64,000 nucleotides of DNA from a virus (Duplodnaviria; Heunggongvirae; Uroviricota; Caudoviricetes): positions 42,581 to 106,580 of the IMG/VR virus record IMGVR_UViG_3300012344_000014, one strand, 5' to 3'. The translations under genes and the position numbers were made by a program. The notes beneath the pieces were generated by a model. It saw only the letters and a list, made by a program, of their open reading frames with translations, was not told where the DNA came from and searched no databases. This document shows positions 1 through 64,000 of the stretch, piece after piece; position 1 is the stretch's first letter; the number at the start of each line of letters is the position of its first letter.

Positions 1-204
1 AGCCGGTTCAAGACGAAGATCGACAACGAGAAGCTGGCGTTTCTGGAGGGAGATGAAGAGATCGCCTATATCAGCAACAACAGAATGTATATCACAGAGG
101 CGAACGTGACGAACAAGCTCACGGTAGGCGCGAAGTCGCTGGGCGGCGTATGGGAATGGGAAGCCGTTACCGCGGGTATGGGACTTAAATATAAAAGGAC
201 GTAA
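1..204 (+). CDS. C-terminal fragment of a tail/virion structural protein (5' end outside window)
   Basis: Frame 1 is open from the window edge to TAA 202-204 (...IAYISNNRMYITEANVTNKLTVG...). It directly precedes the fibre module. Confidence 0.5.
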   Translation, partial: SRFKTKIDNEKLAFLEGDEEIAYISNNRMYITEANVTNKLTVGAKSLGGVWEWEAVTAGMGLKYKRT

Positions 205-218
205 AGGAAGTGTAAGGC

Positions 219-1601
219 ATGAGCGTTGAGCAAGAAACCGAGGGTTGGATTAAGGTACAATACGACACCTTAAAACCGGGGGAAAAACAGACAATAACAT
301 TTGGCGGAAACATGAGGTGGCTATATAACCATCTGCGGTTTAATGTCGGCGGAAATGAGTACGACCGGATGTACACACACGACATGGAGGGTATTTTTAC
401 ATTCATCATCCCGGAGACGCTGACGGAATCCTGCTCGGTGCTGGTCACGCTCAGCATTATTGCACCGGACACAGAGCGTACGCTGGCGACGAAGCAAGTC
501 CGGTTCAATGTGGAAGTGCCGCCTAAGGAAGCAGTTACGATCCCCAGCGCTGTATTCGGCATACGGAACCTGAGCGGCGGCGCGGCGGAGCAATGGGAGC
601 TGCAGGACGGTGCGCTTTACTGCATCCGCAAGATGAGCGACGTTGTAGTTACGGCAACATTCAAGGCGGGGTATTACCACTTCGGCGACCTTGCGGTATC
701 GGTGGGGCGCTATTATAAATCCTTCTCGGTCAAATACACGTCCGACGGGGAGCTTGACTCGATACCGGCCTCGTATGATGCGGTGCCGGAAGCATCCCGC
801 AACAGCTGCGTGTATGGCAACAAAACCCAGTTGACCGTGCGCCATGTGTTCGAAAAGATTGACATCTTCGGCGACGAGGTGCGGTGCTACGCGTCGTCTA
901 CAGATTCGGCGAAACGGCGTGTAATAACGGAGGATGTAACGTTCGAAGTTGCCAGCTCCACAACGGGGGTCGATTTCCCAGGGCCATGGACGGGGAAGAC
1001 GCTGAAGGTGCTCGACTACAGTTCGCCCTCGATCTATGACATAAAAGCATACCGAAGCACAGAAGACGGGCTGCCAGACGACGAGAGTAATCACGTGAGC
1101 GCGAGCTGCAGCGTAAACATTTACTCGTTGGGTGAGAAGAACGCGCTGGAGCCGGCGGTAAGCGGCGGGAAAGTGGTGGAAGTCGAATTCCGGACGGTTG
1201 GCGATGAGGCGTGGACGGCGCTGGGCACGCAGGACGTGGATATTACGCAGACCTATGCGGTGGAATACCCAACAACAGAAGACCCTGTGGTGCATGAGGT
1301 GCGGGTTACAGTAAGCGATAAGCTCTCGACAATATCGAAGATCACAACACTTTCCTCGGGTGTATATCCGATTTTCTTCCCAGCCGGCGGGCGCGGGGTA
1401 TCTTTCGGGATGATTGGGAACGAGCAGGACGCGGTGCAGATTTCGGGGGACTGGAAGATGTATCATGGCGTCGGCACGACAAAGCGGGAACTGACGGACG
1501 CGTTCCTCCGAAGCGAAATCTGGACGGGGACGTCGGAGCCTTCTGACAGCTATGTACTGCCGAAAGGCTATCTGTACCTGCAGCTGGACACGGGGGAGTA
1601 A
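219..1601 (+). CDS. hypothetical virion structural protein
   Basis: 460-aa ORF with an AAGGAAG RBS before ATG 219, lying in the tail module. No family recognised. Confidence 0.6.
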   Translation: MSVEQETEGWIKVQYDTLKPGEKQTITFGGNMRWLYNHLRFNVGGNEYDRMYTHDMEGIFTFIIPETLTESCSVLVTLSIIAPDTERTLATKQVRFNVEVPPKEAVTIPSAVFGIRNLSGGAAEQWELQDGALYCIRKMSDVVVTATFKAGYYHFGDLAVSVGRYYKSFSVKYTSDGELDSIPASYDAVPEASRNSCVYGNKTQLTVRHVFEKIDIFGDEVRCYASSTDSAKRRVITEDVTFEVASSTTGVDFPGPWTGKTLKVLDYSSPSIYDIKAYRSTEDGLPDDESNHVSASCSVNIYSLGEKNALEPAVSGGKVVEVEFRTVGDEAWTALGTQDVDITQTYAVEYPTTEDPVVHEVRVTVSDKLSTISKITTLSSGVYPIFFPAGGRGVSFGMIGNEQDAVQISGDWKMYHGVGTTKRELTDAFLRSEIWTGTSEPSDSYVLPKGYLYLQLDTGE

Positions 1602-1606
1602 ACGAG

Positions 1607-2620
1607 ATGGCGCTATATATTGGAAACGCGGACAACAAACCACAATATGTGGCGGGGCTGTTTTACGGCGACGCAAACAACAAACCTGTACGCGTAGTCG
1701 CGGGGTGGATTGGCGACGAAAACAACAAACCCCGGCTGTTCTATTCGCCAAACCTGGAATACACGGTAGACGCTTACGGCGCGGACTGGTGGGGCGGAGA
1801 ATTCTATATTAATATGCTGAACGTGAGCGGTGGCACAGGCCGATACAGATACAAGTTCACGCTGACAGTTGAAGGGAAAGACCCGCTTGTTTACGAATCA
1901 CCGGAGCCGACGCGGGCAACCTCATGCAGCCACACGTTTACGCTGCCGAATGCTGGCACCTATGCGACATGGGAAGCGACAGTTATGGACGCGGCTAACG
2001 CGCATTGTATGGGGAGCCAGAGCGGCCGGTTCGATGTGGTGCGGGTGCCGTTTGTTATGGGGTGTGAGGCGGCACAGATCAACCTTTATGCGAATGGCGT
2101 ATGGAAGGCAACAATTTACAGCAATGTTCTGAAAAACTACGACAGGAACAAAGCGAAAGCCAGCGTCAAAGAAGTAAACGACGACCTGACGGTAGAATGT
2201 TCGATCGATTATTATGACGAGAATTACGCCAGCCCGGAGGTATGGTTTACGGCTGAAAGTCCTGGTACATACAGGTTGGAGTATTTAACGCTTACGACCT
2301 CTAGAGGGGTAACCGCTACGGCTGGTTCTGGCGCGACCATCTCGGTGTACGTCAAATCAAAAACAGTTACCAATGTCGTCAACTTCTATGGTTCGTCTCC
2401 GCAACTTTACTTTAATGCGAACGAGGACACGCCGTCCATGGAATATGTAGACGCGGTATACGGTGTCACCAAGGTCAACAGCAAATGGTATTCTTTCAGC
2501 CATACGCTTGTCTATCAAAACGGTGACCTGTGGGACGGCAGTTATATTGGAACATTGTACTTCCTGGCTTCTGATTTCTACGGCGAGATCATACCCAGCA
2601 TGGACGTATATTACAGTTAA
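1607..2620 (+). CDS. hypothetical structural protein with an N-terminal NNKP triplet repeat
   Basis: 337-aa ORF tightly packed after the previous gene. The motif G(D/N)xxNKP occurs three times in the first 45 aa. Confidence 0.6.
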   Translation: MALYIGNADNKPQYVAGLFYGDANNKPVRVVAGWIGDENNKPRLFYSPNLEYTVDAYGADWWGGEFYINMLNVSGGTGRYRYKFTLTVEGKDPLVYESPEPTRATSCSHTFTLPNAGTYATWEATVMDAANAHCMGSQSGRFDVVRVPFVMGCEAAQINLYANGVWKATIYSNVLKNYDRNKAKASVKEVNDDLTVECSIDYYDENYASPEVWFTAESPGTYRLEYLTLTTSRGVTATAGSGATISVYVKSKTVTNVVNFYGSSPQLYFNANEDTPSMEYVDAVYGVTKVNSKWYSFSHTLVYQNGDLWDGSYIGTLYFLASDFYGEIIPSMDVYYS

Positions 2621-2629
2621 GGAGGGTGA

Positions 2630-3811
2630 ATGGATATGGCAGACAAAATTTCTCTCGGCCGCGTTGTGACCGTACCGCGCGGCAAATATGACGCGAGCGC
2701 GGAATACAAAAAATAGGACATTGTGGAATATGAGGGCAACGGTTACATCGTGCTCAAGGACGTGAGCGGCACGGCGCCGACCGGCGCGAACGATGACCCG
2801 AACTATTCGCTTATCAGCCGGCGGGGGGCGACTTATACCCCGTCGGTGGACACAAGCGGGAACCTTACATGGGCAAACAACGCCGAACTGGAGAACCCGA
2901 CGGCGCGCAACATCACGGGGCCGAAGGGCGAACAGGGCGACCCCGGCAAGAACTTTACGATTAAGGGTGTATATGCGACGCTTGCAGCTTTGCAGGCAGG
3001 CGTACCAGCTCCGGCGCAGAGCGACTTCTATGCGGTGGGCACGGCCGGAGCGTATGAAGTTTACATGTGGAACAACAGCGCGTGGCTGAACATGGGATCG
3101 CTTCATGGCCCCGCAGGCCCCGCGTTCATTCCGAGCGTGGATGACGCCGGCAACCTGAGCTGGAGCGCGATTGAAGGCTACACCACGCCGACGACAAAAA
3201 ACATCAAAGGCCCTGCGGGCGACGTATGGAAGCCGACAGTGGCGGCGGATGGCGGAATCAGCTGGACGAAGGACAACACAGCGACTGCGCCGGCGGCTGC
3301 GAACATCAAGGGGCCTCAGGGCATTGCGGGGCCTGCGTTTGTGCCTACGGTGGCGGACGACGGCACGCTGAGCTGGGCACCTATTGACGGTTACACAACA
3401 CCGGCATCGAAAAACATTATGGGGCCGAACAAGATCACGGCGAACACGGCGACCGATTTCCCAAACACATCAGGGACGCAACGTTCCGGCATGCTGCGGG
3501 CGACCGGCGGAAAGGTGACGCTGGCTGTCGCGGGGCTGGATTACGCGGCTCCTCCGACCGTTACATCCATCACCCTGACGGCGGCGGGATGGACAGAGAA
3601 GGCGCAGACCATCAGCACAGGGCTGAGCATGGTGACGGCGAGCAACACAATTATTGTGGAGCCCGCGCCGGCCTCTGTCGCCGTATGGCGGGAGTGCGGA
3701 ATTTATTGTTCTGCACAAGCTGCGGGCAGCCTTACATTCACCTGTGTTGAGGACGCTCCCACGGACGCGGTAACTGTGAACGTCATGGCGATGGACACGA
3801 CGACGGCATAA
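2630..3811 (+). CDS. tail fibre protein 1 (read through in-frame TAG 2714-2716)
   Basis: ATG 2630 after a GGAGGG RBS is in frame with track ORF 2723-3811; only TAG 2714 separates them. Contains a short collagen-like GPKGEQGDPGK stretch. The C-terminal ~70 aa (TLTAAGW...YCSAQAAG.LTF.C) is shared with fibres 2 and 3. Confidence 0.75.
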
Positions 3812-3906
3812 CACGTTGTCTACCGAAACCTGTTTTCGTTCGATAATATACAGAGGGAGGAGTTTTTAATTCCTACCATTTTTTGTAAATCATGGAGGTG
3901 AGAAGC

Positions 3907-4248
3907 ATGTGCGATGATACCTCTGCAATTGAATTTGTGCAGGGCGATTCTGTCGACCGAATTTTTCTGCTGCAGGACGAAGCTGGCGAAGCGGTAGACC
4001 CCACCACAATCGCCGCTGTATATTTTACCTGCCGGGCTGCGAAATTCCAGCAACAGCTTTTTTATGACGAAACCCAGCAGGCATATCTGCTTACGATGAC
4101 ATATGACGATACGCGCGTTATGCCGAAAGGCCGATGGACGTACGACTTGACGGTTGAGTTTGTCGACACAAAACGGCGAACGGCGACGTATAACGGAACT
4201 TTTAATATCTTGCCAAAGATTAATTGTGTTGCTTACGAGGGGGGATAA
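3907..4248 (+). CDS. hypothetical protein
   Basis: GGAGGTG RBS lies 6 nt before ATG 3907, within track ORF 3892-4248. Confidence 0.55.
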   Translation: MCDDTSAIEFVQGDSVDRIFLLQDEAGEAVDPTTIAAVYFTCRAAKFQQQLFYDETQQAYLLTMTYDDTRVMPKGRWTYDLTVEFVDTKRRTATYNGTFNILPKINCVAYEGG

Positions 4249-4250
4249 CT

Positions 4251-4535
4251 ATGGCCGGGTCTACCGACTCTCCGAAGATAACTGTAAGCGTGCGGGAACC
4301 CCCGAAGATCAACGTTGTAATCGGAACCGGCGGGGGCGGCAGTTACACGCTCTTCCCCGCGACCGACAAGACGCTGGGCGGCATCAAAGTGGGCGACGCG
4401 CTTACAATTACGAAAGACGGCGTACTGTCCGTGCTCAGAGCGGACGCCGTGGAAGAAGACAACACGTTGCCCATTACATCCGCGGCGGTGCATACCGAAA
4501 TCGGTAATATTGCCGTTTTGCTATCTACAATATAA
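4251..4535 (+). CDS. hypothetical tail-associated protein
   Basis: GAGGGGGG RBS before ATG 4251, within track ORF 4224-4535. Confidence 0.55.
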   Translation: MAGSTDSPKITVSVREPPKINVVIGTGGGGSYTLFPATDKTLGGIKVGDALTITKDGVLSVLRADAVEEDNTLPITSAAVHTEIGNIAVLLSTI

Positions 4536-4547
4536 GGAGCTGATATT

Positions 4548-5759
4548 ATGCCTCAGACCACAATTGCAACTGAGATTGCGCGTATACAGACAGATAGAAA
4601 TACAATCAGAACAAAATAGGTCGACCTTGGCCTTGCAACTTCGACGGCGACGCTGGACGATTTAGCAGCCGCGATTGAGGGGATCGAAAACAGGGGCGCG
4701 GTCAACGCCAGTGTCACTGAAGGCAACACCTATACCATCCCGAAGGGTTATCACAACGGGAGCGGCACCGTCGCGGGCGTTGCGGGCGGCGGCAACTACA
4801 CGCTGCAGGCGAAGAGCATCACGCCCACAAAGAAGGGACAGAACGTCACTTCCGACGACGGGTATTACGGCCTGTCTGCTGTAACCGTCGCGGCGATCCC
4901 CGAAGCTTATCAGGACGTTTCGAGCACAACTGCTGCGGCCGGGAATGTCTTGGCTGGTAAAGTGTTCGTCACGGCGGCGGGCACAGTCACGACCGGTACG
5001 ATGGTCAATAACGGCGCGGTTGCAAAGACATTGGATGCATCGACGACCAGCTATACCGTTCCTGCCGGATACCACAGCGGCGCTGGAAAAGTGCAGATCG
5101 TGACGGAAACCAAGTCTGTCACGCCTGCGGAATCTGCGCAGGACGTCACGCCGACAACCGGTAAGGTGCTGAGCAAGGTAACCGTCGGCGCAATCCCGGC
5201 CAAGTACGCGGACGCGACCGACGTGAGTGTTACGGCCGATAAGCTGCTCAAGGACGAAACCGCAATCGGCTGGGACGCGGAGGCGGAGGCCCCTGTGGCC
5301 GTGACCGGCACCATGCCGAATAACGGGGCTATCTCAAAGACACTGGACACAACGACAGCCAGTTATACCATTGCGAAGGGCTATCACGACGGTACCGGCG
5401 TGATTAAGCTGGTAACGGAAACCAAGTCCGCTACCCCGACCGAATCCACGCAGACAATTTCCCCGACAGCCGGCAAAGTACTTTCGAGCGTCACTGTGAA
5501 TCGTATTCCGACCAAGTACAAGGACGCGACCGGCATGACCGCCACGGCGGCGGGGATGCTGGCGGATACGACGGCGATCGGCTGGGACGCCGCCAAGTCG
5601 CTCCCTGTTGTGCTGACCGGTACAATGGCAAATAATGGCAGCGTTACTACCACCATCGACGGCCTGACGACCACTTCGGTTTCTATCCCTGCCGGTTACA
5701 CGACTGGCGGAACTGTTTCTCTCACTGATGATATTTATACCGCTCTTGCGGCGATTTAA
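4548..5759 (+). CDS. tail protein with ~90-aa tandem repeats (read through in-frame TAG 4617-4619)
   Basis: AAGGAG RBS then ATG 4548. The frame stays open to 5759 apart from TAG 4617. The repeat NNGA..KTLD....SYT.P.GYH.G.G recurs four times, and the first copy lies upstream of track ORF 4950-5759. Confidence 0.75.
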
Positions 5760-5773
5760 GGCGGTGAAATAAG

Positions 5774-7663
5774 ATGGGAAACGTTCAGGGTGAGATTGAT
5801 CGCATTAGCGGCGCGAAGACCACACTGGGTGACTATCTCACCCAGAACGGGGTCAGCGTGGCCGACAGCGACAAGATTGACACGATGGCAAGCAAGCTTT
5901 CGACCGTAACGGCGAAGCAGGATAAGATTACTGCGAAGGGGATCCTTAAAGGGGATGGCGCGGGCACCATCACGGCGGCAGTGGCGGGGACGGATTACCT
6001 GACCCCGCAAGGGAACGCTGCGACGGCGACAAAACTGGCGACAGCCAGAACCATTGCCCTTGGCACCGGCGCGACCGGTACCGCGACAGGCTTTGACGGC
6101 AGTGGGAATATTACGATTCCGGTTACGGCTGTGAAGGAAAAGTATCTGAGCTGGGGCGGGAAAAATATCGTTGGAGATATTGCGCCTGTTGACGCGAGTA
6201 TGAGCGGAATGCTCGGCGCGGTTCGCAGCAATTTCATGAATCCTGCGGGAATTACAGTCGAATATTCCACGGATAGCGGCGTGACTTGGACAGATTATGG
6301 AGCGTCGGATAGTGATAAACGCGCACTTGTTAGCGAGTGTGCTTCTATGCCCAACTTTAAGCTGGGCAAGTACACCGATGGAGCTACGAGAGCAACAGAC
6401 CAGTTAAGGATTACAATTGATGGCGTTGCTGGCGGCGTTTACTTTAGTTTGAAGACGCTTTGTATTTATATGACTACAGGTGGGGCTTCGGGCTGTAAAT
6501 GCAAAGTTGAACACGCTCAGGGTAAAGCAGGTGCAACCGGTTTAAGCGATCTATCTTTTGTTACTGACGGAACTTATGATGTTGCTGGCTGGTCTGGTTG
6601 GAACAGTATTCCTTGCTCGTTAGCATATGGCGGTAAACGTACAAGAACTGATAATTCCAATGCAATCAGATTAACATTTTCTATTACAACGCCATATAGT
6701 CAGAGCCAACAATGCTGTATATATCGCGTTTTGATGCTGGGTACTACTTGCTGGGTTGGAAACAGTAATCAAGCAACATATGGAACGGCCTATCAATTAG
6801 ATGTGAGCCAGAATGTTGTTTTCCCCGCACAAGTTGCCGCCACCAAATTCAAGGGCGCGCTAACGAACGCTCTTAAGATCAACGGCAAAACCTACGACGG
6901 TTCCGCTGCGGTTAACGTGGGCGTTATCGGTGCGGCATACGGCGGCTCGGGGAAGACGACGCTTACGGATAGCGCGAACGCGTTTATAAACGCATTGACC
7001 AGCGGGACTGCAACTCCATCCGACGGAGACTATTATATCAGTCAATGGGCAAATGCGGCAAGCTCAACGGACGTGCAAAAAGCTACGTATGTGCGGCGAC
7101 CGATCAGCTCGCTTTGGACATACATCAAATCCAAAATCCCTTCGTGGGCATTGGCAGCGTCGAAGCCGACCTACACGGCAACCGAAGTGGGCGCTGAAGC
7201 GAGCGGCGCGGTGAGCACGCACAACACCAGCACGTCCGCGCATAGCACGCTGTTCGCGAACAAGGTGGACAAGGTGACCGGCAAGGGACTGTCCAGTAAC
7301 GACTATACGACCTCTGAGAAAGAAAAGCTTGCTGCGATTGAAGCGGGCGCGCAGAAGAACGTACAGGCGGACTGGGCGGCCACCAGCGGCGCAGCCGCCA
7401 TACTGAACAAACCCACCTTGCCCACCGTCGCACAGGCGCAGGTCACGCTGACGGCGGCGGGATGGAGCGGCACTACTCAGACCGTGACTGTATCCGGCGT
7501 GACGGCTGATAACATGGTCATCGTCACCTATGCGCCCGGCAGCCGCGCGGCATGGACGGACGCGGATATTTACTGCTCCGCGCAGGCGGCGAACGCGCTG
7601 GTCTTCACCTGCTCGGATACGCCTACAGAAGACGTGACCGCGAACGTGGCGATCTTCGGCTAA
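5774..7663 (+). CDS. tail fibre protein 2
   Basis: 629-aa ORF. It shares the modules KVTGKGLSSNDYT..EKEKLAAIEAGAQKNVQADW and SKPTYTATEVGAEASGAV.THNTS.SAHSTLF, plus the C-terminal module, with fibre 3. Confidence 0.8.
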   Translation: MGNVQGEIDRISGAKTTLGDYLTQNGVSVADSDKIDTMASKLSTVTAKQDKITAKGILKGDGAGTITAAVAGTDYLTPQGNAATATKLATARTIALGTGATGTATGFDGSGNITIPVTAVKEKYLSWGGKNIVGDIAPVDASMSGMLGAVRSNFMNPAGITVEYSTDSGVTWTDYGASDSDKRALVSECASMPNFKLGKYTDGATRATDQLRITIDGVAGGVYFSLKTLCIYMTTGGASGCKCKVEHAQGKAGATGLSDLSFVTDGTYDVAGWSGWNSIPCSLAYGGKRTRTDNSNAIRLTFSITTPYSQSQQCCIYRVLMLGTTCWVGNSNQATYGTAYQLDVSQNVVFPAQVAATKFKGALTNALKINGKTYDGSAAVNVGVIGAAYGGSGKTTLTDSANAFINALTSGTATPSDGDYYISQWANAASSTDVQKATYVRRPISSLWTYIKSKIPSWALAASKPTYTATEVGAEASGAVSTHNTSTSAHSTLFANKVDKVTGKGLSSNDYTTSEKEKLAAIEAGAQKNVQADWAATSGAAAILNKPTLPTVAQAQVTLTAAGWSGTTQTVTVSGVTADNMVIVTYAPGSRAAWTDADIYCSAQAANALVFTCSDTPTEDVTANVAIFG

Positions 7664-7676
7664 GGGGGCGGCGCGC

Positions 7677-8765
7677 ATGATCTATAACAGCTCGACAGGC
7701 TCGACCGATATTCTGGTCTGGCAGAGCGTCGAAATCACCACCCCGCCCACGCGGACGACGTATAACATTGATGAAGCGTTCGACCCGGCGGGAATGGTCG
7801 TTTCGCTCGTTTTTGCGGACGGCACGCGCATCGCAACGAACGCCTATACCGTCTCGCCTGCCACGCTCACGCTGGAAACCACGGCCGTCACGCTGACGGT
7901 CTCCTTCGGTGGAGGGACAAAAACCGTCACGCAGGCCGTGACGGTGCAGGAAAAGAAGTCGATGAGCTATTCCGGCGCGCACACGGTGAAGGAAATCACC
8001 GTCGGTGGCGTGACGTACACGCAGTACACAATTACCGGTTCCGGAACGCTGACCGTCGAAGGTACGTACAACGACGCTGCGATATGGCTCTGCGGAGGCG
8101 GGGCAAACGGAACCACTCCGCAATATTCCGGAGGGCCTGGCGGCGCGGGCGCATACTGCGCGCAAGCAGACAATCAAACACTGCATGGAACTTATGTGAT
8201 TACAATTGGGGCCGCATCCGCCGCTACTTCATTTGGAGATCTATTGAGTGTCGCGGCTGTGTCTGGTGCGAGCGGAGGTACGGGCGGCGGAAGCTCAGGC
8301 GGCGAGGTCTACTGGGCAACTCAATATGAAACATCGGAGAGGCTGTGGTATAACCAGGGTGCTGGTGATAAAGTTGCAAAATATCCATTTTCTGATACAG
8401 CCAGTTTCCAGCCCCACTGCGCGGGAGGAGGCGGCGGTGCGTATTATCAGCGGACTCCCTCTCAGGACTTTGGGGCTACAGGTGGTGCAGGCGGCACAAA
8501 CGGCGAATCTGGCAAAACAGGCAGCCTGGTGTCTTACTCTGGAATTGGTAGCTTCTATGGAGGGAGTGGCGGGAGTCGCGGCGGCGGTAGCGGAGGGTCT
8601 TCAGGCAAATCAGTTGATGCGTCCGCTGGTGGCAATGCAACGTTCTACGGCTCTGGAGGTGGTGGTGGCGGATACTATGAAGCGACAGCGATAGGCGCCG
8701 CAACACAGAAGAAATCCGGCGGCGCTGGCTATCAGGGCATCGTTTACATCCGCGTGCCCGCTTAA
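7677..8765 (+). CDS. glycine-rich protein, paralogue 1 (N-terminal Ig-like domain)
   Basis: 362-aa ORF. The N-terminus resembles bacterial Ig-like repeats (ITTPPTRTTYNIDEAFDPAGMVV). It has the core WLCGGGANG and long GGxGG tracts, and ends GYQGIVYIRVP like paralogues 2 and 3. Confidence 0.75.
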   Translation: MIYNSSTGSTDILVWQSVEITTPPTRTTYNIDEAFDPAGMVVSLVFADGTRIATNAYTVSPATLTLETTAVTLTVSFGGGTKTVTQAVTVQEKKSMSYSGAHTVKEITVGGVTYTQYTITGSGTLTVEGTYNDAAIWLCGGGANGTTPQYSGGPGGAGAYCAQADNQTLHGTYVITIGAASAATSFGDLLSVAAVSGASGGTGGGSSGGEVYWATQYETSERLWYNQGAGDKVAKYPFSDTASFQPHCAGGGGGAYYQRTPSQDFGATGGAGGTNGESGKTGSLVSYSGIGSFYGGSGGSRGGGSGGSSGKSVDASAGGNATFYGSGGGGGGYYEATAIGAATQKKSGGAGYQGIVYIRVPA

Positions 8766-8789
8766 ACATAAGGGATAAAGGGTGATTTT

Positions 8790-9608
8790 ATGATTTTCAA
8801 CAGAATGATCGGCGGCGGCGGGAAAGCGACGATAACATACAGCGGAACCCACACGACCGAAAGCTATACATTAAACGGGCAGACCTATACGTAGTATAAA
8901 ATTACCGGCTCGGGTACATTAACCGTCAAAGGCAAAGCGAAAGGCGTCAAGGTGTGGCTTTGCGGAGGTGGGGCAAACGGATTGGGTGGAGATGCTTCTG
9001 GTGGCGGGCGTGGCGGCGGCGGAGCGTTTTGTGCTCAGTATGACAGCCAAAAGTTATCCGGCGTATACACGATTGCAATCGCAAGTGGCGGTGGGAACAG
9101 CAGTATAACCACAAACGGGAACGTTGTTTTCTTAGCAAATGGAGCTAGCGGCGCGAACGGCGGCACGGGCGGCGGCGGCTCGGACGGCACTGGCGGCACG
9201 GGTGACGGAGTGACGAAGTATCCGTTCAGTGATTCCACCACTTTTCAATGTCATTGCGCGGGAGGCGGCGGCGGTTCAGGTAAGTATGTCACAAACTATG
9301 ATTGGGATAACTACACAGAATATTCTAATGTAGCTTACGCCGGGAATGGCGGTTCCAACGGCGCGGCAGGCGGTAAAGGCTCGTCACCCGTAACTTACAG
9401 CGCACGTAATGCTCCCGGAGGAAGCGTCGGCGGCGGAACCGGTGGCTCTAAGTCCGCGGGAAGCGCTGCGACGTTCTATGGGAGCGGTGGAGGTGGCGGC
9501 GGGAGCGAAGATTATTCCATTTCGCACGACCCCGGCTACGCAAACCGGAGTTACAGCGGCGGTTCCGGCTACCAAGGCATTGTATACTTACTCGTTCCAA
9601 TTGAATAA
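8790..9608 (+). CDS. glycine-rich protein, paralogue 2 (read through in-frame TAG 8892-8894)
   Basis: ATG 8790 is in frame with track ORF 8952-9608. The segment TYT-TAG-YKITGSGTLTV aligns with TYTQYTITGSGTLTV of paralogue 1. Confidence 0.75.
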
Positions 9609-9625
9609 CAGGAGGATATAAAGGA

Positions 9626-9886
9626 ATGAAATTTGCAGTTTTATCGACGGACCATACGATGGTTGAAAATGTAATTGTGGCGCGCGAAGACCAGCAAAGT
9701 GAGCTGCAGATCGCGCTGGGGCGCGTACTGATCGACGCAGGGCCTCTTGGCTTGACGGTCGGTGATCTTTTTAACGGCAGTGCTTGGACGCGCAATATAG
9801 AAGGGGAACAGGTCACGCTGCCCATCGGCGACAGCGCGGCTGTCACGGAAGCAATTGCAATTCTGGAAGGAGCGGATGACGAATGA
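9626..9886 (+). CDS. hypothetical protein
   Basis: 86-aa ORF with an AGGAGGA RBS. Confidence 0.5.
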   Translation: MKFAVLSTDHTMVENVIVAREDQQSELQIALGRVLIDAGPLGLTVGDLFNGSAWTRNIEGEQVTLPIGDSAAVTEAIAILEGADDE

Positions 9887-10488
9887 ATATGAGCGAAAGC
9901 CAGCGAACCAAACTGAAAGCAATTCGAGCGGCGATGGACGGCGGCGTAACGCTTGCGGCGGCGCAGGGCGCAGTTGAAATTAACGCCGTAGTAGAAATGA
10001 TCCGCCCTTGGAAGGCGGGCGCATATGCAGTAGGCGATGTTCGAGTTTATGCAGGCGTCCCGTACAAGTGCGTGCAGGCGCATGACTCGACCGAAAACAC
10101 GGACTGGACCCCGGATAAATACCCGGCGCTGTGGATGCAGTATCATGGCACATCCAAGGAGACGGCGCGGGCATGGGTTGCCCCGACCGGCGAGCAGGAT
10201 ATGTACCGCAAGGGCGAATGGATGATCTTCACGGACGGTAAGTATTACGAGTGCCTGACCGACACGAACTACAGCCCCACCGATCTGGCGAGTACATGGA
10301 AAGCAGACGGAGAAGAAACCGGAACCGAAACCGACGAATGGCCTGCGTTTGTTCAGCCGACCGGGGCACACGACGCATACAAGACCGGCGACAAGATAAC
10401 ATTCAATGGCAAGCATTACATCTGCAAGATGGACGGCTGTACCTATTCTCCGACCGACTACCCGGACGGCTGGACGGAACAGGCATAA
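9883..10488 (+). CDS. putative carbohydrate-binding protein (three CBM5/12-like repeats)
   Basis: The pattern W/Y-K-x-G-x(5-9)-Y-x-C-x(5-10)-W/Y-x-P occurs three times (e.g. WKAGAYAVGDVRVYAGVPYKCVQAH...WTPDKYPALW). Family assignment is from memory. Confidence 0.55.
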   Translation: MNMSESQRTKLKAIRAAMDGGVTLAAAQGAVEINAVVEMIRPWKAGAYAVGDVRVYAGVPYKCVQAHDSTENTDWTPDKYPALWMQYHGTSKETARAWVAPTGEQDMYRKGEWMIFTDGKYYECLTDTNYSPTDLASTWKADGEETGTETDEWPAFVQPTGAHDAYKTGDKITFNGKHYICKMDGCTYSPTDYPDGWTEQA

Positions 10489-10509
10489 CAAACAGCGGAG
10501 GCGAGGCGG

Positions 10510-12747
10510 ATGATAACAATTAACGCGGCGTTCTCCCAGCGGGAACAGGAGCTTGGCCTGATCGGGCGGCGCGGGGAAAACGGAACAAGGCAGATTGCCT
10601 TTGACTGCGGCGAAGTCCTCGCCGAATACCCCGGCGCGAGTATTGTATGCGCGATGCAGCGGCAGGGCGACCTTGGGGCGTACCTGAAGGAATGCAGCGC
10701 AGACGGCAGCGCGAGAATTATTACGATTAGCGACGCGGACGTTTCTATCCCCGGCCAGATGAGGATAGAACTCCGCGCTCTGGTCGGCGACAAGCGGGTG
10801 AAGAGCGCGGTCTATACGGCGACGGTGGCCAGCAGTCTGATCGGGCAGGCGGAAACGCCGGACAGCCCCGTGGCGGACACGCTGGACAAACTCGAAGGCG
10901 CGCTGAGCAACGCGCAGGCAATTGTGGCGACCGTGCAGACAAAACTGGATAACGGCGAATTCGTCGGAGCGCAAGGCCCTCAGGGACCGCAGGGACCAAA
11001 AGGCGACACGGGAGCAAAGGGAGACACAGGCGCACCTGGCAAAGATGGCAAGGACGGCAAAGACGGCGCAAAGGGCGAAGACGGTAAAAACTTCCGCGTG
11101 CTCGGAACCTATGCGACGCTGAGCGCGCTGCAGGCGGCTGTAACCGCACCGGCGCAGGGAGACTATTACAATATTGGTACGGCTGCGCCTTACACGATCT
11201 ACATGTGGGATACGTCAAAGGGCTGGCAGGATCAGGGACAGCTGCAGGGACCGACGGGTGCGAAGGGTGACCAAGGCGCGAAAGGCGACACTGGCGCGGC
11301 AGGCAAGGATGGTAAAGACGGCGCGGACGGCGCGACATTTACCCCGGCGGTAAGCGAAGCGGGCGTGCTGAGCTGGACGAACAACAAGAGCTTGACGAAC
11401 CCGGCGAGCGTAAACATCAAGGGCCCAAAGGGCGATACTGGTTCTCCCGGCGCGAAGGGTGAAACAGGAAGCCAAGGCGCAAAGGGTACCGACGGCGTAT
11501 CCCCGACCATTACAGTAAGCAAGACGGGCAAAGTCACGACACTGACCATCACAGACAAAGACGGCACGAAGACCGCGACCATTAACGACGGCGCGGACGG
11601 CGATGGTGCGGGCTCTGTTGGCGACATGCAGAAAGCCATTTACGACGCGAACGGCGACGGAATTGTGGACGATGCGGCCAAGCTGGGCGGACAGCTGCCG
11701 GCATATTACGCGAAAGCGTCCGATCTGTCCGGCAAAGTAAGCGCGGTAACAGGCAAGGGGCTTTCCACGAACGATTACACGACGGCGGAGAAAGAAAAAC
11801 TGGCTGCAATCGAGGCGGGGGCGCAGAAGAACGTTGCGCCGACATGGACGAGCGTTACAGGAAAACCTGACGCCTTTACACCGGCCGACCACACCCATGC
11901 ACAGACGGACATCACTGGATTGGAAACCGCACTGGCAGGGAAGGTGAGTGCCGTAACGGGCAAAGGGCTATCCAGCAACGACTACACGGACGACGAGAAG
12001 ACAAAGCTTGGTGGCATCGCAGCCGGGGCGCAGAAAAATGTACAGGCGGACTGGACGGCGACAAGCGGAGACGCTTTCATCAAGAACAAACCCACGATCC
12101 CCACAGTCCCCACGAAGGTGTCCAGTTTTGAAAACGACGCTAAATATCTGACGAGCTACACAGAAACCGATCCCACGGTTCCTGCATGGGCGAAAGCCGA
12201 AAGCAAGCCCGCCTACACGGCAAGCGAGGTGGGGGCTGAGGCGAGCGGTGCTGTGAACACACACAACACCTCTTCTTCCGCGCACTCTACGCTATTTTCG
12301 GCAAAGCAGAACAAGATTACCGCTACGGGTCTACTGAAAGGAACTTCCACGGGGATTACGGCTGCGACGGCAGGAACGGATTACGCTGCGGCAAGCCACA
12401 CACATACGGCGGCGGACGTTACGGGGCTTGCGACGGTTGCCACATCCGGAGCATACGGCGACCTGAGTGGAAAACCGACTATACCGACCCTCTATGCTTA
12501 TACGGTAAGCCTGACGGCGGCAGGATGGGATGCGACGGAGAAAACGCAGACCGTGACCGCCACCCATGTGACGGCTGATAATCTGGTGCAGGTATCGCCG
12601 GCGGAAGCAAGCTTTGAGGCATGGCAGACGGCAGAGATTCGATGCACGGCACAGGCGGCAGGAACGCTTACTTTTATTTGCGGCGGCGATGTGCCGAACG
12701 AAGCGGTAACATACAACGTGGTGGTCATAGAAGGAGTGACGGCATGA
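10510..12747 (+). CDS. collagen-like tail fibre protein 3
   Basis: 745-aa ORF with three G-X-Y tracts, repeated GKGLS.NDYT modules and the shared C-terminal module. Confidence 0.85.
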   Translation: MITINAAFSQREQELGLIGRRGENGTRQIAFDCGEVLAEYPGASIVCAMQRQGDLGAYLKECSADGSARIITISDADVSIPGQMRIELRALVGDKRVKSAVYTATVASSLIGQAETPDSPVADTLDKLEGALSNAQAIVATVQTKLDNGEFVGAQGPQGPQGPKGDTGAKGDTGAPGKDGKDGKDGAKGEDGKNFRVLGTYATLSALQAAVTAPAQGDYYNIGTAAPYTIYMWDTSKGWQDQGQLQGPTGAKGDQGAKGDTGAAGKDGKDGADGATFTPAVSEAGVLSWTNNKSLTNPASVNIKGPKGDTGSPGAKGETGSQGAKGTDGVSPTITVSKTGKVTTLTITDKDGTKTATINDGADGDGAGSVGDMQKAIYDANGDGIVDDAAKLGGQLPAYYAKASDLSGKVSAVTGKGLSTNDYTTAEKEKLAAIEAGAQKNVAPTWTSVTGKPDAFTPADHTHAQTDITGLETALAGKVSAVTGKGLSSNDYTDDEKTKLGGIAAGAQKNVQADWTATSGDAFIKNKPTIPTVPTKVSSFENDAKYLTSYTETDPTVPAWAKAESKPAYTASEVGAEASGAVNTHNTSSSAHSTLFSAKQNKITATGLLKGTSTGITAATAGTDYAAASHTHTAADVTGLATVATSGAYGDLSGKPTIPTLYAYTVSLTAAGWDATEKTQTVTATHVTADNLVQVSPAEASFEAWQTAEIRCTAQAAGTLTFICGGDVPNEAVTYNVVVIEGVTA
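10966..11088 (+). repeat. collagen-like G-X-Y coding repeat (first of three tracts in fibre 3)
   Basis: GAQGPQGPQGPKGDTGAKGDTGAPGKDGKDGKDGAKGEDGK. Further tracts start near 11248 and 11422. Confidence 0.8.
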
Positions 12748-13505
12748 TATTGAATATAAGCTTGCCCGGCAAGGCGGGAAAGGCCGAGTTCACCTATACC
12801 GGTGCTTACACGCTCAAGCAGATCACTTCCGGTGGCGTGACGTATGACCTGTATACGCTGACCGGCTCTGGCACGCTGACCGTGACGGGGACGGCGAAGA
12901 ATGTGGATGTGTGGTGCTGCGGGGGCGGGGCAACCTACTCGTATTACAGCGGCGGTGCTGGCGCGTATTGCGCGCAGGTAGACGCTCAGTCCCTTCACTG
13001 TGATTATGTGGTTGCCATAGGCGGTTCCGGCGGGAATACCTCAGTTGGCTCACTTGTCAGTGCGAATGGCACGACAACAGCCAACGGGGGCACAGGTGGC
13101 GGCGGTGGAAATATTGGCGCAAACTTTAACGCTCCCACAGGCGACGGGATAACTAAATACCCTTTCGGGGACACGACAAACTTTAGGTGTCATTGCGCAG
13201 GCGGCGGCGGTGGCGGCGTGAATTATTCCTCCGACGATAATAGTTGGCAATACAATGGCGGCGCTGGCGGCTCGAACGGTAGCAACGGGGCAAAGTCAAC
13301 AAGCGGTATCGGCGACGCTGGCGCTGGTGGTAATTATGGCGGTGGGCAGGGCGGTTCGCGTCACTCGATCAATGGCAAAGCTGCGACATTTTATGGTTCT
13401 GGCGGCGGTGGATATGGTGCGGGTTCTATGGGAACTTACGGGCCAAATACCGGTACCGCTGGTGCGGGTTACCAAGGCGTCGTCTACATCCGCGTACCGG
13501 TATAA
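12744..13505 (+). CDS. glycine-rich protein, paralogue 3
   Basis: AAGGAG RBS; ATG 12744 overlaps the fibre 3 stop (ATGA). Contains VTYDLYTLTGSGTLTV, WCCGGGA and the GYQGVVYIRVP ending. Confidence 0.75.
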   Translation: MILNISLPGKAGKAEFTYTGAYTLKQITSGGVTYDLYTLTGSGTLTVTGTAKNVDVWCCGGGATYSYYSGGAGAYCAQVDAQSLHCDYVVAIGGSGGNTSVGSLVSANGTTTANGGTGGGGGNIGANFNAPTGDGITKYPFGDTTNFRCHCAGGGGGGVNYSSDDNSWQYNGGAGGSNGSNGAKSTSGIGDAGAGGNYGGGQGGSRHSINGKAATFYGSGGGGYGAGSMGTYGPNTGTAGAGYQGVVYIRVPV

Positions 13506-13516
13506 GGAGGGATACT

Positions 13517-13834
13517 ATGATCATGCAGCCTTTGGCCACAGGCAGTGGCGGCGGGAGCGCGAAAATTTTCTTTGAGGCTGGCACTGCTGACCGCGGCAAC
13601 TTCACATTTGATCTGGGGTTCGCTCCGACTGAATGGGTGGGCGTGGCGGATTACAGTGTGTCGAGTGGGTACTCTCGTGAAATCTGGTCTTATTCGAAAG
13701 ACGGAACAGTTACTACAAAAACTGCGAATGGCGGCGCGTATGCAACGTGGGTTTTGTCGGGCACAAAACTGACGCTTACCGCAACCAGTGGAACAATGTC
13801 GTCCATTACAAATTACATTGTTTTTGCGCGCTAA
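13517..13834 (+). CDS. hypothetical protein
   Basis: 105-aa ORF with an AAGGAGGG RBS. Confidence 0.5.
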   Translation: MIMQPLATGSGGGSAKIFFEAGTADRGNFTFDLGFAPTEWVGVADYSVSSGYSREIWSYSKDGTVTTKTANGGAYATWVLSGTKLTLTATSGTMSSITNYIVFAR

Positions 13835-13848
13835 AAGGAGGAAATATT

Positions 13849-14250
13849 ATGAATAAAGTGTTTTGCATTTTGCTCACATAGGTTTTTATGATGACAGTAT
13901 GCGTTGGTATCGCCGCGGCGGAGACAGCGGCTGAACCGACCGCTCCTGTGGCACCTGTGACTGAACCGGACGCTGCCGGTGCTTTCGACCTGACCGAACT
14001 GGCAGTGGCGGTGCTATGCTTTGTGCTCGGCCTGTTGACCACGATCGTGACGGGCGTAGTTCGAAAGAATTTCAACAAGAACAAGCTCACCAAGCAATAC
14101 GACGAACTGTGGGCCCTCATCGGACAGAAACTGGAACAGGCGGGGCTAAAGGTCGACCGCGCGGCTATTGAGGCGGCGCTGAAACAGATGAGTGCCGCGG
14201 CACTGAAGGAGCTCGCCAAAGCGTTTAATAATGACGAACAGGCTGAATAA
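13849..14250 (+). CDS. membrane/secreted protein upstream of the endolysin (read through in-frame TAG 13879-13881)
   Basis: AAGGAGG RBS then ATG 13849, in frame with track ORF 13888-14250. The N-terminus MNKVFCILLT-TAG-VFMMTVCVGIAAA looks like a signal peptide, and a second TM segment is present (LAVAVLCFVLGLLTTIVTGVV). Confidence 0.6.
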
Positions 14251-15158
14251 TGAACATCAAGGTTAAGCTCACGCGTAAAACAAACGCGGACTATTATCAT
14301 GCTGCCAAAGGGGATGTTGTTTCCATCCCCTTCGAGCAGTATTTACTGGGCGTTGTGGCGAGCGAGATAGGAGTCGCCCCGCTGGAGGCATGCAAAGCAC
14401 AGACCATCGCGGCTCGAACATACGCGCTCCCGTATCTAACGAAGGGCGTGCCCATCAGCGACGCGTCCTCTACGGCGCAGGCGTATCGGGCGGAGCGGGC
14501 TGTAGACCCTGCTTATGAAAACGCGCATCGCGGCGTAAAAGCAACGGCCGGACTCGTGCTCTATTATGACGGCAAACCTCTGACAAGCTGCCCGTTCAGC
14601 AAGTCAAATGGCGGGCGCGAAATCAGCAACGCGGAGCGTTGGAATTCAACGGCGCTCCCATACCTGCCTTCGCAGGATGACCCGTGGGACTTGGCGGCTA
14701 CAAACGGAAAGAAGTTGGGACACGGCGTGGGCATGAGCCAGGAAGGCGCGAAGTACGCGGCGGGCACGCTCGGCAAAACCTGCGAGGAAATTCTCGCGTT
14801 TTATTATCCGGGGTGCGAAATACGCCCCGCGCAAGAAAAAGAGGTGCCGATAACAATGATTGGAACGGTAACGACCGCGAACGGCGGCGCGCTCAATATG
14901 CGGAAATATCCAGGCGCTTCGGCTGACCGGATTCTGAAGATTCCTAATGGGGCTGAAGTGAATATCCTGAGCACGGAAACGATCACGGACGGGTGGTACG
15001 AAGTGGAGTACAATGGGCAAACGGGGTATGTTATGGCCGCCTATGTGTCGGTGCGTGGTGAATCCGAGCCTAGTGCCTACACGGTCGGCGTCCGGTTCGA
15101 CACAAGAGCCGAGGCCGAAGCGTTCAGAGCCTTGCTTCAGCAGGCAAAAATATATTGA
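14250..15158 (+). CDS. endolysin: SpoIID/LytB-like domain plus C-terminal SH3b
   Basis: SpoIID-type motif YLLGVVASEIG...EACKAQTIAARTYAL. SH3_3-like C-terminus GALNMRKYPG...GWYEVEYNGQTGYVMAAYV. Confidence 0.8.
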   Translation: MNIKVKLTRKTNADYYHAAKGDVVSIPFEQYLLGVVASEIGVAPLEACKAQTIAARTYALPYLTKGVPISDASSTAQAYRAERAVDPAYENAHRGVKATAGLVLYYDGKPLTSCPFSKSNGGREISNAERWNSTALPYLPSQDDPWDLAATNGKKLGHGVGMSQEGAKYAAGTLGKTCEEILAFYYPGCEIRPAQEKEVPITMIGTVTTANGGALNMRKYPGASADRILKIPNGAEVNILSTETITDGWYEVEYNGQTGYVMAAYVSVRGESEPSAYTVGVRFDTRAEAEAFRALLQQAKIY

Positions 15159-15173
15159 CAGGAGTGATTCCTG

Positions 15174-15488
15174 GTGGAATGGCTAATTCAATTCCTGGTA
15201 AAGTATTGGGTTGAGTAGCTGCTGACGGCGGTCGTTGGAGCGTTCGTCGCGTATATCAAGAAAGAGGCGAGCACGCAAAAAGCGCTCAGACACGGAATGG
15301 TGGCGCTGCTGCGGGACCGGCTTTATCAGGCACACAATCAATACGAACATCTCGGGTATTTTCCAATCGATGCGCGCGAAGTGGTCGAGGATATGTTCAA
15401 ACAATATATAACGCTCGGCGGGAACGGCATTGTCCGGCATTTGAAAGAGGCGCTGGACGAACTCCCCACTGAGCCAGGGAAACAATGA
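15174..15488 (+). CDS. holin-like membrane protein (read through in-frame TAG 15216-15218)
   Basis: GGAG RBS 9 nt before GTG 15174, in frame with track ORF 15297-15488. The N-terminal TM segment WLIQFLVKYWVE-TAG-LLTAVVGAFVAYI is present only if TAG is read through. Confidence 0.55.
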
Positions 15489-15766
15489 AACAAAATCTTT
15501 CTAAACCCGAGACTTCGAAAATTATTCTTTTCAGAACTTTCTGGATATTCTGGGCGCTGGTTGTGCTTGTTATTGTGATGATCGCTTTGTTTCCCGCGGT
15601 AGGGGATTATATGATCGATGTACTGCAGACCGCGGCCACATTGGCCGGGGCGGTTCATGTCGGATATTTCGGAAAAGCTGGTATAGAAAATTTCAAGAAG
15701 ATTGAGTCTGCGATGAGAAATTCTGTGGACGATGATGTCTATGACGACGAAGACTGCGAAGGATAA
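15485..15766 (+). CDS. membrane protein (second holin candidate)
   Basis: 93-aa ORF with an ATGA overlap to the previous gene. TM segment IILFRTFWIFWALVVLVIVMIALF. Confidence 0.6.
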   Translation: MKQNLSKPETSKIILFRTFWIFWALVVLVIVMIALFPAVGDYMIDVLQTAATLAGAVHVGYFGKAGIENFKKIESAMRNSVDDDVYDDEDCEG

Positions 15767-15776
15767 AGAAAAAATT

Positions 15777-15826
15777 TGACCCTGCTACTTCCTTTCCGGA
15801 GGTGGCAGGGTCATTTTTTGTTTTTG
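15777..15826 (+). terminator. rho-independent terminator at the end of the late/lysis operon
   Basis: TGACCCTGC (15777-85) pairs with GCAGGGTCA (15805-13), followed by TTTTTTGTTTTT. Confidence 0.7.
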
Positions 15827-15904
15827 GACGCATGCAAATGCAGGAGATGTAGTTCATTGTGTAGTATAGTAGTTCCTTACGTAGTGTAAAGGAAGGGTTC
15901 CCCT

Positions 15905-17527
15905 TCATAAGGAAACATTCTATTGGTCGAGCTTCCCGGCGAACTTGTAGTAAATTTCTATTTTCTGCGTTGGTTTGCCATTCTGGTCACAGCGTCTATC
16001 GTGGACTACGATTTTGTCGATCAGCGCATTGAGCATCGGGATAGTCAGTTTGGTTGGATGGGTGTAACGTTTGACCATGTTAGCCCATTCGTTAAGACCT
16101 CTTTGGGTTTCGTCGGTAGCTCGTTGTGCTTCTTCGGCGGCAGCGATGAATTCTTGAAGGGCGGTTTGCTCGTCTTGGTATTTTTTGAGCAGCGTCGAGA
16201 AATTGTTCGGAGTGATGTTTCCTTCGGCGCGATCCTCATAGAGTGAGGCGAGCATCCCGTCTATTTTTCGTAGACGCCGCTTTTTATCATCAAGCTTCGC
16301 TTGCTCCTTGTCCCCACTAGACTGAGTTGCTTTGCGCGAAGAATTCATAATCTCCTGGGCAAAATCTATTTCGTTCCCAGCGAGTGTCGAGGTCCAATAC
16401 TGTATCCGTGATAGCACATAATTGTAGAGGGTAGACTGCCTTATGTAATGCGCGGTGCAGTGTTCTTTACCGAATTCCGAATATTGCCGGCAGACGTAGG
16501 CTTTATCGTCGGGAGCATAGCAGGGACGGGCTTTCAACGCTTTCCCGCAGGTTGAACATTTTAGCAGACCGGCGAAAAGCTGGGGCGTCCCATCCCCGCA
16601 GGAACGACGCCGCCGTGAAATATTTTCCTGAACCCGCTCGAATGTCTCGCGCGATATAAGAGGCGGATGGGTATTTTCTACCCGGTAAAACTCATCAGCG
16701 GAGTTGTGAATTCGTTTTTTGCTTTTGTACGAAATCTTTTGCCTGCGGTAATGAATCGTATTTCCAATGTATGTTTCATCCATCAGTATGGAACGCACGG
16801 CGGAGCTTTGCCAGAAGCTTTTCTTCTCTTCGGCGGCGTTCTCATAGTATTGCGAATACGCGCCGTAGCGGCTATAGCCAACCCAGCCCGGGGTAGGGAC
16901 TTTGGACGTCCTCAGATACCTTGCGATTACATTGTAGCCGTTTCCTTCCAGCGCAAGCGCGTATATCTTTTCGATGATCCAGCGGGTGTCTTCGTCGATG
17001 AGGAGTTTGCCTTTTTCTTTCGGACTCCATATATAACCGAGCGGCGGTGTGGGGCCTAGGCGTTCGCCTTTTTCATATTTCGCTTTTAGCGCGGCCTTTA
17101 CTTTCCGGCTGGTGTCTTTGGCGTACCACTCGTTGAAGAGGTTCTTAAAAGGGGAGAAGTCGCTCATACCTTTCTCGGAGTCTTCGCCGTCGTTTACCGC
17201 CACATAGCGGACGCGCTTCTCAGGGAACACGTATTCCAAGTAGCGATCCACCTGAATGTGTTCGCGCCCCAACCGGGAGAGGTCTTTTGTGATAACGCAA
17301 TTCAACGCGCCTTTGTCAATGTCCGCCATCATACGTTGAAACGCCGGTCGGTCAAAATTTGTACCAGACCATCCATCGTCGACGTATTCATCATAAATCG
17401 CAATGTTGTTGTCTTCGCAATATTGATGAAGAATCCGGCGCTGCGTTTCAATGCTGCCGCTGTCGCCCGGCTCTCCGTCATCGTTGCTTAGCCGCATGTA
17501 AAGAGCGGCTACCCAGGGTTGTTTCAT
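15905..17527 (-). CDS. large serine recombinase (integrase)
   Basis: Resolvase-type N-terminus (ALYMRLSNDDG...SIETQR), recombinase and zinc-ribbon regions and a C-terminal coiled coil. AAGGAGG RBS before ATG 17527. The frame meets TAG at 15920-22, then TGA at 15905-07. Confidence 0.9.
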
Positions 17528-17594
17528 TCCCATCCTCCTTTCGATAGAGAAACAACCCACATTTGCATGCGGGTTGATTATAGCATAAGTGGAA

Positions 17595-17756
17595 TTAAGA
17601 CGCAATTTTAAGATTGCGAAGGATGAATTCTTTGAAGAGGTCGGCGAATGGTTGGCCGTCCGCAGCGAAATGTTCTGTTATAAGAATTTTCACTTTGCCG
17701 GCGTCAAAGCATTTTTGTTCAGTCAATAGTATATTCTTCTCTGCGATTCCGAACAT
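17595..17756 (-). CDS. small hypothetical protein upstream of the recombinase
   Basis: AAAGGAG RBS then ATG 17756; 53 codons (MFGIAEKNILLTEQKCFDAGKVKILITEHF...) ending in TAA 17595-97. Below the track length cutoff. Confidence 0.4.
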   Translation of the reverse strand: MFGIAEKNILLTEQKCFDAGKVKILITEHFAADGQPFADLFKEFILRNLKIAS

Positions 17757-17871
17757 GGCATTCTCCTTTAATTTTTCTCAAACAGTCCAGGCAAATGTAT
17801 TCGTGCGAAAATAATCCAGCCGGTTCATAGAAGACGTTGGTCAGATCACGGCCACACATACAGCAATACAA
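17719..17871 (-). CDS. small Cys-rich (CxxC...CxxC) protein
   Basis: AAAGGAGGG RBS before TTG 17871 (alternative ATG 17859). The sequence YCCMCGRDL...YICLDCLRKI suggests a zinc ribbon. Confidence 0.3.
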   Translation of the reverse strand: MYCCMCGRDLTNVFYEPAGLFSHEYICLDCLRKIKGECHVRNRREEYTID

Positions 17872-17901
17872 AGCAGTCCCTCCTTTGACGAGACAGGTAG
17901 A

Positions 17902-18225
17902 TCATTCCCCATAAAGAATTTCGACCCCATAAGCCTTAGCCGCCTCATGTTCAAGCCGGCAGCCGCGTGCCTGCTCCCAACCATTGCAAAAGTAAGCGGC
18001 ATGACACAGGCTCATATTTTCAAGGCTCTTTGCGAGAAAAGACAAGGGAATCTGAACGACGCCGCGCTCGGTCATCGCCTCCTTGTTGTACCATTCATCG
18101 GTAAAGGGTGTATTGACGACAACATAGCCCATGTTCTCCAGCGCCTTAATGGCACGGTTGCGGGTTTCAATAATTTCCTGTTCGGTTTTGCCAGCCATCG
18201 GCTGAGATAACATTGCCTTCTTCAT
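17902..18225 (-). CDS. DUF4406 / nucleoside 2-deoxyribosyltransferase-like protein
   Basis: 107 aa; the pattern QPMAGK...NP...CHAAYFCNGWEQARGCRLEHEAA recalls DUF4406 (from memory). Confidence 0.5.
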   Translation of the reverse strand: MKKAMLSQPMAGKTEQEIIETRNRAIKALENMGYVVVNTPFTDEWYNKEAMTERGVVQIPLSFLAKSLENMSLCHAAYFCNGWEQARGCRLEHEAAKAYGVEILYGE

Positions 18226-18254
18226 ATTTTAATATTCCTTTCTAAAATGCGATG

Positions 18255-18263
18255 TGTTACAAT
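18255..18263 (+). promoter_or_regulatory. extended -10 promoter (TGTTACAAT)
   Basis: TGnTACAAT lies 20 nt upstream of the small + strand ORF at 18283. Confidence 0.45.
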
Positions 18264-18282
18264 GTAAGTGGAGGTGGCGCAT

Positions 18283-18444
18283 GTGACAGACAACGAGAAA
18301 AAGAAAATAGGCGCAGAACTTGATAAGCTGAGTGAAGCTGTAGAGAAGATCCAAGAATCCGCCGATGTACCAGGGCTCAAAGATGCGCTTGAAGCAATTT
18401 ATAATCTGCTGGAGAAAATTATATCCGAGGAAGGGTGGCAGTAA
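18283..18444 (+). CDS. small + strand hypothetical protein (53 aa)
   Basis: GGAGGTG RBS then GTG 18283. The predicted sequence is helical and acidic, and the hairpin at 18433-18466 follows. Confidence 0.4.
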   Translation: MTDNEKKKIGAELDKLSEAVEKIQESADVPGLKDALEAIYNLLEKIISEEGWQ

Positions 18445-18466
18445 TTATTCTGCCGCCCCATTTTTC
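18433..18466. terminator. hairpin terminator between convergent genes
   Basis: GGGTGGCAG pairs with CTGCCGCCC (one G-U pair), followed by CATTTTTCTC. Confidence 0.5.
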
Positions 18467-18633
18467 TCTGAGGAAAACTGTTCATTGGTAGCTTCAATTT
18501 CTGCAAAGCACGGGACAAAAGTAACGCGCCTCATTTCCTTCATGGCCGCATCATATTCTTTTTGAGCGGCAAGAAGACGCTTTAAGGCTTTGCTCATTTC
18601 CTCTGGTTCAGGGGCGTTAAAAATATATTGCAT
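18445..18633 (-). CDS. hypothetical protein
   Basis: 62-aa ORF in an operon with the neighbouring - strand genes. Confidence 0.45.
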   Translation of the reverse strand: MQYIFNAPEPEEMSKALKRLLAAQKEYDAAMKEMRRVTFVPCFAEIEATNEQFSSEKNGAAE

Positions 18634-18648
18634 TGTATTTATCTCCTT

Positions 18649-19080
18649 TTAATTATATTTCATTTTTTGAAGAAGGCTTCTGTATAGGGGTTCCAGCTGC
18701 GGTGAGGACGCTTTGAATTTTTTCTGTTCGCAATTATGCGTCTTACCGGCTTTATAAAAACCATGACCGACTTCATGATACCGAGAGCGGTCCATATAGG
18801 CATATTCCATTTCAATATCCGGAAGCTGCTTTGTAATGCCTTTATAAAGCATAAAGGGCGGCATATAAACCGTTTTGAAGGCAAGCAGCCGCTCATCATT
18901 AAACCCTGGATCGAATGTAACGGGAGATTTCTCCTTCACGCCGGTTTCAGGAATTGCGGGATGCTGTTTAAGATAAGCGCCGCTGGGCTTAAATTTAACG
19001 ACGCCTTTCTTGCCGCACAGTTTCAGGACGGCTTCATCGAGCTGCTCTTTTGTGCCGGTGATGCGCAGATAGTTTTCCAT
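18649..19080 (-). CDS. hypothetical protein
   Basis: 143-aa ORF with a TAATG-type junction to the upstream gene. Confidence 0.55.
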   Translation of the reverse strand: MENYLRITGTKEQLDEAVLKLCGKKGVVKFKPSGAYLKQHPAIPETGVKEKSPVTFDPGFNDERLLAFKTVYMPPFMLYKGITKQLPDIEMEYAYMDRSRYHEVGHGFYKAGKTHNCEQKKFKASSPQLEPLYRSLLQKMKYN

Positions 19081-19397
19081 TAAACCTTATCCTCCTTCAT
19101 GTTTTCAAGCAGCAGGTTATACAGATCGCGTGTGGTGGCGAGCGGAATGTCTTTGTCCCCGTCCGTTATCATGCCAGGTTTATATCGCCGGCCGAAGTTA
19201 AGCTCCCAACAGAAGTAGCCGGTCCAGTCGTTTTCTTTATCTTTCATAATAATTTCCAGCAGGTTTACAATGGGATCGTCCAGCTGGCACAGTTCAGGAA
19301 GGCGTATGGCGTCGTCTGTTGCATCCGAAACCTTTTCGCAGAAGTCGTTCCATTCCATCAATCGGTGCAGAATTTCATCGAATAAGTCAAATGTCAT
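19080..19397 (-). CDS. hypothetical protein
   Basis: 105-aa acidic ORF. Confidence 0.55.
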   Translation of the reverse strand: MTFDLFDEILHRLMEWNDFCEKVSDATDDAIRLPELCQLDDPIVNLLEIIMKDKENDWTGYFCWELNFGRRYKPGMITDGDKDIPLATTRDLYNLLLENMKEDKV

Positions 19398-19410
19398 TGT
19401 GTTCTCCTTA

Positions 19411-19419
19411 TGATATAAT
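19411..19419 (+). promoter_or_regulatory. extended -10 promoter (TGATATAAT)
   Basis: Perfect TGnTATAAT located 10 nt before the 5' arm of the 19429-19740 element. Confidence 0.55.
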
Positions 19420-19428
19420 TGTGTCGGC

Positions 19429-19740
19429 GGGGAGAGGAGCGGAGGCGATCGCGTTTACATAGCCGCACCTGATGCATCGGGATGCGTAGCGCTATGTGAA
19501 AGGAGCGATGTGCCAATGGAACATGTTTGTGACGTTATGATCGAACTGTTTCTTGAGTACGTCGTCAAAAAGGTGATCTCATAGATGAAAACCTGGCTGA
19601 CGGGGCAACTCGAAAAGGCCAGGAAAAACAAACCTGAGCCTAAGTACACTATTTGTACTTGGGAGCAGCATTGCCGGTAATAGAAACCGGCGGGGTTAAC
19701 GCGATCGCCCCTTAATATTGCTGTACCGCTCCATCTCCCC
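19429..19740 (+). other. stem-closed + strand cassette (structured transcript enclosing a small ORF)
   Basis: The 5' arm GGGGAGAGGAGCGGAGGCGATCGCGTT (19429-55) is complementary to AACGCGATCGCC...CCGCTCC.TCTCCCC (19698-19740), giving helices of 12+7+7 bp. Confidence 0.45.
19516..19680 (+). CDS. small ORF inside the stem-closed cassette (in-frame TAG 19582-19584)
   Basis: AAAGGAG RBS 10 nt before ATG 19516; 54 codons if TAG is read through, ending TAA-TAG. Alternatively a separate ORF from ATG 19585 with its own GGTGA RBS. Confidence 0.3.
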
Positions 19741-19775
19741 GTTCACAAAAGAAAACATTGCAGTCTGCCGCGTGT

Positions 19776-19786
19776 TTGTGTATAAT
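19776..19786 (+). promoter_or_regulatory. candidate -10 promoter (TATAAT) for HicA-like gene 1
   Basis: TTGTGTATAAT lies 20 nt upstream of ATG 19807. Confidence 0.4.
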
Positions 19787-19806
19787 AGCCACAGGAGGTG
19801 GCTTCA

Positions 19807-20019
19807 ATGCATAAGCCGTTAGGTAGCAAAGAGGTTATCTCGATACTCGAAAAGTAGCAGTGGCGCAAGCTCAAAAACCGTGGTAAGGGAAGCCATACGG
19901 TTCTTGAGAACCCTGAGAACGGGCTCCACGTTACGGTACCCCGCAGCAAAGAACTCCCAGCGGGAACCTAGAAGAGTATCGGGCGGCAAACCGGTGTGAA
20001 TTTTGATGATCACCGGTGA
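19807..20019 (+). CDS. hicA: HicA-like mRNA-interferase toxin, copy 1 (in-frame TAGs at 19855 and 19969)
   Basis: AGGAGGTG RBS. The sequence ...EVISILEK-TAG-QWRKLKNRGKGSHTVLENP..HVTVPRSKELPAGT-TAG-KSIGRQTGV matches the HicA pattern (GSH ... VP ... GT.xSI.xQxG) only if both TAGs are read through. Confidence 0.65.
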
Positions 20020-20032
20020 GCGACCTCGCTTC

Positions 20033-20070
20033 AAAATGGACGGCCTTCTACTGGGCATGTCCATTTTTGT
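20033..20070 (+). terminator. hairpin plus T-run after HicA-like gene 1
   Basis: ATGGAC pairs with GTCCAT, with an inner GCC/GGC pairing, followed by TTTTTG. Confidence 0.4.
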
Positions 20071-20102
20071 TTGTAAACGGCAGACCGCAATGATGGGGTG
20101 GG

Positions 20103-20720
20103 TTAAATAATTTCGTCCATTGTTTTCACAATGATGTCGCAGACTCCGTGCTCAAGGCAAAAAACGGAATCCAGTTCCCAGTCATTGTTGCGCTTTTTAT
20201 TCAGCAGCTTAGCAGGAATGTTGGTCTTCTTGAGGATATGTTCCTTCATGGCTTTTAGGGAACTTTTGTAGCTGTCGGCCGCGTCGAACACCTTGGTGCT
20301 GTCGCCGGAAAGGGAGGCGCTGCCCTCGTGGATTACAACGCGAGCGCGGGGAAGCATGAAACGCTTATGACCGCTGAGGAAGATGATACCAGCCGCTGAA
20401 GCGCACACGCCCATGTTAACCGTATAAACCGGCGTCACAGAGGATTCGATTGTATCAATGAAAGACCACATCATATCGGCGTCGCCGCCGTAATTCATCA
20501 GATACAGCCAGATCGGTTTGCGCTCATTGACCGGCTTGCCCGCGTCTTCAATGTTCCAGCGGAGGATCAGCCGCTCATACTCGAGCATGTTGATATCGAC
20601 TTCGCCGTCGAGCCAGAGTTTGCGCTCTTTTTCCAGCTTGTAATAGGATACCAGTTCAGGATCTGGCAACTGATAATTGCCAACGTTATCAGAAAGAATA
20701 GGAAGTACAAGTCCGTCCAT
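20103..20720 (-). CDS. ClpP-family serine protease
   Basis: 205 aa; IWLYLMNYGGD...VNMGVCASAAGIIFLSG...RVVIHEGS fits the ClpP/S14 Ser-His arrangement. Confidence 0.75.
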   Translation of the reverse strand: MDGLVLPILSDNVGNYQLPDPELVSYYKLEKERKLWLDGEVDINMLEYERLILRWNIEDAGKPVNERKPIWLYLMNYGGDADMMWSFIDTIESSVTPVYTVNMGVCASAAGIIFLSGHKRFMLPRARVVIHEGSASLSGDSTKVFDAADSYKSSLKAMKEHILKKTNIPAKLLNKKRNNDWELDSVFCLEHGVCDIIVKTMDEII

Positions 20721-20731
20721 ATGTTCTCCTC

Positions 20732-21442
20732 TCAGGATCTATGTTCTACGCTGTCAGCCCAGTTGGACACAACACCGCGATAGTTATGGGTCAGTTTACA
20801 GACGGCGGCAAAAGGTTCATATCTCGCCTCGGCCAGATAATCCACAAAGCCGGAATGTTCAGGCCGGTGATACAGATCGCACTGGCCGGTATGACCGATG
20901 ACGATTGTTTTGCAGCTGTCATGGATGCGGGTCAGGGTTTTCTTGAGCTCATCGAAGTAATAGTTCTGCGCTTCATCGATGATAACGACCTTATTTTCGA
21001 TGTTTTGCCCGCGGAAGAAGGTGTGGGACACACAGTCGATATACGCGGTATCCTCCTTTACGTTCATCATGTTCTCCTGCTTGACAGCGTGCATTACATC
21101 GATGCCGGCCTTGAGCGCCGCCTGATAAAACGGCTCGTTATAAACAGAGAGCTTATCCTGCACGGTGCCGGGGAGAAACCCGATCTTCTGTTCCTGTACA
21201 GGGGAAGTGACGTAAACGATGCCCTCATAACGCCCATATTTGACGAGCAGTTCGGCCGTCATAACTGCGATGGTTGTTTTGCCGCAGCCGGCTTTCGCAT
21301 CGCAGAGAACGATCAGCTTTTCGGGGTCCCAGATCGCGTCGCGAAACGCCCTCTGTTCGCCGTCAAGCTGGAGGCCGAAGAACGGATGATCGTCCAGTGT
21401 CTCCGGCGGGTTAGAATAATCGATAGTTTTTCGTTTTGCCAA
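20732..21442 (-). CDS. phoH: PhoH-like ATPase
   Basis: Walker A motif DAKAGCGKTT; VVIIDEAQNY...IVIGHTGQCDL is typical of PhoH. Confidence 0.85.
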   Translation of the reverse strand: MAKRKTIDYSNPPETLDDHPFFGLQLDGEQRAFRDAIWDPEKLIVLCDAKAGCGKTTIAVMTAELLVKYGRYEGIVYVTSPVQEQKIGFLPGTVQDKLSVYNEPFYQAALKAGIDVMHAVKQENMMNVKEDTAYIDCVSHTFFRGQNIENKVVIIDEAQNYYFDELKKTLTRIHDSCKTIVIGHTGQCDLYHRPEHSGFVDYLAEARYEPFAAVCKLTHNYRGVVSNWADSVEHRS

Positions 21443-21493
21443 ACCGTATCATCACCTTTGCTTTTAATGGTTGTATATTGTCGCCCCGTGCCG

Positions 21494-21499
21494 TATAAT
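21494..21499 (+). promoter_or_regulatory. candidate promoter for HicA-like gene 2 (TTGTAT-N17-TATAAT)
   Basis: -35 TTGTAT (21471-76), 17-nt spacer, TATAAT (21494-99). An alternative -10, TATATT, lies at 21474-79. Confidence 0.4.
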
Positions 21500-21518
21500 G
21501 AGTGCGGAGGTGATTTTC

Positions 21519-21734
21519 TTGAAGAAGAACATATCTTCTCGGGAAGTTATCTCAATACTCAAAGAGCACGGATTCGTAGAAGACAAACGCCGGAGGACGG
21601 GCGGAGACACTATCTTTGTTAAACAGGGCTAGACGTCACACGTAAAAGTCCCCACAGGCCGGGAGTCGATACGAATCGGTACTTAGGTTAGTATCGAGAA
21701 ACAGTCCGGATTGCCCATTCGGTGTTAGCTGTAA
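21519..21734 (+). CDS. hicA: HicA-like protein, copy 2, divergent (in-frame TAGs at 21630, 21684 and 21726)
   Basis: GGAGGTG RBS then TTG 21519. REVISILKEHGF... and ...VKVPTGRESIRIGT-TAG-VSIEKQSGL are paralogous to copy 1, with TAG at the same GT-TAG-xSI position. GSH is replaced by GGD. TAA lies at 21732. Confidence 0.5.
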
Positions 21735-21790
21735 TGGGCTCCGGGCGGCTTCCGCACTCATTGCACGGCGCAGGCCGGCAATATGCGAAG

Positions 21791-22063
21791 TTAGTCGGAT
21801 TCTACCTTCGCCACGAATTCATCAATCGCGTCTTCAACAGGCATTGCTTTGCCCGATACGCGGCTGTAAATCATCCCGTTGCGCCCATACAAGTACAGGT
21901 CCCCGCCGGCATAGGCTTTAGAAACCCGCTTGAGAACGTCCCATCCCATTGCGGCGGCAACCTCATCCAGATAGATCAATGTGGTAATCGCATCGTCAAT
22001 CAGCTCATGGTCCTGGTCGCGGAGAGCGGAAAGTCCATCGATAATTTCATTCAATGTTTTCAT
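21791..22063 (-). CDS. hypothetical protein
   Basis: 90-aa ORF directly downstream of glyA. Confidence 0.5.
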   Translation of the reverse strand: MKTLNEIIDGLSALRDQDHELIDDAITTLIYLDEVAAAMGWDVLKRVSKAYAGGDLYLYGRNGMIYSRVSGKAMPVEDAIDEFVAKVESD

Positions 22064-22066
22064 GCT

Positions 22067-23308
22067 TCACCTCATAAACAGCGGGAAATTAAGGGCAAGA
22101 TCGCGAACGTCTTTCGCATAATCCGACGGGTTCGCGCCTTCAAGAATATCGGCGATTGTGTTAGCAATAAATTTTACTTCCGGCTCACGCATGCCGCGCG
22201 TCGTAATGGCGGGAGAGCCGATGCGGATACCGCTTGCCACGTTGGGGCTTAGCTTCTCGCCGGGAATGGTATTCTTGTTAACCGTGATATGACACGCGCC
22301 GAGAGCGGCCTCAATTTCCTTGCCTGTCTTGCCCGCATGGGAGACATTGAGCAGAAGCAGATGATTATCGGTGCCGCCGGTGACAAGACGGACGCCGCGT
22401 TCGGTAAGAACCCGCTCGAACGTCTTCGCGTTTTTTAGCACGTGCTTCTGATACTGCTTAAAGCCGGGTTCTAGCGCTTCCTTAAAGGCAATAGCTTTGG
22501 CTGCGATGATATGTTCCAAGGGGCCGCCCTGCAGGCGGGGGAACACCGCAAGATCAATCTGCCTGGCATACTCGGCTTTGCACAGAATCAACCCGGCGCG
22601 AGGACCGCGTAACGTTTTATGTGTGGTAGTCGTTACAAAATCAGCGTAGGGGACAGGAGAAGGATGAAGCCCCGTCGCGACCAGACCTGCGATATGCGCG
22701 ATATCGGCCAGAAGATAAGCGCCGACGCTATCGGCAATCTCGCGGAACTTTTTGAAATCGATCACACGGGAATAAGCGGAAGCGCCGCAGACGATGAGCT
22801 TCGGCCGATGCTGCTGAGCGAGGTCATAAACCCTGTCGTAGTCGATCAGGCCGGTTTCTTCATTAACCCCGTAGAGCACCGCGTCGTAAAGCCGACCGCC
22901 CTGGCCTTGCGGATTGCAATGGCTCAGGTGGCCGCCGCCGCTGAGCGACATCCCCAGCACCTTATCGCCCGGTTTGAGCACCGCAGCGTAGACGGCGTTG
23001 TTGGTCGTGGTGCCGCAATGCGGCTGCACATTAGCATGTTCGGCCCCGAAGAGCTGCTTCGCGCGCTCAATGGCCAGACGCTCGATTTCGTCAATATACT
23101 CACAACCGCCATAATAGCGCCTGCCGGGATACCCTTCGGCGTATTTACAGGTCAGAATAGAACCGGCCGCGGCCAGCACGGCGGGACTTGGATAATTCTC
23201 CGAGGCGATCAGTTCGATTCCGCCCGTCTGACGCAGATATTCTTTACGAATTAGGGCAGACACTTGCGGGTCAGTCTGCTCGATCGTTTCCAGTTCACTC
23301 AATTTCAT
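22067..23308 (-). CDS. glyA: serine hydroxymethyltransferase
   Basis: 413 aa; LIASENY, YYGGCE and the PLP-lysine motif [12 protein letters not shown]. Confidence 0.9.
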
Positions 23309-23492
23309 ATCCGTTTACAGGCATTTCCTTTCCGGCCGCAGACAGCGGCTCGTAGTTTTTTGCAGAACGCCAACACCATTGACGATTTTCATAGACGAGG
23401 AATTGCGGGTAGCCGTTCTTATCGTTACGAACAGCATAAACTTCGACGTTCCGGCCTGTGTGGAGCGCGGAAACAATGAAGGAGTTGGTCAT
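23295..23492 (-). CDS. hypothetical protein
   Basis: 65-aa ORF with overlapping junctions on both sides. Confidence 0.45.
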
Positions 23493-23716
23493 TCGACTCC
23501 GAGCGCCTCCGCTTCGCTATAGCCAGGCATCCCGCTGAAGCGTTCCATGACGGCGTCGCGCTGCGACTGACCTAGAAAGTGTTTCAGCAAATAGTCGCAA
23601 TACAGATTCAGGTTCTGACAGCGGACAAGCGTGTGCTCGTAATCTCGAACGAGCGTTTTATACCTCACCGCACAGCCGCCTTTTTTACAGGAGCAGACGC
23701 GTTTTACTTCGCCCAT
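23489..23716 (-). CDS. hypothetical Cys-containing protein
   Basis: GGAGG RBS 8 nt before ATG 23716, within track ORF 23489-23731. Confidence 0.5.
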   Translation of the reverse strand: MGEVKRVCSCKKGGCAVRYKTLVRDYEHTLVRCQNLNLYCDYLLKHFLGQSQRDAVMERFSGMPGYSEAEALGVE

Positions 23717-23720
23717 AATA

Positions 23721-23897
23721 TTAACCTCCAAAGAAACCGCCCCAGAGGAGCAGGCCGACCATCATTCCTGTTCCTACAACCGACCCGATACAGCCGGCTG
23801 CTATTTTAGTCGGGTCTTTCTCTTTAAGAGCGTTTAGCAAATTCACAAGGAAAGAAAGCGAATACAGAATAATTACAATAATTTGAGGAGCACCCAT
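23721..23897 (-). CDS. small membrane protein (58 aa)
   Basis: ATG 23897. MGAPQIIVIILYSLSFLVNLL...GMMVGLLLWGGFFGG gives two TM segments. Below the track cutoff. Confidence 0.45.
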   Translation of the reverse strand: MGAPQIIVIILYSLSFLVNLLNALKEKDPTKIAAGCIGSVVGTGMMVGLLLWGGFFGG

Positions 23898-23901
23898 CAC
23901 A

Positions 23902-24378
23902 TCAAACCTTTCTATGTTGGAATTTATAAGTGATATTGGAGTAGTTCATTGCCATACCGTTTTTGCCGGATGACAGCAGCCACATGGACTGATTGGTGTT
24001 CGGTGAGTCGAGCCCACCGCGCTCTTCAATGTAGGGGCCGATTTTGTAGTAATCAACCCAGCACTGAAGGGAGAGATCGAACACCTGCGAGCCGGAATAG
24101 AGGCAGGTTTTAAGTCCCGCCTTCCGCACCGACATCAGGCATCGCGCCAGCGCGTCTCGGTCATTCCCCTCACCCATAAAGCAGACGCAGGTAATTCGGC
24201 CCGCATACTCCTTGAGTAAAGTTGGAAGATCGTGCTCAAGATCATAGCCGACATCCTGCTGCAGCTCCGGCGAGTGACAGCCGGGGCAGCGATGCGGGCA
24301 GTTTGAAACCTCCACCGCGAGACTGATTTCATCAGGGACTTCCTGCAGGACGACGCTGTAACCGGTGTATTTAATCAT
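23902..24378 (-). CDS. nrdG: anaerobic ribonucleotide reductase activating protein (radical SAM)
   Basis: CxxxCxxC motif NCPHRCPGCHS; adjacent to nrdD; start at ATG 24378 (MIKYTGYSVVLQEVP). Confidence 0.85.
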   Translation of the reverse strand: MIKYTGYSVVLQEVPDEISLAVEVSNCPHRCPGCHSPELQQDVGYDLEHDLPTLLKEYAGRITCVCFMGEGNDRDALARCLMSVRKAGLKTCLYSGSQVFDLSLQCWVDYYKIGPYIEERGGLDSPNTNQSMWLLSSGKNGMAMNYSNITYKFQHRKV

Positions 24379-24556
24379 CGGCCGGTACCTGCACATAGAG
24401 GCCGCAGCAACATTCCTTTGTCGTCCGGAACGCAAGGCACGGACATTTGTTATCATCAGTCTTCTCGACCCGGCAGGGGCAATAGCCGTTGTTAGCGGCT
24501 ATTCTCCCCCTGAGCATCGCGACGAAATCCTTATCAGGATTCAGTTTGATTTTCAT
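24371..24556 (-). CDS. ferredoxin-thioredoxin-reductase catalytic-subunit-like small Cys protein, copy 1
   Basis: NPDKDFVAMLRGRIAANNGYCPCR......KCPCLAFR....CCCGLY. Paralogue at 30201-30419. Family call is from memory of the FTR beta CPC...CPC...CHC pattern. Confidence 0.55.
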   Translation of the reverse strand: MKIKLNPDKDFVAMLRGRIAANNGYCPCRVEKTDDNKCPCLAFRTTKECCCGLYVQVPADD

Positions 24557-26855
24557 ATTCCTGTCCACCGAAATACCTCCGGTCATATTCATTCTTGCGC
24601 TCGGCCGACCACTTCGACACGCGGGTCAGATAGCCGATGATGCGCGTGGCATAATCCAGATTTTCACTGCTGCACTTTGGGCACTTCTCCAGCTTGTGCT
24701 TGCTGATATACCCGCAGTCGTTGCAGATGGTATTGGGAACGTTGAAGGTAAAATACGAGCAGCCTTCATGAATCGCGTTGAGAATGAGCAGCTCGTACTG
24801 GCGAGCGGTGAGGTGTTCTTCGAGGTTGATATGGCAGGCGCTGCCGCCGTCGAGATTGCGGATATAACGATCGCCATGCAGCCGAATCTTATCAAGAACC
24901 GTTGTTTTAGGATCTTCAACCACGAAGAAATAGCTGTTATAACACGCTCTCGGGACGGAGAGCCCGTCGGCTTTATCCCATTTGGCGTTCTTCACGCCTA
25001 AGCTTTCGGCTGGCACGTACTCCGTGTTAAACATAACGCCCGGCTCGGCATCGGCCACGTTCCGCCGGTGAATCGTATCAAGGATGAGATCAGTGAACTC
25101 GCCGTAAGCCTTGTTGTCACCGACCGGAATGCCCAGATACTCCGCCGCCTCGACCAGACCGTTGATGCCAACGGTAAGATACTGCTTCTCCGGCGAAACG
25201 AACCCTGCGTCATAAAGCGGGATCATATGCTTGGCCTGCGCATCCTTCACCATCGCGTTATACGCTTTCAAATAGCGATGGACATGCGCGGTCAGATCGT
25301 CAAGCGAGGCTTTGACCTTGGCCAGATCGCCGCCGCAGCCCTGAACGAGCCGGTTGATATTGATGGTCATGACGCGCTTGGAGCCGGTCGCGATGCCGCC
25401 CGCGCCAAGGCTGTAAGTGAACTGGTTTTCAACGATGTTGTTTTTCAGGCGGCAGTTATGCGTAATTACTCCGGAGGGAAGCATGAAGTAGGGCTCGCAC
25501 CCATCATCAACCTCGAGGCAGTAAACATAATCGTATGTATTGGCGCTCTCGATCACCTCAGATACCGGGCGGTATGTATACATCCTGCTTTCGGGATCCC
25601 AACACTGGACTTCATCCCCCTCGACGAGCTCCTTCGCCTGGACGTCTCCGCGCCGGGTGGGGAAAAGATGGTTATCCGTCACCTCATACATATGGCGGGC
25701 GTTCGGCTTGACGTCGATTGTGATAAAATACATCTGACGGCCGGGGAGACGAATGAGAGTCGCGGGAACCACTTCCTCACCGAGCATAACCCGAACACGA
25801 AAATCCTGTTCCTGTTCAAGCATCTGGTAAAGACGCTCTGCAGCCCCGACAAGCAATGTGTTATGCTGGTCCCAGACGGAGAACAGTGTATCCGGCGCAA
25901 AGCAGCACGAACTCAAGCTATCCACGCTATCGCTGGTATAAGTGAAAAAACTGTGCCCTTCGGCATACATCTCGGCGATATGCTTCAGTGCCCGCTGGTC
26001 AACAGCCGTCTTGCCGTTGTTCAGGAGAGAGAACGTTTCGACCGGGAAGGTGATGATCTTGCGGAGCCGCTCCTGATTAAACCACTTCATAAACCGAACC
26101 TGCAGCCACCAGAGGGACTCCCAGAGATCGGTCATTACTGTGCCGTCCGGGAAGGCGAAACCTTCGAACAGCCCGCGGAAATACGGCTCATCAAAATAGG
26201 AAATATTCCAGAAGACGGCCTGATTGCCGCGCGCCGCCGCCGGTTGATTGACCGAGTAGACAACCTGCGCGAAGGTATCGGTGATCACGTTATCAATGGT
26301 GCGCTTGCGGCCGAACAGTTCGGCTTGCGTATCCGGCTTCAGATAATAATCTTCGCCGTATTCCTTGACGAGGAAATAGTTCATATAGGCGAGAAACTCC
26401 GGGGTGGCAATCGCGCCGAGCACCTGAGCGGAAGCGGCGAACACCAGATTGACAAACCCGCCGGCGAAACTTTGCAGCGTCTTGGGAGCGTCCGACGTGC
26501 CGCCCAGCCCCTTCAAGCCGTGCAAAAGAAACGGGTACATAGTGATGCTAGCGCAATAGATCTGCGGGGTCTGGCCGGTTTCATCATGGCAATAGACACG
26601 ATGGGTTTCGAGGTTATCAATGTAGCTGTCGGCCTCTTCCTCGCCGTACATGGCGGTGAGCATATCATGCATCATCAACCGGCTGGTATAGATGCGGCCG
26701 CGCTTACCGCTTTCGGACGCGAGGGTGGCCAGATTCTTTGAACTGACATTGGAGTTTGGATCATAGTCGCTGCTTTCGGCGGCGCATTTTTCATCCATAT
26801 AACGTCTGATGAAATTTGCTTCCGGACGATAGCGCGCATATTTGTCGGGGATCAT
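24534..26855 (-). CDS. nrdD: anaerobic (class III) ribonucleotide reductase, intein-containing
   Basis: 773-aa ORF; Zn ribbon CNDCGY..KCPKC, glycyl-radical motif TRIIGYLTR, and the active-site SSC/CRL motif split by an insert. Confidence 0.95.
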   Translation of the reverse strand: MIPDKYARYRPEANFIRRYMDEKCAAESSDYDPNSNVSSKNLATLASESGKRGRIYTSRLMMHDMLTAMYGEEEADSYIDNLETHRVYCHDETGQTPQIYCASITMYPFLLHGLKGLGGTSDAPKTLQSFAGGFVNLVFAASAQVLGAIATPEFLAYMNYFLVKEYGEDYYLKPDTQAELFGRKRTIDNVITDTFAQVVYSVNQPAAARGNQAVFWNISYFDEPYFRGLFEGFAFPDGTVMTDLWESLWWLQVRFMKWFNQERLRKIITFPVETFSLLNNGKTAVDQRALKHIAEMYAEGHSFFTYTSDSVDSLSSCCFAPDTLFSVWDQHNTLLVGAAERLYQMLEQEQDFRVRVMLGEEVVPATLIRLPGRQMYFITIDVKPNARHMYEVTDNHLFPTRRGDVQAKELVEGDEVQCWDPESRMYTYRPVSEVIESANTYDYVYCLEVDDGCEPYFMLPSGVITHNCRLKNNIVENQFTYSLGAGGIATGSKRVMTININRLVQGCGGDLAKVKASLDDLTAHVHRYLKAYNAMVKDAQAKHMIPLYDAGFVSPEKQYLTVGINGLVEAAEYLGIPVGDNKAYGEFTDLILDTIHRRNVADAEPGVMFNTEYVPAESLGVKNAKWDKADGLSVPRACYNSYFFVVEDPKTTVLDKIRLHGDRYIRNLDGGSACHINLEEHLTARQYELLILNAIHEGCSYFTFNVPNTICNDCGYISKHKLEKCPKCSSENLDYATRIIGYLTRVSKWSAERKNEYDRRYFGGQEYENQTES
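25455..25904 (-). mobile_element. mini-intein (150 aa) in nrdD
   Basis: The insert starts CFAPDT directly after SLSSC and ends VITHN, followed by +1 Cys (CRLKNN). Removal restores the SCCRL-type motif. No endonuclease motifs were seen. Confidence 0.85.
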
Positions 26856-27064
26856 TCAACAGATACTCCTTTGCTGAGATATTTCATGGCCTGCGCAAAG
26901 TTCATGAGATTGCCGTCCTTGTCTTCGAGGGCGGGGACAACCTGAATGCCTTTTGCCTTCAGCTGCTCCGCATCGGAAACAATATTGCATGGGATCTAAA
27001 GCTGCGCGAGCCGCTCGGCAAGCAGGTCGCACATGGGGCAGCCGGGAAGAGTATAAAGCGTCAT
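26852..27064 (-). CDS. NrdH/glutaredoxin-like redoxin (read through in-frame TAG 26996-26998)
   Basis: AAAGGAG RBS then ATG 27064. MTLYTLPGCPMCDLLAERLAQL-TAG-IPCNIVSD...VVPAL carries a CPxC motif and cis-Pro VP. The TGA overlaps the nrdD ATG (ATGA). Confidence 0.7.
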
Positions 27065-27082
27065 TTCGGAATCAAACTCCTT

Positions 27083-27122
27083 TCATATAATAAAGGGAAC
27101 ATTTTCATGCCCCCTTTTTCAC
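27083..27122 (-). promoter_or_regulatory. conserved intergenic element, copy 1 (candidate phage-specific promoter)
   Basis: The - strand reads TGAAAAAGGGGGCATGAAAATGTTCCCTTTATTATATGAAAGGAG, just upstream of the nrdH-like/nrdD/nrdG operon. Near-identical copies lie at 32556 and 51774. Confidence 0.5.
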
Positions 27123-27628
27123 ATTTGAAAAATTTTATTTTGAATAAGCCACGCGACGCCTACCGCAACCGCATCAGATTCGTCGTCGCAGGCGTAACGC
27201 TGAGGGCCGACATAATCCTCAAGCATCTCGGCCACGCGGTCTTTCTCCGCATTGGCGTCGCCGGTGACGATGCGCTTGGTCATGCGAGGATCGATCTCTT
27301 CAAACTCTCTGCCTGTCAAATGCCAGGCATAAAGATCGGCCACGCCGACAACCTTATGCAAAACCCCGATGGTCTTCATCTGATAGCGGCCGGGGTAAAT
27401 CGCTTTCTCTCGAACCAATATGGCGTCCGGATAAGCGGTCATATATCGCTTCTATTCGCGCGCAATCTCCAGAAGCATCTGGCCATGCGTTTTCTTGCGG
27501 GCATACTTGTTGTTGACATTGCTGAGCTCGCGCACGGTGATCGTATTATTCTCACAATGAAGCAGCGCAAAGCCGGGGCGATGGAGCGAGAGATCGCAGG
27601 CGAAGACATCGACGGCGGTTTCAGGCAC
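27119..27628 (-). CDS. ruvC: RuvC-like Holliday junction resolvase (read through in-frame TAG 27452-27454)
   Basis: GAGGGGA RBS then GTG 27628. The N-terminal half (VDVFACDLSL...LLEIARE) and C-terminal half (YPDAILVRE...TGDANAEKDRV...DESDAVAVGVAW) are in one frame, separated only by TAG. Confidence 0.75.
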
Positions 27629-27977
27629 AGGGCGTCCCCTCGCTTTCACGCGCCAGCTTATCCGTCTCATAGGCGAAGAGCGCGCGGACAATGGCGTGCG
27701 CCAGATGATCATCGCTGATATCGCCGGCAAGATAAGCGTACAGATGTTGGATGCAATGCCCGATATGCTCCTCGGGCGGGATTTTTGTATAGTTACGGCA
27801 GGCGAAGGTTTCGCCGTATTTCTCAGCACCGGCCTTCGCGACTTCAGCCGCGGCAAACATTGCATGCACGGGCAGAAGCTGGAAAGCATAAGGGCTGCGG
27901 CTTTGCTTGCCGCCTTCGCTGTTCACGACGACGGGGACGTCTTTACCGACCCCGAAGATTACATTATCGCCAAGCAT
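27621..27977 (-). CDS. MazG-like / dATP-dGTP diphosphohydrolase N-domain-like protein
   Basis: The pattern AGAEKYGE...EEHIGHCIQHLYAYLAGD..DDHLAHAIVRALF; family recalled from memory. Confidence 0.45.
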   Translation of the reverse strand: MLGDNVIFGVGKDVPVVVNSEGGKQSRSPYAFQLLPVHAMFAAAEVAKAGAEKYGETFACRNYTKIPPEEHIGHCIQHLYAYLAGDISDDHLAHAIVRALFAYETDKLARESEGTPCA

Positions 27978-27986
27978 TTTATCACC

Positions 27987-28709
27987 TCAGAAATCAATAA
28001 AATCATGATACAGAAAACGGGTGCGGGGCGGCACGCGGCGATCAAGATGCCAATGCCCGCAGAACCATTCAGGCTCGAGCGCGGCGGCGTCTACCTCGTC
28101 CATCCAGCGTTCCATGGTATAATCGGGAGGGCCTCCATAAATATTGGGAGCGCATCGATCCCACGGAATCATGCTCTGGGGGCAGGTATGGGAGAGGATA
28201 ACATCGGGGCGATGGACGCGCGCGGTTTCCAGAATAGAATCTCTTTCAGGTTTTGAAAGCTGCTCATCAGGGAACCAGCGATATTGCGGGAACCCCTGCG
28301 CCTGACGCTCGAGCCGGATAAACTTATCGATGCTGTAAGCGCCGCCGATCACCATGACGCTCGTGCCGCTGAAATCATACAGGCCGCCGTCTTTCGCATA
28401 GAGAATATTTGGAAACTCATCCTCGACGAGCACAGGGCCTGAAAGATAAGAACTGACATAGTCTTCCTCGCGGCAGACTTTGCGGCTGGGGCGCTGATCA
28501 TGGTTGCCGCGAACCATAAAGAACGTCAGCGGCAAAGCGGCGAGCTCGGCCTTGAGTTTTCTATCCCGCTTACCGCCAAAGTAATTCACCCCGTTATCGC
28601 CAAGCACAACCATGAGATCTCCGCCGGCGTCTTTGCCGACGTCGTGAGACTCGCAGAAGAGTTCGACGGAACTATAATCGCCGTGTTTATCGCCGGTAAG
28701 CCAGATCAT
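27987..28709 (-). CDS. metallophosphoesterase (calcineurin-like)
   Basis: Motifs LTGDKHGD, VLGDNG and VRGNHD. AAAGGAG RBS before ATG 28709. Confidence 0.8.
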   Translation of the reverse strand: MIWLTGDKHGDYSSVELFCESHDVGKDAGGDLMVVLGDNGVNYFGGKRDRKLKAELAALPLTFFMVRGNHDQRPSRKVCREEDYVSSYLSGPVLVEDEFPNILYAKDGGLYDFSGTSVMVIGGAYSIDKFIRLERQAQGFPQYRWFPDEQLSKPERDSILETARVHRPDVILSHTCPQSMIPWDRCAPNIYGGPPDYTMERWMDEVDAAALEPEWFCGHWHLDRRVPPRTRFLYHDFIDF

Positions 28710-29071
28710 TGCGTGCTCCTTTTTAATCTCTGCCCGCATTGCGGGCAATATCGATCGGTTCGTTTAACTTCGTTGGGGCAGGCGGGGCAGCGCAGTGTAT
28801 GAAGCTTGCGCCGCCCATCATCCATGGTTTGTTCCAGCGGAGGGAGGGGATTATCCCGGTTCTTGCGCCATTCAACCAGCTCGCTGGCGGGAACCAGTCG
28901 GAACTCTCCGCTCTCCCAATCAAAGCCGAGATAACCATGGGAAACTTCGACGCCCGCCGGAGGCCCCAACGCGGGGAAGCCCAGGGAAATGAGGACTTCC
29001 ACCTTGTCAGGGTCACACAGCGTACCCGCAACCGCCTGGCGCACAGCTTCGTTTAGCTGAGAAAGCGTCAT
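28706..29071 (-). CDS. hypothetical protein with C-terminal zinc ribbon
   Basis: 121 aa; CPACPNEV...YCPQCG at the C-terminus. Confidence 0.5.
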   Translation of the reverse strand: MTLSQLNEAVRQAVAGTLCDPDKVEVLISLGFPALGPPAGVEVSHGYLGFDWESGEFRLVPASELVEWRKNRDNPLPPLEQTMDDGRRKLHTLRCPACPNEVKRTDRYCPQCGQRLKRSTQ

Positions 29072-29349
29072 CTGCGGGCATCGGCGAGCGTCACGTCATA
29101 AGCGACGTCGTCCGGGATCTCCAGCGAGAGAAGCATCTTGTAAAGAGCGGCGAAATAAGCGGCGCGCGTGCGGCCGGCGTTAATCGCCTGCTTCATCTCC
29201 TCGGGCAGGTTTTCCTTCGGTTTCGGGGATTCCTTCACTCCCTCCGGCTTTGCCGGTTTCTCCGTCTTCAGGGAAGAGTCTGTTTTCGGCTCCTCCTTCT
29301 CCGCAAGAAAGTTGAGCAGATCCCACAGTTCTTTCATTTCGTTTGCCAT
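29068..29349 (-). CDS. hypothetical Lys/Glu/Pro-rich protein
   Basis: AAGGA RBS 9 nt before ATG 29349. Codon usage (CTG, CCG, GAG, AAG) is typical of this genome. Confidence 0.5.
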   Translation of the reverse strand: MANEMKELWDLLNFLAEKEEPKTDSSLKTEKPAKPEGVKESPKPKENLPEEMKQAINAGRTRAAYFAALYKMLLSLEIPDDVAYDVTLADARR

Positions 29350-29527
29350 AATTTCGAATCCTTTCACCATATTTAATATCAATCCATGCGCGCAGGAACG
29401 TGCCTGCAACGCAGACCGTGACGGCCAGCACCCACGCGGCCACATAGGAAACCCAGTGCGTCAATATCCAGATGAGCGCGGTAAGTACCGCCGCCCCAAG
29501 AAAAACGCCAAGGAAATCAATCAACAT
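29180..29527 (-). CDS. small two-TM membrane protein (3' end uncertain)
   Basis: ATG 29527, MLIDFLGVFLGAAVLTALIWILTHWVSYVAAWVLAVTVCVAG. The frame has no stop until 29180 and overlaps the next gene out of frame for about 170 nt, with poor codons in that stretch. Confidence 0.4.
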   Translation of the reverse strand: MLIDFLGVFLGAAVLTALIWILTHWVSYVAAWVLAVTVCVAGTFLRAWIDIKYGERIRNYGKRNERTVGSAQLSCGEGGAENRLFPEDGETGKAGGSEGIPETEGKPARGDEAGD

Positions 29528-29537
29528 CTACATTACA

Positions 29538-29690
29538 TCACCACCTCGGAAGAGAATGATTATCATCGTCAGGGAAAAAATAGGCAAGCGCGATACCGGA
29601 AATAAGGAAGAGCGCCGCAGCCCATGGAGGCAGCCCTAATTCCGCAAACCGTCTATATACGACGCCTGCCATAAAACCAACTGTAAACAT
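29538..29690 (-). CDS. small membrane protein (50 aa)
   Basis: ATG 29690 lies immediately after the dut stop. MFTVGFMAGVVYRRF...AAALFLISGIALAYFF. Confidence 0.45.
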   Translation of the reverse strand: MFTVGFMAGVVYRRFAELGLPPWAAALFLISGIALAYFFPDDDNHSLPRW

Positions 29691-29691
29691 A

Positions 29692-30201
29692 TTACACCCC
29701 TGTGCTGCCAAATCCCCCGTTACGCACACCGGACGCAGTATCGTTCGCGGCCGTCAGATAAGGGAGGAAAATGCCCTGCATAAACTTCGCGCAGCCCGGC
29801 AGACGAACGGGCTCTTCGGCGGTGAGCTTGGCCTGAATATGCCCCTCATTAGACGAATAGTAATAATCGCTGTCGACGATCCCGGTGCTGTTGCGCAGGC
29901 GCAGGCCATATTTGAAACCGAGCCCGGATTTGGGAACGATCGCGAGGACTACGCCGGGCGGCATATGGCAGCGGATACCTGTCGGCAGAGTGAGCGGATA
30001 CTCGGGGAGGACTTCAATTTCATAGGGAAGGAAGAAATCATAGCCCGCCGAACCGGCCGTTGCGCGGCAGGGAAGCGGAATCGCCTCCCAGATCTTACGC
30101 GTTTCAGCCACGCCCAAAGGGGCGATTTGCCTTCCTTTTTCGAACGTCTCCCGGAACTCGTCAAAGGAAACCTTTTCAAAATAGATTTCGTCGGTATTCA
30201 T
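29692..30201 (-). CDS. dut: dUTP diphosphatase
   Basis: Motifs AGSAGYDF, GIVDSDYY and the C-terminal RNGGFGSTG. Confidence 0.9.
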   Translation of the reverse strand: MNTDEIYFEKVSFDEFRETFEKGRQIAPLGVAETRKIWEAIPLPCRATAGSAGYDFFLPYEIEVLPEYPLTLPTGIRCHMPPGVVLAIVPKSGLGFKYGLRLRNSTGIVDSDYYYSSNEGHIQAKLTAEEPVRLPGCAKFMQGIFLPYLTAANDTASGVRNGGFGSTGV

Positions 30202-30419
30202 CAGACATACCCCTCGTTTACAAATTCTTCATCCACGTTCGGATTGCGGATATACATGCCGCAGGCGCAATCGCCATGCTCGCGGAAGTCTTTACAGGGG
30301 CACTTCGTATCCTTCGTCTTTTCCCTCTTGCAGGGGCAGAAACCCGAGTTGGCCTTGATTCGTTTCCGAAGGTTCCAAAGAAATTCAGAGTCTGGATTCT
30401 TGATAAACCCATCAAGCAT
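30201..30419 (-). CDS. ferredoxin-thioredoxin-reductase catalytic-subunit-like small Cys protein, copy 2
   Basis: NPDSEFLWNLRKRIKANSGFCPCK......KCPCKDFR....CACGMY, paralogous to 24371-24556. Confidence 0.55.
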   Translation of the reverse strand: MLDGFIKNPDSEFLWNLRKRIKANSGFCPCKREKTKDTKCPCKDFREHGDCACGMYIRNPNVDEEFVNEGYV

Positions 30420-31080
30420 TCTTTTCCTCCCATGTGATATCATCAAAAATAACGGGAAACAGTTTCTGGAATTCGCAAAGCAACGGGCGCATGAGCGAGC
30501 GCATTTCCGGATAAGCGGCCGACGAGGTGCGCAGCTGAAAAATATGCCGCCATTCCCGCAGGTTTGCCTTCATGACGATGATGCAGGCGGTAGAATTGGG
30601 GAGCACCTTGCGCGCGTCTTCCGCCTTCATGCCGCACTCATACCTGAGATACCGGTAATAAGTTTCGGCATGCTCCATGGACGCATCCCAGCCGCGGGAA
30701 GCGCACCATGTTTTCGCATCCAGATCGGGGCCTTCGGCTGGAAGATAGATATCCGGCCGGATGAAGCTGATATCTCCGGTCTTATCATCTTCGACATAGC
30801 GCTGGCTCTGAACGCAGAAACTGGGGAGCCGGTGCCGTGTGATCTCGGCCAGGACATCGCGCCCGGTGACGAGCTCAACCATGGCGTCGCCAAACTCAAT
30901 AGGGGCTTCATGCCCCCGCTTTATAAGCCCGCCAAGAAACTTGCGCCAGCTATCGGCCGTGATTTTATCATGCGAGCGATAGCAATTACGGGCGGCGTAT
31001 TCGATAAGGCGCAGCGTTTCCAGTGCGCGCTCCGGCGTGGACGGCGAGAGAATCTTAAAAGACTGGTTAATTACCTTCAT
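30412..31080 (-). CDS. thyX: flavin-dependent thymidylate synthase
   Basis: ThyX signature RHRLPSFCVQSQRY. Start at ATG 31080 (MKVINQSFKIL). Confidence 0.9.
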   Translation of the reverse strand: MKVINQSFKILSPSTPERALETLRLIEYAARNCYRSHDKITADSWRKFLGGLIKRGHEAPIEFGDAMVELVTGRDVLAEITRHRLPSFCVQSQRYVEDDKTGDISFIRPDIYLPAEGPDLDAKTWCASRGWDASMEHAETYYRYLRYECGMKAEDARKVLPNSTACIIVMKANLREWRHIFQLRTSSAAYPEMRSLMRPLLCEFQKLFPVIFDDITWEEKNA

Positions 31081-31444
31081 CGAAGGTTGATTCCTCCTTT
31101 CCTTCTTCATTATTAATGAGGGAATCCGCCTCGACGCCGTCCGTGTTTTCAGGATCGGTTTCAGCGTATTCGCTATCCCGATCATAGAGGTTGCCGCGCA
31201 TATCGCCGTTGAGGCGCATGAGCAGCGTTTCAAACCGGAGAGAGGAGAGCATAACGGTGCCCTCGTTAAAGAGAATGACGGAGCGGATTTTGCGCCCGAC
31301 CGTCGCATCCAAGAGATGCTTACGGCCTTTGGCAGCTTTGACCTATTCTTTCGAAGTCATGGTGCGCGGGTTAAGAACGGCAATGACATGATTGGCGCAG
31401 ACGGCATGCTTCAGGCCAGCGTTGACAAAGCGCAGTTCTTCCAT
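31067..31444 (-). CDS. RemA/DUF370-like protein with acidic tail (read through in-frame TAG 31343-31345)
   Basis: ATG 31444 abuts the upstream stop. MEELRFVNAGLKHAVCANHVIAVLNP..SKE-TAG-VKAAKGRKHLLDATVGRKIRSVILFNEG.VMLSSL..ETL..R follows the RemA pattern across the TAG, in frame with track ORF 31067-31312. Confidence 0.65.
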
Positions 31445-32527
31445 TTATTCTTCACCTCCAAGGAGATATTGTTCGAGGATGTCGGTAAGGTTTGCAAAAT
31501 TGAAGCCGGTGCCGCCGCCGAAATTGGGCATCAGCTGGCCGTTCCATTTTTCGATCATCTGCTGCTGGATTACAAGCTCGCTCAAGCCGGCCTTGCTGGC
31601 TTCCAATTCAGCCTTGGTGGCTTCGGCGGCATCCAGCCTGGCCTGCTTATCAGCCGCGGCACGGGTCTTGATCACATAGGCTTCGTTATCCACACGGATC
31701 TTTTCAGCCTCGGCGGACGCCTGTGCGTTGATCAGCGCGACAGCCTGATCGCTTTCCGCCTTGATGCGTTCCTGCTCGGCTTTCTGTTCGGCCTGTTTGA
31801 CGGCGACGTCGTATTCGGTTTGCGCGGAAATTTTTTCTTTCTGTTGGCGCAGTTCGGTGTTGGTGAGTTCAGCGCTGAGGCGGGCACGCTCCTCAAGAAT
31901 GGCAGTATACTCCGGCGTAAAATCGTACGTCTTCATGTTGACGCGGAGAATATTGATACCGTACGGTTTCGTGATCTCATCCAGCCGCTCGGCGATCTGC
32001 GCGGGAATTGCTTCCTTATTATTGACGATATCCTCGCTATCATAAAGGGAGAAGACCTGTTTGATAATCGCCAGAGCGTTGGACTCGACCAGGACACCGG
32101 TGTAATTCTTGCCATAGTTGGTATATACATCGTAAGACTTTTCCGGCGCGAGCTGATGCTGAATCTCGAACTCAAAGACAGGCACGAGCTGACGATCTTT
32201 TGTTTCGGCGGTATCAGACGTGGTCGGCTTCGAAGTGCCGCTGGCGATGCGCAGGGTTTGTACCTGATTAGAAATCAGATCAAGCGAATCGACAAACGGG
32301 ATTTTAAGAAACCAGCCTTCTGACACGCCTTCCTTCTGAACAACTCCCGCCCGACGCAGTACGCCGGTATGGTTATACGGAACGACTCCCACTGCGTTGA
32401 CGCTAAGTACAAGCACAAGAAGCGCGCAGGCGGCGATAAGAATTATTTTTTTGATACGTCGAGATCGGATGCGCTCACGCTCGGCGGCCATATCTTCCAC
32501 CGTTTTGCGCCAATTTCTTGTTTCCAT
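31445..32527 (-). CDS. SPFH/band-7 family membrane protein
   Basis: N-terminal TM segment, SPFH core (GVLRRAGVV...GWFLKIPFVDSL) and a long coiled-coil C-terminus. Confidence 0.75.
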   Translation of the reverse strand: METRNWRKTVEDMAAERERIRSRRIKKIILIAACALLVLVLSVNAVGVVPYNHTGVLRRAGVVQKEGVSEGWFLKIPFVDSLDLISNQVQTLRIASGTSKPTTSDTAETKDRQLVPVFEFEIQHQLAPEKSYDVYTNYGKNYTGVLVESNALAIIKQVFSLYDSEDIVNNKEAIPAQIAERLDEITKPYGINILRVNMKTYDFTPEYTAILEERARLSAELTNTELRQQKEKISAQTEYDVAVKQAEQKAEQERIKAESDQAVALINAQASAEAEKIRVDNEAYVIKTRAAADKQARLDAAEATKAELEASKAGLSELVIQQQMIEKWNGQLMPNFGGGTGFNFANLTDILEQYLLGGEE

Positions 32528-32555
32528 AACAGAACCCCTTTCAAAATTTTCTTTT

Positions 32556-32594
32556 CATATAATAAAGGGAACATTTTTCACCCCGCTTTTTCAG
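32556..32594 (-). promoter_or_regulatory. conserved intergenic element, copy 2
   Basis: The - strand reads TGAAAAAGCGGGGTGAAAAATGTTCCCTTTATTATATGAAAAG, between the Pol III alpha stop and the SPFH gene. Confidence 0.5.
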
Positions 32595-35500
32595 TTTGAG
32601 CGGGCGAAACAGAAATTTTTTTGTAGCCGTCCATCCAAAGCTCAGTCACGCCGGGCTTGACAGAACGTTTGCCATCCTGATACTGATAGGCGGGCTTCTT
32701 CTGCCAGCCAAGGAGCTTGATGACGTCGCCGGCCTTAACGGGATCTTTAGCGAAATCAGGCTTGCGAATTTTCATCACACCGGTGTCTCCGGTGGAGACG
32801 CTATAGAGCTTCAGCTTGGGGCTATATTTCTCATCCACATCAATGACGGCGTAGCAGCCCTTCTTTTCGGGATAGACGCTGAGGGGCGCGCCGAAATAGT
32901 CGCACTCGAAGGGAATGATTTCCTCCATGGGGAGATCTTCATCCGGCAGGGAAGACTCCAGATCGCGCAGGACGGCGAGACGTTTCTGCTGCGTCTTCTC
33001 GACGAGCCCTTTATAGAACCGGTTCTCGCCGGACTTGAACTCCTGAAAGAGCTTGAGCAGTTTGGCGGAGCCGCCGAAATCGCTGAAGTATCCCATCTTG
33101 ATGAGCGCGGTGATGCTGGTGGCGTCGAACGCCGGAGACATATCCATATCGTAAAGCAGATCGGTGAAGTAAAGATACAGCGTATCGCGCATTTTATAGA
33201 GCGCGTCGGCGACTTTTCTACTGACGTGCTTGACGGAGGTGAGCGCGTCGGCGATGGTGTGCGCGCTTTCATCGATAAAGAAATCGCGGTTATCCTGCCC
33301 GAACTTGCAAGCGACGACGCGGATGCCGAACGCCCGACGCATTTCCTCCTTGGCTTTGGCGATGCGGTCTTTATCCTTCTTGGCGGCGTAGGCGCGAAGC
33401 AGGGTGGTGTAATACTGATAAGGATAGTGCGCCTTGAGCCATGCGCCGTAAAGACTATCCAGCGCGACGCAGGTGGCATGCGATGCATTAAAAAGATAGG
33501 AGCAGGAATCGTTGATGATCTGCCAGATTTTATCGGTGGTGGCGAGAGCTTCGGCCTCAGTGACATGCTCCTCCTCCACGATGCGCTGAGAGAACGTGGC
33601 GCGGAACTTTTCCTTGAGAGCGAGCACCTTTTCGGGATGCTTCTTCGAGATGGCCTTGATGGCGGCATAGGATTCAGCCCCAGTGAAACCGCCATGCTGT
33701 AGGACTTTCATGATCTGCTCCTGAAACATGAGGAAGCTGTCGGGAATTTCTTTCGTCTGAAGCAGGTTATCCAGCGAGGGGATACCATAATCGAAATGCC
33801 GGCGGGCGAGGAATGTATCGATCATCGACTTGAAGCCCGGGCGGATGGCGGCGACGAACGCGGCCAGCTCGGTAATATTGCGCGGCTTATAGCGGGCGAC
33901 CTTTTCAGTGGCCTTCTCGCGCTCAACCTGATTGAGCCCCATGGTATAGCCTTTGGCGTACATATCCCAGACTGGATCATCCGGCGGGCACATGGCGAGC
34001 AGTTCGTTAACAGAGGGGAGGGGGATATTGGCGGCCTTGTAGGCGGCGGCGTTGATGTTGACGACGGTGACGGAAAGAAGATCGTTTTTTAGATATCCGT
34101 ATCGATCCGCTGTCGCCCCGTCGATAAAAGCGGCATAAATAGTTCCCTTCTTGCCGGTTTTGCTATTGATACGATAAAGCCCAATTTCCCGGCGGATATC
34201 CTGATCGGTCAGAAGATAGGAACAGGGGCTGGGGGAGATGGAATCGACCATGCCAAGATATTTATTGGACATGCGCAGCTGCTCATGATACTCCTTGGGC
34301 ACGTAATCGAACGGATCGATGGCTTCGCGGTCTTCATCGTCTTCGGCGTATTTTACATCAAGCTCATACTTTTTCAAGCTGTCAGAGATGGCGTTAGCCG
34401 TTTCGAAGGCGACGTTGGTAGAACGGCAATACATCTTCCAGGCGGAAAGCCGTTTGAGCGTGCCAAAGGCGACCATCTGCGCGCTATGCCACTCGCCCAT
34501 GACCTCGGCCTGCGCTTTTTCAAACACCTCAACGTTGCCGCAGTTCAGATCCAAATCCGGCATCTGACCGGTGCTCAGGCGCTCTTTGGAAATAAACCGG
34601 TCGGGGTACATGGTGACGGGCATCTTCAAGCGATCAACGGAGGAGAAGCCGAGAAGCATATTCGTCAGGAAACTGACGCCGCTATTATGGACGACCATAT
34701 GATTAAGTAAGTAGCTGTGTGAATTTTCGATATGCAGATCGTAGACTTTGCACTTCTGCCGAGGTAGAAGATTGATTCCAGTAACTGGAATAAGCCAGTA
34801 CTTGTCGTTTTCAGATATTTTGCGTGACATCCCATAAGGAGTTGAATAAACGGGAATAACCCATTTATATGAGGTTTTGCAGTTATAACCGCGTTTATCA
34901 AACCAACGATCTCGCACTGTAAGCCGCGGCGGCTTCTCTCCAGCTTTCATACAAAGAATATTAAAGGCGTTCATCAAGGAAGGAGATGTATTGTCAAAGC
35001 ATTTACGATCCGATTCAGCAAAACAGCCATCGGTACGCATAAGCCCCGATAAAAAAGCTTTTGATTTCTCGTTATCAAGAAGCAAAATCTCATCGGGGAC
35101 AACTTTATCGTTTCCCTTTTTTGAAATGAAATACGTACAGCCAAGATATTTAGCAAAGGAAGAAGCATGCAGGGTAAGTTGAACCAATTTTTTATTTTTA
35201 GCTTTCGCTTCATAAATAGTTCCGCCAACCCGCGATGCCATAGTCTCAAAGATTTTGCGATTGTAAATATTTTTTTCGTTCTCCGCATTGATGGCAATAC
35301 CACAGACATAACTGCCGTCGTTTCTATGTCGAACCCAGCCGTCTCCATACATCATACCAAGGAATTCGTAATAGAGCGCGTCTTTAACGACCCATCTGCT
35401 CATCAACCGAAAACAAGTATCCTTATATTTTTGCGTAAGCGCTTCTTGAGTATCAACACCATAATAATCGAGTATTTCTCTTTTTGCTTTATTGAGATAT

Positions 35501-37089
35501 ACCCCAGGGCCACGACGAACTTCCGCGGAAGTTCGCCCAACAACAAAATTGTATAACGCTGAACGGGAGATGTGGAATTTTTTCATCAGGATTTCCCAGC
35601 CAAACGCTTCGCGCATCATGTCTTTGCGTAATTCAAAAATATGATCTCCGTCAAATATAGAGGCTCTGCTAATGTATTTGCTGAGATCAACCACTTCGGC
35701 AGTTTGTGAGGCCGGCTGAACAATCTTCGGAATACAAAGCAAATCCCCTTTCTTCAGCCGCGATGCTTCCACCCAGTCATAAGAGCCGTTCAACCGGCAA
35801 ACGAGAACACGATGATCCAACGTACATGTAGGATAAGAGCCAAACATCTTATTCGCCGGAGCCTGAATTTCAACAAGGGGTTCGTCAATATCATAAGAGA
35901 AGGTTTCAATTACTTTTTGATAATCCCCATCCTTATCAATTACAACGTCTCCAGGAGCCACTTGCGAAATTTGTTTCAGCCCGGTCAGTGTTGGCACACG
36001 CGCAGTGTCGGTGAAACAGCCCCTTCCAGATTGGGTTAACACCCCGCCTTCCCGCTTGGCAGTATCGACAACGCGGTTATCAATAAGAAAATAATCCGAA
36101 GTGTTGGTACCGGTAACGGCGTCTGTCTCATACCGGATCGCTTCTTCGTATTCCGGCCAGCGCTCCTGCGGCACTTCAGCTTTATACTGATCCCACGCCT
36201 GATGTACAAGGTCGAGATATTTTTGATTGCGCTCTTCCTGCGTCATGTCGGGATAAGCCGCGGGGAGCTTGCGGCGTTTACCAAACGAGACATCCTCAAA
36301 ATCCAGGAAGACGTTTGTGTTTTCCATCGCTTCATTAATCTGGGCGACGGACAGAACGCCCTGCGCCTTGAACCTGTCGAGCAAATGCTTTTCAGAGGGA
36401 TAATCCATATCCCAACCCTCTTCATCTTCATATTTAAGATGATGGGACTCAAGCAGCTGATCGCGCAGTTTGGAATCCTCCGGGTAAATGAAATGGGAAT
36501 CGGTTGCGGCAATGAGCGGGATATTATACTTGCGATAAAGATCGAGCACGAGCCGGTTGACATCCTTCTGCTTATCGACGTTATGCGCCTGAACCTCGAG
36601 CATGAAGCTGCCGCGGAAATGATCGTTCAAGAGCGTAACGAGCCGTTCGGCCTCCTCCGCGCCGTACTTCCAAATACCGCCGACGCAGGCTGTGGTAACG
36701 AATACATCCTTCGGATCGAGGGCCATGAGCAGATCCAGATCGACGCGGGGGCGATAGTAATAGCCGGTGATATTCGCTTCGGAGAGCGCATAATTCAAAT
36801 CGCCGACGCCTTTGCGCGTCTTCGCTGCCAGAATGAGATGGCAGTTGGATTTGTCTTTTTCGAAGCGGTCCTTGACGAAATAGGCTTCGGTAACATAGCG
36901 CCACTTCAGGCCATACTTTTCAGCTAGCTCGGCGCACTCCCAATAGTTGCCCTGCGTGCCATGGTTACAGGAGGAAAGAACCGTCTGGTTCAGTTCGACG
37001 GCGCGCCTGGCGTAATCCTCCATGGTGGCGACGCTGTCGGCAAGCATGATATTGGAGATGTGATCATGTTTATGATAATTGACGTACAT
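32578..37089 (-). CDS. dnaE: DNA polymerase III alpha subunit (PHP plus polymerase core), intein-containing
   Basis: GGAGGT RBS then ATG 37089. The PHP N-terminus is MYVNYHKHDH. About 1500 aa; the GRG/SGVSF (GRGSAAGS-type) motif is split by an insert. Confidence 0.9.
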   Translation of the reverse strand: MYVNYHKHDHISNIMLADSVATMEDYARRAVELNQTVLSSCNHGTQGNYWECAELAEKYGLKWRYVTEAYFVKDRFEKDKSNCHLILAAKTRKGVGDLNYALSEANITGYYYRPRVDLDLLMALDPKDVFVTTACVGGIWKYGAEEAERLVTLLNDHFRGSFMLEVQAHNVDKQKDVNRLVLDLYRKYNIPLIAATDSHFIYPEDSKLRDQLLESHHLKYEDEEGWDMDYPSEKHLLDRFKAQGVLSVAQINEAMENTNVFLDFEDVSFGKRRKLPAAYPDMTQEERNQKYLDLVHQAWDQYKAEVPQERWPEYEEAIRYETDAVTGTNTSDYFLIDNRVVDTAKREGGVLTQSGRGCFTDTARVPTLTGLKQISQVAPGDVVIDKDGDYQKVIETFSYDIDEPLVEIQAPANKMFGSYPTCTLDHRVLVCRLNGSYDWVEASRLKKGDLLCIPKIVQPASQTAEVVDLSKYISRASIFDGDHIFELRKDMMREAFGWEILMKKFHISRSALYNFVVGRTSAEVRRGPGVYLNKAKREILDYYGVDTQEALTQKYKDTCFRLMSRWVVKDALYYEFLGMMYGDGWVRHRNDGSYVCGIAINAENEKNIYNRKIFETMASRVGGTIYEAKAKNKKLVQLTLHASSFAKYLGCTYFISKKGNDKVVPDEILLLDNEKSKAFLSGLMRTDGCFAESDRKCFDNTSPSLMNAFNILCMKAGEKPPRLTVRDRWFDKRGYNCKTSYKWVIPVYSTPYGMSRKISENDKYWLIPVTGINLLPRQKCKVYDLHIENSHSYLLNHMVVHNSGVSFLTNMLLGFSSVDRLKMPVTMYPDRFISKERLSTGQMPDLDLNCGNVEVFEKAQAEVMGEWHSAQMVAFGTLKRLSAWKMYCRSTNVAFETANAISDSLKKYELDVKYAEDDEDREAIDPFDYVPKEYHEQLRMSNKYLGMVDSISPSPCSYLLTDQDIRREIGLYRINSKTGKKGTIYAAFIDGATADRYGYLKNDLLSVTVVNINAAAYKAANIPLPSVNELLAMCPPDDPVWDMYAKGYTMGLNQVEREKATEKVARYKPRNITELAAFVAAIRPGFKSMIDTFLARRHFDYGIPSLDNLLQTKEIPDSFLMFQEQIMKVLQHGGFTGAESYAAIKAISKKHPEKVLALKEKFRATFSQRIVEEEHVTEAEALATTDKIWQIINDSCSYLFNASHATCVALDSLYGAWLKAHYPYQYYTTLLRAYAAKKDKDRIAKAKEEMRRAFGIRVVACKFGQDNRDFFIDESAHTIADALTSVKHVSRKVADALYKMRDTLYLYFTDLLYDMDMSPAFDATSITALIKMGYFSDFGGSAKLLKLFQEFKSGENRFYKGLVEKTQQKRLAVLRDLESSLPDEDLPMEEIIPFECDYFGAPLSVYPEKKGCYAVIDVDEKYSPKLKLYSVSTGDTGVMKIRKPDFAKDPVKAGDVIKLLGWQKKPAYQYQDGKRSVKPGVTELWMDGYKKISVSPAQTEKAG
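34684..36018 (-). mobile_element. intein (445 aa) with LAGLIDADG homing endonuclease in Pol III alpha
   Basis: Starts CFTDT after QSGRG and ends MVVHN followed by +1 Ser. Two LAGLIDADG-like motifs are present (FLGMMYGDGW, FLSGLMRTDGCF). The region is visibly more AT-rich than its flanks. Confidence 0.9.
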
Positions 37090-37103
37090 AATACCTCCAC
37101 CCC

Positions 37104-37132
37104 TTGTTATTTCAAATGAGACATGATATACT
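37104..37132 (+). promoter_or_regulatory. sigma-A-type promoter (TTGTTA-N17-TATACT with a TG extension)
   Basis: Lies in the divergent intergenic region between dnaE and the + strand island. Confidence 0.55.
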
Positions 37133-37165
37133 TTGTTTATAATGCACGAAAGGATTTGAACGACA

Positions 37166-45086: not shown

Positions 45087-45688
45087 CAATGTGGAGACGA
45101 CCCCACGATCCCATCTGCGATACCTAGCCATTGTTTTCCCTCCATTAATTTTGTCCGAATTCGCGCGCCCGTTTCCGCGACGCGCTGCTGAACGCGTTGG
45201 CGGCTGAGCCCGAGCTCGTCACCGAGCGACTGACAGGTTTTGCCACCTATATGATAACACAGATACAGCCGCGCCGCATCCTCGCCGACAATGGATTTCA
45301 TATAAGAAACGATGCGCTGCGCATCCATAAAGGCGTCTGCATCGGTGATACAGCGCTGATCGCCGGGGAGATAATAGTCGATCATCATATCGGAAAGAAA
45401 ACCGACGCCACTCTCTGGTTTACGGGACTGCGTGTTATTATACGCGTTAAGATGGGAGAGCTCGCTGCGAACCTGGTGCCAGAGATAAGTCGACCAGGCG
45501 CATTTGCCGGGGACATAGCTCTGCACGGCGCGAACCGCAACAAGATGGACGAGTCCAAGCGAATCATCGAACCCCAAATCCCGTCGATAACGCGCAAGCT
45601 TTGAAGCATAGAGGACAAGCAGCCCATAATTCCGCTCGAGGAAGGCGCGCTGCGCATCAGTGAGCGGCGGACAAATTTTCTTTCTCAT
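45086..45688 (-). CDS. sigma-70 family RNA polymerase sigma factor 1
   Basis: Region 2-like (LVHLVAVRAVQSY...STYLWHQVRSEL) and region 4 HTH (SLGDELGLSRQRVQQRVAETGARIR). Confidence 0.7.
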   Translation of the reverse strand: MRKKICPPLTDAQRAFLERNYGLLVLYASKLARYRRDLGFDDSLGLVHLVAVRAVQSYVPGKCAWSTYLWHQVRSELSHLNAYNNTQSRKPESGVGFLSDMMIDYYLPGDQRCITDADAFMDAQRIVSYMKSIVGEDAARLYLCYHIGGKTCQSLGDELGLSRQRVQQRVAETGARIRTKLMEGKQWLGIADGIVGSSPH

Positions 45689-47517
45689 TAGAACGGCAAT
45701 GTCTGAGCCAGCATGATGCCATACTCCGGCATGGAATCGGCGCGCGGGTCAGGCTTCTGCACTCCCTCCTTATTCCAGCTGAAATTATTCAGATCGCCTT
45801 TATCGGCCTGATAGATGCGGCGGCTATCGCCGCAATAACAGCACTCGATGAGTTTTTCAATGCCGCCTTCGCGGTTTTTGATGATGCGCAAATTCGGGCG
45901 CTCAACAACGATGGCGGAATCTGCAAGGTTGACGATCTGTGAAGAACCGGCGACATCAAATTTCCCAAATTGTTCGCCCGCTTTACGCTTGCGCGGGTGA
46001 CAAACGGCCAGCACATGGACTGAAAAACGAACGGCAAACTTTTTGAGCGCGCCGATAAACTTGCCCTGCGCACGGGTTTCCTCATCGACGTCAGAGAGAG
46101 AAGTCATCAGGTTATCGACAAGAAAAAGCTTGCAGCCATAGCGGCGAACCGCCATGGTGAACACTTCGAGAATGGATTCCGCCTGATTATGCTCGAAGAT
46201 TTCGTTATTATCGAAGAGAAAAAACTTGCCGCCGTAATATTCCGAAAGCCGCTGCTGAACCTGCCAGCTGAGAGACGGCACCTGTTTTTCTCGAACAGGA
46301 TCATACTTCAGGCCGATATAATCAGAGCCGGCGCACTGGAGATTGATCCATTCCTGAAACTTCTCCTTGCGAAGTTCGCCGGAATAAGCACAGACGCTAT
46401 AACCCTGCTCGATTGCGTTGAGAAGAAGCAGCCCGGTTAGGGTACTTTTACCGTTTCCGGAATCACCCGTAAAAACGGTGAGGCCGCCCTCGACAAGCCC
46501 GCCAATCGTCGCATCCAGCGCAGGGATCATCGTCTTGATTCGGGGAACGGTCGTCGGGTCATACGGGGTGACGGTGCCGAGATCGAGCAGACCCTTGATG
46601 GGAACCTGTCGGGCATTCTCGACCATATCGATCAGTTCGAATGGGCCCAACGCAAAGAGGATTTCGTTCGCGTCCTTACATTCCTTGCCGCGGTCTTCCC
46701 AGTAAGGGTAATCCTCAACGATGGCGCACCGCGACTCGTCCAGCCGCTTGGCCACCTGCTGAACCATCTTGCGGCCGGGGTCGTCGTTATCGCCGAAGAG
46801 AATAATACGCTTGAATTTTTCCAGCCAGTCCCAGCAGTTCTCGATCCAGCTGAAATCCTCGCAGCCGGAGGGGACAGAAACGACGTTGGTGACGCCGGCC
46901 TCATAAAGGGACATGGCGTCCAGCTGGCCTTCCGTGATGACGAGCGGCTGGGCGAAGGAGCACATATCCATCCCGAAGAGAACAGCCTTTGTGCCGGGGG
47001 CGCGCCACTCCTTTCCCTTCTCGCCCTCTTTCGGCTTCCACGGCCGGCGGAATTTCTCAAAGACGTTGACGCCGTTTTCATAAAAAGGGAAGACGATCAT
47101 GCCGGCGTCGTCGGACTGGATCTTAAAAGCGTCGACCGTTTCGCGGCTGATGCAGCGCTTCTCAAAATACTGATAGATCGCTTCCGTGGGCGGGTTGAGA
47201 TGCGTATCGGGGAGCTTCCACGCTTTAGGCTTTTGTTTGGCGAGGCTGGAGGAGCGAGCGGAGCGGGCGGCATTGGTATCGCCGAAGAATTCGGCCAGCT
47301 CGTCAAAGTGCCCGCGCTTGCCGCAGGTGCCACGCTTGCAGACAAACACTCCTTTATCGATGGAGAGCGCGAAGGTTTCCTTATCCCCATTATCCCCGCC
47401 GTGACAGAAGGGACAATACTCCGGGACGATTTCTTCGCCCCCATCCTGCTTGGGTTTCACCTTAAAATTGCCGAGATACTGATCCGCGAACCGGATCATC
47501 TGATCTCTGTTATTCAT
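45688..47517 (-). CDS. primase-helicase (zinc finger, Toprim and DnaB/RecA-like ATPase)
   Basis: CPFCHGGD...CKRGTCG zinc finger; Toprim VITEGQLDAMS...FGDNDDPG; Walker A GDSGNGKST. Confidence 0.9.
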   Translation of the reverse strand: MNNRDQMIRFADQYLGNFKVKPKQDGGEEIVPEYCPFCHGGDNGDKETFALSIDKGVFVCKRGTCGKRGHFDELAEFFGDTNAARSARSSSLAKQKPKAWKLPDTHLNPPTEAIYQYFEKRCISRETVDAFKIQSDDAGMIVFPFYENGVNVFEKFRRPWKPKEGEKGKEWRAPGTKAVLFGMDMCSFAQPLVITEGQLDAMSLYEAGVTNVVSVPSGCEDFSWIENCWDWLEKFKRIILFGDNDDPGRKMVQQVAKRLDESRCAIVEDYPYWEDRGKECKDANEILFALGPFELIDMVENARQVPIKGLLDLGTVTPYDPTTVPRIKTMIPALDATIGGLVEGGLTVFTGDSGNGKSTLTGLLLLNAIEQGYSVCAYSGELRKEKFQEWINLQCAGSDYIGLKYDPVREKQVPSLSWQVQQRLSEYYGGKFFLFDNNEIFEHNQAESILEVFTMAVRRYGCKLFLVDNLMTSLSDVDEETRAQGKFIGALKKFAVRFSVHVLAVCHPRKRKAGEQFGKFDVAGSSQIVNLADSAIVVERPNLRIIKNREGGIEKLIECCYCGDSRRIYQADKGDLNNFSWNKEGVQKPDPRADSMPEYGIMLAQTLPF

Positions 47518-47518
47518 A

Positions 47519-48028
47519 TCAATCCATCACATTCGTTCGGAGAGTATAGCTGCGGCTATCGACCAGCTCTTTACAGGCGCGGCATTTGCCCTGCACCTGC
47601 GCAAGCTGGTTAATGGCCTGCTTATCGGCGAAGAAATCATAAACCGGCTTGAGCAGGTCCATTTCGTTTTTACACTGCCGGCGTTCCCGGCGGACAGCGG
47701 CCAGCCGCCTATACATATCATAGCCTTTGGAGGCGTTCAGATTATCAGACAGCTCGATAACATGGAGAAGATCCTGCGTTTCCTGATCGAACTCCTGCCA
47801 GCGGCGCTCGTTTTCCTCATAGCGGGTGACGGCGGAGCGGGCGAAATCGAGAAAGGCGCGAATCTGATCAACCGGTTGGAGGGTATCGTACTCCTGCTTG
47901 CGATATAACCTGAGCACGGGGGCAGGAGCGGGGGATGCGGAAGCTGACGGCGGCTGCTCCGGGTTTGAATTCAGGATATCCTTCACAATCCGCTGCGAAA
48001 GCGGTTTATATTTGAGCTTTTTCCCCAT
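47519..48028 (-). CDS. hypothetical protein
   Basis: ATG 48028 lies immediately after the upstream stop, within track ORF 47519-48244. Confidence 0.5.
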   Translation of the reverse strand: MGKKLKYKPLSQRIVKDILNSNPEQPPSASASPAPAPVLRLYRKQEYDTLQPVDQIRAFLDFARSAVTRYEENERRWQEFDQETQDLLHVIELSDNLNASKGYDMYRRLAAVRRERRQCKNEMDLLKPVYDFFADKQAINQLAQVQGKCRACKELVDSRSYTLRTNVMD

Positions 48029-48029
48029 A

Positions 48030-49544
48030 TCACTTGAGCACCTCCCAAACAAGCAGGTAACGATCGCTGCGCAGCTGCTCCATGAGGCACTGATAGGGAT
48101 CGAGCGTGCCGGACATGACCATCTTTGCAATGTTAGGCGAGAAACCGGAAACGAGCGCGACGCCGAAATCATTTTCCCTGACGGGAATGGTATCGGTGCG
48201 GCCGCAAACATTCCAAAAGACCAGGCGGGGCAGGGAATAACCATAAAAATCGTACTTCTCCCTCACCTCATCGAACAGACTGCGATTGAAGTGCGGATAA
48301 CACCCGGCGTCGAACTGCATATCGGAAATGATGAGGATATTTTTCGGAAGCTCTTCCTGCCTGAGCTTATTTTGAACCGCCGTATCAAGGATAAGATCAA
48401 ACACAGCCTCGATATTCGTATTCGAACATTCATCATGCCGGCGGGCAATGCGCAGCTTGGACAGCAGCGTGCTCGCGCCGGAAAGATCGACCAGCTGAGG
48501 ACGCACGGAGAAGGTGATATAGCGATTACGGTAAACGCCATGCAGCCGTTCGGCAAAATAAATCGCCAGACCGTGCGCGATATCGAGCGGCTGAACACCG
48601 CCGGCTTTCAAACCGCACGTCATACTGCCGCTGCCATCGGCGACGACGATGGTTTCCGCTCCATCGGGGACGGTATCAGGGAGCGCCCGCCAGAGCGCTT
48701 CAAGCGCGTCGTCCACACGCCGTTCATCTTCGTCATATTTTGCGGCGATTTCATGCGGCATGAGGACGGAGGAATTAATCTTGACATCCTTCACGCCGGC
48801 CTTGAGATCTTCCAGATATTGCCGCCGGCGATCTTCATCATGCTTAAGGAACGCCTTGCGATAAATCAAATTCGCGCGGGAGGGGACGGTATTATAATTG
48901 ATTTGCCCCCACTCGCCGGCTGACATTTTCAGCTCGATAACATCCAGATAGCGGCGCAGCTTTGCGACGGCGCGGCGATAATTGCGCGGCGTGACGTGAA
49001 ACTTTGCGGCCAGCAATTTTGCGGCTTCGCGATGGGAGGGGACGCGGCTCTTTTCGGATGGAAGCCATTTGGCAAGGAGCGAAATCGGCCGCTTTTGCAG
49101 CATATCCGCCGTATCCTGCCGCATCTGATCGGCAAGGATATCGAGAACGGAAGAAGCGAGCTGCGTATCGAGCAGGGTAAACAAATCGTCCCAGCGGCCA
49201 TACTCCGCGAAAAGCGGGAGCAGGCGCATCAGGGCATAAGGAAACTCGCGCGCCAGATAGCGGGCGCAGACGCGAAAGAGCCGCCGTTCGCCCATACCCT
49301 GCCGGCAATCGCGGGCAAAGAAGAGCCAGACGATCGCCGCGGCCATATCTTCCGCACAGGCGGCGGCAAACATCGTTTCGATCTTCTCTTCAGGCGCTTC
49401 CCGCAGAGAGGAGACGGCAAAATTCAGATCAAGCAGGGCATGGCCGCTGGTGCGATAAACCTTCGCGCCGTTATCGGTATAAGAAACGTTCGCCGAACTA
49501 TTCACGAGCGTTTCATTCATCTTATCATAAAAATTAACAGCCAT
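48030..49544 (-). CDS. DUF2828-like protein with C-terminal vWA domain
   Basis: N-terminus YTDNGAKVYRTSGHALLDLNF...FFARDCRQGMGERRLF and a vWA-like C-terminal half. Family assignment is from memory. Confidence 0.6.
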   Translation of the reverse strand: MAVNFYDKMNETLVNSSANVSYTDNGAKVYRTSGHALLDLNFAVSSLREAPEEKIETMFAAACAEDMAAAIVWLFFARDCRQGMGERRLFRVCARYLAREFPYALMRLLPLFAEYGRWDDLFTLLDTQLASSVLDILADQMRQDTADMLQKRPISLLAKWLPSEKSRVPSHREAAKLLAAKFHVTPRNYRRAVAKLRRYLDVIELKMSAGEWGQINYNTVPSRANLIYRKAFLKHDEDRRRQYLEDLKAGVKDVKINSSVLMPHEIAAKYDEDERRVDDALEALWRALPDTVPDGAETIVVADGSGSMTCGLKAGGVQPLDIAHGLAIYFAERLHGVYRNRYITFSVRPQLVDLSGASTLLSKLRIARRHDECSNTNIEAVFDLILDTAVQNKLRQEELPKNILIISDMQFDAGCYPHFNRSLFDEVREKYDFYGYSLPRLVFWNVCGRTDTIPVRENDFGVALVSGFSPNIAKMVMSGTLDPYQCLMEQLRSDRYLLVWEVLK

Positions 49545-49555
49545 TGAAACCTCTT

Positions 49556-50107
49556 TCAGGCGGCGAACGCCGCATATTTTTTTCGGATACGCTGCAGGGT
49601 GCGCATGGCCGTAGCATCGCCAAAGCCGGCGGCACGCCCCGCATCGCGCGTGGTGGCACCGTTCATTTTCTGCTGGACAAGTATTCTTTCAGGCTTGGAA
49701 AGGGTGCCGAGGAAGATATCGAAATCAGCCTGTGTCTCGATATCTTCCGCAGTAGAGCCTTCTTTGGCATAATAATCCAGCCCATCGAACATAATCGACG
49801 AATCAACGGGATAGGAAATGGTTTTTGTGAAATCAGTCGTGCGCTTGGGGATATGGACGACATTCATCTCCATCAGGTAGCGGCACATTGCGTTCGTCAT
49901 ATCAAGAAGCGGGGCTTTGCGCGCCGTTTCGATATCGGGGCTGCGGCGGATATGCTCCAGCATAACAATGGACGCTTCCTGAAAGAGATCCTCCGCGCAG
50001 GCGCTATAATTTTTGTCATTGCGGCGTCTAAACTGATGGACAGCTGACCAGACCAGATTTATACAGGAACGAAAAATCTGGTCTTCCTGACCGGGAGAAA
50101 GATTCAT
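49556..50107 (-). CDS. sigma-70 family RNA polymerase sigma factor 2 (divergent)
   Basis: Region 2-like DLFQEASIVMLEHI and region 4-like SKPERILVQQKMNGATTRDAGRAAGFGDATAMRTLQRIRKKY. Confidence 0.6.
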   Translation of the reverse strand: MNLSPGQEDQIFRSCINLVWSAVHQFRRRNDKNYSACAEDLFQEASIVMLEHIRRSPDIETARKAPLLDMTNAMCRYLMEMNVVHIPKRTTDFTKTISYPVDSSIMFDGLDYYAKEGSTAEDIETQADFDIFLGTLSKPERILVQQKMNGATTRDAGRAAGFGDATAMRTLQRIRKKYAAFAA

Positions 50108-50185
50108 TTGGCATCCTTTCTGCCAGCAGCCTGATATAAACGTTTTCTATGGGCGATTTACGAAATTACGGGATGAGGAGAAAAA

Positions 50186-50689
50186 TTAAAAGGGAAGATC
50201 ATCCTCATTGAAACGATTGGCGGGAGCGGCAGCGGGCGCAACAGGAGGCTGCACAGCGTAATTATTATAAGCGGGGACGGGCTGGGCGGGGGCATAAGCC
50301 GGAGCGGGCGGAGCGTATCCGTAAGGCTGGGGCTGAGGCTGAACTGGTGCGGCGGCCTGCGCATCCTTCTTAGATGAGAGGAACTGCACCTTGCCGGCAC
50401 GAAGCTCGAGGGAGAATTTCATTGTGCCGTCGCGCCCCTGATAGGAACGGACGCTCGGCTCGCCATCACAATAGACGGGATCACCCTTATGGAGATACTT
50501 GGCGCAGGCGTCTGCCTGCTTGCCCCAGACGGCGACGCGATAAAAGGTCGCGGCTTTTTCTTCGCCGTTGCGGGGCTGATAATCGGGGTCAACGGCCACG
50601 TTAAAGTTGGTGACCATATTTTCGCCGACCATACGGTTTTCAGGATCAGCCGTGAGACGGCCGATGATTTCAGTTCTATGAAGACTCAA
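50186..50689 (-). CDS. ssb: single-stranded DNA-binding protein
   Basis: OB-fold N-terminus, Pro/Ala/Gln-rich linker and the acidic tail EDDLPF. Confidence 0.9.
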   Translation of the reverse strand: MSLHRTEIIGRLTADPENRMVGENMVTNFNVAVDPDYQPRNGEEKAATFYRVAVWGKQADACAKYLHKGDPVYCDGEPSVRSYQGRDGTMKFSLELRAGKVQFLSSKKDAQAAAPVQPQPQPYGYAPPAPAYAPAQPVPAYNNYAVQPPVAPAAAPANRFNEDDLPF

Positions 50690-50706
50690 TGCTTTTCCTC
50701 CCTTTC

Positions 50707-51741
50707 TCAGGCGGCAAACGCGGCGTAAAGCGCGTCGAGCGTAGCCTGATCTTTAATGGTACGATAATTCGCGGTGCCGCCGGTGATCGATTTGACTTTT
50801 GCCAGCAAATCGGCGCGTTCCATCGTTTTTGAAGCGGCCTTGATAGCAGCATCTACCATTTCCGGCGTGACAGCCGAAGCGGGGATGGGAGCGGGCGGCT
50901 CGCTGAAGGGGAGCTGCGATTCATCCATCGGGGATGCGGCGGCGGGCATCGGCTCGGAAACGGGAGCCTTTACGGCGCGCTCAATAGGCGCCGTTGCGGC
51001 TTCCGGCTTTGCGCCGGCCAGCCAACCGTGAATCTTCGCGCCGACTTCAGGCGTGATGACGAAATACTGGCCGTCGAACAGGCGGGTACGATCCTTCGTG
51101 GCGCATGCCTGATGCGCCTGATCAAGCTCGAAGAAGGTGGTGACTTCATATTCCAGACCATCGCGGAACTGAATGCCCATACCCTTCTGGACGACCTTCT
51201 TGCGCCCGTTTTCCTCTTCCATAGCGTACTCTTTCTTGGAGCGCGCAGTGATGATGACGTGCATATCACACTGAAGGATTTTATCAATGAGCTTATTGTG
51301 CAGCGGAGTCACATCCCGCCAGGCGGTGTAGCTGTTGCCGCTGCGCTTGGCCGCGTTGGCCTGCATTTCAAGCAAGCCGCCTTCGCCCGTCCATGCATGA
51401 GTGAGCGAATCGATAATGAGGAATTCCATGCCGGCGCGTTGTGCTTCGTCAATCGCGTCAATGTATTTCTGGGGCCCGAAGGGCGGAGTGATATCAATTT
51501 TGCAGAACTCTCCGATTCGCACATTGCCGACCTGCTCATCGACGAACAGATTGGCGGAGCGGTTTTCGGTATCGACGACGCAGATTCTATCCCAAACCTG
51601 CGCGTCCGGCCAATCGGGATGGTCTGCGTGGACAAGACCATAGGCGAGCAGGAGAGAGCTCATCGTTTTGCCGCTGCCGGAGATGCCGCCGATGCCAAGC
51701 TTGATGCGTACCTGCGATTTTCTCGCTTTACTGATTGCCAA
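50707..51741 (-). CDS. RecA-like AAA ATPase (Sak4/AAA_24-like)
   Basis: TTG start. Walker A IGGISGSGKT and Walker B FLIIDSL. Adjacent to ssb. Confidence 0.7.
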   Translation of the reverse strand: MAISKARKSQVRIKLGIGGISGSGKTMSSLLLAYGLVHADHPDWPDAQVWDRICVVDTENRSANLFVDEQVGNVRIGEFCKIDITPPFGPQKYIDAIDEAQRAGMEFLIIDSLTHAWTGEGGLLEMQANAAKRSGNSYTAWRDVTPLHNKLIDKILQCDMHVIITARSKKEYAMEEENGRKKVVQKGMGIQFRDGLEYEVTTFFELDQAHQACATKDRTRLFDGQYFVITPEVGAKIHGWLAGAKPEAATAPIERAVKAPVSEPMPAAASPMDESQLPFSEPPAPIPASAVTPEMVDAAIKAASKTMERADLLAKVKSITGGTANYRTIKDQATLDALYAAFAA

Positions 51742-51773
51742 GGTAAAATACCCCCTTCTCGAATTTTGTTTTT

Positions 51774-51811
51774 CAATAATAAAGGGAACATTTTCGGCAC
51801 CGTTTTTTCAC
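51774..51811 (-). promoter_or_regulatory. conserved intergenic element, copy 3
   Basis: The - strand reads TGAAAAAACGGTGCCGAAAATGTTCCCTTTATTATTGAAAAAC, upstream of the ATPase/ssb/sigma operon. Confidence 0.5.
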
Positions 51812-51843
51812 TTTTCGAAAATTTTCTTCGAAAAAATTTTTAT

Positions 51844-52740
51844 TCACCACGGCAGCGTATTCACCGCCCTCGCGAGCTGCTCGGGATGGGAGTGATCATA
51901 CCGGTTGGTAACGCGCAGAGACGAGTGGTTCGCGCAGTCCCTCGCCACGCCGGCGCCGTTACGCTTTTCAACCTCGGAGATGAAAGTATGCCGCAGGCAA
52001 TGAGGCCCTGTGGCAAGGCCGAGCTGTTTCTGCTTGAATGCGAGCGCGCCGTAAACGGTTTTGCGGTTCATCGGCTGACCGTGCGTGGAGAGGAAGAGCG
52101 GGCGGGAATGATCGTCCGCGTCGGGGCGGGTTTGAAGATATGCGTCGAGCACGTCGTAGAACGAATCCTTAACGTAAACATCCTCCCAGTTGCCGCCCTT
52201 GCGTTTGCAGTAAATTTTGCCGCGTTCGCCGTCGAGCACGTCGCCGATGGTCAGGGCGCACAGCTCGCTCACGCGCATGCCGGATTCCAGAATAAGCGTG
52301 CAGATGGCGCGATCGCGCAGTTTATTGCGGCCGGGCATATCGCCGAGCAGTTTGCGCGTCTGCTGGACGGTCATGTATTTCTCCTTGCGCTCCCATTTGG
52401 GGACGGCCTTCTCATTGGGGAGCTTATGCGTGGTCAGCACGCCGCTGAGATCTTCCGCCGTGGCCTGCGCGACCTTCCACGCCCAGCGGAGGAACGGGTT
52501 GAGCATGCAGACGTAATTATTGCGCGTCGTCATCTTGCAACGAACGGACAGATGGTTATAATACGCATCCAGCACGGACGGCGTAAGGCCGGAGAGTTCG
52601 TTCTCCCCGACCTGCACGCCGTAGTTCCGCTCCAGCTGCCGGAGGATGCGGTTCAAGACCTCGGCGCAATGCGCCGCTGAAACATCCGAAGCGCCGCCCG
52701 CCTTATAGCTTGCGGCGTAGCGTTCAACCAGCCTGTACAT
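51844..52740 (-). CDS. tyrosine recombinase (XerC/D-like)
   Basis: AAGGAGGG RBS then ATG 52740. Catalytic residues fall in LESGMRVSEL, HCLRHTF and RVTNRYDH. Confidence 0.85.
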   Translation of the reverse strand: MYRLVERYAASYKAGGASDVSAAHCAEVLNRILRQLERNYGVQVGENELSGLTPSVLDAYYNHLSVRCKMTTRNNYVCMLNPFLRWAWKVAQATAEDLSGVLTTHKLPNEKAVPKWERKEKYMTVQQTRKLLGDMPGRNKLRDRAICTLILESGMRVSELCALTIGDVLDGERGKIYCKRKGGNWEDVYVKDSFYDVLDAYLQTRPDADDHSRPLFLSTHGQPMNRKTVYGALAFKQKQLGLATGPHCLRHTFISEVEKRNGAGVARDCANHSSLRVTNRYDHSHPEQLARAVNTLPW

Positions 52741-52945
52741 TTCCCTGTTCCCTCCTTCTGCGCGCGGCGACGATCTGCTTATATTCCTCAACGACCTCAT
52801 TCAGCCGGGGCGTGCGCAGATAGCGCCAGTAACGCGTGCCGAACTCATCCTTATAGGAATTCTCATAGCGGATATCGTGGACGTGGATGAAGGTTTCGAG
52901 GGCGAAGTTGTTCGTTTCAAAGATTTCGGGATTCTGATTCATCAT
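52724..52945 (-). CDS. hypothetical protein
   Basis: 73-aa ORF. Confidence 0.45.
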   Translation of the reverse strand: MMNQNPEIFETNNFALETFIHVHDIRYENSYKDEFGTRYWRYLRTPRLNEVVEEYKQIVAARRRREQGNVQAG

Positions 52946-53162
52946 AATAATTTTGTCCTCCTAATTGTTTTTCGGTTTCGGAAAGATAGAAGAGAATTGC
53001 CTGCCGGATTGCTTCCGATCTGGTAAGCCCCGCCTGCCGGCAGAGGGAATCGACGCGATGAACAATCCAGGGCTCGAGCCGGAGATGAACGCGTTCGCTG
53101 CGGGCTTCCGCCCCAAGGGTTTTGCGGCCGGCTCCGCGTGGGTTTTTGATTTTGTCACACAT
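52917..53162 (-). CDS. ribbon-helix-helix (CopG-like) DNA-binding protein
   Basis: VHLRLEPWIVHRVDSLCRQAGLTRSEAIRQAI fits an RHH beta-strand plus two helices. Confidence 0.55.
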   Translation of the reverse strand: MCDKIKNPRGAGRKTLGAEARSERVHLRLEPWIVHRVDSLCRQAGLTRSEAIRQAILFYLSETEKQLGGQNYYDESESRNL

Positions 53163-53240
53163 AATTAAACACCTCGTTTCTGCGACATATGATACCCGAC
53201 GCGGAAGGAATTGTCAAGAGGAAATGCGAACGAACGTTCT

Positions 53241-53274
53241 TATTTATTTAACGCCGCGTCAAAAATTCGCGGCG
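53241..53274 (-). terminator. candidate terminator after the 53302-53916 gene
   Basis: CGCCGCG pairs with CGCGGCG, followed on the - strand by the A/T-rich TTAAATAAATA. Confidence 0.35.
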
Positions 53275-53301
53275 GGGACGGGCTATTTTTGACAGTTTTG
53301 C

Positions 53302-53916
53302 TCAGTGCTTATGGAAGACGACGGACTGGCCGCCGGCAAGATCCCAGCATTTGGCGCAGGCGGAACAATTGCCGCTGCAGGGCATGGCGTCAGCAGGGAC
53401 GCGGGTTTCGCGCCCATCCTGCATGAAGGCGACGGGATAATAACCCGGCAATGCACTAGGCATTTCGACGCCCGGCCACGCGCTGAGCACGAGACGGAAA
53501 TTTTCGGGGAGGGTTTCGCGATCGATTGCGGCGAAGAGGTCGTACCGCTTAGTGAAGGCAAGAAACTTGGTGCTGGGATGAGAACGAATAACGCGCAGCC
53601 ACATATCGAGATATTCGCGGGAGAAGAAATCGCCGGAGACATGAATACGGAACATACGCGGGGCGTTAGGGGAATCAAAATACCAGGCGAGATAGGCTTC
53701 AAGGGCGGGGAGATCCTCTTGAGCGAGGGAGAAGTTTTCCGCATAGGCGTTGCGGACGCTGGGGCGGAGGCGTTCCAGCTTGCGGGCATAGCAGCCTTCG
53801 CAGAAGCAGGTTTTGCAGGCGGAAGAGGAACAGGACGCGCCGGAAGACAAAGAAAAAGACGGGATCGCTCCCATCTTCGTGTTGCCGGCGCTGATATGCA
53901 CGGGAAGTTTATTCAT
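53302..53916 (-). CDS. Cys-rich phage protein (GP88-like)
   Basis: N-terminus NTKMGAIPSFSLSSGASCSSSACKTCFCEGCYARK and a C-terminal CSGNCSACAKC cluster. The family name is from memory. Confidence 0.4.
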   Translation of the reverse strand: MNKLPVHISAGNTKMGAIPSFSLSSGASCSSSACKTCFCEGCYARKLERLRPSVRNAYAENFSLAQEDLPALEAYLAWYFDSPNAPRMFRIHVSGDFFSREYLDMWLRVIRSHPSTKFLAFTKRYDLFAAIDRETLPENFRLVLSAWPGVEMPSALPGYYPVAFMQDGRETRVPADAMPCSGNCSACAKCWDLAGGQSVVFHKH

Positions 53917-53983
53917 TTGTCAGGACTCCTTATAGGTTGAGACGGCGGAGAGGGAAGGAACCTCCTTTCTTTTTGAATTGAGG

Positions 53984-54010
53984 GGTAAAAGAAAAGCCCC
54001 CGGAGGGGCT
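53984..54010 (-). terminator. rho-independent terminator after abiEii
   Basis: On the - strand, AGCCCC-TCCG-GGGGCT is followed by TTTTCTTTTAC. Confidence 0.65.
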
Positions 54011-54011
54011 G

Positions 54012-64000: not shown

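What the first reader, a model, noticed from the sequence alone, without database searches (positions are those of the whole stretch)
27083..27122. Conserved ~40-nt intergenic element present three times in front of early operons
On the - strand, TGAAAA-N9-GAAAATGTTCCCTTTATTAT(A/T)TGAAAA occurs at 27083-27122, 32556-32594 and 51774-51811. The first lies before the nrdH-like/nrdD/nrdG operon. The second lies before the SPFH/remA-like/thyX/dut operon. The third lies before the ATPase/ssb/sigma operon. The 20-nt core GAAAATGTTCCCTTTATTAT is identical in all three copies apart from one extra A in the A-run of copy 2. The spacing to the upstream TGAAAA is constant. It does not look like TTGACA-N17-TATAAT. 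I saw the core only at these three sites. It is a good candidate for a phage-specific promoter or regulator-binding site.
Basis: seen in the sequence. Interest (0 to 1): 0.6.

Follow-up and report, generated by a model that had tools for sequence, protein, structure and literature searches.

The report
Phage-specific promoter motif before replication operons
A conserved two-part DNA signal sits in front of four operons (three of them in this window), mostly DNA-replication and nucleotide-metabolism genes, in an uncultivated gut Clostridia phage. It is most likely a promoter read by one of the phage's own sigma factors, which is an ordinary kind of phage control element with a sequence not described before.

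Summary
The element occurs three times on the - strand, with 0 matches expected by chance. A fourth copy lies about 30-70 nt beyond the window end, judged from a related contig.

Relatives redefine the element. The invariant parts are TGAAAAA, 8 variable bases, then nAAAATGTTCCCTTTA, in a fixed register. A G or TG 6-7 nt after TTTA is the likely transcription start.

The element keeps its positions in relatives: after dnaE, before nrdH, before the ATPase gene, and before a 93-aa/DUF932 gene. It always points the same way as the downstream genes. In more distant relatives it changes in step across all copies within a genome, and there it follows rho-independent terminators.

It does not match the host sigma-A consensus, yet three near-consensus sigma-A promoters serve the early genes at 53-56 kb. 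The phage encodes two small sigma-70-family factors downstream of copy 3.

Best reading (about 0.6): a middle-class promoter recognised by a phage sigma factor.

Rivals:
- a dispersed asymmetric operator;
- a host alternative sigma factor;
- an RNA-level anti-Shine-Dalgarno element.

No transcription data exist. It is a new member of a known kind, of moderate interest.

A side finding is that TAG appears to be read as a sense codon in this phage.

The parts
27083..27122 (-). Copy 1 of the element, upstream of the nrdH-like/nrdD/nrdG operon. Upstream block TGAAAAA 27115-27121; core AAAATGTTCCCTTTA 27091-27105; inferred start point about 27084-27086; nrdH-like ATG at 27064.
   Evidence: The TGA stop of the upstream RuvC-like ORF (27119-27121) is the TGA of the TGAAAAA block.
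32556..32594 (-). Copy 2, upstream of the SPFH/RemA-like/thyX/dut operon. TGAAAAA 32587-32593; core 32563-32577; inferred start point about 32556-32558; SPFH ATG at 32527.
   Evidence: The TGAAAAA block and the spacer lie inside the last codons of dnaE (32578-37494), whose TGA stop at 32578-32580 abuts the core.
51774..51811 (-). Copy 3, upstream of the AAA_24 ATPase/SSB/sigma(183 aa)/DUF2828/primase-helicase/sigma(200 aa) operon. TGAAAAA 51804-51810; core 51780-51794; inferred start point about 51774-51775; ATPase TTG at 51741.
   Evidence: The tyrosine integrase gene upstream ends at 51844.
51811..51843 (-). A/T-tract (AATAAAAATTTTTTCGAAGAAAATTTTCGAAAAG) directly upstream of the TGAAAAA of copy 3. 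It looks like an UP element. Equivalent tracts lie at 27122-27144 (copy 1) and 32611-32623 (copy 2).
   Evidence: An AAAA(A)TTT(T)C tract is present upstream of every one of the close-clade sites. Its function is inferred.
49556..50107 (-). 183-aa sigma-70-family factor (sigma2 + sigma4, ECF size). It is the candidate reader of the element.
   Evidence: TIGR02937 E=4.8e-6 over the full length, and PHROG sigma families E=3.5e-6. The L126 ortholog scores 45.9 bits, above the 42.9-bit cut-off. A profile of orthologs hits PDB sigma-F 1l0o_C at E=1.7e-6. The AlphaFold model has two helical domains, and the listed top 50 Foldseek PDB matches are essentially all sigma-factor chains.
45086..45688 (-). 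200-aa second sigma-70-family-like protein in the same operon.
   Evidence: TIGR02937 E=7.7e-11, 41.9 bits against a cut-off of 42.9, over the full length; Sigma70_r4 E=2.7e-4. In L126 and L127 the gene at this position has its own copy of the element.
53189..53217 (-). Near-consensus host sigma-A promoter (TTGACA-17-TATCAT) upstream of the RHH/73-aa/integrase genes. With no terminator in between, it can read through copy 3. Two more lie at 55615-55643 and 55946-55974.

Best explanation
The element is a bipartite promoter of the phage's middle (replication and nucleotide-metabolism) genes. It is recognised by host core RNA polymerase carrying a phage-encoded sigma-70-family factor, most likely the 183-aa protein at 49556-50107 and otherwise the 200-aa one.

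Proposed anatomy:
- TGAAAAA acts as the -35-like block, preceded by an A/T-rich UP-like tract.
- An 8-nt variable, G/C-rich stretch is spacer.
- AAAATGTTCCCTTTA covers the lower spacer and the -10-like block (about CCCTTTA).
- Transcription starts at the conserved G/TG 6-7 nt downstream, leaving a 20-35 nt leader with the ribosome-binding site.

Proposed sequence of events: early after infection or induction, host sigma-A promoters at 53-56 kb transcribe through copy 3 into the ATPase/SSB/sigma operon. The new sigma factor then fires all four copies, including copy 3 in front of its own gene (positive feedback).

Shown here: the sequence anatomy, its conservation, its position, and the presence and family of the sigma genes. 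Inferred: which sigma reads it, where transcription starts, and the timing.
For: 1. There are three exact copies in the window with 0 expected by chance. A fourth lies at the orthologous place in L211, just outside the window.

2. Every instance is intergenic or at a gene end, co-oriented with the next gene. The core ends 26-38 nt before the start codon in the window, and 94 nt before it in L208.

3. Across ten sites in about five genomes, TGAAAAA and nAAAATGTTCCCTTTA are invariant and in a fixed register, while the 8-nt spacer and the flanks vary. The block centres are about 23 bp apart, as in sigma-70-family promoters.

4. The element stays after dnaE even where an RNA-ligase gene has been inserted downstream of it (L209).

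5. In relatives with about 50% protein identity the element differs but is shared by all copies within a genome:
- L126 has three copies of TGAAAA-N14-GTTCCCATTATA.
- L127 has two copies of (T/C)GAAAA-N14-GT(G/C)(C/T)CCATTATG.
- L130 has two copies of TGTAAG-N14-GTGCCTC.
This is what a co-evolving phage-encoded reader would produce. The 183-aa sigma diverges in parallel: 65-68% identity where the motif is kept and 27-33% where it has changed.

6. In L126 and L127 the element directly follows a rho-independent terminator, and no sigma-A-like promoter precedes the ATPase gene.

7. The sigma-70 scan lists no promoter at the three sites on the - strand, yet finds three 11/12 consensus promoters for the early genes.

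8. The phage encodes two sigma-70-family factors.

9. Precedent: promoters for the phiEco32/7-11 phage sigma factor also sit upstream of the sigma gene itself, alongside host promoters (PMC4331800).

10. The same cassette precedes unrelated genes elsewhere: an AEP primase in L214/L215 and a serine recombinase in L213. That fits a portable expression signal.
Against: - There is no transcript, start-site or binding data.
- The -10-like block (CCCTTTA) matches no sigma consensus that I could verify. The 15 invariant bases are longer than a usual -10 element, which could mean a second protein also binds there.
- In relatives L128-L135 a canonical sigma-A promoter lies about 60 nt upstream of a degenerate version of the element. 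There it could instead be an operator or a leader element.
- Both sigma genes lie downstream of copies of the element, so a start-up route has to be assumed: read-through in this lineage, terminator leakage in L126.
- Only part of the genome was examined: the 64-kb window of a 112-kb contig, plus about 30 kb of flanking sequence seen only in related contigs. A phage RNA polymerase elsewhere is not strictly excluded.
Confidence: 0.6

Rival explanations
1. Dispersed asymmetric operator. A phage DNA-binding regulator (repressor or activator) binds the 15-bp core at several operon starts and blocks or gates transcription coming from upstream. Possible regulators are the RHH protein at 52917-53162 or the 325-aa multi-HTH protein encoded just upstream of the fourth copy. 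The closest models, from my own knowledge, are the P1 C1 operators and the mycobacteriophage L5 gp71 'stoperators'.
For: - The site is asymmetric, has 15 invariant bases, occurs at several dispersed positions and is always oriented with transcription.
- Lineage-specific co-variation of all copies would also fit repressor-site co-evolution.
- In L128-L135 a degenerate version lies downstream of a canonical sigma-A promoter.
- The window lineage has no terminator upstream of the copies, so read-through transcription exists to be controlled.
- The phage looks temperate: it has tyrosine and serine recombinases and anti-repressor genes.
Against: - The element is bipartite, with a second invariant block at a fixed, sigma-like distance and an UP-like tract. 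A single-site operator would not need these.
- The three strong sigma-A early promoters at 53-56 kb carry no copy, although an immunity repressor should act there.
- In L126 and L127 the element follows a terminator and is the only candidate promoter for the operon.
- There are only about four copies per genome and none in the late region.
Confidence: 0.2
2. The same promoter anatomy, but read by a host alternative sigma factor, for example a forespore-type sigma-F/G of the Clostridia host, rather than by a phage sigma. Expression of the phage replication genes would then be tied to a host developmental state.
For: - The upstream block G(A/C/T)AA(A/G) and the CCC(A/T)TTA block 17-18 nt later partly resemble the sigma-G consensus GHATR-N17/18-CATnnTA. 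That consensus is recalled from my own knowledge and was not verified here.
- Region 4 of the phage 183-aa sigma is closest to the SigB/F/G group: TIGR02980 E=4.5e-8 for the L126 ortholog, and PDB sigma-F at E=1.7e-6. Cross-recognition is therefore conceivable.
- Phage homologs of sigF/sigG can drive host sporulation genes (PMC9429907).
Against: - The motif changes between phage lineages in step with the phage sigma, which a conserved host factor would not allow.
- The match to the recalled consensus fails at key positions (A for T in the -35 block, CC for AT in the -10 block).
- The host is known only as Clostridia MAGs, and whether it sporulates is unknown.
Confidence: 0.1
3. RNA-level element. 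In read-through transcripts the pyrimidine core UGUUCCCUUUA, which resembles the anti-Shine-Dalgarno sequence, pairs with the ribosome-binding site of the next gene and controls its translation. Alternatively it is a binding or cleavage site for an RNA-binding protein.
For: The core can pair with the downstream RBS. The duplex is -13.0, -10.6 and -10.0 kcal/mol at the ATPase sites of the window, L005 and L006, against a control mean of -5.0 (sd 3.0) for 26 other RBS regions. The minimum-free-energy fold of copy 3 uses this pairing.
Against: - Pairing is within the control range at copy 1 (-5.2), the L208 SPFH site (-5.1) and L211 (-4.6).
- No fold is shared between copies, and z-scores are about +1 for copy 2, L005 and L006.
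- The core stays invariant while the RBS sequences differ, so there is no covariation.
- Rfam gives no match.
- This reading explains neither the invariant TGAAAAA block 13 nt upstream nor the fixed spacing.
Confidence: 0.06
4. Antisense promoter. On the + strand the element reads GGGAAC-N17/18-TCA, resembling the E. coli RpoE consensus GGAAC..TCAAA as recalled from my own knowledge. It would drive antisense RNAs into the 3' ends of the upstream genes.
For: Only the sequence resemblance seen on the reverse complement.
Against: - The UP-like A/T tract would then lie downstream of the start site.
- The element always sits 26-94 nt upstream of a - strand start codon and after - strand terminators in L126 and L127.
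- The invariant AAAATGTT and TTTA bases would fall outside the recalled consensus.
Confidence: 0.03

Closest known systems
Promoters of phage-encoded sigma factors in the phiEco32 / 7-11 group (gp36-type sigma; consensus tAATGTAtA, PMC4331800)
   Same: - A short phage-specific motif in front of middle or late operons.
- It is unlike the host sigma-70 consensus.
- It is found by its repetition in intergenic regions.
- Host-type promoters serve the early genes.
- A phage-type promoter also sits upstream of the sigma gene itself.
- The two motifs share the letters AATGT, which may be chance.
   Different: - The phiEco32-type promoters described in that paper are a single -10-like block. Here there are two blocks (TGAAAAA and AAAATGTTCCCTTTA) with a fixed 8-nt gap and an UP-like tract.
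- The host is Clostridia, not Enterobacteria.
- The phage looks temperate.
- Nothing has been tested experimentally.
Bacillus phage SPO1 middle promoters read by gp28, followed by late promoters read by gp33/34 (cascade as summarised in PMC13401047, of which I saw only the abstract; consensus sequences from my own knowledge)
   Same: - A Bacillota phage that uses host sigma-A for early genes and then its own sigma factors.
- Bipartite -35/-10-type promoters with their own consensus.
- Two phage sigma genes, suggesting a cascade.
- Replication genes in the middle class.
   Different: - The SPO1 gp28 consensus (AGGAGA ... TTTnTTT, from memory) is unrelated in sequence.
- SPO1 is strictly lytic.
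- Here both sigma genes lie behind copies of the element.
Dispersed asymmetric repressor sites: P1 C1 operators and mycobacteriophage L5 gp71 stoperators (own knowledge)
   Same: Asymmetric sites of 13-17 bp, spread over the genome in short intergenic gaps, in one orientation relative to transcription, and co-evolving with the phage-encoded protein that binds them.
   Different: - Those systems have about 17-30 sites, including sites at the early lytic promoters. Here there are about four, none of them at the sigma-A early promoters.
- Here a second conserved block lies at promoter-like spacing.
- No cognate repressor has been identified.

Membership tests
Promoter read by a phage-encoded sigma-70-family factor | Upstream of genes and co-oriented with them, at operon starts | tested here: met
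   All 3 window copies, and about 15 copies in relatives, lie upstream of the next start codon on the gene strand. The core ends 26-94 nt before the start codon wherever I measured it.
Promoter read by a phage-encoded sigma-70-family factor | Two conserved blocks separated by a variable spacer of fixed length, with -35/-10-like geometry | tested here: met
   TGAAAAA, 8 variable nt, then nAAAATGTTCCCTTTA, in the same register in all close-clade sites. Block centres are about 23 bp apart. The spacing is one nt shorter in L126, L127 and L130.
Promoter read by a phage-encoded sigma-70-family factor | The phage encodes a sigma factor | tested here: met
   The 183-aa and 200-aa proteins match TIGR02937 over their full length. 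The profile hits PDB sigma-F at E=1.7e-6. The fold search returns essentially only sigma factors.
Promoter read by a phage-encoded sigma-70-family factor | Transcription starts 5-9 nt downstream of the -10 block and depends on the phage sigma | not testable with these tools
   No transcript data. The only indirect hint is a conserved G/TG 6-7 nt after TTTA.
Host sigma-A (sigma-70) promoter, TTGACA-N16-18-TATAAT | Both hexamers present at 16-18 nt spacing | tested here: not met
   The consensus scan lists no - strand promoter at the three sites. TATTAT lies 23 nt from TGAAAA. In close relatives it is replaced by AATAGT, AAGGGT or AAGAGT.
Canonical ECF-sigma promoter (-35 ..AAC, -10 CGT; own knowledge) | AAC in the -35 block and CGT/CGTC about 16-17 nt downstream | tested here: not met
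   The upstream block is TGAAAA, TGCAAG or TGTAAG, with no C at the last position. No CGT occurs at the -10 position in any lineage. The resemblance is limited to TGnAA.
Forespore sigma-F/G-type promoter (GHATR-N17/18-CATnnTA; own knowledge) | Match to both consensus blocks at the right spacing | tested here: inconclusive
   GAAAA-N18-CCCTTTA in the window and GAAAA-N17-CCCATTA in L126 match 4/5 and 5/7 positions but miss the T of GHATR and the AT of CAT. I could not retrieve the consensus as text.
Dispersed asymmetric repressor operators (P1 C1 / L5 stoperator type) | Sites also overlap the early lytic promoters that the repressor must silence | tested here: not met
   The three 11/12 sigma-A promoters at 53189-53217, 55615-55643 and 55946-55974 carry no copy.
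Dispersed asymmetric repressor operators (P1 C1 / L5 stoperator type) | A cognate phage repressor binds the site | not testable with these tools
   Candidate DNA-binding proteins exist (RHH at 52917-53162; the 325-aa multi-HTH protein in L211), but no binding data.
Structured cis-regulatory RNA | Conserved secondary structure with covariation, or a match to a known family | tested here: not met
   No Rfam hit. The folds differ between copies, and z-scores are about +1 for three of the six regions folded. The anti-SD pairing is not general.
Single-subunit (T7-like) phage RNA polymerase promoter | The phage encodes its own RNA polymerase | tested here: inconclusive
   None was found among the window ORFs I scanned against Pfam, PHROGs or NCBIfam, nor among the genes called in flanking loci L211 and L212. 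About 20-25 kb of the 112-kb genome was not examined.

The most novel reading that the evidence does not exclude
The element is read both by the phage's SigF/G-like sigma factor and by the host's forespore sigma factors. Phage replication genes would then switch on in a sporulating Clostridia cell, or the phage sigma would fire host sporulation promoters. That would link prophage activity to dormancy in a TAG-recoded gut phage.
Probability: 0.07. Interest if true: 0.7.

Novelty: new member of a known kind. Interest (0 to 1): 0.4.

Why it matters
Almost nothing is known about how the large uncultivated phages of gut Clostridia time their gene expression. This element gives a concrete and testable handle. 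It offers a defined 31-bp promoter candidate, two candidate sigma factors, four target operons, and natural sequence variants in relatives that can serve as a ready-made mutational series. If confirmed, it would define the middle regulon of this clade of roughly 100-125-kb phages. It would also supply an orthogonal sigma/promoter pair for Bacillota engineering. It does not change any general principle, because phage sigma cascades have been textbook material since SPO1 and T4.

Tried and rejected
1. Searches of IMG/VR for the exact 20-mer and a 14-mer found nothing, or only scattered chance hits with no upstream TGAAAA. Single-protein look-ups of the ATPase and SPFH in IMG/VR gave no close relatives.

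2. Megablast of 8 kb, and tblastn of the ATPase, against deposited phage genomes found no relative above 41% identity. No annotated or cultured reference exists.

3. Host sigma-A promoter: rejected. See the membership table.

4. Structured RNA or riboswitch: rejected. Copy 1 does form a strong hairpin in which the spacer pairs with the core (-21.8 kcal/mol, z=-3.8). This is specific to the nrdH site.

5. Recombination site for the adjacent integrase: the element is made of direct repeats, not inverted ones. It also occurs at three places that have no recombinase gene, so I dropped this idea.

6. Sigma-H, sigma-54, sigma-D and sigma-B consensus sequences (from memory) do not fit the invariant positions.

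7. A literature search for the 12-mer found a 16-17-nt identity (AAAAATGTTCCCTTTA) inside the spacer of the Clostridium thermocellum sigI2 promoter (PMC4711584). The defining sigma-I elements are absent here: the CGWA -10 box, and the C-rich tract upstream of the -35 AAA. I treat the identity as coincidence.

8. A search for the string 'GHATR', intended to verify the sigma-G consensus, returned only irrelevant papers.

9. I looked for a second, late-gene motif upstream of the + strand structural genes. Nothing obvious appeared.

Full report
**1.
The 20-mer GAAAATGTTCCCTTTATTAT occurs on the - strand at 27087-27106, 32559-32578 (one mismatch) and 51776-51795. It occurs nowhere else at up to 3 mismatches. 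None of 100 dinucleotide-preserving shuffles gave a match. The upstream TGAAAA begins at 27121, 32593 and 51810. The T of TGAAAA lies exactly 19 nt before the A of ATGTTCCC in all three copies. A repeat search recovers the three copies as one 71-nt family that runs on into the leader and ribosome-binding site (family D4). An nhmmer profile built later from 14 sites finds no further significant site in the window.

**2. Context in the window.**
The - strand from about 64 kb down to 15.9 kb is one long block of genes.
- Copy 3 follows a tyrosine integrase gene (51844-52800). It precedes an AAA_24 ATPase, SSB, a 183-aa protein, a DUF2828/DUF7788 protein, a primase-helicase and a 200-aa protein.
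- Copy 2 overlaps the last codons and the TGA stop of an intein-containing DnaE (32578-37494). It precedes SPFH, a RemA-like gene, ThyX and dUTPase.
- Copy 1 begins at the stop codon of a RuvC-like ORF. It precedes a glutaredoxin/NrdH-like ORF, NrdD and NrdG.

The window has no tRNA gene and no Rfam match. It comes from a 112-kb contig, Logan SRR1747039_750. No deposited phage is close to it.

**3. Relatives redefine the element.**
Homologs of the ATPase and SPFH proteins led to contigs of related phages of roughly 100-125 kb.

In the close clade (ATPase 81-98% identical) the element sits at the same four places:
- before the ATPase gene (L005, L006, L007);
- after dnaE (L208, L209);
- before nrdH (L208, L209);
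- before a 93-aa/67-aa/DUF932 gene set (L211).

In the window the orthologous 93-aa ORF starts at 63998. The fourth copy should therefore lie about 30-70 nt beyond the window end.

Across the nine sites aligned, plus the L211 copy, TGAAAAA and nAAAATGTTCCCTTTA are invariant. The 8 bases between them and the sequence on both sides vary. It therefore cannot be a conserved -10 hexamer.

A G or TG recurs 6-7 nt after TTTA. That is where a start point would be expected.

In L209 an RNA-ligase gene has been inserted between dnaE and SPFH, downstream of the element. The element thus stays at the operon start.

**4. More distant relatives.**
In phages whose ATPase is about 50% identical the element has a different but related sequence, shared by the copies within each genome:
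- L126 has three copies of gTGAAAA-N14-GTTCCCATTATA(A/G).
- L127 has two copies of (T/C)GAAAA-N14-GT(G/C)(C/T)CCATTATG.
- L130 has two copies of TGTAAG-N14-GTGCCTC.

In L126 and L127 the copy before the ATPase operon directly follows a rho-independent terminator, and no sigma-A-like promoter lies between terminator and gene. In the same two phages another copy precedes the gene equivalent to the 200-aa protein.

In MAG-borne relatives assigned to Clostridia (L128-L135) a canonical TTGnnn-N17-TATAAT promoter lies about 60 nt upstream of a degenerate version of the element. This fits tandem early and middle promoters. It also fits an operator or a leader element.

**5. It is not a host sigma-A promoter, but the phage has those too.**
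The consensus scan lists no - strand promoter at the three sites. It does find three 11/12 matches at 53189-53217, 55615-55643 and 55946-55974. Each lies in an A/T island about 30-45 nt upstream of a ribosome-binding site and start codon. The host consensus is therefore the usual one, and the phage uses it for the genes upstream of copy 3. No terminator separates the 53.2-kb promoter from copy 3.

**6. The phage encodes sigma factors.**
- The 183-aa protein matches TIGR02937 (sigma-70 family) over its full length (E=4.8e-6) and two PHROG sigma families.
- Its L126 ortholog passes the curated cut-off (45.9 against 42.9 bits). It also matches the SigB/F/G subfamily in region 4.
- A profile of seven orthologs hits sigma-F (1l0o_C, E=1.7e-6) and sigma-H structures.
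- An AlphaFold model has two helical domains joined by a disordered linker. The 50 listed best Foldseek matches in the PDB are essentially all sigma-factor chains; the top hits are ECF sigma-L and sigma-H, with sigma-B, sigma-E and sigma-32 lower in the list.
- The 200-aa protein matches TIGR02937 at 41.9 bits over its full length.
- Orthologs of the 183-aa sigma are present in every relative with enough sequence. They are 65-68% identical where the motif is kept and 27-33% identical where the motif has changed.

**7. Most likely mechanism.**
The element looks like a middle-class promoter for a phage sigma holoenzyme. The features that point this way are:
- two fixed blocks with a variable spacer, preceded by an A/T tract;
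- a constant position in front of ribosome-binding sites;
- placement after terminators in some lineages;
- lineage-specific co-variation with a fast-evolving phage sigma;
- the contrast with sigma-A promoters in the same genome.

Read-through from the sigma-A promoter at 53.2 kb would supply the first sigma. Copy 3 would then give positive feedback, as described for the phiEco32/7-11 group (PMC4331800). Which of the two sigma proteins reads the element is inferred, not shown. So are the exact -10 bases and the start point.

**8. Rivals.**
- *Dispersed asymmetric operator.* This is the strongest rival. It explains the long invariant core and the arrangement in L128-L135. It does not explain the second block, the absence of copies from the early promoters, or the post-terminator position.
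- *Host alternative sigma.* This is hard to reconcile with the lineage-specific changes.
- *RNA-level role.* It has weak support. No fold is shared. Pairing of the core with the ribosome-binding site is strong only at the ATPase sites.
- *Antisense promoter.* This reading puts the A/T tract and the genes on the wrong side.

**9. The cassette also occurs in other contexts.**
A scan of metagenome contigs for the full bipartite pattern found three more loci.
- In L214 and L215 the element precedes an AEP-type primase gene.
- In L213 a 107-nt stretch, 89% identical to 51732-51838, sits between an enolase-superfamily gene and a large serine recombinase gene. Nothing else in L213 resembles the phage apart from a weak, distant tblastx similarity between that recombinase gene and the window's own serine recombinase.

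This fits a portable expression signal.

**10. Side finding: TAG as a sense codon.**
Several intact, conserved genes carry an in-frame TAG:
- the nrdH-like ORF, at the same codon in three diverged genomes;
- PAPS reductase;
- the RuvC-like gene;
- the RemA-like gene;
- four late genes in which an RBS and ATG are followed by a TAG 10-34 codons in.

More distant relatives carry tRNA genes with a CUA anticodon. TAG therefore appears to be read as a sense codon, so standard-code gene calls for this phage are partly wrong.

**11. Verdict.**
The feature is real, conserved and almost certainly functional. It is best explained as a phage-sigma-dependent promoter, a new member of a known kind. Confidence in that specific mechanism is about 0.6, because there are no transcription data.

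Noticed in passing
window 26852-27064 (-), TAG at 26996-26998; 42715-42717; 27452-27454; 31343-31345; + strand TAG at 2714, 4617, 8892, 13879: In-frame TAG codons interrupt otherwise intact, conserved genes. These are the nrdH-like ORF (same codon in L208 and L209), PAPS reductase (relatives have V or K at that position), the RuvC-like and RemA-like genes, and four late genes where an RBS and ATG are followed by a TAG 10-34 codons in. A paralogous tail-fibre copy has CAG where one copy has TAG. This suggests TAG is decoded as an amino acid (stop-codon recoding). Standard-code ORF calls split these genes.
   Followed up: partly
L133 19211-19296; L135 17728-17812: More distant relatives of the phage carry a tRNA with anticodon CUA (an amber suppressor, labelled tRNA-Pyl by ARAGORN). 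This fits TAG recoding in the wider clade. None was found in the window or in the close-clade loci fetched.
   Followed up: partly
just beyond window position 64000; L211 8111-8150: A fourth copy of the element (GTGAAAAAacaggggctcAAATGTTCCCTTTATTATACG) lies upstream of the 93-aa/67-aa/DUF932/Bro-Ant genes in a related 117-kb contig. In the window the orthologous 93-aa ORF starts at 63998, so the copy should lie about 30-70 nt outside the window. A 325-aa multi-HTH protein is encoded just upstream of it.
   Followed up: partly
window 53189-53217, 55615-55643, 55946-55974 (-): Three near-consensus (11/12) sigma-A promoters sit in front of early-region genes: the RHH/integrase genes, the DUF6088/AbiEii pair, and an 89-aa ORF. 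The palindrome GAACGTTC lies just upstream of the -35 hexamer of the 53.2-kb promoter and could be an operator.
   Followed up: partly
window 27092-27117 (-): In copy 1 only, the variable spacer (AAAGGGGGCAT) is complementary to the core (ATGTTCCCTTT), giving an 11-bp hairpin or inverted repeat (RNA fold -21.8 kcal/mol, z=-3.8). L208 and L209 keep it, with a G-to-A change that turns a G-U pair into A-U. It might add nrd-specific control.
   Followed up: partly
L213 2033-2139; L214 1282-1312; L215 1241-1271: The element occurs outside the phage's usual context. In L213 it is a 107-nt cassette between an enolase-superfamily gene and a large serine recombinase gene. In two short contigs it lies upstream of an AEP-type primase gene. 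L215 also shares two copies of the window's intergenic stretch 59198-59298.
   Followed up: partly
window 32578-37494 (-); L208 15400-18192; L209 2484-5660: Inteins come and go between close relatives. DnaE has an intein in the window and in L208 but not in L209 (1058 aa). NrdD has an intein in L208 but not in the window.
   Followed up: no
window 7163-13505 (+): The late region holds several paralogous tail-fibre-like genes with shared 50-156-nt repeats and collagen-like Gly-X-Y stretches (repeat families D1-D3, D5, D7-D12).
   Followed up: no
window 15920-17605 (-), 51844-52800 (-), 38881-40083 (-), 54012-55567 (-): The phage carries both a large serine recombinase and a tyrosine integrase. 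It also carries a PARP/WGR protein, a DUF6088/AbiEii toxin-antitoxin-like pair and several Bro-N/ANT anti-repressors. This points to a temperate lifestyle and an arsenal for conflict with the host.
   Followed up: no
literature: PMC4711584, Table 1: The Clostridium thermocellum sigI2 promoter contains AAAAAATGTTCCCTTTA in its spacer, a 16-17-nt identity with the core of the element. The defining sigma-I boxes are absent from the phage element, so this is probably coincidence.
   Followed up: partly

What the first reader, a model, noticed from the sequence alone, without database searches (positions are those of the whole stretch)
34684..36018. LAGLIDADG intein in the Pol III alpha GRGS motif, compositionally distinct
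A 445-codon insert splits the GRG|S(G) motif. It starts with Cys, ends with HN and is followed by Ser. It carries two LAGLIDADG-like motifs (FLGMMYGDGW, FLSGLMRTDGCF). By eye the insert is clearly more AT-rich than the flanking polymerase sequence, consistent with recent horizontal acquisition of a homing element.
Basis: partly seen in the sequence, partly recalled or inferred. Interest (0 to 1): 0.5.

Follow-up and report, generated by a model that had tools for sequence, protein, structure and literature searches.

The report
Mobile LAGLIDADG intein in phage DnaE
A selfish protein-splicing element (an intein carrying a homing endonuclease) sits in the active-site motif of a gut phage's DNA polymerase, and nearly identical phages lack it, so it has moved recently; it is an ordinary kind of element.

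Summary
Window 36018..34684 (minus strand) is a 445-codon in-frame insert in a phage dnaE (Pol III alpha) gene. It splits GRG|SG, starts with Cys, ends with His-Asn and is followed by Ser. It matches Pfam Intein_splicing above threshold. It keeps all class-1 splicing residues and both LAGLIDADG catalytic Asp. Its high-confidence AlphaFold model resembles PI-TkoII, PI-SceI, PI-PfuI and I-DmoI. GC is 42.2% against 52-54% in the flanks (GC3 40% against 63-70%), the lowest-GC stretch of its size in the window.

Recent mobility is shown by population data rather than by composition. Metagenomic sister phages are 98-99.6% identical over 23 kb and have a precisely empty site. One pair has identical DnaE extein proteins with and without the intein. 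In that pair the only extein differences within about 9 kb are one substitution at -505 and ten synonymous changes at -1..+15 of the junction. A more distant relative carries a mini-intein at the same site.

Homologous inteins occupy this site in at least 70 diverse DnaE clusters and in Lactococcus phages 949 and P1048. This is a new member of a known kind. Whether the window's lineage gained the intein or the empty-site lineage lost it is unresolved.

The parts
36019..37089 (-). dnaE N-extein (357 codons: PHP domain and start of the Pol III alpha catalytic domain), ending ...LTQSGRG
   Evidence: Pfam PHP and DNA_pol3_alpha, NCBIfam DnaE models. Start ATG 37089 with GGAGG at 37098..37094. Colinear with intein-free homologues.
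34684..36018 (-). Whole intein, 445 codons, Cys1 ... His444-Asn445, followed by Ser+1
   Evidence: Intein_splicing 43 bits, above the 35.8 cut-off. AF2 pLDDT 89.1. Foldseek top hits are intein homing endonucleases. Absent from sister genomes with exact boundaries.
35725..36018 (-). N-terminal splicing (Hint) region, intein aa 1-98, with block A Cys1 and block B T66-L-D-H69 (35823..35812)
   Evidence: C1, T66 and H69 are invariant in the 19-sequence family alignment. This part is retained in the L004 mini-intein. It is beta-rich in the model.
35413..35643 (-). Helical, helix-turn-helix-like insert (intein aa about 126-202; core WEILMKKFHISRSALYNFVVGR at 35598..35533) between the Hint and endonuclease domains. 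Probably an accessory DNA-binding module.
   Evidence: Helices at 132-139, 141-148, 152-159, 172-185 and 191-202 in the model. Conserved pattern in family members; missing in the phage 949 intein. No Pfam match, so the function is inferred.
34819..35412 (-). LAGLIDADG homing-endonuclease core (intein aa about 203-400), two motifs with catalytic Asp226 (35364..35335) and Asp330 (35055..35020)
   Evidence: D226/G227 and D330/G331 are invariant or nearly so. Two alpha-beta-beta-alpha-beta-beta-alpha halves in the model. Foldseek match to I-DmoI at E about 2e-6, TM 0.66. This segment is deleted in the L004 mini-intein.
34684..34818 (-). C-terminal splicing region (intein aa 401-445) with block F VYDL (34746..) and block G VVHN (34695..34684)
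   Evidence: V425, Y426, D427, H444 and N445 are invariant. Retained in the L004 mini-intein.
32578..34683 (-). dnaE C-extein (701 codons plus stop) starting SGVSFLTNML...; rest of the catalytic, finger and HhH domains
   Evidence: Pfam DNA_pol3_alpha resumes at profile position 66 at residue 803; DNA_pol3_finger and HHH_6 follow. The spliced length of 1058 aa equals that of intein-free homologues.
34668..34683 (-). First 16 nt of the C-extein (AGC GGC GTC AGT TTC C). This is the junction tract that differs at 9 synonymous positions from the empty-site allele (TCG GGT GTA TCT TTT T). One further difference is at the last N-extein base, 36019.
   Evidence: These 10 changes plus one at -505 are the only extein differences within about 9 kb between L015 (intein+) and L011 (empty). 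The intein-bearing alleles of the window and L004 share AGC...AGT Ser codons, and L005 also begins AGT but has TCA at the fourth codon. The empty alleles L011, L010 and L009 begin TCG, with TCT or TCC at the fourth codon.

Best explanation
The insert is a canonical class-1 intein with a built-in LAGLIDADG homing endonuclease and an extra helix-turn-helix-like module. It lies in the GRG|S nucleotide-binding motif of the catalytic domain of a phage-encoded Pol III alpha (DnaE). The host is a roughly 119-kb phage, probably of gut Clostridia.

Proposed mechanism:
- The gene is translated as a 1503-aa precursor.
- The Hint domain (Cys1, Thr66/His69, Asp427, His444-Asn445, Ser+1) excises itself and ligates the exteins into a 1058-aa polymerase (inferred from the conserved residues and the fold).
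- In mixed infections the endonuclease, with Asp226 and Asp330 as catalytic residues, cuts intein-free dnaE alleles at the GRG|SG-coding site.
- Repair from the intein-bearing copy then copies the intein in, together with a very short flank. This step is inferred, but it is supported by the population pattern.

The element is, or very recently was, mobile in this phage species. The window's lineage most likely acquired it by homing from a lower-GC donor pool. The reverse event, precise loss in the empty-site genomes, is not excluded.
For: - **Anatomy.** Coordinates, Cys1, HN and Ser+1 are as described. Pfam Intein_splicing is above cut-off. The DnaE domains are split at profile positions 65/66 of PF07733, and NCBIfam finds DnaE models.
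- **Conserved residues.** The family alignment shows invariant C1, T66, H69, G227, D330, G331, V425-Y-D427, H444 and N445, and a nearly invariant D226.
- **Fold.** The AF2 model has pLDDT 89.1 and pTM 0.85. Foldseek hits are PI-TkoII 2cw7 (E 8e-17), the TliVMA intein, PI-SceI, PI-PfuI and I-DmoI.
- **Same site elsewhere.** The site is occupied by homologous inteins in Lactococcus phages 949 and P1048. It is also occupied in at least 70 of the top 150 cluster representatives, whose exteins are 22-52% identical to the window's.
- **Empty sites in relatives.** L009 (61% identity) and L008 are uninterrupted. The P0153 cluster is also empty (96% aa identity, 25 members).
- **Near-identical empty genomes.** L011-L013 are 98% nt identical to the window over 23 kb and lack exactly the 1335 bp.
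- **Closest pair.** L015 (intein+, intein DNA 100% identical to the window's) and L011 (empty) are 99.57% identical over 23,177 nt. From -4939 to +4267 around the junction they differ only at -505 and at ten synonymous positions in -1..+15.
- **Identical exteins.** P0274 (intein+) and P0283 (empty) have identical extein proteins.
- **Diversity pattern.** Among intein-plus genomes the intein differs at 0-0.7% of residues and the exteins at up to 2.2%. In the long-term comparison with L004 the intein evolves about 2.3 times faster than the exteins (dN 0.156 against 0.069).
- **Composition.** 42.2% against 52-54% GC. The immobile NrdD mini-intein in the same window has native composition, 53.8%.
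Against: - No experiment shows splicing or cleavage.
- The Pfam LAGLIDADG_3 match is below its cut-off (20.1 against 22.5 bits).
- On the extein NJ tree the two empty alleles nest inside a mostly intein-plus subclade. This is equally or more parsimoniously read as precise loss. The tree rests on few sites and the gene looks mosaic.
- The junction tract is compatible with conversion in either direction.
- AT-richness is a standing property of all full-length alleles examined, so it does not date the event.
- The outgroup L004 already has a mini-intein at the site, so the intein is old in the wider clade.
Confidence: 0.85

Rival explanations
1. The element and mechanism are the same, but the direction is reversed. 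The intein was ancestral in the window's subclade. The near-identical empty-site genomes (L011-L013, P0283, P0285) lost it precisely by recombination with an intein-free dnaE allele. That event imported the TCG GGT GTA TCT TTT T junction tract.
For: - The extein NJ tree places the two empty alleles inside a subclade whose other seven members carry the intein.
- The outgroup L004 carries a mini-intein at the same site.
- The L011 junction tract resembles those of other empty alleles, L010 and L009.
Against: - The intein is less diverse than the exteins among intein-plus genomes. This is the opposite of its long-term rate and fits recent spread.
- Composition is unameliorated (GC3 40% against 63-70%), whereas immobile mini-inteins are partly or fully ameliorated. 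The L004 mini-intein has GC3 54%; the window's NrdD mini-intein has 63%.
- The tree rests on 5-20 amino-acid differences in a gene whose 3' part looks recombinant.
Confidence: 0.3
2. The intein is an old, vertically inherited and now immobile passenger with a dead endonuclease. Its AT-richness reflects only amino-acid composition or relaxed codon selection.
For: - The intein is AT-rich relative to its host in three lineages, so the bias is intrinsic or long-lived.
- Intein identity roughly tracks extein identity across relatives: 78/89, 47/52, about 36/40 and about 30/26.
- Pfam LAGLIDADG_3 is sub-threshold.
Against: - There is presence/absence polymorphism with exact boundaries in genomes 98-99.6% identical.
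- Extein proteins are identical with and without the intein.
- Both catalytic Asp and the whole 445-codon frame are intact in AT-rich DNA.
- The low GC extends to third codon positions.
- The intein distribution among relatives is patchy: full, mini or none.
Confidence: 0.07
3. The insert is not an intein. It is either an assembly chimera or a non-splicing inserted domain that stays in the mature polymerase.
For: None was found beyond the general possibility. Metagenomic assemblies do break inside this region in some samples.
Against: - The identical 1503-aa protein occurs on 9 independent contigs from NCBI, JGI, Logan and ENA.
- L015 has 100% identical intein DNA.
- All splicing residues are conserved and the insert interrupts an invariant active-site motif.
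- A retained 445-aa domain at this position would be expected to disable the enzyme (inference).
Confidence: 0.01

Closest known systems
DnaE inteins of Lactococcus phages 949 and P1048 (inside ORF116, 'putative DNA polymerase III alpha subunit'; the deposited records do not annotate them as inteins)
   Same: Same host protein family (36% extein identity) and exactly the same GRG|S insertion point. Homologous sequence (33.8% identity, tblastn E 7e-32) with Cys1, HN and Ser+1 and two LAGLIDADG motifs.
   Different: About 70 aa shorter (376 aa). It lacks the helix-turn-helix-like insert. Its composition equals that of its host gene, 30.4% against 33.0% GC. The host phage is low-GC and infects Lactococcus.
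Structurally characterised bifunctional inteins: PI-TkoII (2cw7), TliVMA/PhoVMA inteins (7qsu, 7qss, 7qst), PI-SceI (1vde), PI-PfuI (1dq3)
   Same: Overall architecture: a Hint splicing domain interrupted by a two-motif LAGLIDADG endonuclease. Foldseek E 8e-17 to 3e-11, probability 1.0. From my own knowledge, not tested here, these inteins also carry accessory DNA-binding regions.
   Different: Only 11-15% sequence identity. From my own knowledge, not tested here, they are archaeal or yeast inteins in other host proteins (PolB, VMA1, RNR). The accessory domain here is a small helical module at a different position. Those proteins have biochemical proof; this one has none.
I-DmoI (monomeric, two-motif LAGLIDADG homing endonuclease)
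   Same: The fold of the endonuclease core matches (Foldseek E about 2e-6, TM 0.66 normalised to the target). One acidic residue closes each motif.
   Different: From my own knowledge, not tested here, I-DmoI is a free-standing enzyme encoded in an archaeal intron, with no splicing domain. Sequence identity is 16-17%.
Cyanobacterial split DnaE inteins (Ssp/Npu DnaE) and other bacterial Pol III alpha inteins surveyed by Novikova et al. 2016 (PMC4760082)
   Same: Same host enzyme family. That survey counted 116 Pol III alpha inteins at several sites, so inteins in replicative polymerases are a well-known pattern.
   Different: The common cyanobacterial site 'a' lies in the fingers and its inteins are split. 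That hot spot is a 75-aa stretch of the finger domain. The present site lies in the catalytic-domain GRG|S motif. I could not determine whether it equals one of that paper's lettered sites.
Actinobacteriophage inteins (Gosselin et al. preprint, 10.1101/2025.01.02.630785)
   Same: These are phage-borne inteins, including some in Pol III alpha. The preprint uses the same argument that identical inteins on diverged exteins indicate recent invasion, and it reports mini-inteins and empty homologues alongside.
   Different: The phages and hosts are different.

Membership tests
Class 1 intein (Hint-domain protein-splicing element) | In-frame insertion whose removal restores an uninterrupted, conserved host protein | tested here: met
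   Removing the 445 codons gives a 1058-aa DnaE colinear with intein-free homologues, with ...GRGSGVSF... contiguous.
Class 1 intein (Hint-domain protein-splicing element) | Block A nucleophile (Cys/Ser1), block B TxxH, block F Asp, block G His-Asn, and a +1 Cys/Ser/Thr | tested here: met
   C1, T66-L-D-H69, V425-Y-D427, H444-N445 and S+1 are all invariant in the 19-sequence family alignment.
Class 1 intein (Hint-domain protein-splicing element) | Profile and fold membership of the Hint/intein splicing domain | tested here: met
   PF14890 at 43.0 bits against a cut-off of 35.8. The AF2 model (pLDDT 89) matches solved inteins at Foldseek E down to 8e-17, and gp41-1 for the Hint part.
Class 1 intein (Hint-domain protein-splicing element) | Actual protein splicing of the precursor | not testable with these tools
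   Inferred only: the polymerase is presumably required by the phage, and intein-plus genomes are common (12 cluster members, contigs up to 119 kb).
LAGLIDADG homing endonuclease (two-motif, monomeric type) | Two LAGLIDADG helices, each ending in a catalytic acidic residue | tested here: met
   FLGMMYGD226G and FLSGLMRTD330G. D330 is invariant and D226 is at least 90% conserved.
LAGLIDADG homing endonuclease (two-motif, monomeric type) | Curated profile match | tested here: inconclusive
   PF14528 LAGLIDADG_3 scores 20.1 bits, E 7.8e-4, below the 22.5 cut-off, and matches only the second motif region.
LAGLIDADG homing endonuclease (two-motif, monomeric type) | Duplicated alpha-beta-beta-alpha-beta-beta-alpha fold | tested here: met
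   The model's secondary structure for residues 214-295 and 316-388 fits the duplicated fold. Foldseek matches I-DmoI, I-WcaI and I-SceI.
LAGLIDADG homing endonuclease (two-motif, monomeric type) | Site-specific cleavage of the intein-free allele and homing | not testable with these tools
   The evidence is indirect only: exact presence/absence polymorphism in genomes 98-99.6% identical, a junction tract, and low intein diversity.
Bacterial-type DNA polymerase III alpha subunit (DnaE, family C), phage-encoded branch | PHP domain, Pol III alpha catalytic domain, finger and HhH domains in order | tested here: met
   Pfam PHP, DNA_pol3_alpha, DNA_pol3_finger (all above cut-off) and HHH_6 (below). 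NCBIfam DnaE models at E down to 8e-80, though below the equivalog cut-offs. Identity is 37-39% to the DnaE of Geobacillus virus E3 and Tsamsa-like Bacillus phages.
Mini-intein / split intein | Absence of an endonuclease domain, or the gene divided into two ORFs | tested here: not met
   The window's intein is contiguous and full length. The mini form occurs in relative L004 (151 aa). Apparent split genes in other contigs are contig-end truncations.

The most novel reading that the evidence does not exclude
This reading has two parts.

- **Junction block.** The ten synonymous substitutions packed into -1..+15 of the junction include two AGY/TCN serine-codon switches that cannot arise by single synonymous steps. 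They may be more than passive co-conversion. They could mark endonuclease-sensitive and endonuclease-resistant alleles of the polymerase active-site coding sequence, that is, a live arms race between the phage species and its intein.
- **Family status.** The helix-turn-helix-bearing intein family dedicated to the Pol III alpha GRG|S site is found here in at least 70 divergent phage-type and bacterial-type DnaE clusters. It may be a major intein allele that is not catalogued as such.
Probability: 0.3. Interest if true: 0.5.

Novelty: new member of a known kind. Interest (0 to 1): 0.35.

Why it matters
As biology it is ordinary. Inteins with LAGLIDADG endonucleases in active-site motifs of replication proteins are textbook, and Pol III alpha is a known host.

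The value is practical and illustrative. Public metagenomes hold one phage species with several states of the same site:
- an intein-plus and an intein-minus genome that are 99.6% identical;
- a diverged intein allele;
- in a cousin, a mini-intein together with a group I intron in the same gene.

This is a compact natural snapshot of the homing cycle. The endonuclease target can be read off directly: the empty-site sequence and the 17-nt tract that differs. Target specificity, resistance alleles and conversion-tract length therefore become testable with synthetic DNA.

It also flags that the 949/P1048 lactococcal phage DnaE genes contain an intein that their records do not annotate.

Tried and rejected
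- **Megablast of the dnaE region against the phage collection:** no match.
- **Collection scans with DnaE:** the IMG/VR scan and the JGI metagenome scan found no relatives. Relatives came instead from the protein collections and one genome-contig scan.
- **First protein search with the intein alone:** it returned only one hit (P0001) because of its word filter. The exhaustive representative search was needed to see the family.
- **Sequence search of the PDB:** only insignificant hits, E at least 0.3. The fold search was needed.
- **dN/dS dating of the window against L004:** synonymous sites are saturated (dS about 1.5 or undefined), so no age could be derived.
- **GC3 of shared splicing parts (window 43% against L004 54%):** only about 143 codons, which I judged too few to carry weight on its own; no significance test was run.
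- **'Broken' intein genes (P0280/P0281 and P0277/P0282):** considered as natural frameshifted or split inteins and rejected. The one contig inspected (P0280, L014) ends about 50 nt beyond the ORF, and similarity to the window stops about 140 nt before the contig end. The other three were not looked up.
- **Literature:** I could not establish whether the GRG|S site corresponds to one of the lettered Pol III alpha sites of Novikova et al., or to the Thermus DnaE-1 or DnaE-2 sites.
- **The 135 extra N-terminal codons of the ORF (37494..37090):** rejected as coding. They are low-complexity, antisense to the PG_binding/PASTA gene at 37166..38071 (+), and absent from all homologues.

Full report
**1. 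The observation**

The region lies in one long minus-strand ORF, 37494..32578. Its first 135 codons are low-complexity. They are antisense to a plus-strand PG_binding/PASTA gene at 37166..38071 and have no counterpart in any homologue. The real start is ATG 37089, preceded by GGAGG at 37098..37094.

From that start the protein is 1503 aa. Residues 358-802 (window 36018..34684, 1335 nt, 445 codons) start CFTDTARV..., end ...HMVVHN, follow ...LTQSGRG and are followed by SGVSFLTNML. Both quoted LAGLIDADG-like strings are present, at window 35364..35335 and 35055..35020.

The compositional claim holds on computation:
- The insert is 42.2% GC, against 52.1% and 54.1% in the flanking polymerase segments and 53.3% in the window.
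- GC3 is 40.4% against 63.0% and 69.5%.
- Only 0.08% of 1335-bp windows in the 64 kb are as low.
- It is the largest low-GC island at 600-bp resolution, and its GC3 lies below that of every long ORF in the window (mean 0.586, sd 0.048, minimum 0.476).

**2. What it is**

*Host protein.* Pfam finds PHP, DNA_pol3_alpha, DNA_pol3_finger and a weak HHH_6. The DNA_pol3_alpha match is broken by the insert and resumes at profile position 66 immediately after it. NCBIfam DnaE models match at E down to 8e-80. The spliced protein is 37-39% identical to the DnaE of Geobacillus virus E3, Tsamsa-like Bacillus phages and a human faecal phage. It is about 36% identical to that of Lactococcus 949-group phages.

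*Genomic context.* The rest of the window is clearly phage: tail and tail-fibre proteins, integrases and anti-repressors. The same protein occurs on contigs of about 119 kb. Related dnaE genes occur on contigs of uncultured Clostridia and Lachnospiraceae genome bins.

*Profile evidence for the insert.* It matches PF14890 Intein_splicing above the curated cut-off (43.0 against 35.8 bits). Hint_2 is weak, and LAGLIDADG_3 is just below its cut-off (20.1 against 22.5 bits).

*Relatives of the insert.* An exhaustive profile-free search of 1.84 billion cluster representatives found 917 relatives at E <= 1e-3 and 26 at E <= 1e-30. At least 70 of the best 150 are DnaE proteins carrying a homologous intein at the identical xGRG|C...HN|S position. 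Their extein backgrounds are only 22-52% identical to the window's.

*Conserved residues.* In a 19-sequence alignment the following are invariant: Cys1, Thr66 and His69 (block B), Gly227, Asp330/Gly331, Val425-Tyr-Asp427 (block F) and His444-Asn445 (block G). Asp226 is at least 90% conserved.

*Fold.* AlphaFold2 with that alignment gives a confident model (pLDDT 89.1, pTM 0.85). Foldseek against the PDB returns intein homing endonucleases first:
- PI-TkoII 2cw7, E 8e-17;
- the TliVMA intein;
- PI-SceI;
- PI-PfuI.

The endonuclease core matches I-DmoI at E about 2e-6 with target-normalised TM 0.66.

*Accessory module.* Between the N-terminal Hint part and the endonuclease core the model has a small helical module, residues about 126-202. 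It includes a helix-turn-helix-like stretch (WEILMKKFHISRSALYNFVVGR). The pattern recurs across family members but is missing from the phage 949 intein. It has no Pfam match, so a DNA-binding role is an inference.

**3. Relatives and the question of recency**

*Same site in cultured phages.* In the curated phage collection only Lactococcus phages 949 and P1048 carry a homologous intein (33.8% identity). It sits at exactly the same GRG|S point inside a gene annotated simply as Pol III alpha. Sister lactococcal phages have an uninterrupted gene, or a gene split elsewhere by an inserted ORF.

*A cousin with a mini-intein.* The syntenic cousin L004 is 70-80% nt identical, with 89% extein identity. 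It has a 151-aa mini-intein at the same site. Window 35725..34819, the helical module and endonuclease, is replaced there by about 25 nt.

*More distant relatives.* L005 (52% extein identity) has a full-length homologue with 47% identity. L009 (61% identity) and L008 have empty sites. The distribution is therefore patchy, as expected for a homing element.

*Decisive data.* These came from searching with the spliced polymerase and listing cluster members.
- The exact window protein occurs on 9 contigs.
- An intein-free cluster has 25 member sequences.
- Two intein-free proteins differ from the window's spliced DnaE at only 5-6 of 1058 residues.
- One of them, P0283, is identical in extein sequence to an intein-plus protein, P0274.

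*DNA-level comparison.*
- The empty-site contigs L011-L013 are about 98% identical to the window across 23 kb and lack precisely the 1335 bp.
- L015 is intein-plus, and its intein DNA is 100% identical to the window's. L015 and L011 (empty) are 99.57% identical over 23,177 nt.
- Between -4939 and +4267 of the junction, L015 and L011 differ only at -505 and at ten positions in -1..+15. All ten are synonymous.
- The intein-plus allele reads GGC|AGC GGC GTC AGT TTC CTG. The empty allele reads GGG|TCG GGT GTA TCT TTT TTG.
- The intein-bearing alleles begin the C-extein with an AGY Ser codon: AGC in the window and L004, AGT in L005. The window and L004 also share AGT at the fourth codon. The empty alleles L011, L010 and L009 begin with TCG and have TCT or TCC at the fourth codon.
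- The same junction shows a local excess of differences against the more distant empty allele L010: 12 in +/-15 nt against a mean of 3.5, the top 0.5% of windows.
- Two serine codons switch between the AGY and TCN families. This cannot happen by single synonymous steps. The tract was therefore most likely exchanged as a block with the intein (co-conversion) or with the empty site.

*Diversity pattern.* Among intein-plus genomes the intein varies at 0-0.7% of residues and the exteins at up to 2.2%. In the long-term comparison with L004 the intein evolves about 2.3 times faster than the exteins (dN 0.156 against 0.069). The intein therefore has a younger common ancestor than the genes it sits in. 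One intein-plus genome (P0278) and the contig L014 carry alleles that are 13-16% divergent, so several intein lineages circulate in this phage group.

**4. What composition does and does not show**

The full-length intein is about 9-10 GC points below its host gene in three separate lineages:
- window, 42.2% against about 53%;
- L014, 44.7% against 53.4%;
- L005, 34.0% against 43.9%.

In the already AT-rich phage 949 the two are equal. Immobile mini-inteins are closer to native composition. The L004 mini-intein has GC3 54% against 62-64% in its exteins, and the window's own NrdD mini-intein has 53.8% GC against 54.0%.

The contrast is therefore real and fits an element that keeps moving through a lower-GC pool. 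It is a standing property of the mobile form, not a measure of how recently this copy arrived. Recency rests on the population comparison.

**5. Mechanism and rivals**

*Most likely mechanism.* It has three steps:
- translation of a 1503-aa precursor;
- autocatalytic class-1 splicing, using Cys1, Thr66/His69, Asp427, His444-Asn445 and Ser+1, to give the 1058-aa polymerase;
- in mixed infections, cleavage of empty dnaE alleles by the LAGLIDADG domain, with Asp226 and Asp330 as catalytic residues, followed by repair from the intein-plus copy.

The residues, the fold and the population pattern are shown. Splicing, cleavage and homing are inferred.

*Main open point: direction.* An extein NJ tree nests the two empty alleles inside a mostly intein-plus subclade. 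That would favour precise loss by recombination with an empty allele. However, the tree rests on a handful of sites, and the 3' third of the gene looks mosaic: 34 of the 54 window-L011 differences lie between +1553 and +2072. Low intein diversity and unameliorated composition favour gain. My estimate is about 0.6 for gain and 0.3 for loss. Both are stages of the same homing cycle.

*Other rivals.* An old, immobile passenger is contradicted by the exact polymorphism in near-identical genomes. An artefact is excluded because the identical sequence recurs in independent assemblies.

**6. Comparison with known systems and novelty**

The element meets every testable defining feature of a class-1 intein and of a two-motif LAGLIDADG endonuclease. 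The only exception is the curated Pfam LAGLIDADG score.

Pol III alpha is an established intein host, with 116 inteins at several sites in the survey by Novikova et al. That survey's hot spot is in the fingers, and the common cyanobacterial site is split (PMC4760082). Phage Pol III alpha inteins are noted for actinobacteriophages (preprint 10.1101/2025.01.02.630785). I could not determine whether the GRG|S site is one of the lettered sites.

My recollection, not tested here, is that this Gly-Ser motif is the nucleotide-binding GS motif of the Pol-beta-like palm of Pol III alpha (Lamers et al. 2006). If so, the position fits the usual intein preference for active-site motifs.

The verdict is a new member of a known kind, of modest interest. 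Its worth lies in the unusually clean natural before-and-after pair, which makes the endonuclease target directly testable.

Noticed in passing
window 25904..25455 (minus strand), inside nrdD 26855..24534: The anaerobic ribonucleotide reductase gene carries a second intein, a 150-aa mini-intein (SSC|CFAPD...VITHN|CRLK) with no endonuclease domain. Its composition is native (53.8% GC against 54.0%). Pfam did not report it at E <= 1e-3. Relative L004 has a 310-aa intein at the same NrdD site.
   Followed up: partly
L004 12128-12426 (relative contig ERZ27271080 k141_124078); the equivalent uninterrupted site is at about window 34081: The cousin phage's dnaE is also interrupted by an ORF-less group I intron of about 299 nt. 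Rfam RF00028 scores 41.3 bits, E 5e-9, below the gathering score of 50. The intron lies between ...YLKND and LL(Q/S)V..., and its boundaries fit the U-before and G-last rule. It is absent from the window.
   Followed up: partly
L005 10001-15046 and 16153-21475 (contig XIEF21-1...scaffold_561, 110 kb): A more distant syntenic phage has two inteins in DnaE: one at the GRG|S site and a 179-aa mini-intein at FNS|C...GN|SHS. Its nrdD is fragmented, with intein and HNH matches. This phage clade's replication genes are a hot spot for selfish elements.
   Followed up: no
window 37494..37090 (minus strand) and 37166..38071 (plus strand): The mechanical ORF extends dnaE by 135 low-complexity codons. These are antisense to a real divergent gene (signal peptide, PG_binding_1 and PASTA in homologous loci) and are not coding. 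The true dnaE start is 37089.
   Followed up: yes
window 38881..40083 (-), 40080..40535 (-), 40551..42164 (-): Just upstream of dnaE lie a WGR/PARP-catalytic-domain protein, a small protein whose L004 homologue has a faint Macro hit, and an ATP-dependent DNA ligase. This conserved phage cluster suggests ADP-ribosylation chemistry. It is syntenic in L004, L010, L011 and L015.
   Followed up: no
window 18001..19200, 15401..16100, 37601..38600, 58701..59300: These are other low-GC islands (minima 41.5-44.7% at 600 bp). They contain small ORFs of unknown function. The 15.4-16.1 kb island overlaps the 3' end of the serine recombinase gene (15920..17605). They were not examined for mobile elements.
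   Followed up: no
L001 (Lactococcus phage 949, HM029250.1 69121..73410) and phage P1048: The deposited annotation calls ORF116 a 'putative DNA polymerase III alpha subunit'. It contains a 376-aa LAGLIDADG intein at GRG|S that the record does not mention. Sister phages LW81, AM1, AM2 and AM9 have the gene split in two by an inserted ORF at a different place.
   Followed up: partly
L014 5904-6042 (contig ERZ27287399 k141_897213) and proteins P0277, P0280-P0282: Several assemblies yield DnaE fragments that stop or start inside the endonuclease domain. In L014, the only one of these contigs inspected, similarity to the window stops about 140 nt before the contig end. These look like assembly breaks at a polymorphic element, not natural split inteins. 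The L014 intein allele is about 16% divergent in protein from the window's.
   Followed up: partly
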